64,000 nucleotides of DNA from Selaginella moellendorffii (Eukaryota > Plantae > Lycopodiophyta): positions 883,702 through 947,701 of the forward strand of contig NW_003314291.1 in assembly GCF_000143415.4 (NCBI RefSeq). The letters are read 5' to 3'. Position 1 is the stretch's first letter. Every line of letters begins with the position of its first letter. The notes beneath the pieces are model-generated. The model searched no databases and was not told the origin of the DNA. It saw nothing but the letters and a program-made list of their open reading frames with translations. The position numbers and the translations under genes are program-made. This document shows, one piece after another, positions 1-64,000 of the stretch.

Positions 1-295
1 GAAGTTTGTTTTGATTTAAGCTGGTTGAACTTATCCTCCAGAGCGTGTATCTCACTTCTTTGAGCGTCAAGCTTCTGAGCGAGTTGCTGGTTTTGGTACT
101 GAAGCATTCCCGGGTCCGCCTATACATGCACAAAGAAGCATTAGAAAAGTAGAAAGACCAACAATAAGAAGAAGACCAAACCTTTCTCTCCTCTAAAACT
201 GGAGCCATGGGCTGCTGCTTCTTTGGCGGTGGCGAGAGAGACGTGTGATTGTTGGAATGCCTTCGCTTGCGCTCCGACTCCTCAGTGCTACCCAT
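1..295 (-). CDS. HUB1: E3 ubiquitin ligase BRE1-like (HUB1), 5' exons only; gene runs off the window start
   Basis: Manual translation: exon 295-182 MGSTEESERKRRH...PKKQQP...EERK, GT-AG intron 181-120, exon ADPGMLQYQNQQLAQKLDAQRSEIHALEDKFNQLK. Matches the recalled plant HUB1 N-terminus pattern (DRKRRH...VLQFQN.KL.QKLE.Q). Confidence 0.8.
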   Translation of the reverse strand, partial: MGSTEESERKRRHSNNHTSLSPPPKKQQPMAPVLEERKVWSSSYCWSFYFSNASLCMYRRTRECFSTKTSNSLRSLTLKEVRYTLWRISSTSLNQNKL

Positions 296-1234
296 TCGGC
301 TCCCACTACCCCTACTGGTACCTGCGTTGCTCGGACTGGCGGCGCTACTCCTCCAAGCAGCCTCATCAATCGCCAGTGGCGACTTGGCCACCGACGACCG
401 AAGCGCTTCCACAGACGGCTCCAGGGCGGCGAAAGCGAGACAAGATTTCGACAGTCTCCTCAAGCGCCATACCCTACCTCAAGCCCTAGCTATGGCGCCG
501 CAGCGCCATGCCGCCGGCGACTACTCCGGGCAAAGCGCCATTCCCGTGCCGGAGCGCTGCCCTAGGGTCGGAATGGCTATGGCGCCGCCGCCGCCCAACC
601 AGTACAGATGGAAAATGAATGAAGGAAAGAATTCCAATCCCCTCTAAGTCTCTGCTTGCATGAATTGCCCGCCCGTCATGCGCCGTTGATCTGCGGGCAT
701 CCAACACTCACAAACGCGCCACGACAAATGTGAAGGACTTTGAAGGGCGTTACCGGCAATGCTTCTATTTCCATTCCAGAATGAACTATGCCCTCCATCG
801 CCGGAGAGATTTTTCTGGCAGCCACGTGGCACAACCCTCGCGGTCCAAATTAGGTTACGCGTTTCCCAGATTGCAGCCGCTAGCTCCAACGGTCCCGATT
901 CGCGGGAGCCATCGTTTATATAGACCATCGGGGATTAGGGTTCTTCGTGGTCTGTGATGATCTCTCTTGTGGCGAGTTGCGAGTAGAGACGATGCCTTGC
1001 TTCGCGCAAGGGAACCCATTCATCTCCTCGCATCTCTGTGAATCGCCCATCCTCTATTTCTGAGACCCTAAAATCTCCTTTGTGGAATTCGATTTTTTTT
1101 CTCACGGACAGATGATGAATCCATGTAAGGTCTCGTTCGTCTGAGTGAAAAGCTCTCGCGCTTTTCCTGACGACAACGATTTATATCACCACCCATAGAC
1201 TGATGTCCGCGTTTTTTCGATCTAGATTTCGCTC

Positions 1235-1827
1235 TCACACCTCGACATTCTCCTTGGCCGTTGTCTTCTTCACTGCTTCGGTTTCTTCCGAGGATCCGGG
1301 AACTTTTTCTTCTTCCTCGGCGGATTTCTTCGCTGTGAGCTCGGTCTGGAATTCGTCCGCTGCCTGCCCATGACAACAAAACCAAATGAGGCCGCGAGAT
1401 TCACGAAAAGATCTCTTTTTTACTTGTTGGAAGCTCTTGACAGTCTTGCCGAGGCTCTTCCCAATCTCTGGGAGCTTCTTGGGCCCAAAAACCAGCGCCG
1501 CCACTCCGGCGATCACGACGAGCTCGGGCACGCCAAGCCCAAACAGCGCCATCACTCTGGCAGTCCGTCTCGTTGCTAGCATCGAATTGCCGCTCCGCGC
1601 TCTCAGCCGCAGCACGCCATCGCCAAAAACCTCACGAGACGTCAACGAAGCTCCTGCGCCATGACAATCCAATTCGAATCCTTCGTTTCATCCAATCGTC
1701 TCGGATCGAATTTACCTGGAACAAATGCGCTCGCTGCCGCATTGCATCGCGCCGCTGACGGCAATGGCGTGCTCCTCGCGATCGCAGCGGCAGGCCGGGC
1801 TTGGATTGGCAACACCGCCATCGCCAT
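1235..1827 (-). CDS. TATA: Chloroplast twin-arginine translocase subunit TatA/Tha4 (exons 1827-1716, 1653-1424, 1363-1235)
   Basis: LFGLGVPELVVIAGVAALVFGPKKLPEIGKSLGKTVKSFQQAADEF signature; Ala/Ser/Arg-rich transit peptide; canonical splice sites keep the frame. Confidence 0.93.
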
Positions 1828-1905
1828 CGCTAAAACCCTAGAATATTATCCCCGCGCCATTAGACCGCCATGAGGAGGAGAGAAAACGCTACACATGGAA
1901 CACGA

Positions 1906-1988
1906 GCTAGCTTGCCCGAGAGGTCCAAGGGGGGTGACTTAAGATCACCTGCACGTAGTGCGCGTGGGTTCGAACCCCACAGCTAGCA
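1906..1988 (+). tRNA. tRNA-Leu(UAA)
   Basis: Acceptor stem GCTAGCT/AGCTAGC; anticodon arm GGTGA-CT-TAA-GA-TCACC; long variable arm; T-arm GTGGG-TTCGAAC-CCCAC; TTTT just downstream. Confidence 0.93.
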
Positions 1989-2134
1989 AGATTTTGGAAA
2001 TTTGTCTCCCGCGAATCGATCACAAAACCTCCTTACTCACAGGTTCCTCTCCCGCGAATCGATCGCAAGACCTCCTTCACTATTCCAACGAATAGATTTG
2101 AGGAGCATTTTCAATGTGACTAGGGTTGGCGGGA

Positions 2135-5602
<3,468 letters not shown>

Positions 5603-5691
5603 TGTATAATGTATAGGGGCCATTGTTTACTTACTATCACAGTGGAGAAAAATTGGTTTGTATGGTTTGGTTTTGATTGATTAGCATGGTT

Positions 5692-5775
5692 CCGACCTTA
5701 GCTCAGTTGGTAGAGCGGAGGACTGTAGTGCTCACAGACATCCTTAGGTCGCTGGTTCGATTCCGGCAGGTCGGA
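5692..5775 (+). tRNA. tRNA-Tyr(GUA) with 11-nt intron (5729-5739)
   Basis: CCGACCTTAGCTCAGTTGGTAGAGCGGAGGACTGTAG-[TGCTCACAGAC]-ATCCTTAGGTCGCTGGTTCGATTCCGGCAGGTCGGA, followed by an oligo-T terminator; typical plant nuclear tRNA-Tyr. Confidence 0.96.
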
Positions 5776-6057
5776 CACTTCTTTTTTTTCGCTCCTCTGT
5801 AAAGCTTTGATCCACGCCTTGTGTTTTTTTTCTTGGTGTGGCTATATTTCATTTTGGGAGGGAGAGAGCGCGAGCGTTTCGTGGCGGCCAAATGCAAGAA
5901 CGATCTTCCTCTTCCTCGTCTTCGTCTTCGCGCTGGTGTTGTGGAGCCGCTTCCGCCGCTAGAGAGGAAGATCACGAATCAGGTGAGGCATTCTTTCTTC
6001 CGGATCGCGCTGTTCTTGTTCTTGATCTCGGCTTTCTTGCTCGAATTCTTGCCAGAC

Positions 6058-7401
6058 ATGGCGGCGGCGCAGTCGCAGAAGTGGAGCTACTTCTCTAACA
6101 AACCGCAGTGAGTGGTAGTGTGGATTTGTGAGCGCTCCCAGCTAGCGGCATTTCCTTTCCCTTGGATTTCTTCCTCTCCTCTTTCTTTCTCCTCTCGAAA
6201 TATCCCAGCGCGGGGCTTGCTAGAGCGGAAATCTCTCCTCTTTCTCCCTGTGTGTGCTTCGTTTTGCAAGAAATTCTCGCGGACTGACTAAAATGGGTGG
6301 ATCTGCATTGGAATCGCTGGGCAAAAGCCTCAAAGAGACGCTCCACAAGGCCTCCTCGGACAGCGACAAGCGGCGGCTCACGGCGGACATGCAGAAGCTA
6401 GTGTGGGCGCAGCAGCGCCAGGAGCCAGCGGCGCCGCCACCGCCACCGCCAGGAACCACCGACGCCGCCAGCGATCCCGACCAAAACGACGAGATGGTTA
6501 AGGCGGTGGACACCATCCAGGCCAAGGAGGAGGAGATCGAGAAGCGCAAGGCCGAGGTCCACCAGAGGGTCCAGGCAAAGCTTAGCAAAGTGGAGCTGGA
6601 AGCTCGCAGCTTGGACAACCTCCGCCGGGTAAGAAAGCTGGAAATCCTCTCTTCCTTCTCTTCGTCACTCTTCTACTCTTCTCGGAGTTGGAAAAGTTCT
6701 AAAGTTCTTCATACTCTTCTACTCTAGAAAGCTGGAAATCCTCTCTTTCTCCTCTTCGTTTGTTCTAAAGTCCTCAAGTTTTCATACTCTTCTACTCTTC
6801 TTGGAGCTGGAAAAGTTCTAAAGTTTTTCATACTCTTCTAGAAAGCTGGAAATCCTCTCTTCCTTCTCTTCGTTCGTTCTAAAGTCCTCAAGTTTTCATA
6901 CTCTTCTACGCTTCTAGGAGTTGGAAAAGTTCTACAGTTCTCTAACTCTTGGGACTTTTTTCTTCCAGGAGTTGGAAAATCTCGAGGATCCGACGAGGAA
7001 GGAAGTCGGGGAGATCCGCAAGAAGATTGAGGCGGTGGACCGGGAGCTCAAGCCGCTCAAGCAGCAGTTTGACAAGAAGGTACTCGTTTCCTCCCTTCCT
7101 TTTCTTGCTCCTTGTGTGCGCTTGGTTTGCCGAGGATCCATGCTACAATGTGTGCAGGAAAAGGAGTTTAAAGATGCCTCCAAGGCCCTCGACGACAAGG
7201 TGAAGCTCAAGGCCTCGCTCGTGAGCAAATTGATGGAGGTAAAGTTCTTGGTTGTCTCTTCTCACAACTTTTACAAGCCCGAGCTCGTTCTTCCAGGTTG
7301 TGACCGAGAGCGAGGCCGTGAGGATGAAGAAGCTCAACGAGCTCTCCAAGAGCTTCGATGATATGGACACCGCCGCGCTCGTTGCCAGTGGTGGAGCTTG
7401 A
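6058..7401 (+). CDS. Coiled-coil protein, DUF662 / RAB6-interacting golgin-like family
   Basis: EEEIEKRKAEV...ELENLEDPTRKEVGEIRKKIEAVDRELKPL...ESEAVRMKKLNELSK. A short first exon (MAAAQSQKWSYFSNKP) splices in frame at ~6271; alternative start at 6293. Confidence 0.8.
6632..6945 (+). repeat. Intronic tandem repeat, ~3 units of ~95-115 bp
   Basis: AGAAAGCTGGAAATCCTCTCTT recurs at ~6632, ~6726 and ~6840, along with repeated GGAAAAGTTCTA and TTCATACTCTTCTA blocks. Confidence 0.85.
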
Positions 7402-7463
7402 GATCCACTCTCGAGCTCGCAAATCCACGAACTCACAACAAACACTTCACAGGTGAAGATACT

Positions 7464-7485
7464 ACACACACACACACACACACAC
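7464..7485. repeat. (AC)n microsatellite
   Basis: About 11 AC units. Confidence 0.9.
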
Positions 7486-7787
7486 TTACTCGTCGCAAAT
7501 TCCTTCCTTTTTTTCTCGCTTTCACTTCTCCTTGCTTTGGCGGATTACATACATAGCTCGTGATCAAGATCAAGAAAAAAAAAAGAAAAAAAAAAGAAAA
7601 AAGCCGCAGCGATTTTGTTGGTGTTTTCCTTTTTGTGATACGGAGCCTGGCTGCACTCCTCCTTTCGCGTCTGTGACACACAAACTTTATCATACAGTAA
7701 GAAAGAAATGCCCAGACGTTTCCAAAGTGTGGATTTTTTTGTTTCTTCCTTGTCACTGGAATGGAATCTAGCTTTGCTTGGATGGAG

Positions 7788-7940
7788 ATAGATCCTTGCT
7801 ATGTTCTTCAGTCTAGTTTTGGATCTTATCTTCCAACTTTCCTGGAGAGCTGGAGATCCTTGCTATGTTCTTCAGTCTAGTTTTGGAAGATAGATCGTTG
7901 CTATGTTCTTCAGCCTAGTTTGATCTTATCTTCCAACTTT
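7788..7940 (+). repeat. Short tandem repeat between the convergent DUF662 and RPB8 3' ends
   Basis: GATCCTTGCTATGTTCTTCAGTCTAGTTTTG occurs 3x with variants; GATCTTATCTTCCAACTTT occurs 2x. Confidence 0.85.
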
Positions 7941-7997
7941 TATGGATTAAGTTTGCTCGATTCTTCCTGGAGAGTTTAACAAAGAGCTAGAGAGAAT

Positions 7998-8857
7998 TCA
8001 TTTGACCTTCCTGAGTAGCACGTAGAGGCGCTGATCCATTTGCAGCTCGTTAAGATGCTGTGGATCTCCCTTGAGTTTCATCAGCAATCCCCCAAACGAC
8101 ACATAAATGTCTCTGATCGAGCGAAGATTCGAGAGAGGTTTAAACAAAAGAAGGAAAAGTACGCTGGAAATACGTACACTTTGAGAGCGCCCGTGCTGTG
8201 GTCGTCGCTATACTTGTAGAGCTTACCGTACATGACGTAGTCGTAGCGATCCGCGAGCGACCTCTTGCCACTCTAAAGCAAAGCGAAGAAAGAGATATAA
8301 AAAAGGTGAAAAGCTGGGAATGGATGGAATGGAATTGAAAGCTACGCTAACTGGATCAATCAATCGAGTGCTGGGCTTTGGCGGATTTGGCTCTTTTCTT
8401 GCGTGATCTTGGGTTGTTTGAATCAAAGTTGTGGACCACCGAGGGAAAAAAAAGGGAATTTTTTTTGCATACCTGATCAAGCACGCCTTCGTCGGGCGTG
8501 CCATCCAGGCTGAGCGTCGGCGCCAAAGCCATGGTGAATTTTTCGTCCCTGTGGAGAGGGTACACATCGCAGTTGACATCCAGGAGCAAATGCATGTCGA
8601 ATTGCTCGCTGTGTGCCTCGATCCTCGACACTGCGCACCACCGAAAAAGAGCACCCAAAGGATTAGTTTTTGTTCTTGTGGATCGTTCTCCAAAAAACGC
8701 TTTTTTGTAACGGAGAACACTCGCAACTAGGAGAGAAGTTTGAGAGATTCGACGAGGGAATGATTAGAGGAAGAAGGGACTTTCCTTTGTCGAATTTCTT
8801 GCCGTCCGGGTCGATGTCGGTGACCCGGAAGATGTCCTCGAGGAGCAAGGTCGCCAT
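7998..8857 (-). CDS. RPB8: RNA polymerase I/II/III common subunit RPB8 (RPABC3)
   Basis: [30 protein letters not shown]...[10 protein letters not shown]...[16 protein letters not shown]...[15 protein letters not shown]...LYVLLRKVK*. The first intron has a GA donor (see findings). Confidence 0.95.
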
Positions 8858-9168
8858 AGCTCTCTCTCCAGAAAGCTTTGAGAAAAACTTTGAGAAAACC
8901 ACCACCCTTTGAGAAAAAAAACTTTGCTTTGTTTGCAAACTCGGAATGTAGGCTCTCGCTATATCTAGAAAAGAGTGTTTGGAAGATTTTAGAAAAGTTA
9001 ACGCTGATATCTCGCTCGATCACACACAAAATTCTAGTAAAAAAGAGATTTTTACAGAAGTTTTCTCGGTTTTCTTTTTTCTCTCAATCACAAAACTAAC
9101 TTAAAGTATCTTCCTTTCTGCATCTGTACATAAGAATCGCGTGCTAAACTATAACTATCAAAGGACGA

Positions 9169-11535
9169 TCATACCGCAGCTGGTGTTTGGCTGCTCGCTT
9201 GCGAGTAGACAAGCAAAGATTTGATGAAGTTCTCGTACCTCCGGCGGAAAGTTGGGAATCTGGATACGCTGGTGGAAATTCCTTGAATCCTGGGAAACAA
9301 AACACGTAAAAGCGTGTGAGTCCCAAGTACAAAAAGAGATTTTGGAAGAGATATCTTGAGAACTCTGCGAGCTAGAGTTACCTTCTGCTGAGAGCTTCTA
9401 GCTCTCCTTTGCGAACGTTGTCTTGCGGTGCAATGGCTCCATTGTCCCACTCGGCGTCGCTGCTCAGGAGCGTCAGCTTTTCCAAGTATCGCTCCTCGCT
9501 GGGATGGAGCTTGGCCGCTCGGATTTGCTCTTTGAGTACCAGGAGCGGCTCGAAGAACCAATCCAGCAGTCGGTCCTCGGGACGATTGAAGACTGTCAGC
9601 TCCAAGCCACTATCTGCGGCAAGTTTTCATTAGTTCTAACCGAAGAAAGAGATCTCCCTCCCAAACTTACACAAAACTAAGCCTGTGGAGCTCGACTTGG
9701 CTGAGAAGATGAGGTTCATGAGCAAAGAATACGCCGGCAACTTCACGGCTATGAGCTTGTTCTTGGACTTGTCACTCAGGTACTCTTCCAGGTCCGAGGT
9801 CTTGAGGACTCCCTTGTGAATCAAATCTTTGCTGTGCTCGCAGCACGACTTAAACATATGTTCCCAGACCTGTCAAACTAGTGTCAAAAGCTGGAAAAGA
9901 AAAATGAGTATGGAGTTTCTACCTGGACCATCTTCACATCTTGTATACTTCGCTTGAGAGATTTCGACGCGGAGAGCTGGGGGATGATCATCCCAGCTTC
10001 GGAAGGCTTTTGTTCCGGAGCTGGCTGCTTGGCCACTGCCTTCTGGGAGTGGCCCTTCTCTGGATCTGGAAGTACATCTTCAGCTTTGGAGACCCGTGAG
10101 CTATAGCTCGGCCTGACATAACATCGATCGTTTGGCAAGAATGGTTAATAGAAACAATAACTACCTGGGAAGACACGATCCTTCTCTAAGATAAAGCACG
10201 TCATTTGTTTGCTCGTCAAACTCCGCACCCATAGCCACTATATAAGCCAAGCCAGACTTGAATGAATTCTCCTGGAAAACAAAGAAATGTATAACTCCAC
10301 TCGACAAGCTTGGAAGAAAACAAAAGAATAGCAAACCTTGTGAACGATCACAGCAGCGTAGAGTCCCACAAAGATGCTGGTAAAAACCCCGGATACCACC
10401 GCGGCCACCACAACCAGAGGCCACAGGAGAATCGCGAGGCCAGCGAATGGAACACACACAACTTTGACGCAAGTTCCCTCCTGCGAGACGATAAGATCGT
10501 CCAGCAAACGCTCCCAGCCTTTTACAAGCATGAACGGGCTTTTGATGAGCGAGATGATCGCAAAGAGAGGGACGTCCACCATAACTCCAAGAACAGCAGC
10601 GACAAAACACGTTGGGATCTCGAGCAGCCTGCTAGAAATTTGTAAGTTTGATACTAAAAACAAACCTCGAGAGTGGGACCAACCTGATGTTATATGGGCC
10701 ATCGATCGCCTCTCCATCGCGAAAGTCTGCAATATAAGCAGGACACGAGTGATAACACCAGTCCGTAAAATCGCGTACTACTGTGCAGCTTCCTTTGACA
10801 GTGCTAAAGCTTCCATCCTGGAAAAGCAGCAAAGTCAAGATAAACAGGGAAAAAAAATGGATAGAAAACGAAAACAAAGTCAGAAGAGGTGGGAGTTTTG
10901 TGGATATGAAACTGACACTCTACCTTACCAGGATGCAGGAGCGAGCTTTGTTCGTTCTTCCCTGGCTGACGGCCTCGAAAGTTGCCACCAGCGGCGTGAA
11001 GAAACCATATCCCAATCCAGTGAGAACGCTGCCGCAAATCACAGCTGCTGGCCACAGCACGAGAGGTAATGGAGCACACAAAGCTGCTACGAGTTTCAAT
11101 AACAATCCCAGCTTTCTGGTCCTGGAAAAAACAATGAAGCAGAAAAACAAACAAAGAAAGTTCTTTCAATGAATGATCTTAAGCTACAAACTTGAGCTCG
11201 ACTTACTTGATGATGCTTTCATAAATCCAGTAAACAAATGCTGGCCAGAGAGCGAGAGCAACTGTCACATTGCCCACGAAAATGATAGCCAGTGCCAAAG
11301 GAGCGATTAGAATTCCTGCGAAAAACAGGTTGGTTCCACTTTCTCTTGCTCTTTTCTTGCCAAGAAAGCTAAACTAGCTCGAGAGTTTCTCAGATCCACC
11401 AAGAAAACGAAAGACCCAAAGCAACGAATTCCACTCACCTTTGCCAATCCCCACAAAGAAAAGGAGGAGAAAAAGCGGTACGAAGAGAACAAAGCTCCAA
11501 ACAGCAGCGCCCACGTCCACCCAAGACTGTGCCAT
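9169..11535 (-). CDS. Plant membrane protein of the At3g27390 family, multi-exon
   Basis: Hydrophobic N-half (VLWPAAVICGSVLTGLGYGFFTPLVATFEAV; LIKSPFMLVKGWERLLDDLI...CVPFAGLAILLWPLVV) and C-terminal NRPEDRLLDWFFEPLLVLKEQI...QGISTSVSRFPTFRRRY. Confidence 0.8.
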
Positions 11536-11864
11536 GGCGCCCGCCTCGCTCGCTCGCTCGCTCGCTTCCCCCTAAATTTTTTCTATCTCTCACAATCAAT
11601 CAATTATCCTACCTAAGGCCAAAACCAGACAAGGAATTCTTTCTTCCATGTGTGTGTACAGCTTTCATGGACAAAGTCCCGTGTTCGTGGATACAAGACC
11701 TTCTCTTTAAAGAAAAGAAGAAATGCTTCACTCGACACTCAACACTTCCACTGATATAAGTACGAAACTTCGTTTTTGAGAAGCTCAAAGACACCATCTC
11801 AAGTCAACTTGATTCACAGCCAAAAAGCCCTCTTTTTTTCTTTTTTTTTTTCTTTTTTCGCTCG

Positions 11865-12622
11865 TCAGGGAGTCTTGAGCAGTGATCTGAGCTTGTTTAG
11901 CGCATCGCCCGCCACGACTCGAGCTTCACTGCTTGTGTCCACCGTGACAACGTCGTGTTCTTGCTGGTCTCCCACTTCCAAAAGAGCTAGCTGCGACTTT
12001 AGCAGCGAGGGTGGCATGTAGTGACCACCGGCTTTGAATCGAGACTCCACTCTCGCGGTGATCAAGTCCGACACTCTGAGATAGACGAACACCACCCGGC
12101 TTTTCTCCCTCGTCTTCCTCTCTCTTTCGTCACTGGCTCCGCGGAGGATGTCACGGTATGAACTTTTCAACGCCGAGCACGCCAAAACCACTGGTTTTTC
12201 CTCCACCAAGTAGGCTGCGAGGAGATCCCTGAGCTTCTCCAGCCACGGAAGACGATCGGAGTCGGATAGAGGGATCCCGCTTCTCATCTTTTCTGGAACA
12301 CAGAAGATCAGTGAGAGGAAATGAATTGATTTGCGGGAAGTCAGCCACCACCTATACTGTTTCCAGAGTGATAGTCGTCCGCATCGAGGAACTCACACCC
12401 AAGTTTCTCGGCAATCAGCCTTCCAATCGTCCTGCGACGCACAGAAAATTTTGGAAAAAATTTCAAGTCGAAGATCCAATCCTCTTACGTTTTGCCTGAT
12501 CCAGAGACGCCAAAAACCACGATTCCGAGGCCTAGAGAAAAGTTTTAGGAGCTATGTGAAAGCTTAAGTTTCTGCTGCTTACCTGGAGATGAATCGAAAG
12601 CGCACTTGCTCGTAGCCGCCAT
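11865..12622 (-). CDS. GNTK: Gluconokinase (GntK/IdnK type), 4 exons
   Basis: VVFGVSGSGKTTIG Walker A, FLDADDYH, MRSGIPLSDSDRLPWL, VLACSALKSSYR, GHYMPPSLLKSQL. Confidence 0.93.
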
Positions 12623-12744
12623 AGCTTGTGGAGCTATACGACACGAAACCTATGGAATGTTCCATGAACCAACGATCGAAACGAAAAGAGAAAACAAAAA
12701 GAAAGCGTAGCTTCCGTAATCTGGGGTTATTTTAGTCAATCGCT

Positions 12745-14891
12745 TCAAAGAATGATCTCTTCATGAACACTTCGGTTGAGTGTCTTGTGAGAGAGAACTA
12801 TGCAGTTGATCACCACGACCTCATCCTCTACAGAAACACCCTCGCCTGGAATAATCAAACGTTAGACTTGTCCACCAGAAGAAATTCTCATGTTCTCACC
12901 CAAAATTGTAATGCCCAACTTTGTAGTGTAGTCTCCGCCACCCTGTTATCTCCCGGTAGGCTCTACACAAGAATAATTAAAAAGGTCTTTTACCTGTACA
13001 CGAGCCCATCTTCCAAGCGAGGACTTCCATCCAATAATCGCATTCATGACCACCGCATTTTCCTACAACCAGAAGATAAGAGAATGTTTCTTTAACGGTA
13101 GAAATCATAAAGGTTTTACCTCTATCTCGACATCGTCAAGGATTATGCAGCCGATAAGCCTCACACCTGGTCCGATGCGAGCATTCGCAGAAATGGAAAC
13201 GTTTGGACCAATCTACAAACACGGAAAAACAAAAAAAAAACAAGCCAAAGTTCCTCAAGTTTTCTCTAGAAAAGACTCGTGTTACCTTCGCAGAGGGATG
13301 AGTTTTCGCGGAGGGATGGATGTAAACATCGCCGGAAACAATAGCACCTTTGCTGTCGCTCTTCGCAAGCAAGTGTGGAGAAGTAGTTCGATACTGTCCA
13401 AGGTACAGAGCCGAGCATCTTAGCGAAATCCTGGAGTTAGAAAAGTTTGACAACGAAAAGCAAGTTGAGAAAGCGAATAACAAAAACAAAAAACGATCCA
13501 CTCACCCTGGAACTTTGATCTGTTCCCAGAAATCTTGAGTTTCATAAGCGTACAGCTTCTTCTTTCCAGCTAGCGGTGTCAGAATGTCTTGGTCCAAGCG
13601 AATGAAGTCTGCCGACAATGTCCTGCATCACACAGAAATCTTTTTTAATAGAGTGTTTCTCGATCCGTTAACGTACTTGGTAGCGGACTGAAGGGCTTCA
13701 AAGCTTGTAAGTCGACGAAGAACAGCTGCACAAAGACCAAGCATTCAGTGTGGGAAAAATAGTCTCCAGGCAAACCTCTATCATGGCGTGCCGATTTAAC
13801 GTCTTGAATCGCGATGAAAATCTCGGGGCTAAAGATGTAAACGCCGCAGTTGATGAGGTCGCTTACCTGCAAGGACGAGAAGCTGAGGCTTTTGTTTCAA
13901 GAATAAGTAAGACATGGAGGCTTACGAAGGTTTCGGGCTTCTCAGCGTAGTGTAGCAATTCGCCACTGTCTGAGTCTGCTACAAGCTCGCCAAACTCGCT
14001 AGCCACTTCCGGTGACACCTGAAAACAAAGTCTCCAAGATTGTAAGGAAGCTTTTCCTCCGAAGTGGAAGCATCACGCACCTTTTTCACTAAGATAGTTC
14101 CCATGCCTCCACATTTGCGATGGAAAGCTGGCAGAACGAAAAAAACTTAGACAGCGAAAAGCTCCAGACTCTTTACTCTTACCCAGCATGTCCGTGAGAG
14201 GGAAGCTACAACATACATCGCAATTCAGTACTATAATGTCTGTCTGCAAGAAAGAAAACGAAAAACAAGAAGAAGAAAAAACAGTCATCCAGTTAACGAG
14301 ACATGTAAACTCTTACAGGGTCTTCTTCCAAAATTAAGTCCCGGAACTGATACAAGCCACCGGCAGAGCCGTGGGGCTTATCTTCCTTGAGATATCTACA
14401 AGAACACAAAAAGTTGTCAAGAAGAAAACAAACTTGACGAAGAAGAGTGGAGTTTTACAATTCACCTTACAGGAACCTTTAGTTCGTTCGAGAGCGCGGA
14501 CGTATACAAGGCAAATTCCCTGTCCTCGTAGAATCCTATCAAGTAAATGTGTGCCAAATTCTCAATCTGAAAAGCGGAAGAACAAAGAAAACAAAGAAGA
14601 GAAAAGTTTTAGCTGCACCAATATCACGAAGAACAAGTCTTAAGTTCAAAGGAAAAAAACCTTTTTGCAAGCGAGAATCGGGTGCTGGACCATGGGCTGT
14701 CCAGCCAGCGGGAAGAGCGGTTTAGCGACATTGAGAGACAATGGCCGGAATCGAGTTCCTGGAGATAGAACCACACCAATTCACCGGAAAAATCCACTTG
14801 GAAACTCCACCAAACCAAAAATAAATTTCATACCTTTAGTTGGCCCTCCCACGAGTATCACTGCCACAACCTTCTGTGATTCCTCGCTCAT
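12745..14891 (-). CDS. Mannose-1-phosphate guanylyltransferase alpha (GMPPA / KONJAC-like), multi-exon
   Basis: [59 protein letters not shown], left-handed beta-helix region and C-terminal EIIL*. Confidence 0.92.
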
Positions 14892-16299
14892 TTCGATGAT
14901 TCGAAAGCAAAAGAAAAAACACTCGAGGAGAAATTCGTGCCGCTCACACGCAACCCACAAGCAAAGCGAGCCTCAAATCACGGGAGCTGGGCAGATCCAG
15001 ATCCAGCAATTATCCACCCGGGAGAGATCTCGCACCAATTTACCTCCACGAGATCTGTGTATGGCCACCACGCCAAAATCTCCATGTCCTTGACAACGCT
15101 CACACAGTAAAATGAGAAAAAAAAACCCCTAGGCCTAGCAGCTTGGAGTTTTAAGGTGTCCTTTAGATTTTTTATTGGCCTCCTTTAGTTGTTCCAGACA
15201 TATTCGTTGGTCCTGGGTGATCTCTCTTTAATGTTGGGTGCTGGTGTGGCTTTCCTTTCAACATCTGGTAGGAGATTTGGAAGGAGAAACTGTTCCAACG
15301 ACCTCATTCATGCAAGATCATCGCATGCTCGTTTGGTGTGTTGACCAATAATTTGGTGGGAGTCATCACAAACTCTTGGCATCGTAAGGTAAAAGACTGA
15401 CGAGTTTAGCGAGCTTGATTTGCATAGTTTAGTTCGCACCGTGTGTCTGTTACATCCACCTCTCAATTCCATTATTACTAGTTTAATTGTCATGTTGTTC
15501 TGAATGCCAAATGGACACCCCAAAAAAGTGTTCATGGTAGTCTAACAATTTTTCCTTCTTAATTTCAATGGATAACAGCCTAAGTTTCATTGAAAGGGAA
15601 AGATAGTTCTTAAATTAAATAATTAAAAAGTATGTTAAGGTTGATTGTAAAGTTAAGTTAAAACCAAAGTTATCAACTAATTATAAATATATTTTAAGTT
15701 TATAAATTTAAAATTTAAAATTTGAATATTTTTTAATAAAATATAACTTAAAGTTTCCCATATATCTTTTATAACTATTTCAATTTAATAAAATATTAAA
15801 TTATATTTTAAACACTTAATAAATATAAAAGTAATTCATCTAGTGCTAGTTAAAATAAAAGTAGTTATCCTTCTTAATATTTTAAAATATTATTTCAATG
15901 CTAAATAAAAACTGCTTATTAGCTCTAAATAATGGTATAAGTTTTTTAGTATGTTTTCTGTCAAAAAGAAATACAGCTTCATGCTAGAAAAGGTTTATCC
16001 ATAGAATGATAGTGATTTAATTGAAAATGGTAATATTTATTTTGTATAATATCTTTATTAAACAAAGAAAGTACACAATAATAAATTATTTTAAAAATTG
16101 CAAATAAATTTTATGGTGTGCATAGAGTTTTGGTATATTATCAGACATATGCTGTGATCAAGGTAAAATATCATTAAATAATTATAAGGCTGTGCGTGAA
16201 GGTCTTCCCAACGGTGTTGAGACTTTATACGAAAATCCTATAGAGCATTAAGAAAGTTGAGGAAAGAACTCGTTAAAATCTAAATAGGCTCCAGAAGGG

Positions 16300-18680
16300 G
16301 CTAGATCAATAAAATAAAGAGCACAACGTAATAACTTGCTTTGAGTAAATTCCAGAAAAACGTGCAGCTAAGATTAGAAATAAAAATCAAACAAACTAAA
16401 CTGAGAAACTTACCTGAGACCACCAAAGAAGAATTTTGACCTGAAGAGACAAGATTGAGACAAGATTTCAATTGAAGCTAGAGGATAAAATAGAAAACGT
16501 CCACATGATATGCCAAATCAATCGAGCTTCTACTTTTGGTTTTCGAGGTAAGAATCTTGCTAGCTGCAAGGAACACAAACAGTATGCCTTTCAAGATTAT
16601 GAAGTATGAAACCACGCCTCTACCTTTGAATGTGCTTCTTTGGCTGGTCCAACAAAAACTTCATCATCTTTTCTCATAGGCCAGCCCAACGGAAGCAGGT
16701 TTTAGACTTGCACGTCGAGCTGGGAAAACATCCAAGTGTCTATGTACTATTCGTTCAAATCATCATACTTTCGCCAAGAAGATGCCGTCGCTTTCATTTA
16801 TGTTACTCTCTAGATACGTGAGCAGGAAAAAACCATAGCTCACATACTCTGAGAATCACGACGTAAATATGTGTCACGACATTTTTAAGGAAAGCCGTTG
16901 CTCCCATAGGCTGGTTTTATAGTCTCGTTAGTAACGTAGCTAACTCTTCCAGAAAGCACCGGCAACTCAGACTCTGCAAGCTTAAGTTTAGTTAACTTCC
17001 GTAGATGATGAAATGTAACACAAACACTCGGCCATGAATCACACTTTGGCAATTTTCCCCCATAGTAATGCCATGTACAAGATCATCCGCTGCTGCACCT
17101 CTAATTGTATCTCAGGAAGCCTGAAACGTTGTGTGAGATCAGAACCATATGAAGAGCAGAGTACTATATCCTAGTTTATCTGAGCACCTCAGAAACTTTT
17201 GCACATGTTCTATAGTTTCTGAACGTTCTTTTCATGAGAAAAAATCTCTGTTACAAGCTGATCCAACTATTTATTATTTTGCAGCACATAAAGAACAAAC
17301 TTTATAGAGTGCCCTACTCTCTTGACACTTTACCCTTCGAGTTCTCTAAAGCAACATGCACATTTGCAACGAGCAATAAATATCAAATGCTCTTGTTGAT
17401 TTGTGACATTGTCCTTCTGAAATTCGCAGCCGAAAGAGCCTCTAAAGCCTCCTAGACTTTATTATAACAAGGTTCCAGACGACAAGCTCTTTATCAGTGC
17501 CGTTGAAATTGAAAAAAATCGGAAGAACGGATACATACCTGGAAACCAAACATCTCATGCAGCCACTAGAGAATGCTTCCTTTCTCTTTGGCAGCACGAA
17601 CGTTCGCAATTGGATCATCGGCATCCCGAACTTGTAAACGAAGAATTGAAAACAAACAAATAAAATGCACGTCCTCTAGTTTCATGATGCGCCGGCGGCA
17701 CCAAGCAGAGGATGCTGTAGTGCTTGATGTCCTTCTTCTTGGTCACATCAGTGTTCATAGTTTGCATCTGCACAAAACGTCGTTGTAGGAAAACTATTTG
17801 CAACTTAAACAACGAAAAGAAACAATACTTTACATCCACTCCGTCTTGCCTTGTTACAGAAATGAGTACGTCAGACAAAATACGAACTGTCTGATAAGCT
17901 TTCGCAAGTGCCGCCAAATCCCATCAAAACTCATTTATATTTAAATTCATGGCGCTTACCTTGCATGGGAACGACTCAACGGCCACTCCATGGCCAATAT
18001 GACTGCTATGTGAACAGCAGATCAAGGCATCGACCTTGGGCAACGTTACAGCGGGCTGCTAACCGGATAAAAAACGCCAGGTTCACTCTCAATGCCACCA
18101 TGCACTTCTTGACAGGCAACGATCATAATAACACCTTACACGGTTTGTCTTCAAATCTCGCAAAAGTAAAAGAAAACTATGAACTAACGAGAGCGAAGAA
18201 ATCACAAGAGGATTTATAACAACATACTCTGATGGTCTCGTAAGGATCCTTCTTCGCCGTCTGTCCAGTTTCTCCTGTACAGCTACAACACCGAGCAAGG
18301 TAAAGACCTGCAGAGCACGAGTAAGACTCAAAGTAAAACAAGAAAAATTGCTTGCAGGATTTCCTGGCGACATAGACGTGACTGTTAACTTATACTTTGT
18401 CCGGCAAAAACGAGATGAGAGTGGAGCTAGTGGAGGAACAAGTGAGCTTGGGTCATCACAGGTACTGGTCGGCCACTCCCTGAAGAAGCTATGTATTTTG
18501 CTCGCTCACACAACAAAAGAAATAAGAAAACGAAGGAAGCGAAACACAAAAATCCAGACCTTCACAAGGGCGCCGGACTGCATAGTCCGATAGATGGATC
18601 CAAAACTTGCAGCATTCGTGAACTCCTCTCTTCGAGGTGCCATTCTAGCGCCAAAACCCCAGGGTTCTTGCTGAGCATAA
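16300..18680 (-). pseudogene. Unidentified multi-exon gene-like region, probably disrupted
   Basis: Series of exon-sized blocks bounded by GT/AG and pyrimidine tracts on the minus strand (e.g. FFREWPTSTCDDPSSLVPPLAP; RRFVQMQTMNTDVTKKKDIKHYS). In-frame stops appear in several joins; no family recognised. Confidence 0.3.
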
Positions 18681-18875
18681 ACTACTCGTCAGCATCCACA
18701 CTGGCATTATACGTAACAAGTGGTAAGTGACGCGTTTCTCCGCGTAAGCTTGTTAAGAGTAACTGCTAATGGTTAAAGGTTGCTGAAAGCTACAGACTTG
18801 CAACAAAAAAACAAAGCTTCCGCATGAGAAGCTTCTTCGCGGGACATGAAAGTCCCTGAACAACGCGCTGCTTTG

Positions 18876-20748
18876 CTACATCCAGCTCCGAATCTTATCA
18901 CGATCTAGCTCGTCTAGTGAGAAGTCCTCGGCAGCCGGCGGGAAAAGGCCATCCTTGCTGCGCCTCGTCTTTGTCTCCAGGCCAAGCCTGCGTGTGATTT
19001 CTTTGTGGATGTCCCACAGCACCGGTGGCTCGCACCCCTCCATCGTGGGAAGGACTACCCTGCTATGCCCGACATATTGTGTATAAGCTCGCCATATCGC
19101 TGTGTCTGGTGGCTTAGCTACATCGTAATCTTCTGGCCGCATGTGCATAACCATCTCACCCTTGATTTCTTCCCTGCGTTTCAACACCAACACTTTAGAA
19201 ATGGAGTCTTTGAATCAGATATACTCTTTACCACATAATGTCCTGGGTTTGGGTCCTGAGCGTGTGCTCGATCACGGAAGGGGTGCGCTCCTTGCAGAAG
19301 GCATCCAGCAAAACCTTGCAAGAAAAGCATGCAATCAGCTCACCAACAAGTTAGTAACACAATCCGATATACCTCCTCCTCCTCCTCCTCTGCAGCATCT
19401 AGCGTACCGAGCCGGCCATCTAAACAAGCTCCAATATGTCAAGAAAGAGAAAAGAAAGCTCGCTCGAGGCGCAGAAACTTACACGTCAAGTTGTGGTCGT
19501 AATAGATCCGGAGGTCGTGGCGCGCGAGCCAGATGCGAGCGTGCTGCTTGCAGTTCCAGATGGCGTGGTGGTGTGGCAGCACGGACAGCGGTGGCCTCTC
19601 GGTGACGAGCGATCGCAGCAGCTTGTTGTTCTCGATCCCCTGGAGCAGCAGGACGAGCTCTTTGACCCGCAGAGGTGCGGAGTCCATCTCGTATGGAAAC
19701 ATACGCATGGGAGGTGGGTCAAGCGGATGTCGTGTAAGCTGCGAGTAAGCCCGTCTTACTCCATCTCGGTTGCTGCTACGTTTGCACGACAGCATGTTCC
19801 ACCCCTGTCGAGAGCAAACTGTAGAATGAATGGTACTTGCATATGTGATCAGCTTACCAGCCTCTCGACTGGGAGCGTTAGAAAAAAGTCGGCTTTAAGA
19901 ATCTTGGATACCAAGCCAAAGAGCTTCGGGACAGCTGCCACCCCATACAAACGGGAACTCTCTTTGCTCCCCGTGTTTCTCAGCTGGTTTCCTTGGCAAC
20001 GCCATCTGAATTCCCCATTAGAAGGCTTGCGGTAGGGTGGTGAAGCCCAATAGTTCATAGCGATAATGTTGCGTGCTGGCATCTCGGAGGTCACTGGGAC
20101 AAGAGAAACAAAGAATAAAAGTTGCTGTGACACGAACAGCACTTGAAACAAACCTCGGATGCTCCTCTCGTTGCAAAACTTGGCCCACAGAATCTCCAGG
20201 TGCTCGCTCACTTCCTCGTCTTGCTTCGATGAGTCCGACGAGCCAAGGCTTCGAAGTCCAGCGGATCCACTTGAGAGCAGCTCCTGGCGAGCAAAGTCTA
20301 CCATGCAATCTAGCTGCTCACGAGCGCCATCCCAGCCCAGCGTCGCAGCACACGCGCTCCTCTCCGCACCGGAGAGGCGAGCAATGTAGCAGACGGCCAG
20401 CACCAGGAACAGCGTCTCGTCCGTCTCGGGGGAATCCCAGTATTCGAGCAAGTATTCCATCGACGCAGCTTCGTGCATGTCTAGTGCCGCTGCCTCCTCC
20501 TCGTACGGGTGGGCAGCCATTGAGACAAACTTGGACACCGTACGGAGCTTTGCAGCGCTCTGACACTGAGTGAGAGCCCGATGCAAGAGCCCTTCTTCTT
20601 GTTCCTGGCGCTTGGGAAGATGGGTGGGAGCAGCGATTGTAGCCCAAGGGATAGGGCCATTTCGCATCGTAAGAGGGCATACTGGGCGGACACCTAGCTG
20701 GCTGCCCAGCCGGACATTCCGTCTTAGAGCGCCACTGCTCACCATCAT
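18876..20748 (-). CDS. Hypothetical, probably lineage-specific protein with possible organellar transit peptide, multi-exon
   Basis: Long GC-rich ORF blocks (19849-20793, 19439-19795, 18876-19193) with short introns; basic, acid-free N-terminus; telo-box AAACCCTAA at ~20760; clear paralog at 46830-48250. Confidence 0.6.
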
Positions 20749-22261
20749 CCTTGTTAACGAAACCCTAATTTGAATATATTCTTTTTGTCGCAATTACCTA
20801 TAAATTAATAATTTACTGTCCTTCTCAATATTCAAGTATAATCATTATATGTTCTTTTTTAATATTAACATAATCTAAAAATATTTGGAGGCATCAAAAT
20901 AAAAATTATAAGTGGTGAAGTCCAAATGTACAGCTATGATACTATATATTAATATTAATATAGTGTTGGTAACTATTGGATTAGTTCCAATCTAGACCAT
21001 TCACTTCTGTATATAAACTAAGATTTTTGGGTATACATATTTTTATATTCCTTTTCCATATTTTATGCACTCACAAAGTGATTTAATGAGAGATCAATTA
21101 AAATCACTACTTAAGCTCTAACTTGTTGACAATCAAGATGATAAAAGAGTAAATTATAATACTAGAGTTATTTCTTATCATGTGAAGCCTTGAGTTTTAG
21201 CTTAACCAATCTTTGTCTTATGATGTGTGGCTCCTTAATTAATTTTGCCTTTAAAATAAATCAATAGTTTAAAAAATAATTTTTAAAAGAATTATAAGAA
21301 TATTTTAAATTATATATGAAAATATAAGTTAATATATTTTAAAAAATTATTTTTAAACTCAAATATTTAAAATTACTATAATATTATAACAATATAAACT
21401 ATTTTCTAACACTAGCTTAGTGTTGTGTATGTAAAGTAATATTTTGAATATAAATAGAGTAAATAATTCAGGAGCTTACACTTGGTCATTATAGGTTGAA
21501 AAATATGTAATACACAAGAGAAAAAAAACTTTCATGAACACAAATATGGTTTTGTCATCATATGACTAAAATGGTCAACAAATATGAATATGAACATAAT
21601 TTTGTCATCATTTGAGTAAAGTGGTTAGCAAGTTTAAGCAATTGGATGAGGGTAGTTGAGCATGGTCAAGCTTAACATGCTAAGGTAGGTGGGATTTTTT
21701 ACTATAATAGCCATGTATATCTATTATGGGTGGATGTATTGATTTATTAGATTTTATTTCACTATTATGATCATCCAGAGCTTAATCATTTAAGGTGAAA
21801 GAAGACATATAAGCTGATTAAGTACAATGTTTATTAGAGGAATATAAAGGATAATATCCTTGAGTATTATAAATCATGCTTTGTCAATGGGTAAAGGTGC
21901 CATGGGAAAAGCTAGAGGGATTTTTATAACCAATGTAGTATTTCTATAAACTTTATCACTTATTTGTCATGAATACAGAGGTAAAAGGAGTAAGTATAAG
22001 TTATAGTAAATTAATTGACAAAGTATATGCAGTTATTGGCTCTTTGGAAAATTGTCATTACCTCAAACTTAATTATAATATACTTAGAAAAGGTTTTTCC
22101 CAATTTTGGTTTGCCAAAAGACATTTGTCAATGATTGAGACTTAAAGTATACTAATGGATTTTGGAAGAACTTTGTGAAAGCTATGCAAGTGATTTTGAA
22201 GCTCTCAAGTGGAGATTATCTTCAAACGAATGGGCAGACCAAAAGAAAATTCTTGCTTAAC

Positions 22262-22421
22262 AAGAGAAAAAAAACTCTCACTTAGATATCACATGTCCTA
22301 CATAGGAGAAAGAAAACTCTCACTTAAAAATGTGCACAATAGAAAGAAAACTCCCACTTATATCACGTATCCTAGTGTTAGAAAGAAAACTCTCACTTAG
22401 ATATGACATATCCTAGTGTAT
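22262..22421 (+). repeat. Tandem ~35-45 bp repeat (4x AGAAAGAAAACTCTCACTTA core) immediately flanking element A
   Basis: Core motif recurs at ~22265, ~22307, ~22341 and ~22380. Confidence 0.75.
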
Positions 22422-23553
22422 TGTAGCACATATGGTTTTGACCCTTTATCCTATGGTGATTTACCAAAGGATAACACCGCGAAGCGGAACCTAAACCCTC
22501 TTTATGCCATGTGATACATGCCACATGTCATCTGCCACATGTCCAAAGGACAGTGGTGTGGAACCCAAGGTTCAGGGCCTTGGGCCACTGAACGAAGGAA
22601 CGATGCCAAACTCCCAAGCATGGAGCCAAGGAGTGACGGAACCGAACTATAGAGCAACTCTCGAACATATAGCCTAAGGAGTGAAGGGATAGGAGCCTGG
22701 AGCGACTTGGAACAGTCCTAGAACAACTAGCATCCCAATGCCAAGACCAACACGCAAAACAGAGCCAAACGAAGTCTAGTGCTATTTCAACATACTGGTG
22801 GCCTAACACGAGGATATAGGTACTCCACCAATTAGCATGGAATGGAATTTGGGCTTAGACCCAAGCTGGACACAGAACAAATACAGGCACGCAAGCGGGA
22901 GCTAGACTATGCCTCAGGTTGGTTGGCCATGCCTGACCTACCCACTATCCCTACTATACATTTGGAAACCCCCCCTTGAGGAACACACGCTTTGGTCTTT
23001 CACCCCAAGCCTCCCTTAGTATCAAGAGTTAGTCTCTGGGACAAACTCGAAATTTACTAAATATGGAATGGTGTTAGATTGCAAATTTGGACACGAGACG
23101 AACACCATTGTGTTCAGGCCGACCTCTACATTTCATAGATATGCCAAATGAGCAAATCTGAACACTTTCCATAAATAGCATTTGGGACCGAATTGAGACT
23201 AACACAAAGAGCATGATAGCAAGGGTGTTTGGCAGACACAGTAAGCTATCATCTAGCAATATTGAGGGACCAAGCTCAATATCGCGGGGGTTCCCAACAC
23301 TAGCAAGTGCAAGTCAATGAATGAGTTTCTCTAACCAAGTCAAGTATGCTTGACTAAATAGACACTTAGGAATTCCTTCCTTATGCTCATCTGGTCAAGT
23401 GCACATGTGAAGATTAGTTTCTTAACTAGCTTAGGCGGAGACTAATAACGGGTTCAGCAATACCGACCTCCTGCCATCGTGGCAGTAAGGTAAGAGTGTC
23501 TGTAAGGACTAGCCGATAGGTAACTTTCGATACCCGAAGTCACATTCGCGACA
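22422..23553 (-). repeat. 3' LTR of element A
   Basis: Direct repeat of 41570-42600; reverse complement of the element C LTRs. Confidence 0.88.
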
Positions 23554-23707
23554 CTCTCCCCCCCTAAGGAAGATCGACGTCCTTGTCGATGCATACTCGA
23601 GTTTAAACTACCGCCAAGGAAACAACTCCAGAAAAAGTTCACAGTGATCACACTATGTGAGAAATGCACGAACTTAAATGAGTTAAGAAGCAACCTCTTT
23701 GTCTAAT

Positions 23708-23993
23708 ATGCTTTATTTCGTTAAAGTGGAACTTATTCAGTAAAGTGGGACATTAATTAGCATGTGTCCACATGCCATTTCCTAGTACTTAATAATATTT
23801 ATTAATATTTCTATCAGTTTTTTAATTTATTTTTTATATTTCACAATATTATAACACAAAATCATATGAAAAGTTTTTAATTTATAAATTATAAAGCTAA
23901 AACTTCAATTTTTTATTGTTGTTATAAAAATGGCATGTGGCCACACACCATAAGTGGGATAATGAAAAGTTCCACTTTAACGAAATAAAGCAT
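23708..23993. mobile_element. MITE (286 bp) inserted in element A
   Basis: Perfect 27-bp TIR ATGCTTTATTTCGTTAAAGTGGAACTT; inner inverted CCACATGCCATTT; AT-rich core; flanked by TAAT/TAAT; absent from the homologous site of element C (~38140-38160). Confidence 0.92.
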
Positions 23994-25484
23994 TAATGCA
24001 GATGCGCTACCAGCTCAAACACCTTCCGGCCATTGCCGACAAGGAAATGATCAACGGAGTTAGCCACCTTTGCTGCTCTAGGAGTCATTTAGCATACAAA
24101 AGTGTGATACACCCCTACTCGCAGGTGGTATAGAGAGAGAAGCTAGAGGCCCCAACCCTCTTGAGCAAAGAAACCAAACCCGTTGGTAACGTTTAGATAG
24201 ACTACTGTAAATAGGTAGTTAGAGTTGTTTACACGGTCACGCCCTTTTAACGGAATAAGGAACATCAACAGAGAGGTGGGTGATGTGACCAGTCGACAGT
24301 AGTTACCCCATGACTAGAGATTTCACCATGCACGCGAAGTGCCAAAGCCAGTTTGCCTATACTGGCCCAAACTCAAAGATTAATAGATGGACAATATTAA
24401 AGTCATAAACAATGATATCTTAGAGACTTAATAACCAGTGATTAAATCTTAGATGAGAATACAAAAGTATTCCAAGTAAGTTATCATCCGATAAAGTAGT
24501 AGTATAGTAAAGGACCCACCAAGATCATTATTTGTGGTAAGCATAAGAATCATCATCCAACAAAATTCAATAGCAAGTATATTATCAAACTCAATGATGA
24601 AACTTCACTATCAAAGATGGTAGATAGTATGCCAAACAACTTACCAAAGATAACTCAAAGAACACAAAGTATCATTGACTAACAAGCAAGATGCTCGCGA
24701 ATGTATCACCTGAAGGAAATAACATTCTAATCTATCAAAACTAACTCGAGTAATAATTAACAAAACAGAATGAATGTGGCAAGACCAACAAACACTCATT
24801 CATGCCAACTATCACACTAGCCAATCCGAATAGATCCCAGCCAACAACACCAAGGAATTTAAGTTGCTTAAGCAAGTGTCAACAACATTTTACTGATGTC
24901 TCAAATCCAAGTGACCAATCCAGAGCAAATCACAAACAACATGTGGTATTGCGAAAAGCCATAAGCCATCAAAGAGAACAACTCCAACCCTTTCATTAGT
25001 TTGTATTAGCTTATGAAAATGGAATGGTTTTCGAGCAAAGTGATCAACAAATCAGCTAATGGAAAAGTTTAAGAAAATTTGTGGAAAATTTTCCATCCTA
25101 GAGAAAGAATGACTCTTAGTCCAGGAATGCAAACTTTCAAGACTCAACCAACTTCCTCCTACCAACAGTTTTACATAGGTTCACCTCAACACAAATTCTT
25201 GAGACCCATAGTATGCTTAAACCTCGAACATCTTTTTGCCCATACTTCCGACATCCAATACTGATATCTGCAAAATGCAAAACGTCCAAGGCTTGATCAC
25301 AAAGACCACTTCTTCGGATATCCACATTGCACTAACACTCTTTTTCAATCACCTTCAAGATACAATGTGAAGCCAAAACATTAACAAGAAAAATGACATG
25401 AAAAATCAAGGTCTAAGGAAAATTCCTCACTACTTGAAATAATAATGCCACTTTCACTAATACAAGTGCTAGCAATGTCAATGC

Positions 25485-26632
25485 TGTAAGGAACCAACTC
25501 GCCGAGGTGTCGTAGGCTAAAGGAACCCCGAAAGCATGACCAAAATGACAAAGAGTTCATCGGATGGGACCAAGTCGAAGATCGAGTCCAAGACCGACTC
25601 TGAGACCGAGTTCGAGATAGAGTTCAGAATTGAGTCCGAGGCCGACTCAGGGACCGAGTTCGAGACCGAGTTTGAAACGGAGTCCGAGATCCGAAATCGG
25701 GTCCGAGACCGAGTCCGAGGTCGAGTCCAAGGTCGGGTCCGAGATCGGGTTCGAGATCGAGTCCAAGATCGAGTTCGAGACCAAATCAAAAATCGGATCC
25801 GAAATCGAGTCCGAGATCGAGCTACAGACTGAGTCCAAATACTAATACGGGTCAAGGGGTGAAAGCCCAAAGTGTGCGTCTCCCAGGGGGGAGGGGGGGC
25901 TGCAGGGGGTTCCAAAAGTATAGTAGGGATAGTGAGGTCTAGGAACCAATTTTGAAGGGACTCTCCAGTGGGGCTTCCAAACCGACTTGAGGTTGAGACT
26001 GGGACCGAGGGGCCTTGGGTGGGAGTGAGTATGGACTTGGTTGGTGCCGAAGGGGCCATCCAAGGAAGTGCTCAAGAGCATCTCCCACTCCCGAAAGGGA
26101 AACTGACTGCGGTGCTCCCGGCTCATGTGGAGTGGTGCCCCACTTGAGTACCATGTGGCTCATTGGTCCTCGCCCTTCCTAGGGGCTTGGGCCTTCCTTC
26201 GGGATGGAAATGGGGGGGTAGAAGTACCCATACCGAGCTGTTAGGCCACAGTGTTTCGCCCCGGCGTCCTGAAGCAAGTGTTGCACCCAAGACTTGGGAT
26301 TTAGAGGGTCCCATGATCAAGTCTTGTGGTACCAAGGGGTGTTAGGAACCTGGAGGCTTGGTGTGCTTGGCTGCTTGTGCCTGCGGGGAGTGTAGCCAAA
26401 CCTTAAGTCCAGTCTAACCCGGGGAGGGGGATTGGGAGAGATTGGGAATCCGTGGATGGATGGCTAATGCTCCGTTGCTCGTGCAATGAGTAGCTAAAAC
26501 CAAGTAGGACCAAGTAGGAGTTGGTACCATAGGCAGGAACCTTGGCGAGGGAACTTAGCAAAAGCCAAGGCAGTGTCGGACGGATAGACGAGGTAAGCTG
26601 GCAAATTGTAAAGGAACAATTTGTGGCTTACA
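25485..26632 (+). repeat. 5' LTR of element B, containing a hexamer (GAGWCC-like) minisatellite at ~25575-25835
   Basis: TGTAAGGAACC...GGCTTACA; matches the split 3' LTR. Confidence 0.95.
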
Positions 26633-26691
26633 ATTTGGTATCGGAGCCTTTTCCTCAGTTCTAGCGAAGGATAGAGGCGGATTGCTGGGAG

Positions 26692-29600
26692 ATGGCAAAG
26701 GCAGGGCAAAAGCGAACCAAGGCGGAGACGGAACCTCCTCCAGAGCTGGAGCCTCCAGTCGAACGAGAGGCTATGGATGAGGAATCCTTGCATGAGGAGG
26801 ACTATAGTGAGGAAACTTCCAAACATGAGTCCGGTGGTGAGGTTCGGTCGTCCAAGGCTCGATTGGACGTGCTAGAAGGACAGTTGGCACAGACTAATGC
26901 CCTGCTGGAGACTCTAGTACGCAAGCTAAAGCGTGACGAGAAGCAAAAGAAAAAGCGAAAAACTGCGGATGCTAGCAGCGCAGAAGGTGTGGACCCTTCG
27001 GCAGGGACTGAGGCAGAACCAAACAAGGTCGAACAGACTGAAGTAGAATCAGTCCCTCAGGCAGTTCCCAAGTACAAACCAAAGCCCCCACCGGTCTTCA
27101 AGGGAGTGAATGACTATAAGGTGGTGGAGGATTGGTTTTACGATATGGAGGACTACTTCCGAGCGTTGCGATTACTGAGCTCGGAGAAGGTCCCATGTGC
27201 AAAGCCATACTTAGCAGATAATGCCAAGTCTTGGTGGAGAACAACGGAGGCCAACGAAGGACCGGTGGCCACTTGGGACATGATGAAGGCAAGGATCCAC
27301 GCAACATACGTTCTTCTGAATGCTACTCTGCATCTAAGAGATGAGCTGAGTAGGCTGAAGCAGACTGGAACCATCCAGGAGTATGTGAATGGGTTCATGA
27401 CAAAGAGGATACTTGTCACGGACATGGGGGATATGGATGCATTTCATGCCTTCATATCAGGTTTGCAAACCTGGGCTCGCAGTGAAGTGATGCGCTAGAA
27501 CCCGACCAACTACAAGGAAGCGTTGGATGCGGCCATCAAGGTGCATTTCAATGATAACCTGCGGAAGGGAAACACGATGGGGTCGGGATCCACGTTTAGC
27601 AAAGGGGCCAAACCAAGGGGAACATATAGCAAAGGGAAATTCAAGAAGAGTTTCTCTAAGAATGAGTCCTCGGGGTTCCGGAAAGGCAAATCCAGTGGCC
27701 AGCGAGCAAGTACGTGGGGGAATCAAGCAAAAAGAGACAAACCCACGGATAAAAAGGTCAAGACGTTTAGCAGCGTGGGAAATAACGTATGCTACAACTA
27801 TGGTGAAGTGGGACACTTTTCGAGGGAATGTCCCTACCCGAAGAAGGCCAGACCCAATATGGCCATTAAGTCGGGTGAAGTCTAAACTGAGGTATGTGAT
27901 CCAGTCCCTAGCTTAAAGTTACTCATTACACGAGCAACTTTGGTAGAGAGTCGTTCGCGACATCTACTACCCCTCCGAGGGAAGCTCGAGGGTAGCTTTG
28001 TTAAGATCCTTATTGACACGGGTGCTTCGGATAATTTTGTGGCTGTAGACATAGTCCGGCAAGCCGGACTAACGGTGCAGCGGCTAGGCGAACCAAGGAC
28101 TATAGAGTTTGTTCAAGGTAGCCAAAGCACCGATGAGGTACTTCGACAAGCGAGAGTTGAAGTAGGGACTTGGAAAGTAGACATGGACTTCATTGTGTTG
28201 GACATGGCAGGATTTGACGTGATCTTCGGGATGGACTGGTTCAATCGGTTCGTGGTACCCCTACATGGACAAGGTAGGAACCTTGTGGTACTGGCGAATG
28301 CCCAAGGGAGAAGATCCAGGGTGGAGGCCCAGGATCTAAAGGTAGGGCAATGCAAGGCCAAAGATTCGTGCCTGAACCTGGTGTCCATAAGAGGACAACT
28401 CACTAAAGGGATCAAGACTGCATTTTTGTGCTTACTCTCGGTGAGAAGTCACAAAAAGACTAGAACAGAAGAAGTACCTTTAGTAATCCAGCGGGTGTTG
28501 GATCAATTCCAGGATACCATGCCGAAGGAGCTACCAGCGGGGTTGCCCCCCGCACGACCGATAGAACATAAGATTGAGCTAGTCGAGGGTGCTGAGGCGG
28601 TGGTTCGCCCCCCCAATCGTTTGAACGAAAAAGAATTCGCAGAGCTCAAGCGCCAACTAGAGGAGTTAGTGGACAAAGGGTATGTTAGGTTGAGCAAGTC
28701 GCCGTATAGGGCATCAGTGCTTTTTGTGAAAAAGAAAGGTGGATCTATGCGCATGTGCATAGACTACCGGTTGCTCAACAAGTATACCAAGAAGAACAAG
28801 TACCTTTTGCCAAGGATTGAGGACCTGTTTGATAGGTTGGGAAAGGCAAAATACTTCTCGAGGATTGACCTAAGGTCAGGATACTACCAGATCAGGGTAG
28901 CAGAGGAAGATGTCGAGAAGACAACCTGTCGAATGACGTATGGGAGCTTCGAGTTTCTGGTGATGCAATGCGCCGGCAACGTTCTCGGCATTGATGAACC
29001 ATATCTTTGTACCTTATCTGGATCACTTTGTGGTCGTCTATATTGACGACATCCTGATCTATAGCAAAACGCTAGAAGAGCATGCCGAACACTTCACGAA
29101 GGTGTTTGAGAAACTAAGGGAACACCAGCTGTATGCTAAAGAGAGCAAATGTGACTTTGCTCAACAAAAGGTAAAGTTTCTCGGGCATGTGGTGGGCAAG
29201 GTTGGGCTCAAGGTGGACCCCGAGAAGGTCCAAGCGATCCAGGATTGGGAGCGACCATCAAATGTACATGAGTTAAGGGCATTCTTGGGGCTATGCAACT
29301 ACTATCGAAAGTTTATTAGACATTATTCGAGAGTAGCCTTGCTCTTAACGGACCAAACGGGAAAAGGAAAGATGGTATGGACAGCGGAATGCGAGGCGGC
29401 GTTCGTCCACCTCAAGGGGAAGTTGAGGAAGGCTCCCGTGTTGGCATTACCAGACTTTGGTAAGGACTTTGAGGTAGAAACAGATGCTTCAGACTTTGTG
29501 TTGGGCGCAGTTTTGAAGCAAGATAACCATCCAGTAGCATTCTTCTCGAAGAAGTTGGACAAGGCTTAACGGAAGTGGCCTGCCCATGAGAAGGAATTGT

Positions 29601-31406
29601 TTGCGGTGGTCAAGGCACTCAAGGAGTGGCAACACTACTTTGGGAGACACTTCAAGGTTTACACGGACAATGTGGCAACGAAACACTTCTTGTCATAGCC
29701 CGACCTAAGGGGAAAACAAGGTCGGTGGGCCAATGCTTTGGCCGAGTTTGATTGCGAGATTCTGTACAAGCCTGGGAAGAGCAACATCATGGCAGATGCG
29801 CTAAGTTGAAACGTGAGCTTGAAGTTGGCAATATCCAGCATGATAGCAACCTTTTGGGATGATGTGCGGACCGCATATAAGAACGACGGTCTAGCACAAG
29901 AAGTGTTGCTGAGGAATCTAGAGGCACGGGAAGCTCACCAGAGAGGTGAGCTGCCAACGGAAGAGAAAACAGGCTATGTGGAACACAACGGACTCATATA
30001 TTACAAGCAAACGAGGGTGTATGTTCCAGAAGGGGAACTAAGAAAGGTAGCCTTAGAAGAGTGTCATGATGGACCTCTTGCGGGACACGACGGAGTGCCC
30101 AAGACAATGGTCTTACTCAAGAGGAAGTATCACTAGCCAGATATGGCTAAGGACGTCCAAGATTATGTAAAGACATGTCCAACATGTTAGTAGGTCAAAG
30201 CCATGACTAAGGCTAGTGGGGGCTTGTTGCAAAGCATCCCAATTCCAGATTGTCCGTGGAAATGTCTTACGATGGACTTCATCACGCGACTACCCCCAAG
30301 CAAGGGGTTCAATGTGATATTCATGGTGGTGGACCGATTTTCGAAGATGGCACATTTCATACCCACCACAACAAAAGTGGATGCGGAAGGGGTGGCGAAG
30401 CTGTTCTTTGAATAAGTGGTTCGAGTGCGGGGAAGGCCAGAAGAGATTATCTCAGATCGAGATAAAATCTTCACCAGTAGGTTCTGGAGAACCCTCCTGG
30501 AACAGTATTGCACCAAGTTGAAATTTAGCACAGCCTATCACCCACAGACAGGTATAGGGTATTAAGTCAAGTTGATGGCACTAACACTTCTTGACAGACG
30601 AACAAACAGAAAGGGTGAATAGGCAGCTGAAGGATTATTTGCGATGCTATGTCTCGGGAGACCAGACCGATTGGGTAAGTCATTTGGGACTTGCGGAAAT
30701 GTGTTATAACAACTCACCACATTCGAGTATCGGGGTGAGTCCATGGGAAGTCATCAATGGGCGACCTATTGAAGGTCCTGTGGAGCTCGGTGTGGCCGAA
30801 TATCATGGAGAGTTATCCGTAGTGGAGGCATTCACGGCGAAAAAACTCAACATTTGGAATCTAGTGAGGGATTCCTTGGAACGAGCTCAACAAAGGCAAA
30901 CCAAGTACGTGAACCGGAAGCGTCGGGATGTAGAGTTCCAAGCTGGAGAGAAGGTGTGGCTGATCACCAAAAACCTCAGGCTACCAAGTGGGATCAGCCG
31001 GAAGTTGACCCAAAGGTAAAAATGCATGTATTCCATAAATGAGATTGAGGCACGAATTGGTAAAGTAGCTTACCGTTTCTGACTTCCTCGAGAGATGGGG
31101 AAGATGCACCCCATGTTCCACGTGAACTTACTTAAGCCGTACTTTGAGGATCCGCTTCACAAGGACCAAGTAAGGCCTTTATCTAAGGTTATCCAAGGGG
31201 AAGAGGAATACGAAGTCGAGGCCATCCTCAATGCGCGCAAGAGCAAGCAACAAGGACGCGAGGTGAGAGAGTTCCATGTGAAGTGGAAAGGATTTCCACA
31301 CTGCGAAGCGACATGGGAACCGGAGGAGAACCTAACGAACGTGCGAGATTTAGTGGAGGAATTTCTGCAAGGCAGAACTCTATGTACTTATGTAAAGTTC
31401 AATTAA
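26692..31406 (+). pseudogene. gag-pol of chromovirus B, with multiple stops and frameshifts
   Basis: Gag capsid region, damaged knuckle CYNYGEVGHFSREC, protease [17 protein letters not shown], RNase H ETDASDF, integrase H-H-C-C / MDFI / SDRD, chromodomain YEVEAIL...VKWKGFPHCEATWEPEENL. Stops at 27496, 27883 and others. Confidence 0.95.
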
Positions 31407-32226
31407 AAGTATCAATTGGTGAAGTTGAGCAATGGCATATATTGGGACCCGAAGGCACGCCGAAGGTAAGCTAATTAGCATGGGTTAGTTAGGTCGACCA
31501 GGCGTAGGGAGCTACGCCCGACTCCCTGCAGGGATGTCGAATCCGTAAACGTATTCTACGGAGGTTGGGTTTGAGTCCCAACCCCCTAGTAAAGCAAGGC
31601 TGGGTTCAAGTCTTGACCCCATAATAGGGCGTGGTGAGGTGAGGAGTATAGGGACACCTATATTCTGTTGTCATGGGCTCTTGGCCAGAGAAGCTAACTT
31701 AGGCACACCGCTAAGTGGGGGGATGCCCCCGGAGACATGGTCAACAAGTCGTAGGATCAAAAAGAGAGACGTTCGATGTGGGCATCGAACTTCTTCTGTG
31801 GGTGGTGGAGTTGTAAGGAACCAACTCACCAAGGTGTCATAGGCTAAAGGAACCCCGAAAGCATGACCAAAATGACAAAGAGTTCATCGGATGGGACCAA
31901 GTCGAAGATCGAGTCCAAGACCGACTTTGAGACTGAGTTCGAGATAGAGTCCGGAATCGAGTCCGAGGCCGACTCGGGGACCGAGTTCAAGACCGAGTTC
32001 AAGACCGAGTTTGAGACGGAGTCCGAGATCCGAAATCGGGTCCGAGACCGAGTCTGAGGTCGAGTCCGAGGTCGGGTCCGAGATCGGGTGCGAGATCGAG
32101 TCCGAGATCGAATCCGAAATCGGATCCGAAATCGAGTCCAAGATCGAGCCAGAGACTGAGTCCAAATACTAATACGGGTCAAGGGGTGAAAGCCCAAAGC
32201 GTGCGTCTCCCGCGGGGGGGGGGGGG

Positions 32227-35200
32227 TGTCGCGCATGTGACTTTAGGTATCGAAAGTTACCTGTCGACTAGTCCTTATGGACACTCTTACCTTACTGCCA
32301 CGATGGCAGGAGGTCGGTATTGCTGGTTCCCTTTATCAGCCCCTCTTGTTCAAGTGTTAGTTTACTGGGCTTAGCACCTGTACTTAGCCAGATGGACATA
32401 AGGTAGGAACTCCTATGTGTTTCTAGCTGAGCATACTCGGCCTGGCTCTTAGTTCTCTTTTGCTCTGTCTTGCACTGGTTTGACAAGAACCCTCGCGTAT
32501 TGAGATTGGTCCCTCAATATTGCCGGATGATAGCTTACCGTGTCTGCCAAACACCCTCGCTATCATGCCCTTTGTGTTGGTCTCATTTCGGTCCCAAATG
32601 CTATTTATGAAAAGTGTCAAGATTTGCTCATTTGGCATATCTACAGAATGTAGAGATCGTCTTGAACACAATGTTTCAAGCTTGTCCCAGAGACTAACTC
32701 CTGATACTAAGGGAGGCTTAGGGTGAAAGCCCAAAGCATGTGTTCCTCAAGGGGGGGGGGGGGGGGGGGGGGATATGGGGGGTTCCAAATGTATAGTAGG
32801 GATAGTGGGTAGGTCGGGCATGGCCGACCAACCTGAGGCATAGTCTAGCTCCTACTTGCGTGCCTGTCCTTGTTATGCGTCTGGCTTGGGTCTAAGCCCA
32901 AGTTCCATTCCATGCTAGCTGGTGGAGTACCCATGTCCGCACGTTAGGCCACCGGTGTGCCGAAATAGCGCTAGACTCTGTTTGGCTCCGTTTTGCATGC
33001 TGGTCCTGGCATTGGGATGCTGGTTGCTCCAGGACTATTCCATGTCGCTCCGGGCTCCTATCCCTTCGCTCCTTGGGCTTTATGCTCGGGAGTTGCTCCA
33101 TGGTTCGGTTCCATCACTCCTTGGCTCCATGCTTGGGAGTTTGGCACCGTTCCTTCGTTCAGTGGCCCAAGGCCCTGAACCTCGGGTTCTTATGGACACG
33201 TGGCATGTGACACATGGCATCTATCACGTGGCACAAAAGAGGGTTTAGGTTCCGCTTCGTGGTGTTATCCTATGGTAAATCACCATAGGATAAAGGGTCA
33301 AAACAACGTGCGCTACATTTGGTATTAAAGGATGAGTCTCAGCGAGTACTATTCAATGAGATTGGGCAACTAGTCTTGTTGCATACGCAAAGATGAAAAC
33401 GATGATCCGAGTGGGTACACATTTGGTGCAAAGGGTTCACATTCGTTCCTTGGGTATGGATTTGGTTACCTTGTTGTACCTTATGATGTGAGCTTGCTCT
33501 TGGGCTCACAAGAGGGATTGAGTGTTCCGTTCACACGAGTTTGTGCTTGGGCTCGTGAGTAAGGCTCATTAGCAACTCAAGGTTACATTTTGAGTTGGCA
33601 GGATTAATGTTAGCCTATCGGTGGTTCCATGAGTTGTTCCTTGTACTTTGGGTGAAAGCAAACTTCCCTGAGTTTGCTATGAGTGGCAAATAGGCTGGTC
33701 CGTAGCTGTTTAGCACGGCACTAGTGGATCCTTCCTAGGCATGGTTACAAGTGGATTAATCAAGACTGTAGGGATTAGTCTATTGGTTCAGGTAGTCATT
33801 GCTGTGCTCTCTCATAAACTTTTCTTGGATTGGACTAAAGGCAGTGCGAAAGCAAGCTTGAGGTTTAGTCAAAGATGAGACCGAAAAGAGAGTCATCGGG
33901 GACAAATGATCAAATACGTAAATCATTTTCTCTTCTTGGAGAGATGATTTGCAACAAGGTGTTGACTCATTGCTCATGTTCATATTATGCAATCAAGATT
34001 CCTTACCTTGATGCATCTTGGAGATGATGGTCTTACAAATGGTGAGTTATGGGATGGATAGTGGTGAAACACTATACCATTTTGTCTAGGCTTGCTATTG
34101 GAAGACTTGGGTTGCAATGTTCAATTCTTTGCCAGAGAACCTTGCTATTGCCCTTTGAATAGCTTGGTGTTGGATTAGTTTTGAGTTTGGTCGGAAAGAG
34201 AGTGGCATGAGCTTGTCCGTGTTGTGTACAAAAGTTAGTGGTGTTAGGTGTTGTAAATCTCTATTGATAGAGTGTGGCATTTATGTTGCATTTTGTCAAA
34301 TTGAGTTGACACTTGATATTCACATAAACCTTTGTAGTAGTGACATTGGCATTGCTCATATTGTTGCTTGATTGATGATCAAGTCATTATGATTTCTATA
34401 TCATACCCATGTGATAGTGAGCAATGTGTTTACAAAGTTGCTTAGGTAAATGATGATCAACCCCAAAGTGGTTGATAGTGAAGCTAGTCTACTTGCATAA
34501 AGTAGCATTGTAGTAGCTTTGACTGGATTCTCGATGGTGGTCCATTATGCTAAGCTTAAGTTGGTTCCTTGTTTCCTTGAGTTTGCCCACTAACGTGTTG
34601 GAAAAGGGTTGTAACATTCATTTACTATAACTCGTCGGTTGATCCGTTAACACTTGGAGTAGATTATTGGATGGAGACAATGTGCAGTTGATGCATTGAC
34701 ATCACTAACACTTGTGTTAGTAGAAGTGGCATTGTTATTTTAAGTGATGAGGAAGTTTCCTTAGAGCTTGATTTTCCATATCATTTTTCTTGTTAATGTT
34801 TTGGCTTCACATTAGATTTTGAAGGTGATTGAAGAAAAGTGTTAGTGCAATGTGGATATCCAAAGATGTGGTCTTCGTGATCAAGCCTTGGATGTTCCAT
34901 TTGCATTTTATGGATGTCAGTGTTAGATGTCGAAAATATGGGCAAAAAGATGTTCGATGCTTAAGCATGCTATAGGTCTTGAGAATTTGTGTTGAGGTGA
35001 GCCTATGTGAAGTTGTTAAGTAGGAGGAAGTTGGTTGAGTCTTGAAAGTTTGCATTCCTGGACTGAGAGCCATTCTTTCTCTAGGATGGAAAATTTTCCA
35101 CAAATTTTCTTAGACTTTTCCAATGGCTGATCTATTATCACTTTGTCCGAAAACCATTCCGTTTTTGTAAGCCTGTACAAACTAGTGAAGGGTTGGAGTT

Positions 35201-38200
35201 GACTTTGGTTGGCTTAGACCTTAATAAGTAGTTTGTATGATGCAACCTGAAAGGGATGTTAACTTTTGGGGCTAAGGCAATTAAGTTGGATAAAGTCTGG
35301 AGTTGATGTAGAAAAGTGGCCGTTGCACTTTTCTGAGAAAGGTGACCCTTGTGCCTTTCTTTTGTGGCATTATGCTTGGTGGCAGGTTGCACCTTGCATT
35401 TCGTAAGACTCTATGAGAGTAGTGAGCTCTCACTGATCTTGACTTGGTCTTAGTGGCTTTGCGCCTTGGCTGAGGATGGTGATGTCCAACTTAGTTGTTT
35501 GGGGTTGAGATGTTGGTACCTGTACTATAGCTTTGTCTAAGTGGAGGTTGTGTACCGATATGAGTTCATCTCATGGTCTTCACTTTAGTTTCAACTAAGT
35601 GTTGATCATGTATAGCTAGCCTCTTCAAGGCATGCTCAGAGCTGTTGGCTAAGTGCATTGGTGAGCTTATTGCGGTTGAGTTGAATTCAAGTGGTCATTT
35701 AGTTCGTGCTTCTCCATGAACCTTATCTCAGTTTGGGATATTATGTTCACGTTGGTCAAGTATATGACTCGATGACAAGAGTTTAGTGTTTGGGTCTTGT
35801 GAAGGCGAGTTGAAGGGTGATTGTTGGTTGCTTTGCGACTAGTGATCGCTTGTAGACTTTGTCAAGGACTGTTAACACTTGCTTCACTCGATGATGATTT
35901 AGCAGTGATGAGTTTACTTTATCGGATGGTGTTGCGGAGGATCATGTCGTTAGACTTACATGGGTTTTCCATGTTGGCATGTCGACTCTACCTCTGTTGA
36001 TATCATTTGGTTGCATTTAGTTCATAGTGTTAGATTTCATTGAGTCTTGGACGTGGTGATTCACTCCTTAAGGAAGTGTTATCTGTAACTGAGTTTTGCT
36101 AAAAGATTGGTCTCGGATACTAACTAAAGTATCTTTGACCTTGGTTAGCTTGGTTGCTAGAGAGCTTTGAGTGGTGATACACTCGTGCTTTCTTCTAGCT
36201 TTGTTCTAGTGTTGATGGCATTGAAGTGATGCCTTGTCGTAGACATTGTTGATGTTGAGATTTTAGTGAAATGAGATGTCTCTCCGCAAGATTGATATCG
36301 AGTTTCATTAGTTTTGATAAAGATAGTGTTGATGATTTGGCTATAGCTTTGTGTTATTAACATTCGTGCATTTGCTAGTTAGCAACTGTATTGACGTTCA
36401 AATGAACTGAGTGGCAAGTTTGAGTTAGTTGTGTTCTAAACAAGATTATTTAGTAGTGGTTGAACTTTGAGCTTTTCCTTGAAAAGTGATTTAGTCAATG
36501 GACTATGCTAACTCTACAAGCAGAAGAGTTAATGATTGATATTGGAATGTTTGAATCTTTATGGGATTTTAGTTGAAATATATCGATCATTGATGATTCT
36601 TCTTGTGCTTGCTATGAAGTGAATTACGTCTTGCTATAGATGGATTCATAGAGGATCGTTTGGTGATCACTTGTCGAGCATAACTTCGTTATGCTTAGCT
36701 TTTGGATTGATGCAAGCATGCTCTTCATTAGCTTTGCATTATGAAGTTTAGCTTATGGATGTGTTGAGGAAGATGTTGTGAGTTGCACCATAATTTCTTC
36801 TTTAACATTGAAGTTAGTTCATGTGAGACTTGTGATCATTGTTAGGAAAGACTTGGCTATAAACTTCTTCGAGCTTTTGGTTCTTTGAGTTTTATGCTCG
36901 TTGTTCCATTTGTTAAAAGTTGTTGGGGAAGGCATTTTTGCTCTTTAGCTTCGATGTTGAAGTTAGTATTTGCATCTGGCAATCATTGGTAATGATTGAT
37001 TGTCATCTAAGATAGTTGATTATCCTTGTCAAAGATGTTACTTGGTTATTGTTGATATCGAATGGTTTGCCATTCTGCGGGATGGTGGATTCCTTCTTTG
37101 ACAATGATTATGCATCTCTTTATTGATGGGATGATTGATGATCTTTCATGATGGTTAGTTGTTCTCTTTGATAGCTTTTGGCTTTTCGCAATACCGCATG
37201 TTCTTTGTGGTTTGCTCTGGATTGGTCTCTTGGGTTTGAGACATCAGTAGGATGTTGCTTACACTTGCTTAGGCAACTTGAGTTCCTTGGTACTGTTGGC
37301 TGGGATCTATTCAGATGGGCTTTTGTGATAGTTGGCAGGAGTGAGTGTTTGTTGGTCTTACCGCATTCATTCTGTTCTGTTGATTATTGCTCGAGTTAGT
37401 TTTGATAGATTGGGATGTTATTTCCTTCGGGTGATACATTCGCGAGCATCTTGCTTGCTAATCAATGATACTTTGTGTTCTTTTAGTTGTCTTTAGTAAG
37501 TTGTTTGGTATACTGTCTGCCATCTTCGGTAGTTAAGTTTTATCATTGAGTTTACTTGATGATATACTTGCTATTGAATTTTGTTGGATGGTAAATCCTG
37601 TGTTTACCAATTTTGATGATCTTGGTGGTTCCTAACTACTATAATGCTAGTTTATCAGATGATAACATACTTGGAATACTTTTGTGTTCTAATATAAGAT
37701 TTATTCACTGATAATTAAGTCTTTAAGATATCATTGTCTCTGACTTTGCTATTGTCCATCTATTGATCTTTGAGTTTGGGCCAATATAGGCAGACTGGTT
37801 TCGGCACTTCGTGTGCATGTTGAAATCTCTAGTCATGGGGTAGCTACTGTCGACTGGTCACATAACCCGCCTCTCTGTCGATGTTCCTTATTCCGTTAAA
37901 AGGGCGTGACCGTGTAAACAACTCTAACTGCCTGTTTACAGTAGTCTATCTAAACCTTACCGACGGGTTTGGTTTCTTTGCTCAGGAGGGTTGGGGCTTT
38001 TAGCTTCTCTCTCTATGTCCTTGCAGACAGGGGCGTATCACACTTTGTAAGCTGGGTGACTCCCAGAGCAGCAAGGGTGGCTGACTCCGTTAGTCATTTC
38101 CTTGTCGGCGACGGCCGGAAGGTGTCTGAGCTAGTAGCACATTCGTGTTAGACAAAGAGGTTGCCTCCTAACTCATTTAAGTCGGTGCATTTCTCACATA

Positions 38201-39439
38201 GTGTGAATACCGTGAACTTTTTCTAGAGTTGTTTCCTTGGCGGTATTCTAGACTCGAGTATGCATCGACGAGGACGTCGATCTTCCCTAGGGGGAGAGTG
38301 TCGCGCATGTGACTTCAGGTATCGAAAGTTACCTGTCGACTAGTCCTTACGGACACTCTTACCTTACTGCCACAATGGCAGGAGGTCGGTATTGTTGGTT
38401 CCCTTTATCAACCCCTTTTGTTCAAGTGTTAGTTTACTGGGCTTAGCACCTGTACTTAGCCAGATGGACATAAGGTAGGAACTCCTATGTGTTTCTAGCT
38501 GAGCATACTCGGCTTGGCTCTTAGTTCTCTTTTGCTCTGTCTTGCACTGACTTGACAAGAACCCTCGCGTATTGAGATTGGTCCCTCAATATCGCCGGAT
38601 GATAGCTTACCGTGTCTGCCAAACACCCTCGCTATCATGCCCTTTGTGTTGGTCTCATTTCGGTCCCAAATGCTATTTATGGAAAGTGTCCAGATTTGCT
38701 CATTTGGCATATCTACGGAATGTAGAGATCGTCCTGAACACAATGGTGTTCGTCTCGTGTCCAAATTCGCAATCTAGGGACATTCCATATTTAGTAAGTT
38801 TCGAGCTTGTCCCGGAGACTATCTCTTGATTCTAAGGGAGGCTTAGGGTGAAAGCCCAAAGCGTGTGTTCCTCAAGGGGGGGGGGGGGGGGGGGCTATGG
38901 GGGGTTCCAAATGTATAGTAGGGATAGTGGGTAAGTCGGGCATGGCCGACCAACTTGAGGCATAGTCTAGCTCCTGCTTGCGTGCCTGTCCTTGTTTTGC
39001 GTCCAGCTTAGGTCTAAGCCTAAGTTCCATTCCATGCTAGCTGGTGGAGTACCCATGTCCTCACATTAGGCCACCGGTATGCCGAAATAGCACTAGACTC
39101 TGTTTGGCTCCGTTTTGCATGCTGGTCCTAGCATTGGGATGCTGGTTGCTCCAGGATTGTTCCATGTCGCTCCGGGCTCCTATCCCTTCGCTCCTTGGGC
39201 TTTATGCTCGGGAGTTGCTCCATGGTTCGGTTCCATCACTCCTTGGCTCCATGCTTGGGAGTTTGGCACCGTTCCTTCGTTCAGTGGCCCAAGGCCCTGA
39301 ACCTCGGGTTCTTATGGACACGTGGCATGTGACACGTGGCATTTATCACGTGGCACAAAAGAGGGTTTAGGTTCCGCTTCGTGGTGTTATCCTATGGTAA
39401 ATCACCATAGGATAAAGGGTCAAAACCACGTGCGCTACA
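32227..39439 (+). mobile_element. Element C: second copy of the A family (non-coding LTR element), inserted into the poly-G tract of B's 3' LTR
   Basis: LTRs 32227-33317 and 38299-39439 (TGTCGCG...GCTACA); degenerate PBS TGGTATTAAAG; PPT AGGGGGAGAG; poly-G on both flanks; ~5 kb T/G-rich interior without long ORFs. Confidence 0.93.
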
Positions 39440-41569
39440 GGGGGGGGGGGGGCTGTAGGGGGTTCCAAAAGTATAGTAGGGATAGTGAGGTCCAGGAACC
39501 AGTTTTGAAGGGACTCTTTAGTGGGGCTTCTAAACCGACTTGAGGTTGAGACTGGGACCGAGGGGCCTTGGGTGGGAGTGAGTATGGACTTGGTTGGTGC
39601 CGAAGGGGCCATCCAAGGAAGTGCTCAAGAGCAGCTCCCACTCCCGAAAGGGAAACTGACTGCGGTGCTCCCGGCTCATGTGGAGTGGTGCCCCACTTGA
39701 GTACCATATGGCTCATTGGTCCTCGCCCTTCCTAGGGGCTTGGGCCTTCCTTCGGGATGGAAGTGGGGGGGTAGAGGTACCCATACCGGGCCGTTAGGCC
39801 ACGGTGTTTCGCCCCGGCGTCCCGAAGCAAGTGTTGCACCCAAGACTTGGGATTTAGAGGGTCCCATGATCAAGTCTTGTGGTACCAAGGGGTGTTAGGA
39901 ACCTGGAGGCTTGGTGTGCTTGGCTGCTTGTGCCTGTGGGGAGTGTAGCCAAACCTTAAGTCCAGTCTAACCCGGGGAGGGGGATTGGGAGAGATTGGGA
40001 ATCCGTGGATGGATGGCTAACGCTCCGTTGCTCGTGCAGTGAGTAGTTGAAACCAAGTAGGACCAAGTAGGAGTTGGTACCATAGGCGGGAACCTTGGCG
40101 ATGGAACTTAGCAAAAGCCAAGGTAGTGTCAGACGGATAGACGAGGTAAGCTGGCAAATTGGAAAGGAAAAATTTGTGGCTTACAAATGCCTCAACCTCA
40201 CATCTTCTCCATCCAACAATCTACTCCAAGTGTTAATGGATAAACCAATAAGCCATAGCAAGCGATTGCTATAACCCTTTCTAACACCTTATGGGCAAAC
40301 CCAAAGAACTAAAAAACCAACTTAAGCTTAGCATAATGGACCACCATCAAGAATCCAGTCAAAGCTACTACAATACTACTATATGCAAGTAGATTAGCTT
40401 CACTATCAACCACTTTGGGGTTGATCATCATTTAACCAAGCAACTTCGTAAACACATTACTCATTATCACATGGATATGATATAGAGTCACAATGAATTG
40501 ATCATCAATTGAGCAACACCACGAACAATACCAATGTCATTACTTCAAAGGTTTATGTGAGCATCAAGTGCCAACTCAATTTGACAAAATGCAACATAAA
40601 TGCCACACTCCACCGATAGAGTTTTATAACACTGAACACCACTAACTTTTGTTCACAACATGGACAAGCTCATACTACTCTCTTTCCGACCAAACTCAAA
40701 ACTAATCCAACACCAAGCTACTCAAGGAGCAATGGCAAGGTTCCCCGGAAAAGAATTGAGCATTGCAACTTGAATCTTCTAATAGCAAGCATAGACAAAA
40801 TGGTATAACACTTCACTGCTATCTATCCCATAACTCACCATTTATAAGATCATCATTTCCAACATGCATCAAGGTAGGGACTCTTGTTTGCATATTGTGA
40901 ACATGAGCAATGAGTCACACCTTGTTACAAATCATCTCTCCAAGAAGAGAAGATGATTTACGTGTTTGATCCTTCGTCCTTGATGACTCTCTTTTCAGTC
41001 TCATCTTTTTGACTAAACTTCAACCTTGCTTTCGCATTACCTTCAGTCTAATCCAAGAAAAGTTTATGAGAGAGCACAACAATGGTTACTTGAATCAATA
41101 GACTCATCCCTGTAGTCTTGATTGATTCACTTGCAATCATGCCTAGGAAGGATCCACTAGTGCCGTGCTAAACAGTTACGGGCTAGCCTATTTGCCACTC
41201 ATAGCAAACCTAGGGATAGGTTTACTTTCACCCATAGTACATGGAACAACTCATGAAACCACCGATAGGCTAACATTAATCCTGCCAACTCAAAGCGTAA
41301 CCATGAGTTGCTAATATGCCTCACTCATAAGCCCAAGCGTAAATTTGTGCAAAACAATACAACTTAAATCCATCCTATAAGCCCAAGAGCAAGCTCATAT
41401 CATAAGGTACAACAAGGTAACCATATCCACACCCAAGGAAAGATTGCGAAGTCTTAGCACCCAAACATGTACCCACTCGGATCATCGTTTTCATCTCTGC
41501 GTATGCAACGAGACTAATTGCCCAATCTCATTGAATAATACTCGTTGAGACTCATCCTCTGATACCAAA

Positions 41570-42600
41570 TGTAGCGCACATGGTTTTGACCCTTTATCCT
41601 ATGGTGATTTACCAAAGGATAACACCACAAAGCGGAACCTAAACCCTCTTTATGCCACGTGTCATCTGCCACGTGTCCAAAGGATAGTGGTGTGGAACCC
41701 GAGGTTCAAGGCCTTAGGCCACTAAACGAAAGAACAGTGCCAAACTCCCAAGCATGGAGCCAAGGAGTGACAGAACCGAACCATGGAGCAACTCCCGAGC
41801 ATATAGCCCAAGGAGCAAAGGGATAAGAGCTTAGAGCGACTTGGAACAGTTCTAGAGCAACCAACATCCTAATGCCAGGACCAACACGCAAAACGGAGCC
41901 AAACGGAGTCTGGCGCTATTTCAGCATACCAGTGGCCTAACACAAGGATATAGGTACTCCACCAGCTAGCATGGAATAGAATTTGGGCTTAGACCCAAGC
42001 CGGATGCAGAACAAAGACAAGCATGCATGCGGGAGCTAGATTATGTTTCAGGTTGGTCGGCTATACCCAATCTACCCACTATCTCTACTATACATTTGGA
42101 ACCCCCCACAGCCCCCCCCCCCTGCTTTGGGGCTTTGGGCCTTCACCCCAAGCCTCCCTTAGTATTAGAAGTTAGTCTCTGGGACAAACTCGAAACTTAC
42201 TAAATATGGAATGGTGTTAGATTGCAAATTTAAACACGGGACAAACACCATTGTGTTCAGGCCGATCTCTATATTCTGTAGATATGCCAAATGAGCAAAT
42301 CTGGACACTTTCCATAAATAGTATTTGAGACCGAATTGAGACTATGATAGCAAGGGTGTTTGGCAGACATGATAAGCTATCATCTAGCAAGTATGCTTGA
42401 CTAAATAGACACTTAGGAATTCTTTCCTTATGCTCATCTGGTCAAGTGCACACGCAAAGATTAGTTTCTCAACTAGCTTAGGCAGAGACTGATAACGGGT
42501 TCAACAATACCAACTTCCTGCCATCGTGGCAGTAAGGTAAGAGTGTTTGTAAGGACTGGCTGACAGGTAACTTTCGATACCTGAAGTCACATTCGCGACA
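41570..42600 (-). repeat. 5' LTR of element A
   Basis: Followed on the minus strand by TT-TGGTATCAGAG; has internal deletions relative to 22422-23553. Confidence 0.88.
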
Positions 42601-45600
42601 TATATGATGCTAAGGTTTGAGTGTTGTGTTAAGTCGTTGTGTGTTGAATCTCAAATGCAACCATCTAGGTTGAGATTTGCTAGGAGGGTGCTAGATGCTG
42701 GGTAAGAGATTGCTTTTAATTTTTATTCCATGTCTTTTCCACACTTACTATAAATTTTTTACTCTAGGTGAATATAGATAATATAGAATATTAATATGTG
42801 ATTCAGAAGTTAAATAAGTCTTTCTATTGGCTAAAGATTTAATATAATATTATTTGGTATTTGCATTTGATGCTAAAACTTGTGCTGAAGAAAGATGGTT
42901 AGAGTTAATTATAATTTCCTGTGAATACATCATTATTATATTCAACTATTTAACTTGTTGGTTAGAAATTGATGCTTTTGCTATGGCATCTACAATTATT
43001 TTTAGATACTTACTCCTTAATTGAGTGGTGTTTTAATATTCTTGTCTGAAATAAATTCTTTTAAATAATTGTTATAGTTGAGGTATTTCATATCTTGATG
43101 TAGCCATTGGATTGGTTTCAATTCAAACCATTTGCTCTTGTATATATTCCTATTATATATATTAAAAAATAAATAAATAAATTTTATTTAAAATTTCTAG
43201 AAGAATATAGTTTATATATCTTCTTAAATATGTAATATTGTTAATAATTTTATCCAATTTTCTTACAAAAAAACTTATTTACTTTGAATATAAAACATTT
43301 TTTCACATAAATATTGGCAATAATATGACAAATTTACTTAGCAGGTTTATAATTTAAATGAATATCGGTAAAATATATTAAAATATCCAAACAATTACCA
43401 AGACAAAACTATAATAAGATCCCTATATTCTGTTTAATCTGAGGTGGCAAGAAAACCATCTTTGAACCACTCTAAATCTTATTCCTCAATTCAACCCAAG
43501 ATTTAATACAGGGCATAAAAGAAAAGGAAAACTCTAGCTTTATACATATGTTACTCAGCCACGTGTCCCAGTGTATGGTGATCTCGCCGTGTCTGTGGAG
43601 CTGCAAAGCTGCTATGTGCCAGATTTTCAGCTCAGAAGTTAGATTAAAAGCCGAGAAACCGAGGAGAGAAATCTACGCTGTCTGGCGCCTTCAGTGAGTG
43701 AGCCTCCACAATTTACTAACTATTCATTCCATGCGGCTGAAGCAAATGTTGATGACCAAGGTGCGGGGTCCATGTTCGCATGCAGCAGAGGAATGGACGC
43801 AAGAGCTTGAGGGAGACGTTTTTCGCTGGTCAGGAGATCAATCGTACGACTTCTTCTCAGTGCACACACAAGCAAAAAACAAGCTATCGTCCACAAGTTG
43901 AAACAGTAAAACCAAGTGAGGACTCAAAAAGGAAACAGGAAAAGAAAATTCTTTCTTCAGGCCCTGGGCTTCCTGGTACAGGTCTGTCTAGCGTAGCTGT
44001 CCTTTCGCTGAAAGTAATAAATTTTGTGCTGCAGAGAGTTGCCTAAATCAAGATACATGGTGGACGTACGATTATTTTTGCCTGAAGAAAGAGTTCAACA
44101 ATAGTTCAAGCGAGTGTGCCTCTTTCGTTTTCGAGTCATCTACTTAAGAGCCTTCAAGGGAACTGGTTCTACTGTTTCAGGAATCTTGCTGTAACGGGAC
44201 AGTTGTGGACGACCCAGAGCTAGGACAAGTTTGTTTTTTTGCTTGTGTGTGGTTGCTGTTGCACGGATCTGGCACTGGGAAGAAGTCGTTCGTACAATTG
44301 TTTTTTTCTTTCTGCTTGTTTTGCAGGTGATTCAGCTCCAGGGCGACCAGCGAAAAAATGTCTCCAGTTCCTGGTACAGGTCTGTCTAGTATCCTATTGT
44401 GAAAGTGCCCCGTCGCCCACGACTTGTTGGAACCGGGTGATCAGCGTGCTAGTGACTACATCATCCCAAGAAGGAGAAAGGCGCCAGGCCTCGTTTCATC
44501 GGCAACCTGGTGAAGTGTACGAGTAAAAGATAAATCGGATTAACTCCATTTACTCCTTCCTAGGCCGCCGCGGAGTCTGCTGCTAAGAAACCTTTGTCGG
44601 GTCCTCCAAGACGAAAGTGTGATTGGGCTTTTGAAATCGCTTGGATGGCAAATGATTTCATGCAGGCAAGTAAACGTTCGGGTTTTTGAAAGAAATGTAA
44701 CTTTAAAACTTGTCTCAGGAACGGCATCCACTTCCATCGCCAGCCTCCTCTTGCTCGTCCATGTATGCCTCTTGGACCGACTCGGTAGAGTCCCTCTCCG
44801 TAACACCTGCTTGATCGGCTCGTTAAATTCGCTGTTTCTTTGGAGTCTTGACACCAGCAACTCTGTCAAGATCCCGTGCTTTTGAGATGAATATTATGAA
44901 AAGTTTTCTCTCCTTGGCCTCGGAGTCACTAAACAGAAAGACAATAAAACTACCGATAAAGTAGATGGCAAAGAACTTTCAAAGTCAAGCCAAGCAGATT
45001 ACCTCCCTGTTACACTCTAACGTATAAAGAGAGAACCAAAAAAAACGAGACAATCATACCTTCTCTAGAAACTCTAGCTCTTTATCAACCTGACAGTCAA
45101 ACATGTGAAAAGAAAAACATAGTAACAAAAAAACGAAAAAGAGCAAAATTCCTGAATTCTCCTACAAGCCTTTCAAGTTTCCGCAGCAGCACACGTATGC
45201 TCTCGTTATCCTTACCGCTGCATTGGCTCCAGTACCCATGGAAAGATCGCTAACTCGACTTCTCGCCCTTGCCCAATCAATCCAACCCCGCGCCTCTTCT
45301 CGCGACCAGCAATCCTGAAAATGTGACAAAGCGACAGAGAAGCTAATCCGCCCCGCCGAGCGATAGTGCCAGTGATACAAGTAAGTTCCTTGCTGGCAAG
45401 CGATCAGGAAAACTCAATCATTTTGCCTGCATGATCAATCGACAATGTAGATGACACTTCTTTCTCGCTTCCTATCCATCTAGGCGTGGACAAGAGCTAT
45501 GGAGGAAGATCGGCTGTGTGCCTTTTCTAGAAGGAAGCTGATTATTGACAACGATGAGCTTATGGAGGCTTCGGCTGAGTGGGCGAAAGGTGGCGAGAAG

Positions 45601-45790
45601 ACACCTTCAAGGAACAAGACAACGGAGTTGAATATCTATTTCGAATGGTGTAAAAGAGATCAAATATAACGAAAACTACAATGTTTGAACCAAGAACGCT
45701 GAGGTTGGAAGACTCATATAGTTTTCAAATACTTTTCTGAAGCTCAACATCACAAAAAAGATGGCTTTAGAGAAATACAGGAGCAGTAGC

Positions 45791-46617
45791 CTAGACTCTG
45801 AATCCTCGGCTGTTACGTCGCCCGCGAGCCTTCTCAAACTTGCGCCCCTTGGAGCGCACGTACGGCTTGGTGTGGCTGTGTGGCACACCAGGAGCCGGCC
45901 CAAAGTGCTTCACGGCCTCCCGAGCGGACTTGCGACCCCTCAAAAGTACCTGGGCAAAGCAACAAGAAAACTAAGAAACAGGGAGGGACTTTACGACTGA
46001 TCGCTGCTTACCGTGTTGCATCCAGTGGGTGCCAGGAGCGCGAGCTCGTCAAAGGTGAGGCATTTCCCTCCGGCGTTGGTGATCCTGGCGCGGGCAGTCC
46101 GGGTGAAGCGCAGAGCCACCACTGTCATTGCGGGAACCGTCGCGAGTCTAGGATCGTCGGTGACCGTTCCAACGAGGACAGCGATCTTTCCCGACTGTGT
46201 CAGAAGGAAAAAGAAAAACCAATCAAGAAGTGATGCGAGCAATCGGAAAGCTCACCTTCTTTTCCATGCTAGCGGAGAGGCGGGAGAGGGACACTGGCGG
46301 CTGGTTGGTTTTGCTCATGAAGAGCCGCTTGAGGATCACAGCGTTGAATTTGCTGTTGGTCCTTCTGACCAAGAAGCGGTAGAGCTGACAGAGAGGGAAT
46401 GGAAAAGAAAATGCGTGAGAAATCGGGCAACCGCTATAGATCCAATGCCAAATCCCACGCACTCACCTTGACGAGCAGCTTGAGGTAGACATTGTCACTC
46501 TTGGGGGCTGTCCGCTTGGTCTTCTTGTTGCGCCCGCCGGCTTCGATGTCGATACCCTGCAGCAAAGCGAGCACCGTGAGACGAGGCCATCCATCGCAGC
46601 ACGGATCCACGTACCAT
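45791..46617 (-). CDS. RPL18: 60S ribosomal protein L18 (eL18); the first coding exon is the ATG alone
   Basis: M|[30 protein letters not shown]|[27 protein letters not shown]...[11 protein letters not shown]...[16 protein letters not shown]. Confidence 0.97.
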
Positions 46618-46664
46618 AGCGCTGCTCCTCCTCCTCCCTGGCGGCTGAAAAGCCCTAGTCCCCG

Positions 46665-46676
46665 CAAAACCCTAAA
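46665..46676 (+). promoter_or_regulatory. Telo-box (AAACCCTA) upstream of RPL18
   Basis: AAAACCCTAAA ~50 bp upstream of the ATG; telo-boxes are typical of plant ribosomal protein promoters. Confidence 0.6.
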
Positions 46677-46829
46677 TCTAGCCCCAGTCCGGTGTTCGAT
46701 TCCATTGGATAGCGTTAAAAAGAATATTCTTTTTCTGCCAAGGTTCAAATCCAGCCAGGAACCTTATGGTCGTGGGTTCGAACCCTTTCCACGACATTTT
46801 ATTATTTAGGGTATTAAGTCTTGGAATAT

Positions 46830-48250
46830 GCTTTCAAACTAAAAGAAAAGCTGGAGAATTTATCGTCGCTTGCCACCCCCAAGAAGGAGACTTGCATCAA
46901 GCACAATGCAGAGAGAGCGCTGCAAAGCTCCTCGCAGTGTCCGAGTTTGTCGCAAAGTCTACGCCCCGGCGCTGGAGCTCAGTGCATGGAATACATGGGA
47001 CTCCGCCGAGGTGAACGAGACGCTGTTCCTGGTGCTCGCAGTTTGCTACATTGCTCGCCTCTGCGCCTCTAGTGTCGAGATGCTGCGACGCAGCTGGATT
47101 GTATGGTTGATTTCGCCCGCCAGGAGCTGCTCTGGTCGGTTGGAATCCATAGACTTTCGTCGCTGGACGCAGCTAAGCAAGATGAGCGAGCACTTGGAGC
47201 TACTTTGGGCAAAGTTTTGCGAAAACAGAAACATCCAAGGTTTGTGTTTGTCTCATGTTCTTTCTTTTCTTTTTCACGTTTTCTTGGTTCGAATGGCCGA
47301 AAAACCAGCACGCAACGAAATCAATATGGATCTTTCCGCTCCACCCCCGCACCCGAACCGGAAATTCAGATGTAAGAAACCATCTGTTGCTTCAGTTCTC
47401 TCATCAAATAATAGCGAAAAGATGACGAGTAAACCAGGCACAAGGAATACACAAATACCCTCTGGTTATGGTGTTGTGGCTACTTTTCTCAAGGCCGATT
47501 TCTTTCTAACACTCCCGGTGGACAGGCTGGTGCAGACGACGGAGTCAGACAGGCTTATGCACAGCTTGCACGACATCCACTCGAGCCACCATGAAATGCC
47601 CTCTGTCTCTGCTGGTCAAGGAGCTCGTCCTGCTGCTCCAAGGGATCGAGAACAACAAGTTGCTGCGATCACTCGTCATGGAGACGCCACCCCTGTCCGT
47701 GCTGCCGCACCACCAACGCCTTGCACATCTGGCTTGGACGCTACGACCTCCGAATCTATCACCACCACAACTTAACGTGTAAGTTGTTGCCTCTCAAGTG
47801 TTTATCTTTTTAAAAGCTTGTGTTCGGTACACAGGATGCTCCAAAGCAGGAGGAGGAAAAGGATAATGTTTTCTTTTATATGATCAGAAGTGTGAGCTTA
47901 CATCTTCGTGTTTGCACCACACAGGTGTTGCGGGATGGCTTCCACAAGGAGCGCACCCCATCTCTGATCGAACAGACCCGAGACGTGACACTCATGACAG
48001 CTTGTGGTACGTGATTGGATTCTAAAGCTGCTTGACTTACTTTTGTCTTCTGAGCTTATTCACATGTCTACAAAAGCCTCCAGACACACCGATGTGGCGT
48101 GCCTCTAGGAAGTATGTTGGCATTGCAGGGAAGTTCGAACACCCCGTGAGTCTGTGCATAGAACATTCACAAAGACTCTAGGCTTGGAGACCAGGATGGC
48201 AGTTTTGTAGGTAGAAGCTCGAGAGTTGGATGTAGAAAAGTCCAAAATTG
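46830..48250 (+). pseudogene. Decayed paralog of the 18876-20748 gene
   Basis: Shared peptides WDS.E..ETLFLVLAVCYIARL, SEHLE.LWAKFC, LKADFFLTLPV.RLV, VKELVLLLQGIENNKLLRSLV, F.KERTPS.IE.T and LGLET, spread over different frames with deletions. Confidence 0.8.
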
Positions 48251-48505
48251 AGCTTAATTTACGGGTGAAATTTCAATGGTCAACATTTATGGACTGTCAT
48301 TGACTGTTATTGACTATGTTCACTTGGCATTGACTCTGCCAGAGTTTTTGAGAGTCTTTTGAAGCGAGCTTTCGACGACGTTCTTTTGAGGCGAGCTCGT
48401 CTGCTCGTACGGCCGTGGTACAGGATAATCGGATCTTGGAGAAAGACTAGGGCAGTCGCGAAGCCTCGGACTTCTTGGAGAGAGGTAGAACTTCTTGACT
48501 CATTC

Positions 48506-49417
48506 TTATTTCCATCTCTTGGATTCCCACGTCTCGGCCAATGCCACTGCTTGCTCGAGCGTCTGGGGATTGTGATCATCCACGCCCATTCGGACGCTAC
48601 ACTTGAGGCCGTGCACGTAGTACGCCACCTTGTCCTCATCGCTCAATCCGGGCAGCCGCGACACCAGCTTGCAAAACCGTGAGCTATACTCCCTCACCGA
48701 CTTGAGCTGCCGGAGATCCATGAGCGCGAACTTGGCCTCGCGCTGGTAATTCGCGGGCATGAAGAACTTGAGGAACGCGTCCCGGAAATCCTCCCAGCTG
48801 CCCACCATGGCGGAGCTGGAGCTGGAGTTCTTCCACCAGAAGTAGGCCGCGTCCTTGAGATGGTAAGTCGCGATCAACACTTTCTCGTCCGGGCTAGCCT
48901 GGCCGATTCGAAAGTAGCTCTCCACCTTGTGGAGCCACTCCCAGATCACCTCGGCGTCGCGCTCGCCGCGGTAGATCGGGATCCTTGGCGGTTGGTGGTG
49001 CTCCTGATGGATGCGCGAATCGAAGGAGCCATTGGAGCTTTGATCCGAGGGGCTGCTGCCGCCCTTCTCCTGGTCGTGGAAGCTGTAGCTCTCGATGGTC
49101 TCCTCTTGCAAATCTGGGTATGGAGGAGGAGGTGAAGGAGCCACATTGGATTCTCTGTGCTTGGCCATGGTGTCGAGATTGGAGACGAACACCTTGGTGG
49201 TGTGCTCAAAGAGATTGGAGCTAGAAGTACCTCGCGGGATTGGAGAGAGCGACGAGGATGGCTGCTTGCTCCTCGCGGTGGCACCGGCGGCGACCTTGAG
49301 GCTCAGCACCTCCGCCGAGAGCCGCGCCAGGAACACATTGAGCTCCGCCATGACGCCCTCGAGCGATTCCAGCCGCCGCTCCAGCTCCTCCTGCCGATCC
49401 TCGCTGGTGGGTTTCAT
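48506..49417 (-). CDS. Stand-alone Ty3/gypsy Gag (capsid)-derived protein, 303 aa from the first ATG; candidate domesticated gag
   Basis: Intact intronless ORF: N-terminal coiled coil, Ser/Pro linker with PPPPYPDL, then a retrotransposon-gag capsid region (YRGERDAEVIWEWL..VESYF...LKDAAYFWW...SWEDFRDAFLKFF...LRQLKSVREYSSRF...YVHGL...PQTLEQAVALAE) that aligns by eye with element B gag. No LTR, PBS or pol seen nearby. Confidence 0.85.
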   Translation of the reverse strand: MKPTSEDRQEELERRLESLEGVMAELNVFLARLSAEVLSLKVAAGATARSKQPSSSLSPIPRGTSSSNLFEHTTKVFVSNLDTMAKHRESNVAPSPPPPYPDLQEETIESYSFHDQEKGGSSPSDQSSNGSFDSRIHQEHHQPPRIPIYRGERDAEVIWEWLHKVESYFRIGQASPDEKVLIATYHLKDAAYFWWKNSSSSSAMVGSWEDFRDAFLKFFMPANYQREAKFALMDLRQLKSVREYSSRFCKLVSRLPGLSDEDKVAYYVHGLKCSVRMGVDDHNPQTLEQAVALAETWESKRWK

Positions 49418-49610
49418 CACGGGATCCACCCAAGCTGCGCGGATCGAGACGATTCGGAGATGAGCGATGATGATCCACGCACAAAAGCCCCAAATGTGCT
49501 ATTTGAAAATGGATAGTACTGTCGGTGCGGTGATGGCGATGAATCGCCAGCCCGCCAGCGCGATCTGATTCAAATACTTTCCCCATAATCACCGCGCTAT
49601 GTATTCCAAC

Positions 49611-49670
49611 GCGCGGTACAGCGCGGTAACTGCAGCCGTACCGCGCGGTACCGCGCGGTACAGTGCGGTA
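49611..49670. promoter_or_regulatory. 10-bp-period GCGCGGTAC array containing a perfect 24-bp palindrome (49638-49661)
   Basis: GTACCGCGCGGTACCGCGCGGTAC; four GTAC cores and several CGCG boxes, ~200 bp upstream of the gag ORF. Function inferred only. Confidence 0.5.
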
Positions 49671-50590
49671 GCACGCGCTAACTTAACTTCCAGGTTTGGT
49701 CGGCCAATCCACATCAGTCGCCAGATCTCTGCACGTTGCTGGTTTGATTTTTGTTTCCTCGATCAGTACACACGTGATTGCTGCTGCTAGATCACTCGAT
49801 CACCACTGCATCACTGGAAAAGAAAACAAAGAAAGAAACGATAAAACAGAGTAAAGACACATTTGTTTTGCTTGTGTTCTTGTCTGGATCACAGAGCACA
49901 AACAAAAAGCTCTCAGACGCAAGCAGAGCGCGAGACTTCTCTCTCTTTCGCGATCGATCCCGCTTTCCAAAACTCTCCTTTCCCAAACTCTAGCCAAAAA
50001 TTCCGCGGGAGAGACAGGCATTGAAGACACGACATGAACAGTCATGGGATCCATCAACCGTAGCGTCATACGTATGCTCTACCCAGGAGAGTCTTGATCC
50101 ATCCAATTCTATAATAGAAGTTCCAAGCTAAGAGTCCGAGAATGAGAGGGAAAAGATAAAAGCGTAGATGTGATTGAAGCGTTTTGGAAAGGAATCCTCA
50201 TTGTTTCTGAGTGCGCTCGCACGAGAGTTACTCTTCTTGTTGCTTTGTGTGACTAGTATGTATGGTCGCAATACGAAGCCTCTTCCACGGGCTCTCAAAG
50301 TCAAGCCTCCAGACTCGATCAAGATTGCTCTAAACGCGGAGTTGATCGAATCGTTTTACAGTTCCTCTTCTTCTTTTTCCGGTCCTTGATTCCCATCCCA
50401 ATCGTTGTCACTTCTTCCTCCTGCGCGATCCGATCGATCCTTAGCTGGAGAGCATTCTCCAGAGGAAGTCTCTTTTCTCCTTCCAAACTCCCCAATATCT
50501 GCAGGAAATACCGTCCTTTTGATGGAGATCTTCCCTCTTCTTCTCTAGCTCGCGGTGATTCGAGCGAGCGAGAGAAAGGAGCAAGAGGAA

Positions 50591-51725
50591 ATGGAGAAGA
50601 TCACGGCCCTGGTGCTAGCGACTGCGGTGGTGATAGCCTGGATCGCCCCGCCCGCGCGAGGCGAGGTGAGGAGCTTCCAGTGGAAGGTGGAGTACATCTA
50701 CTGGGCTCCGGATTGCGTGGAGACGGTGGTGATCGGGATCAATGGGCAGTACCCGGGGCCGACGATCCGCGCCACCGCGGGCGACACCATCCGCGTGGAG
50801 CTGGAGAATGGAATGAGCACCGAGGGCCTCGCCATCCACTGGCATGGAATTCGCCAGGTTAGAGCAAAGAGTTTCCTCTCGATTGGATCATCGATTTCCA
50901 GAGAGAAGAGAGTGGTGTTCTAAAGATGATGATGATGATGATGATCTCGCAGATTGGAACTCCCTTCTACGATGGCGTCCCATTCGCATCCCAATGCCCG
51001 ATCAATCCCGGCGAGACATTCACATACGAGTTCGTGGTGGACAGAGTGAGTGAGTGATTGATTGAGCTCGAAGATCAAGCACTGATTTTTCTATCCATTT
51101 TTTCCTCTGATCGCTGGCAGCCAGGAACTTACTTCTATCACGGGCACTATGGCTTGCAGCGCTCGGCCGGGCTGTACGGATCTCTCATCGTCGACCCCGT
51201 GCCGAGCGACGCCGTACCATTCACTTACGATGGCGAGCTCAGCATCGTCCTCAACGACTGGTGGCACCGATCGATCTACAGCCAGGAGACGGGCCTGTCG
51301 CAGCTGGGCAGCGCGTTTCGATTCGTGGGCGAGCCCCAGGTAAGCAAACATCGCGATCGCGACAGGGGGATCGATCGTTTATCGGTCGATCGATGCGAAA
51401 AGTTTCGAGCTAAAACGAATCACACTGTTTTGCTGGCGCAGTCGCTGCTGATCGAGGGTCGCGGTCGCTACAACTGCTCATTGATTCCCGCGGCGCCATC
51501 GTCTCCACCCCTGTCGGGCGATGTAATGTCGTGTAACAGCTCCCGGCCGCAGTGCGCGATGCATGCCCTCGCCGTACGGCCGGGGCTGACGTACCGACTG
51601 CGCATCGCCAGCGTCGCCTCATTGTCATCGCTCAACTTTCTCCTTGAGGTACGGTACCCCATCTTCCATAGCTTCGTACTCTCATCCGTACATACCTTTC
51701 GCCATTTCGTCTCAACACCCTTTTC

Positions 51726-51763
<38 letters not shown>

Positions 51764-52775
51764 TCTCGTGGATTGAGCTTGACATGGATGAATTTTTGCG
51801 CTGCGCGATCAGGGTCACAACATGACGCTGGTGGAAGCCGACGGCCACTACGTTACACCCGTGGAGATCTCCAACCTCGACATCTACTCGGGCGAGACAT
51901 ACTCGGTGCTCGTCACCGCCAACCAAGATCCATCGCGCAGCTACTGGGCGGCGGTGAATGTGCGCGGGAGGAGGCCGGCCACTCCTACAGGCCTCGCGAT
52001 CCTGAGCTATGGCGATGGAAGCTCGAGCTCGGCGCCACCGAGCACTCCCTCGCCGCAGAGCCCCGCCTGGGACGACTTCGCCTACAGCGTTGCCCAGGCC
52101 AGGCGCGTGGTCTCGCGGCCGGGCTTCCAGATCCCTCTCCCGGAGCGAGCAAACGTTAGACTGATGCTCCTCTCGACCCAGAACCGGATCGATGGCAAGA
52201 TCAAGTGGGCGATCAACAACGTCTCCTACGTCCCGCGCGCCACGCCCGTGATCGCGGCCTTCCAGTTCAACCTCACCACCGCCTACGATCTCGCCGCCTC
52301 CCCGCCCCGCGATTTCTCCAGGGGCTACAAGATCCGGAACGCGCCCCCGAATCCCAGCGCCATCCAGGGGAGCGGCGTCTACACCTTCCGCCACAACGAC
52401 GTGGTGGACGTGGTGCTCCAAAACTCCAACACGCTCGTCCCAAACAACAGCGAGATCCATCCCTGGCACTTGCACGGCCACGATTTCTGGGTTCTTGGGT
52501 ATGGCAGCGGGATCTACCGTCCGCACCGCCACGCCAGCACGCTCAACTTCGTCAACCCGCCAATGCGCAACACGGTCGCGGTGTTCCCGTACGGGTGGAC
52601 GTACCTCCGTTTCCGCGCGGACAACCCCGGGGTGTGGGCGTTCCATTGCCACATTGAATCACATTTCCATATGGGAATGGGGGTCATGTTTGCCGAGGGC
52701 GTTGACCGCCTCCCTCGAATCCCGGCACAAGCTCTGGGCTGTGGCTACACCAAGGCGCTCTTCACAGCGCCCTAA
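50591..52775 (+). CDS. AAO: L-ascorbate oxidase (multicopper oxidase), 5 exons
   Basis: Signal peptide; [12 protein letters not shown]; copper motifs [22 protein letters not shown] and [16 protein letters not shown]. Confidence 0.93.
51729..51759. repeat. (CT)n microsatellite in an ascorbate oxidase intron
   Basis: About 15 CT units. Confidence 0.9.
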
Positions 52776-53597
52776 TTCGAAGTTTAGATTCTGCCAACTT
52801 GGTTTCTATGCCAAAATGAAGTGCTTAGTAAATTGGTTGAACTGGTCCAGGGAGGAGGAGTCTGTGGTGCTGCTAGATGAGGACCTTTCATCTCTGCTGT
52901 AACTACTTGCTTCAATGTGGATATACCACCAACCTAATTCACTTCTAATATGATTTCTTTAATGCATCCCAAGATACATGCTTCCTGAAATCTATTTTAC
53001 TAGTGAAACTTCCAGTTATGAGATATTCCAAAATAGACGCTCAACTGGAGGCATGAGCCCACGTTTCAGTTGAACTTTTGCAGTTGGCCTTCAATATGCA
53101 ATATATTGTAAGTAAATTTTAGATTTATTGTAATTAATATATAATATAAAGTCTTAGGAATGGATTTTATTAAAAATGTTTATAATTTTTATAAAACCTT
53201 TCTAAACTCAAAATTTTTATAATATATTTTTTAAAAATAATATTAATTTTTTATTGAAAAACTAATAATTTGCTGCATGAATCATATTGAGATTTATTTA
53301 GGATAATATGTCTCATTATAAGAACAAAGAGTTGTAAGGATTTGAAATATAATAAACACTAGGATAAATGTGTGTAAGATTCTTAATAGCCACTTTTCCA
53401 CATCTTGATACAACTTTTAAGCACTAGATCACTATATATATCTGGCAATAACAGCATATTCCATATCAATTTCTCTGCTTTGAGCAACTATATTTAACAA
53501 AACTATCAATGATGTTCTCTTAACATGTTTTAAATCACTGTCATAGATCTCCCAAACTTGATGAATCTAGCTGATGTTACTATGGGTGATATAACGA

Positions 53598-53782
53598 GCA
53601 AGAACAATCGCGAGCTCAATCGCTCCTATCCAAAAACAAAGTTTTTAGCAGCTACAAAGCAAGAAAATAAACAGCAAGAACAATTGCGAGCTCAATCACT
53701 CCTGTCCAAGAACAAAGTTTTAGCAACTACAAAGGAAAAAAAAGAACGACCAAGAACAATCGCGAGCTCAATCGCTCCTATC
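53598..53782 (+). repeat. Tandem ~77-bp repeat, ~2.5 copies
   Basis: CAAGAACAATCGCGAGCTCAATCGCTCCTATC-type unit at ~53599, ~53675 and ~53751. Confidence 0.85.
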
Positions 53783-53864
53783 TGAGACATCATATGTGCT
53801 GCTCGCAAACATATTTGAGTCGTCTTTAAAACAGATGATCACTAGAGCTCGGCTATTTTTTATA

Positions 53865-54185
53865 AGCATTGGAGTTAGCTACGTTCGACGGATGTATAGC
53901 ATTTGACCCGTGGTCTATGTGACGTCTGATTTTACTGATATCATTTCTTCCAGGTAAGAACTGGGAGGATTTCACGATGCAACTGATCTACTATATGGGA
54001 CCTTTGATGGTTGCATTTCTAGTACGTGAATTTTCTCTTCGAAAACGTTTTTCTTTATCTTTTTCTTCAGGTTTATGTAATCGATGGCGAGCATGGAAGA
54101 ACATGGTTCCGTTTTTCCTGAGAGATTCTACTACAATATCCACACTTCGAGAATGTCGATCAAAGAGTTGTGACTGACACACTTC
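53865..54185 (+). pseudogene. Truncated duplicate of ABCD transporter exons
   Basis: CCAG|GTAAGAACTGGGAGGATTTC...CTGATCTACTATATGGGA resembles 54866-54940; GATCAAAGAGTTGTG resembles 55135-55150. Confidence 0.75.
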
Positions 54186-54402
54186 TTCTCCATTATCACT
54201 GATCTTTTCCCTTTCAGCTGTATTTGTAGAAGATCAATCCACCAGTCTTGTTGCTTGGACGCACTGGAATTAATTTCGTTCGTAATGAAAGTTTTGGTTA
54301 ATCTCGTGAGTTGGAATTTTTATGGAGGGATCCACAGGACCATCCTTTAAAAAGAGATCAAGCTAGGAGTTGAATGGAGAAAAATTCTATGCCGTGGAAG
54401 CC

Positions 54403-56851
54403 ATGGCGTTTGCAGCGTCGGATTCAGCAGCGTCATCGAGAGGGCAATACAACCAAGGCCTTGATTCTGCTTGCTGCAAAGTTCGATCCAGGATATCATT
54501 TCTCAAGCTTCGCCGGGTGAATGCTATAGCTCTGGAAGCAGCAGTGAAAGAAGATCCGGAGCAGTTGTCCCCATTGATAACACCAGTAAGTCTCTTGGAT
54601 TCACATTGAGCTCTCATTGTCTTTGTCTTTGCAGAAACGAACTACAGACTTTCAAACACTCTTTCGGAGATTTTGCAAAGTTGCTCAACCTTACTGGCTC
54701 GACTCCAAGGAGGGTAACCAGGCAATCCTCCGATTAGCGAGTGTTTTTGCTCTTACGCTTGCTTCCACGGGGACGAGCGTGGCATTTAGCTACCTTGGAA
54801 GGAGTTTTGACAACGCCTTGACAAGTAAGTGTTTCCAGATCTGTCAGATTTCCTTAAACTTTTCTCCAGGTAAGAATCGAGAGGAGTTTTTCAAGCAGCT
54901 GATCTATTATTTGGGGCTCCTGGTCGCAGCACTTCCAGTAAGTCGTTTGTATGTTTGTGTCTTTTTCAGCGTGTAATTAACTCGACTATCTTCGAGGTTT
55001 ATGTTATCCGCGGATACGCACAAGATACTCTTGCTCTTCGATGGCGAGCTTGGATGACGAAACGCTACATGGCTCAGTATTTTTCTCAGAGATCCTATTA
55101 CAACATCCAATCTCTAGCACTCATCGACAATCCGGATCAGAGAGTTGTGGATGATATTGACTCGTTCACTGGCACGGCGCTTAGATTTAGCATGACGCTG
55201 TTCCATTCCATCACCGATCTGGCGTCCTTTAGCGGAATTCTATACCGAATTTATCCACCACTGTTTGGTGTCTTGCTGGTTTACTCCATTGGTGGCTCTT
55301 GCATTACTTTCCTACTTGGAAAGGTATGGTTTTATCTTGTTGCTTTCAGCGAGTTTGTGATGTTTTTCTTGCAGGATCTCATGAACTTGAATTTCATCCA
55401 AGAAAAGAGCGAAGCAGATTTTCGATATGGATTGGTGCGAATTCGAGAAAATGCAGAGTCCATCGCGTTTTATGGGGGAGAAAAGGATGAACTTCAGTTG
55501 CTGCTGGAACGTTTTAAGCAAGCTTTATCCAACTACAGTGTAAGTTTTGCTGGTTTTTCCATTGTGATTCTTTCGACAATGTAAGTTACTGCATTGTCTT
55601 TGCAGAAACTACTCATAGCTTCGCGAAACTTAAGATTTTTCCAAATTTTCTACAACAACTTGATCCAAATCCTGCCCGCCGCCGTGGTGGCTCCGTTCTA
55701 CTTTGCTGGAAAAGTCGACTTTGGGATCGTCAGTCAGTCTTTCCATGCTTTCAGCTCCGTTCTCGACGACCTCTCCTTGGTCGTGGACGATTTTCAATCG
55801 CTTAGTTCCTTCTCCGCGGTCGTCGATCGCCTTGGTACACTTTCCTTCGTTTGCTTGGTTCTCTTCGAGCTACCTTTACATTCACAGGTGAATTCAGTGA
55901 CATATTGGATCAACAAGGCGTAGTGAATGCTTCGGAGCCAAGCACCATCAAATCGATCGAGACCACGGAAAGCGAGGTTCTTATAGAAGTTTCGACCTTG
56001 ACACTGTTGTCTCCTCAACAGACACTGACTCTTGTCGAGGGGCTCTCTTTCAGGATGATCGCTGGACAAAATCTTCTGGTCTGTGAATTTCTCAAAGTTT
56101 CTTCGTTGCTATCAGATGAATAACTCGGGTTTAAGACCAGATAACTGGCCCCAGTGGAAGTGGCAAGACATCGTTCTTGAGAGCTATCGCAGGACTGAGG
56201 AAATCCGGGCAAGGAACCATAGCAAGAAACGCTGCCATGGATGTATTCTTCGTGCCGCAAAAGCCATACATGACTCTTGGAACACTCCGGCAACAATTGC
56301 TATATCCAACTTGGAGCACAGACGGGGAGAAAAAACACGATCATGGTAGCGAGAATTTTGGTCTTTTACTGCTCGTGAATCTATCGGAAGTGTGCTCTCA
56401 TGATCCAGAATCCAAGCACAGCGATGCCGACTTGATGGAAGTCTTGCGTAGAGTGAAGCTTGAACAGCTCCTGGAACGCTCGATTCACTTGGACGCGAAT
56501 GCCGACTGGTCCAGTGTCTTGTCACTGGGAGAGCAACAGCGCCTGGCTTTTGCTCGATTGCTTCTATCAAAACCAAAGCTTGCGCTCCTGGATGAAGCAA
56601 CCAGTGCCATAGACGAAGCAACTGAGGTAAAAGCTTGTCTCTTTGGTTCTCTTCTAAGATCTAGTCACTCTACGCAGGCTTACTTGTATCGACTTCTCCT
56701 AGAATCCGGAACTTGTGTGATGAGCGTTGGGCATCGCAGCACGCTTCGCGAATTCCACACGCACTTGCTCTTCTTTTCCCCGCGAATCTCCGGGACGAGT
56801 ATCTCGGAGTGGTCATTACAAGACCTTCCTCAAAGAACCAGCTTTGAGTAG
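54403..56851 (+). CDS. ABC transporter D family half-transporter (ABCD2-like, plastid type), multi-exon
   Basis: LALRWRAWMT, IDNPDQRVVDD, EAA motif EADFRYGLVRIRENAESIAFYGGE, Walker A GPSGSGKT, PQKPYMTLGTLRQQLLYP, signature LSLGEQQRLAFARLL, Walker B LLDEATSA, SVGHR. Confidence 0.92.
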
Positions 56852-56929
56852 CAGTAGTTCTTCGTCCATTGCAGTGGATAAGTGGAAGACTGGCTTTTGG
56901 GAATGCGAGCAAGCAAGCGCTTTGCAGCC

Positions 56930-57165
56930 TTGCTATAGTGTGGCGAAGCTCCAGCAGCTCCATGCACCGATCTGTCGCAAGTTTGGAGCTGTGGAGGAAG
57001 CGGCTGCGGTGTTTGATAGCATCCAGCGTCCAAACGTCTTCTCGTGGAACAACACCGTCACGGTGTATGCACAGCGACGCCATGTCCGAGAGGAACTCCG
57101 TGTCCTGGAACACAATGGTGACGGGCTATGCCCAGACTGGGTATCTCACACAGGCTGCTCGAGAG
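56930..57165 (+). pseudogene. PPR (S/PLS-type) fragment, frameshifted
   Basis: KFGAVEEAAAVFDSIQRPNVFSWN and MSERNSVSWNTMVTGYAQTG in different frames. Confidence 0.75.
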
Positions 57166-57214
57166 AATGCCACAGCATGGAGTGGTTTCGGTCAGTGCTT
57201 TGGTCGTGGGCTTT

Positions 57215-57430
57215 TCACCATACCAAGCTCGGGCATATCATCAAACAAATCTCGGAACTCTCGCATATGCCCATTCACGGCATAGGCAGCCAACATAGCC
57301 GTCCAAGACACAGCATTGAGCTCTGGAAACCGATCAAAAAGCGTCCTTGCGTTCTCGAGCTGACCCATCTGACCCAGCGAGTCGATCATAGCAGTCCATG
57401 AGACAACGTTCCACGCTGGCATTCTCTCAA
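57215..57430 (-). pseudogene. PPR (31-aa S-type) fragment, ~2 repeats
   Basis: ERMPAWNVVSWTAMIDSLGQMGQLENARTLFDRFPELNAVSWTAMLAAYAVNGHMREFRDLFDDMPE. Confidence 0.8.
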
Positions 57431-58262
57431 TCCAAGTTATGAGGCTGGACGATTCTCTCAAAAGTAGCCTCTCAAAAAATAGTCGAGTATTTTCCTCTGC
57501 TTGCTCGGTTTGGCCGGGATTTGGGATGAGTTTGCAAGCATACATAAATCGTGGAACCTTGTAGTCCATTGTCATGCCACAAATGGAGATTTGGTAGTTC
57601 CTTGCAGGGATTCCATGGAAGATATCCAATCCTTCCAGGCTTCCATGGTTCCTAGCAAAGTCCTAGAACATTTTGTAACCATTTTTCAGCTCATTATATT
57701 CCTTCCTCCTTATAAGAAATCTTTGCCCTCAAAGATAGCATCACAACCAAACTTGCCAAGTTTGATTCACAAACTTGTAGGGATTTGTTGGAGCAAATAC
57801 TTACATCCTTTTACTTCTTTTATGAACTATTTTTGTTTCAAACTTCTAAAGAAGAATTCCCTACCTATCATCCTTAGCACCTTGTAAGGCTTTTTATTTT
57901 TCTACTCATACAATCTTTGAGGAGCCTCCCATAAAATAATCTTTTAAGAGAGATTCCAACAAGTAGCATGCCTTCTAGAGCTGAGAAGGCATGCTACTCT
58001 ATGTATTGCAGGTAAATTGGAGTCAATTCTTATGGAATGATTGTTTCTTTATGGATCAAGTTACACTAGTTATGTCATAAGTTGCTAGTAGCAAGGTAGT
58101 TCAAAGGAAGCTGGGGTTGAGTATCTTGGCCTTGTACTTGGGTGTCACACCTGTCTCACTAAGAGTTGATAAGAAATTTGTGAGAAATTTCAAAGCACTA
58201 TAATTTTTCTTCTCTTATGTTCTTCTTTTTTTCTTTTCCCTTTAAACAGCCATACCTAGCCA

Positions 58263-61030
58263 TGTAAGTTGAGTCCAAAATAGAGTTCGAAATGATGGAG
58301 TGCAGAAAGGAGTTTAACATGGAATTTGAGATGGAGTCCAAAAAAGAGTCCAAGATGGAGTTCAAAATGAAGTTTAAGATGGAGCTTAAGGTCAAGTCTA
58401 AGATGGAGATTGAGACCAGGTCCAAAATTGAGAACAAAACCAAGATTGAGACTAAGATTGAAACCAAATCTGAATCCAAGTTTGAGTCTAAGGGTGAAAG
58501 CCTAAAGGTATTGTCTCCCAAAACCCTAAGGGGTTTGGGGAGCTCCAAAAGGATAATAGAGAGAGGACTCCAATAAAATTAATTTTGCAAGGAAAAGTTA
58601 GTGTGACCAAGGAAGGTTATATTTATATAGTGGATGATGATATAACTATTGAGGAGTCCAAAGTTAAAGTGAACATAGATGAATAAATGAGGTAATTTAA
58701 TGAAGTGTTCAAGAGTTAATTCTAGCTTCCTTGGGAGATCGATGCTCGATGCTCCCAATCTAAATATGGGGTAGCACTACCTACTTAGATAGCTGGTGTG
58801 GTTTAATGGAACCTCACTCCAACCACATGGCTAGAGCTCCAAGAGGTGGAAGGTGGGAAGAGTACTCACAAGTTTCATGTTTGGTTATGGTATTTTGAAA
58901 TATTGTCCTAAAATTTTAAATTGTAGAAATGAAAAAGAGCAATCCTCTTGTGTAGTAACCAAGAATACAGTCACGTGGCAAGGAAGTCCCAAGACTTAGT
59001 GGTCAGACCTTTGAGCCTTGACCCAATGGCAATGTTAACGAGCATGACTATATATAGAAAGAGATTTAATAGGGACAAAAAAAAAGATATTGGGGAAGGA
59101 TGTTCTTTATGTCTTTGATAGGGAAGGGTGTTCCCCATGTCTTTGAGCATCCTAAGGATGATATATTGTAGTATAAGATAACCACTCATGGACGAATATG
59201 AGACTTTGGGAGATGAAATTATGGTATGGGTGGTTTTGAATTACTCACGAGACAAAGGTGAATGGATATAGCATTAGCGTAATTGACTGATATGTTAGTG
59301 GTACCTTTGGGTGTTTGTCATGGGATTGGACATGTGGAGCACTTAGACCAAATGCAAAGGCTAAATAGTATAGATGTCATTCATAAGACTAATATATCCC
59401 CTAATAGAATGGAAAATTTAATTGCTTACAGAGTGTTATACTAAATAACTATGGACTAGCTTATTTGCCACTCATAGCAAACTTAAAGGAGGTTTATTTT
59501 TACCTATAGTAATATGGAACAACTTATAGTAACCACTTAAACTAACATTAATCTTGCTAACTTGAAGTGTAACTTTGAGTTGTTAATGTGCCTCACTCAC
59601 GAGCCCAAGCACAAACTCATGCAAATGATACATCTCAATCCATCCTATATGCCCAAGCGCAAGCTCATATAATATGGTATGGTGATCAAAGTGGGTCATG
59701 GTGTTCACACTTCGTGAGAAATTGTCATAAATGTGACTATAAATATTAAAAGTTTCTGATCAACAAGTCTTTTTGGATATTCTTCTTTTATTGCCATGAT
59801 GGCAAGAGGTCACTCCCCATTTTACATTCCATAGATATGCCTAACTCGCCAATCTAGACACTTTCTATAAATAGTTATTGGGACCGAACATATAAAGCAT
59901 GATAGCAAAGGTGTTTGGCAAATACGGTAAGCTATCCTATAACAATATTAATGGACTAAACTCAATATACGAGGGTTCTTGTTAAATTAGTGCAAAGATA
60001 GAGCAAAAGAAAACTAAAAGTTGGGCCAAGTATACTCAGCAAGAAACATATAAAAGTTCTTACCTTATATTTGTTTGGCTAAGTACAGATGTTAAGCTCA
60101 ATTTACTAAAAGGGGTTGAAAAATGAACCAACAATACTAACCTGTTGCCATTATAGCAGTAAGGAAAGAATATCCAAAAGGACTTACTGACAAGTAATTT
60201 CTAATACCTGCAGTCACATTTTCAACATGCTTGATGAACAAGCATGGAACAATCTAAAAAACAATCTAAAAAAAGATAAAAAAAGAATTGACATATGGTA
60301 AATATCATGATACGTAGAAGTGTTGAGACCGAGTCCAAAATCAAGTCTGAGATGGAGGTTAAAGCCAGGCCCAAGATGGAGGCTGAGACAAAGCTTGAAA
60401 TGGAGTTCAAATCTAAGTTTGAGATTGAGTTCAAGTTCAAGTTTGAGATTGAGACTGAATCTAAGTCCAAGTCCAAGTCTGAGGGTGAAAGCCCAAAACA
60501 ATTATCTCCCAGACTTTGGGGGGTTTAATAAATCCCTACAGGATAAAAGGGGTGGAAGACTTCAGTGGAACTAGTGTGGCCAAGGAAGGCTAATGTGACT
60601 ATCAAAACTAAAGTGAATATAAATGGATAAGTAGGGTGATTTAGTGAAGTGTTCAAGAGTTAACTTGAACTCCCCCGAGAGATCAAATAGTAAATATTCC
60701 CAATCTAAATATAAATGACACTATTTACTTGGATACCTTGTGTGGTTTATCAAAACTTCACTCTAACCATATGGGTGGGGCACTCTAGTGGCAGAACTTT
60801 CACACATTATTTAAAAATTCCCTTTGATGGCAATACATATTAGCAATACATGCCAGCAATACAAGTGGACCACCTAGTCATGGCAAGCCATCAGAGACTG
60901 AGTTGTTCCTTGTACCATGGGTGAAAGTAAATTTCTCTTGGGTTTGCTATAATTGGCAAATAAGTTGATCTGTAGTTGTTTAGCACAGCACTAATGGATC
61001 CTTTCTAGGCATAATTATAAGTGAACCACA
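58263..61030. mobile_element. Old, fragmented LTR-retrotransposon debris related to families A/C and B
   Basis: Two diverged direct repeats with hexamer arrays and GGGTGAAAGCC (58263-~58900, ~60315-60790); 59460-59680 resembles 41190-41410; 59820-60225 resembles the A/C LTR (minus); 60900-61025 resembles 33630-33755. Confidence 0.75.
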
Positions 61031-62399
61031 CTAGGCCCTAGAGGTCCCAATCACAAAGAAGCTCAATGTCAAGTGAGACCATTCATCATTGATGTAAGGT
61101 TTCATATTCTCTCTCTTTTTCCCAACAGCACTACATATGATTGATGCCTAGTGAGTAAGAAGCTCCTTGTCTTGATGCTTGATCGATAAAAGGAAGTGCT
61201 GTAATAGCCATTGCAAATAGGAATTCATGACTGATGCATATCCTGTAGGCTATGTGCCTCTCCTTCAACACAAGCTCTAGCTTCCAAATGACTAAGAGAA
61301 GCAAAAAGAGTTAGTTGAATTCAACATTATGCATCCTGTCACCTTTTTGCCACTCTATCAACACAAGCTCTAACTTCCCGGATTCCAGCCAAGAGAGATC
61401 ATAATCTTGAAGAAAGAGTTGGGCAAATTTGACATCATGCAAGATGAGTGCTTATATAATCCTTCCTTCTTGTTTGTTCTTTCTTTGTCTACCTGGACTA
61501 CACTCCCTATGCAACAAATGATGGTGGAATGTACTTGTCTTGGTAATCTAGAGACAAGATCTCAACACTATAATGGGTTCTCACACACTTTTTTTATACA
61601 TTTTGATTTGTTCCAGTGGACTAACATATCCAATGGGAGTGTGTACCATCCAAACTCGAAGGCATGCTTTAATCTATGTAAGGAGAGGAGATCCACTAAG
61701 ATATTCCTCTCAATTTAGTGGTTTGAAGCTCTATATAAAGATTAAATATATAATTTTTTTATAATGAGAAATTAACTCTTGCATACCTCTGAATTCCAGG
61801 ATAAAGTCTGTGCTGCCTTCTACATTGTGCTCCTTAGACTCATTATGTTCTAGAATGGAATCTATAATATAAAGAAAGAGAAAAGTGGTACACCACCTAT
61901 CATGGTTAGAGATGTTGTTTTGTTTTACAAGTCATTGAGGCTGTTATGTCCATAGAATCCCACCACTAGCTTTTGTATATATATCTATATGATTATATAT
62001 CTATATAATCATCTGTAGTCAAATATAAAATTAAAACCTTTAGGAGCAATCATTAAAATTCAAACATATGAATGAACTGCTTGGTAGCTCACACTATCAT
62101 CCTCAGTCTCTTCTCTTTTGCATGCTCTTCAAAGTCAACTCAAAATCAGTCAATTTCACTAGGAATGTGGATTTGTCATCAAAAAAGACTCACTGGATAA
62201 GTGAGTATGGTTGGGTGACTAGCTGGTTATAAAGCTGAGACATGCATGCAAAAGCAAAAGAAGAGTTCCACTTGTTAGGCCTTGTGCCTTGTACTGTTGC
62301 AATGAAAGCATTCATGTTGCTTTGAACCTAGATTGCTCCCATGCCTCTTGACAGGAGTGGTGCAAACAAACACCATTAACCCAAACAGTGTTCACCAAA

Positions 62400-64000
62400 C
62401 ATATGGTATGATAACTATGGCTGTAGCTACTGAAACCAGCTCGTGGCTCCTGAAGACCTCATGCATAAAGGACATGCAACCATGGTGAGCAATGGGAGAC
62501 TTGCTTGAAGAAAACGTGGTGGCTTGAGTAACGGTCTTGGCTCTTTCCAGCTATCGATCTCAAGGTTTTTAGCACCTCTATCCTACACTTGAAACTGTCA
62601 ACAAAAAGCCTCACCTTATAGCAATGGTTGCTATTTTCGGCCACCACATCCAAAACATCTTTATTGTCTTCATTAGTGTATCCTCCAGCTGCATTTCCAG
62701 ATACTGGACACAGACTGGCAATCCTTTCAAGGGTCTAGTAGCTCTCCATGTCATTCACAATCTGGAGCTCTTCTTTCGCTATTTAGATCTTTCTTTATCT
62801 TCACGCATCGCACTGGTTCACAGCATTGTTCTTTAGTTGACGAACAAACGCCAGTGAAGCAACCCATACCTCAACCTTAGTCAAATAGTTTTCTGTGGGT
62901 ACCATGCAGTCTTCACATTGAACATGTCCTCCCTTCTCCACCAACGGCCGCTAATTCTCAATCATCTTTGAAACCATTTCTTGGTGCTTCAAAGCACGAA
63001 CATAGAGCAACTCTGGCCTGGATGGAGAGCCATTTATCACATACGTTGCAAACGAAATCTTTGCCTTCCTCTTGCTCTAAGCTACACTCTCTATATGTGA
63101 TTGGGAATCTAGTCTCTAGCTTCAACTAAACATGGCCTCTTGAAAGAAATATTTCCCCAGCTAAAACTAACCAAACCCCAAAACTTCTTAAAACTAGGAT
63201 AGTCTGTTTTTAGTGTGACATTTCAATCCTTCAGAATCCACTGGAAAAATGTGACATCATCACTTGCCAAGTGGGGTTGATCCATTTTAATTCCTTTCAG
63301 CTACACTTCTGTGCTATAACAGAGATCCTCTTATAGATCTGGAAATGCTAAGTGGGAAAAGAATAAAGCATGAGGGTTTGGGTGTTTGGGAGTGTTTTTT
63401 GTTTGCAATGGCATCTAGCAAGAAGAAAACTAGGAATTCGTGGAATGGAATGGGCTGTCACACAAGGATCTTGTGAGAACCCTAATACATCACAAACAGA
63501 ACATATGTTTTTCTTATTCAAGCTTTCCGAGCGACATAGCTTCGCGGTTGAAGCAATCAGCAGCTAGGTATGTCAGCAGGATGGAGCCGAGCTTTCTCCA
63601 GAGGTAAACAGACTGTTTCGAATGTTAGATGAGAAGATGAGGACCCGACTGAGTGAACATCTCCATCTTAAATGCAGATGAACTTACTGGTGCAGGTTGT
63701 CACAAAGTTCTTCAGCTTGGAATCCAACTAGACGAACTTTGTGGCAACTTGCAAGGCGGAAGACGAGAAAGGGCCTGATAGCCAAGTTTCAATCCAGTGA
63801 GAGGTACACCGTCCAAATGCCGCCTGCAACCAAGCCTTAAGGGATCCAAGATCACTGTTGGTTCGCATTCTTTGGAAGTCAAACATGATCTACAGAGCAG
63901 TGCTTGTGAGATCTGGTAGGCTTCTACAGCAGTTTATGATCTCGAGAAGAATTGTTTGTGTTTGCTCTTTGTAGGACCTGGATGAGATTCAAGGCTATAT
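62400..64000. other. Unidentified exon-like fragments (minus ~62450-63050, plus ~63520-64000)
   Basis: Short open blocks bounded by splice-like GT/AG (e.g. YVINGSPSRPELLYVRALKHQEMVSKMIEN* on minus); no family recognised; in-frame stops present. Confidence 0.2.

What the first reader, a model, noticed from the sequence alone, without database searches (positions are those of the whole stretch)
48506..49417. Solo intact gag gene with Arc-like architecture: candidate domesticated retrotransposon capsid in a plant
Seen: an uninterrupted 303-aa ORF among host genes, consisting of a coiled-coil N-terminus (EELERRLESLEGVMAELNVFLARLSAEVLSLK), a disordered linker and a complete Ty3/gypsy capsid region that stops right after PQTLEQAVALAETWE. 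I see no CCHC knuckle, protease, RT, LTR, PBS or PPT. Its codons are GC3-rich like the neighbouring ascorbate oxidase, whereas chromovirus B in the same window is full of stops. Established: coiled coil + capsid without nucleocapsid is the layout of vertebrate Arc, a domesticated gag that forms RNA-carrying capsids. Inference: a host-retained gag that could form particles, move RNA or restrict retrotransposons.
Basis: partly seen in the sequence, partly recalled or inferred. Interest (0 to 1): 0.88.

Follow-up and report, generated by a model that had tools for sequence, protein, structure and literature searches.

The report
Old, intact, solo gag gene in Selaginella
A spikemoss (Selaginella moellendorffii) gene encodes only the capsid part of a Ty3/gypsy retrotransposon protein, and a 35-base relic beside a duplicated neighbour gene suggests it has stayed intact at this locus far longer than chance allows, so the plant probably keeps it for its own use.

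Summary
Window 48506-49417 (-) is an uninterrupted 303-codon ORF in Selaginella moellendorffii scaffold GL377595.1. It has three parts:
- a five-leucine zipper helix
- a low-confidence linker
- a complete two-lobed Ty3/gypsy capsid (Pfam 2.9e-18; AlphaFold pLDDT 95-98; TM 0.71-0.75 to the dArc and Ty3 capsids)

No zinc knuckle, protease, RT, LTR, TIR or tRNA-iMet PBS lies nearby. LTR pairs and PBS-like sites are easily found in the transposon nest 6 kb away.

New evidence concerns its age. The last 11 codons plus stop (35 nt, 31/35 identical) survive as a relic beside a paralogue of the neighbouring gene about 60 kb away, on both haplotypes. So gag was already next to that gene before the duplication (p=0.19 overall, about 0.3 in introns). 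A neutral ORF would survive that span with probability at or below about 1e-3.

GC3 (0.80) and CpG o/e (0.9) match the neighbouring oxidase, not the local transposon.

The "Arc-like" layout is not a host invention. The N-terminal helix is shared with angiosperm gag-protease proteins; only loss of the nucleocapsid is derived.

Orthologues, the gag allele, expression and genome copy number could not be tested. Verdict: probable co-opted gag, a new member of a known kind. Its function is unproven.

The parts
48506..49417 (-). Complete gag-only ORF: 303 codons plus a TAA stop at 48506-48508. It is annotated as a single-exon gene.
49277..49405 (-). N-terminal long helix, residues 5-47. It holds a leucine zipper (L12, L19, L26, L33, L40) and is acidic (pI 4.7). 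The motif is shared with angiosperm Ty3/gypsy gag-protease proteins.
   Evidence: weak Pfam CLZ hit
48983..49276 (-). Ser/Pro/Gly-rich linker, residues 48-145. It is mostly low-confidence, with a weak second helix at 67-90 that also aligns with the gag-protease relatives.
48509..48982 (-). Two-lobed capsid (CA) domain, residues 146-303, with nine helices. The Pfam Retrotrans_gag core lies at 48602-48874.
48507..48541 (-). The last 11 codons of gag plus two bases of the stop. A 31/35-identical relic of this stretch lies about 100 nt 3' of the paralogous gene at L003 11727-11761. L002 has the same relic (the aligned part is 11725-11747) with a 10-bp deletion. This stretch serves as the age marker.
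49611..49670 (.). Palindromic GC-rich tandem repeat (GCGCGGTACA/C, about 6 copies), 194-253 bp upstream of the gag ATG. It sits in the 1.17-kb head-to-head spacer shared with the multicopper oxidase gene. It may be a promoter element, but this was not tested.
46872..48236 (+). Context: the tail-to-tail neighbour, a copy of a gene family seen only in Selaginella (SELMODRAFT_416389). It carries many deletions relative to its paralogues. Its paralogues provide the dating argument.

Best explanation
This is a retrotransposon gag gene that the host has kept. It is the capsid-forming part of a Ty3/gypsy Gag, with an N-terminal leucine-zipper helix, a flexible linker and a two-lobed CA. It has lost the zinc-knuckle nucleocapsid, protease, RT, integrase and LTRs, and it sits as a single-exon gene between a multicopper oxidase and a lineage-specific gene in Selaginella moellendorffii.

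Shown: the anatomy, the fold, the absence of other element parts, the lack of close relatives in the protein databases searched, and a relic of its 3' end at a paralogous locus.

Inferred: because gag was already beside the neighbour gene before that gene was duplicated (p about 0.19 overall, about 0.3 in introns), the ORF has been held open by purifying selection.

Likely mode of action (inference, about 0.25 on its own): the protein self-associates through the zipper and the CA lobes. Lacking any RNA-binding module, it would act on capsid assembly. Most plausibly it co-assembles with, and poisons or modulates, Gag of resident Ty3/gypsy elements, as a restriction-type factor. Packaging RNA itself is less likely.
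For: Anatomy and fold:
- Intact 303-aa ORF with gag and Ty3_capsid domains.
- Its Pfam score of 66 bits equals that of intact element Gags (57-65 bits) and exceeds the broken local element (47 bits).
- The CA model has pLDDT 95-98. Foldseek matches dArc2 and dArc1 capsids at TM 0.75, Ty3 capsid at 0.71, plus PNMA2 and the PEG10 CTD.
- The query carries all 13 nearly invariant CA residues of the 126-sequence alignment.

No other element parts:
- No CCHC in any frame, although 102 of 151 relatives have one after CA.
- No protease or RT.
- No LTR or TIR. The same tool finds LTR pairs at 22-43 kb.
- No iMet PBS.

Uniqueness:
- Only the protein itself among proteins of 167-530 aa, and nothing at 87-276 aa.
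- The best non-self hit of 1.84 billion representatives is 31-37% identical and covers CA only.

Age:
- A 35-nt relic, 31/35 identical, lies collinear 3' of the paralogue at L003 and L002. The chance expectation is about 1e-9.
- The shared residues 294-303 fit the gag family profile at +9 bits, so the stretch is gag-derived and not host-derived.
- Paralogue divergence is p=0.19, and 0.28-0.31 in intron-like windows.
- Neutral ORF survival is at most 0.024 at 5% divergence and at most 6e-4 at 10%.

Composition: GC3 0.80 and CpG o/e 0.90 resemble the adjacent oxidase and a PPR gene. They differ from the local TE.
Against: - No orthologue or paralogue was seen in any other genome, so there is no dN/dS and no synteny test.
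- No allelic copy of gag, or of its neighbour SELMODRAFT_416389, is annotated. A locus about 60 kb away does have both haplotypes annotated. The gene could therefore be missing or unannotated on the other haplotype.
- There is no expression evidence.
- Genome-wide copy number could not be measured, and transposon ORFs may be under-annotated. For example, the local element's gag ORF is not on record.
- The age argument rests on one 35-nt relic. At 11% divergence it is lower than intron-level divergence: P(4 or fewer mismatches out of 35) is 0.009 if p=0.30 and 0.18 if p=0.19. A later short gene-conversion tract is not excluded.
- GC3 of host genes is heterogeneous (the ABC transporter is 0.45-0.50), and only one TE served as the contrast.
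- The proposed mode of action has no direct support.
Confidence: 0.58

Rival explanations
1. It is a neutral leftover of a dead Ty3/gypsy element. Deletions removed the LTRs and pol, and the gag ORF is still open only because the fragment is young or lucky. It has no host function.
For: - No orthologue, allele or expression evidence was obtained.
- The CA looks 'fresh': its 66-bit Pfam score equals that of intact element Gags.
- S. moellendorffii carries other Ty3/gypsy elements close by.
- Transposon ORFs can be missing from the annotation, so close genomic relatives may exist unseen.
Against: - The relic at the paralogous locus places gag before a duplication with p of 0.19-0.3. Neutral survival of the ORF over half that divergence is at or below about 1e-3.
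- No trace of LTR, PBS, CCHC, protease or RT remains, yet the ORF runs exactly from the N-terminus to the end of CA.
- GC3 of 0.80 and CpG o/e of 0.9 contrast with flanks at 0.46-0.50 GC and with the local TE.
Confidence: 0.22
2. It is a gag-only non-autonomous retrotransposon (TR-GAG type), or part of a larger mobile unit. It would still be a selfish element rather than a host gene.
For: It has a gag-only ORF. TR-GAG elements are described in plants, and S. moellendorffii was among the genomes screened in that study (PMC4350172).
Against: - TR-GAGs are defined by LTRs, PBS, PPT, a 5-bp TSD, length under 4 kb and at least two copies. No terminal repeats or PBS exist within +/-8 kb here.
- Host genes lie 270 bp from one end of the ORF and 1.17 kb from the other.
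- No second copy appears in the window, in L002 or L003, or in the protein databases.
- The described TR-GAG1 keeps a zinc finger. This ORF has none.
Confidence: 0.06
3. The final 10 codons and the stop come from host DNA (the antisense 3' UTR of the neighbour gene family). On this reading the 35-nt match marks a recent insertion breakpoint and not an old relic, so the age inference fails.
For: - Homology between the window and L003 runs from the family gene through its 3' UTR and ends exactly at 48541, inside the ORF.
- Nothing else of gag is detectable at L003.
Against: - Residues 294-303 match the gag family profile. Ala294 occurs in 115 of 123 relatives, Asp/Glu298 in 106 of 122, and positions 297 and 302 are aromatic. 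The total is +9 bits.
- phmmer alignments to relatives run to residues 298-303.
- The predicted last helix, 287-302, is continuous and of high confidence.
- No homology resumes on the far side of gag, as a simple insertion would predict.
Confidence: 0.08

Closest known systems
Arc (tetrapods) and dArc1/dArc2 (Drosophila), co-opted Ty3/gypsy gag genes
   Same: - Two-lobed CA fold: Foldseek TM 0.75 to the dArc2 and dArc1 capsids, with matches to the Arc CTD. Sequence E-values are 6e-4 to dArc2 and 0.017 to Arc.
- Like vertebrate Arc, it has no zinc-knuckle nucleocapsid.
- A helical N-terminal region precedes a linker and CA.
   Different: - Independent origin. The nearest relatives are plant Ty3/gypsy Gags at 31-37% identity. 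Arc matches only at the level of the general CA fold.
- The N-terminal zipper is inherited from the parental plant gag lineage and is acidic (pI 4.7). Arc's N-terminal domain is basic and binds membranes and RNA (my own knowledge, not tested here).
- There is no evidence of particles or RNA binding.
Plant co-opted gag genes Crtg8 (Athila-like) and Crtg11 (Del-like), Wang & Han 2021 (PMC8321522)
   Same: Ty3/gypsy gag-derived, stand-alone host genes in plants.
   Different: - Those genes are angiosperm or eudicot genes, defined by synteny across at least two plant families and by purifying selection.
- This one is in a lycophyte, is known from one species, and has neither criterion tested.
- The paper does not mention Selaginella or lycophytes.
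Truncated or gag-only proteins that antagonise capsid assembly: RTL8 versus PEG10 (PMC11684626), the Ty1 restriction factor p22 (PMC13709905), Fv1
   Same: A CA-containing protein without the RNA-binding and enzymatic parts, encoded in a genome that also carries related elements. This is the model for the proposed mode of action.
   Different: No functional data exist here. The papers were seen by title and abstract only. Fv1 is from my own knowledge.
TR-GAG non-autonomous LTR retrotransposons (PMC4350172)
   Same: Gag is the only ORF.
   Different: No LTR, PBS, PPT or TSD; no second copy seen; no zinc finger.

Membership tests
Ty3/gypsy (Metaviridae) Gag capsid superfamily | Sequence match to the Retrotrans_gag (PF03732) and Ty3_capsid (PF19259) profiles above their curated cut-offs | tested here: met
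   66.3 bits against a cut-off of 24.1, and 49.7 bits against 29.1
Ty3/gypsy (Metaviridae) Gag capsid superfamily | Two-lobed all-helical CA fold (NTD plus CTD) | tested here: met
   Nine helices at pLDDT 95-98. TM is 0.71 to the Ty3 capsid 6r24 and 0.75 to dArc 6taq and 6tap.
Autonomous LTR retrotransposon | Flanking LTRs with PBS and PPT | tested here: not met
   No direct repeats around the ORF. No tRNA-iMet PBS nearby. Positive control: LTR pairs and PBS-like sites are found in the nest at 22-43 kb. Only an iMet-type PBS was searched.
Autonomous LTR retrotransposon | Nucleocapsid zinc knuckle, protease, RT/RNase H and integrase downstream of CA | tested here: not met
   No CCHC in six frames of 46000-50600. 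tblastn with gag-PR and full polyproteins hits only CA here.
TR-GAG non-autonomous element | LTRs, PBS, PPT, 5-bp TSD, length under 4 kb | tested here: not met
   Definition from PMC4350172. No terminal repeats or PBS found.
TR-GAG non-autonomous element | At least two copies in the genome | not testable with these tools
   No plant genome collection is available. No second copy in the window or in L002 and L003, nor among annotated proteins.
Co-opted (domesticated) gag gene, criteria of Wang & Han 2021 | Orthologues in conserved synteny across species | not testable with these tools
   No other Selaginella genome could be searched. Protein databases give no relative above 37% identity.
Co-opted (domesticated) gag gene, criteria of Wang & Han 2021 | Purifying selection (dN/dS below 1) | tested here: inconclusive
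   No homologue is close enough for dN/dS. Indirect support: the ORF is intact although gag predates a duplication with p of 0.19-0.3.
Co-opted (domesticated) gag gene, criteria of Wang & Han 2021 | Loss of transposition hallmarks with an intact ORF at a fixed genomic site | tested here: met
   Fixation in the population and presence on the other haplotype were not tested.
Arc / dArc gene families (orthology) | Descent from the animal Arc co-option events, with closest sequence relatives being Arc genes | tested here: not met
   The closest relatives are plant Ty3/gypsy Gags. The Arc and dArc matches are weak, at E 6e-4 to 0.017.

The most novel reading that the evidence does not exclude
A lycophyte has independently co-opted a Ty3/gypsy Gag that assembles into capsid-like particles and moves RNA or protein between cells. 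This would be an Arc/PEG10-type system in a non-seed plant. The evidence does not exclude it, because the complete CA and the zipper are compatible with assembly. It gives no positive support, because there is no RNA-binding module and the N-terminus is acidic.
Probability: 0.06. Interest if true: 0.9.

Novelty: new member of a known kind. Interest (0 to 1): 0.6.

Why it matters
Co-option of retrotransposon gag genes is well documented in animals (Arc, PNMA, RTL/PEG10, SCAN). The one systematic survey found only four cases in plants, all in angiosperms (PMC8321522).

A gag gene retained in a lycophyte would extend the phenomenon to an early-diverging vascular plant lineage. It would also offer a compact test protein of 303 aa (zipper plus CA, no nucleocapsid) for asking what plant hosts use capsid proteins for, whether restriction of Ty3/gypsy elements or particle formation.

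The relic-at-a-paralogue argument is a way to date a solo TE gene inside a single genome when no orthologues are available.

Tried and rejected
1. Close relatives. A whole-protein search at 167-530 aa found only the protein itself. A CA-only search at 87-276 aa found nothing. The exhaustive representative search gave 6127 hits, all at 37% identity or less and covering CA only.
It was instead aligned with relatives that have long N-termini, and the helix motif is shared with them.
3. Structure without an alignment was poor (pLDDT 49.7), so that model was discarded. The model built with the alignment was used.
4. Allele hunt. The neighbour ORF was searched in the hope of finding the other haplotype. 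This found a paralogue instead (L002), whose true allele lies about 60 kb from gag on the same scaffold (L003). The allelic site of gag, expected near 35 kb on GL377635.1, could not be fetched.
5. I first suspected that the 1.4-kb repeat next to gag was an LTR or other TE. The three-way alignment shows conserved exon-like blocks, diverged intron-like blocks with GT..AG ends, and a shared stop codon. All the copies found lie within about 110 kb of one scaffold. It is a local gene family, not a TE.
6. I looked for more gag remains at L003 beyond the 35 nt. Weak collinear tblastn hits (for example residues 5-24, E 0.28) are noise. Nucleotide local alignment scores equal those of shuffled controls (z 0.3).
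7. No homology was found between the 5' flank of gag and L003 or L002.
8. A look-up of the local element's gag ORF, to see whether TE ORFs are annotated in this assembly, found it not on record.
9. Absence of Logan contigs carries no information about expression. None of the Selaginella proteins looked up (P0153, P0154, P0157) lists Logan among its sources either.

Full report
**What is there.**
- On the minus strand, an ORF runs from a GTG at 49429. From the first ATG at 49417 to a TAA at 48508-48506 it is 303 codons.
- An exact-sequence look-up shows it is an annotated single-exon gene of Selaginella moellendorffii, assembly GCA_000143415.2, scaffold GL377595.1. Window coordinate plus 883701 gives the scaffold coordinate.
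- Its neighbours are a three-domain multicopper oxidase placed head-to-head (window 50591-52775 +), a 266-aa gene without Pfam domains placed tail-to-tail (46906-47775 +), RPL18 (45791-46617 -) and an ABC transporter.

**Domains and fold.**
- Pfam gives Retrotrans_gag (residues 182-272, E 2.9e-18) and Ty3_capsid (148-295, E 4e-13). It also gives a sub-threshold SCAN hit on the C-lobe and a sub-threshold leucine-zipper hit at residues 6-39.
- Against PDB sequences, the best matches are the dArc2 capsid (E 6e-4) and the Arc capsid domain (E 0.017).
- A single-sequence AlphaFold model was poor.
- With a 126-sequence alignment of database relatives (A1), the model reaches pLDDT 95-98 over residues 141-303. 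It shows nine helices in two lobes, a long helix at 5-47 (pLDDT 83-92), and a low-confidence linker with a weak helix at 67-90.
- Foldseek places the model next to the dArc2 and dArc1 capsids (TM 0.75, rmsd about 3 A), the Ty3 capsid (0.71), PNMA2 and the PEG10 CA-CTD.
- Reading the sequence directly, Leu 12, 19, 26, 33 and 40 occupy one heptad position and L16, M23, L30 and V37 the other. This is a textbook zipper (heptad run of 10).

**What is not there.**
- No CCHC-type knuckle exists in any of the six frames of 46000-50600. By contrast, 102 of 151 relatives carry one, and relatives have a median of 95 residues after the CA end.
- tblastn with a gag-protease protein and a full Ty3/gypsy polyprotein hits only the CA here. 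Both cover gag-PR-RT-RH of the element at 27.1-29.8 kb.
- No direct or inverted repeats flank the ORF.
- The same tool recovers nested LTR pairs at 22.4-23.6/41.6-42.6 kb (88-93% identical) and at 25.5-26.2/31.9-33.1/38.3-39.7 kb (95-97% identical).
- tRNA-iMet-type PBS sites occur at 26636 (+), 45 bp before that element's gag, and at 41556 (-). None lies near the solo gag.

**The 'Arc-like' layout is inherited.** A subset of relatives has equally long N-termini.
- In alignment A3, the query's first helix (the motif L-E-x-R-h-x-x-h-E-x-x-h) and its second helix line up with those of proteins from Euphorbia peplus, Cucumis melo and Hibiscus trionum, and with unnamed contigs.
- These relatives continue into a CCHC knuckle, and those long enough also into an aspartic protease.
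- So the coiled coil plus linker plus CA is the parental Gag. The only derived feature is the end of the protein right after the last CA helix.
- The zipper segment is acidic (pI 4.7), the whole protein has pI 6.1, and there is no basic tract. Nothing in the sequence points to RNA binding.

**Uniqueness.**
- Among 5.8 billion clusters, the whole-protein search found only the protein itself, in a cluster of one member on one contig. The CA-only search found nothing.
- The exhaustive search of 1.84 billion representatives gave 6127 hits. The best non-self hit scores 94 bits at 31-37% identity, over CA only.
- The named hits that were looked up are angiosperm or fungal retrotransposon proteins.
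- Caveats: transposon ORFs may be unannotated in this assembly, and the genome itself could not be searched.

**Composition.**
- GC3 is 0.80 and GC2 is 0.43, against flanks at 0.46-0.50 GC. CpG o/e is 0.90.
- The oxidase exons have GC3 of 0.67-0.84 and a PPR gene has 0.80.
- The local Ty3/gypsy ORFs have GC3 of 0.54-0.57 and CpG o/e of 0.62-0.76.
- The ABC-transporter exons have GC3 of only 0.45-0.50, so this argument is supportive rather than decisive.

**Age, the main new result.** The tail-to-tail neighbour (46872-48236) belongs to a gene family seen only in Selaginella.
- The family has conserved exon-like blocks, diverged intron-like blocks and a shared stop codon.
- Other copies lie at window 18876-20610 (-) and at GL377595.1 about 993-995 kb (locus L003, SELMODRAFT_416404).
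- L003's allele on the other haplotype is L002 (GL377635.1, SELMODRAFT_424789). L002 and L003 are collinear and 97-98% identical.
- About 100 nt 3' of the stop of the L003 copy, collinear with the window, lies a 35-nt stretch 31/35 identical to window 48507-48541. That window stretch is the last 11 codons of gag plus two bases of the stop.
- Read antisense, the L003 stretch gives AETWDSKKWKY against AETWESKRWK-stop in gag. L002 has the same stretch with a 10-bp deletion.
- The chance expectation for such a match is about 1e-9.
- Residues 294-303 fit the gag family profile at +9 bits. Ala294 occurs in 115 of 123 relatives, Asp/Glu298 in 106 of 122, and positions 297 and 302 are aromatic. The shared stretch is therefore gag sequence, not host sequence read through.
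- Nothing else of gag survives at L003.
- The simplest reading is that gag already sat beside this gene when the window copy and the L003 copy were duplicated. Gag was then lost or cut off at the other locus.
- The two paralogues differ by p=0.19 in ungapped columns and by 0.28-0.31 in intron-like windows.
- A 303-codon ORF of this composition has 115 one-step paths to a stop. Under neutrality, the joint probability of no stop and no frameshift is 0.004-0.024 at 5% divergence and at most 6e-4 at 10%.
- The relic's own divergence is 4 of 35. That is compatible with p of 0.15-0.19 (P = 0.18-0.38) but low for p = 0.30 (P = 0.009). This is expected if the window side is constrained, but it leaves room for a later conversion tract.

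**What remains open.**
- Neither gag nor its neighbour SELMODRAFT_416389 has an annotated allelic partner, whereas the L003/L002 pair does.
- By collinearity, the allelic site should lie near 35 kb on GL377635.1.
- Orthologues, dN/dS, expression, methylation and genome copy number are untested.

**Verdict.** The best explanation (confidence 0.58) is a host-retained Ty3/gypsy gag that has lost its nucleocapsid, making it a new member of the known class of co-opted gag genes and the first candidate of this kind that I could find for a non-seed plant.
- The suggested mode of action is oligomerisation through the zipper and CA, with interference in or modulation of retrotransposon capsid assembly. 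This is inference by analogy with RTL8/PEG10 and Ty1 p22.
- Arc-like RNA transfer is not excluded but has no positive support.
- Rivals are a neutral relic (0.22), a host-derived terminus that would mean a recent insertion (0.08), and a TR-GAG-type element (0.06).

**Constraints.** The contig is from a plant, not from a human.

Noticed in passing
window 22422-42600: A nest of LTR retrotransposons. The outer LTR-like pair is 22422-23553 and 41570-42600 (88-93% identical), with a PBS-like site at 41556-41567 (-). Inner LTR-like repeats lie at 25556-26186, 31883-33053 and 38290-39739 (95-97% identical). A broken Ty3/gypsy gag-PR-RT-RH lies at 26692-31019 (+), with a PBS-like site at 26636-26647. 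The LTR-like repeats contain a run of 17 G at about 32753 and 38878.
   Followed up: partly
window 46872-48236 (+), window 18876-20610 (-), L003 9852-11625, L002 9852-11624: A multi-exon gene family seen only in Selaginella and without Pfam domains (SELMODRAFT_416389, 416404, 424789). It has three paralogous loci within about 110 kb. The window copy next to gag has many deletions that are not multiples of three relative to the others, so it looks like a decaying copy. Its annotated 266-aa model is therefore doubtful.
   Followed up: partly
window 49611-49670: A palindromic GC-rich tandem repeat (GCGCGGTACA/C, about 6 units) in the spacer between the divergently oriented gag and multicopper oxidase genes. 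It may be a shared regulatory element.
   Followed up: no
L003 174-1442 versus L002 1-2983: The two haplotypes differ structurally at one end of the loci. L003 carries a Ty3/gypsy RT/RNase H fragment (37% identical to a Lolium polyprotein), where L002 carries a malectin-like receptor kinase gene. Elsewhere the haplotypes are 97-98% identical, with stretches at 91-93%.
   Followed up: no
window 53591-53797: Three tandem copies of a 76-bp unit (78-89% identical) in a 32% GC stretch between the oxidase and the ABC transporter gene.
   Followed up: no
window 1906-1988 and 5692-5776: ARAGORN calls a tRNA-Leu (TAA) and a second tRNA-like sequence with an odd two-base anticodon. The second may be a tRNA-derived repeat or a pseudogene.
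   Followed up: no
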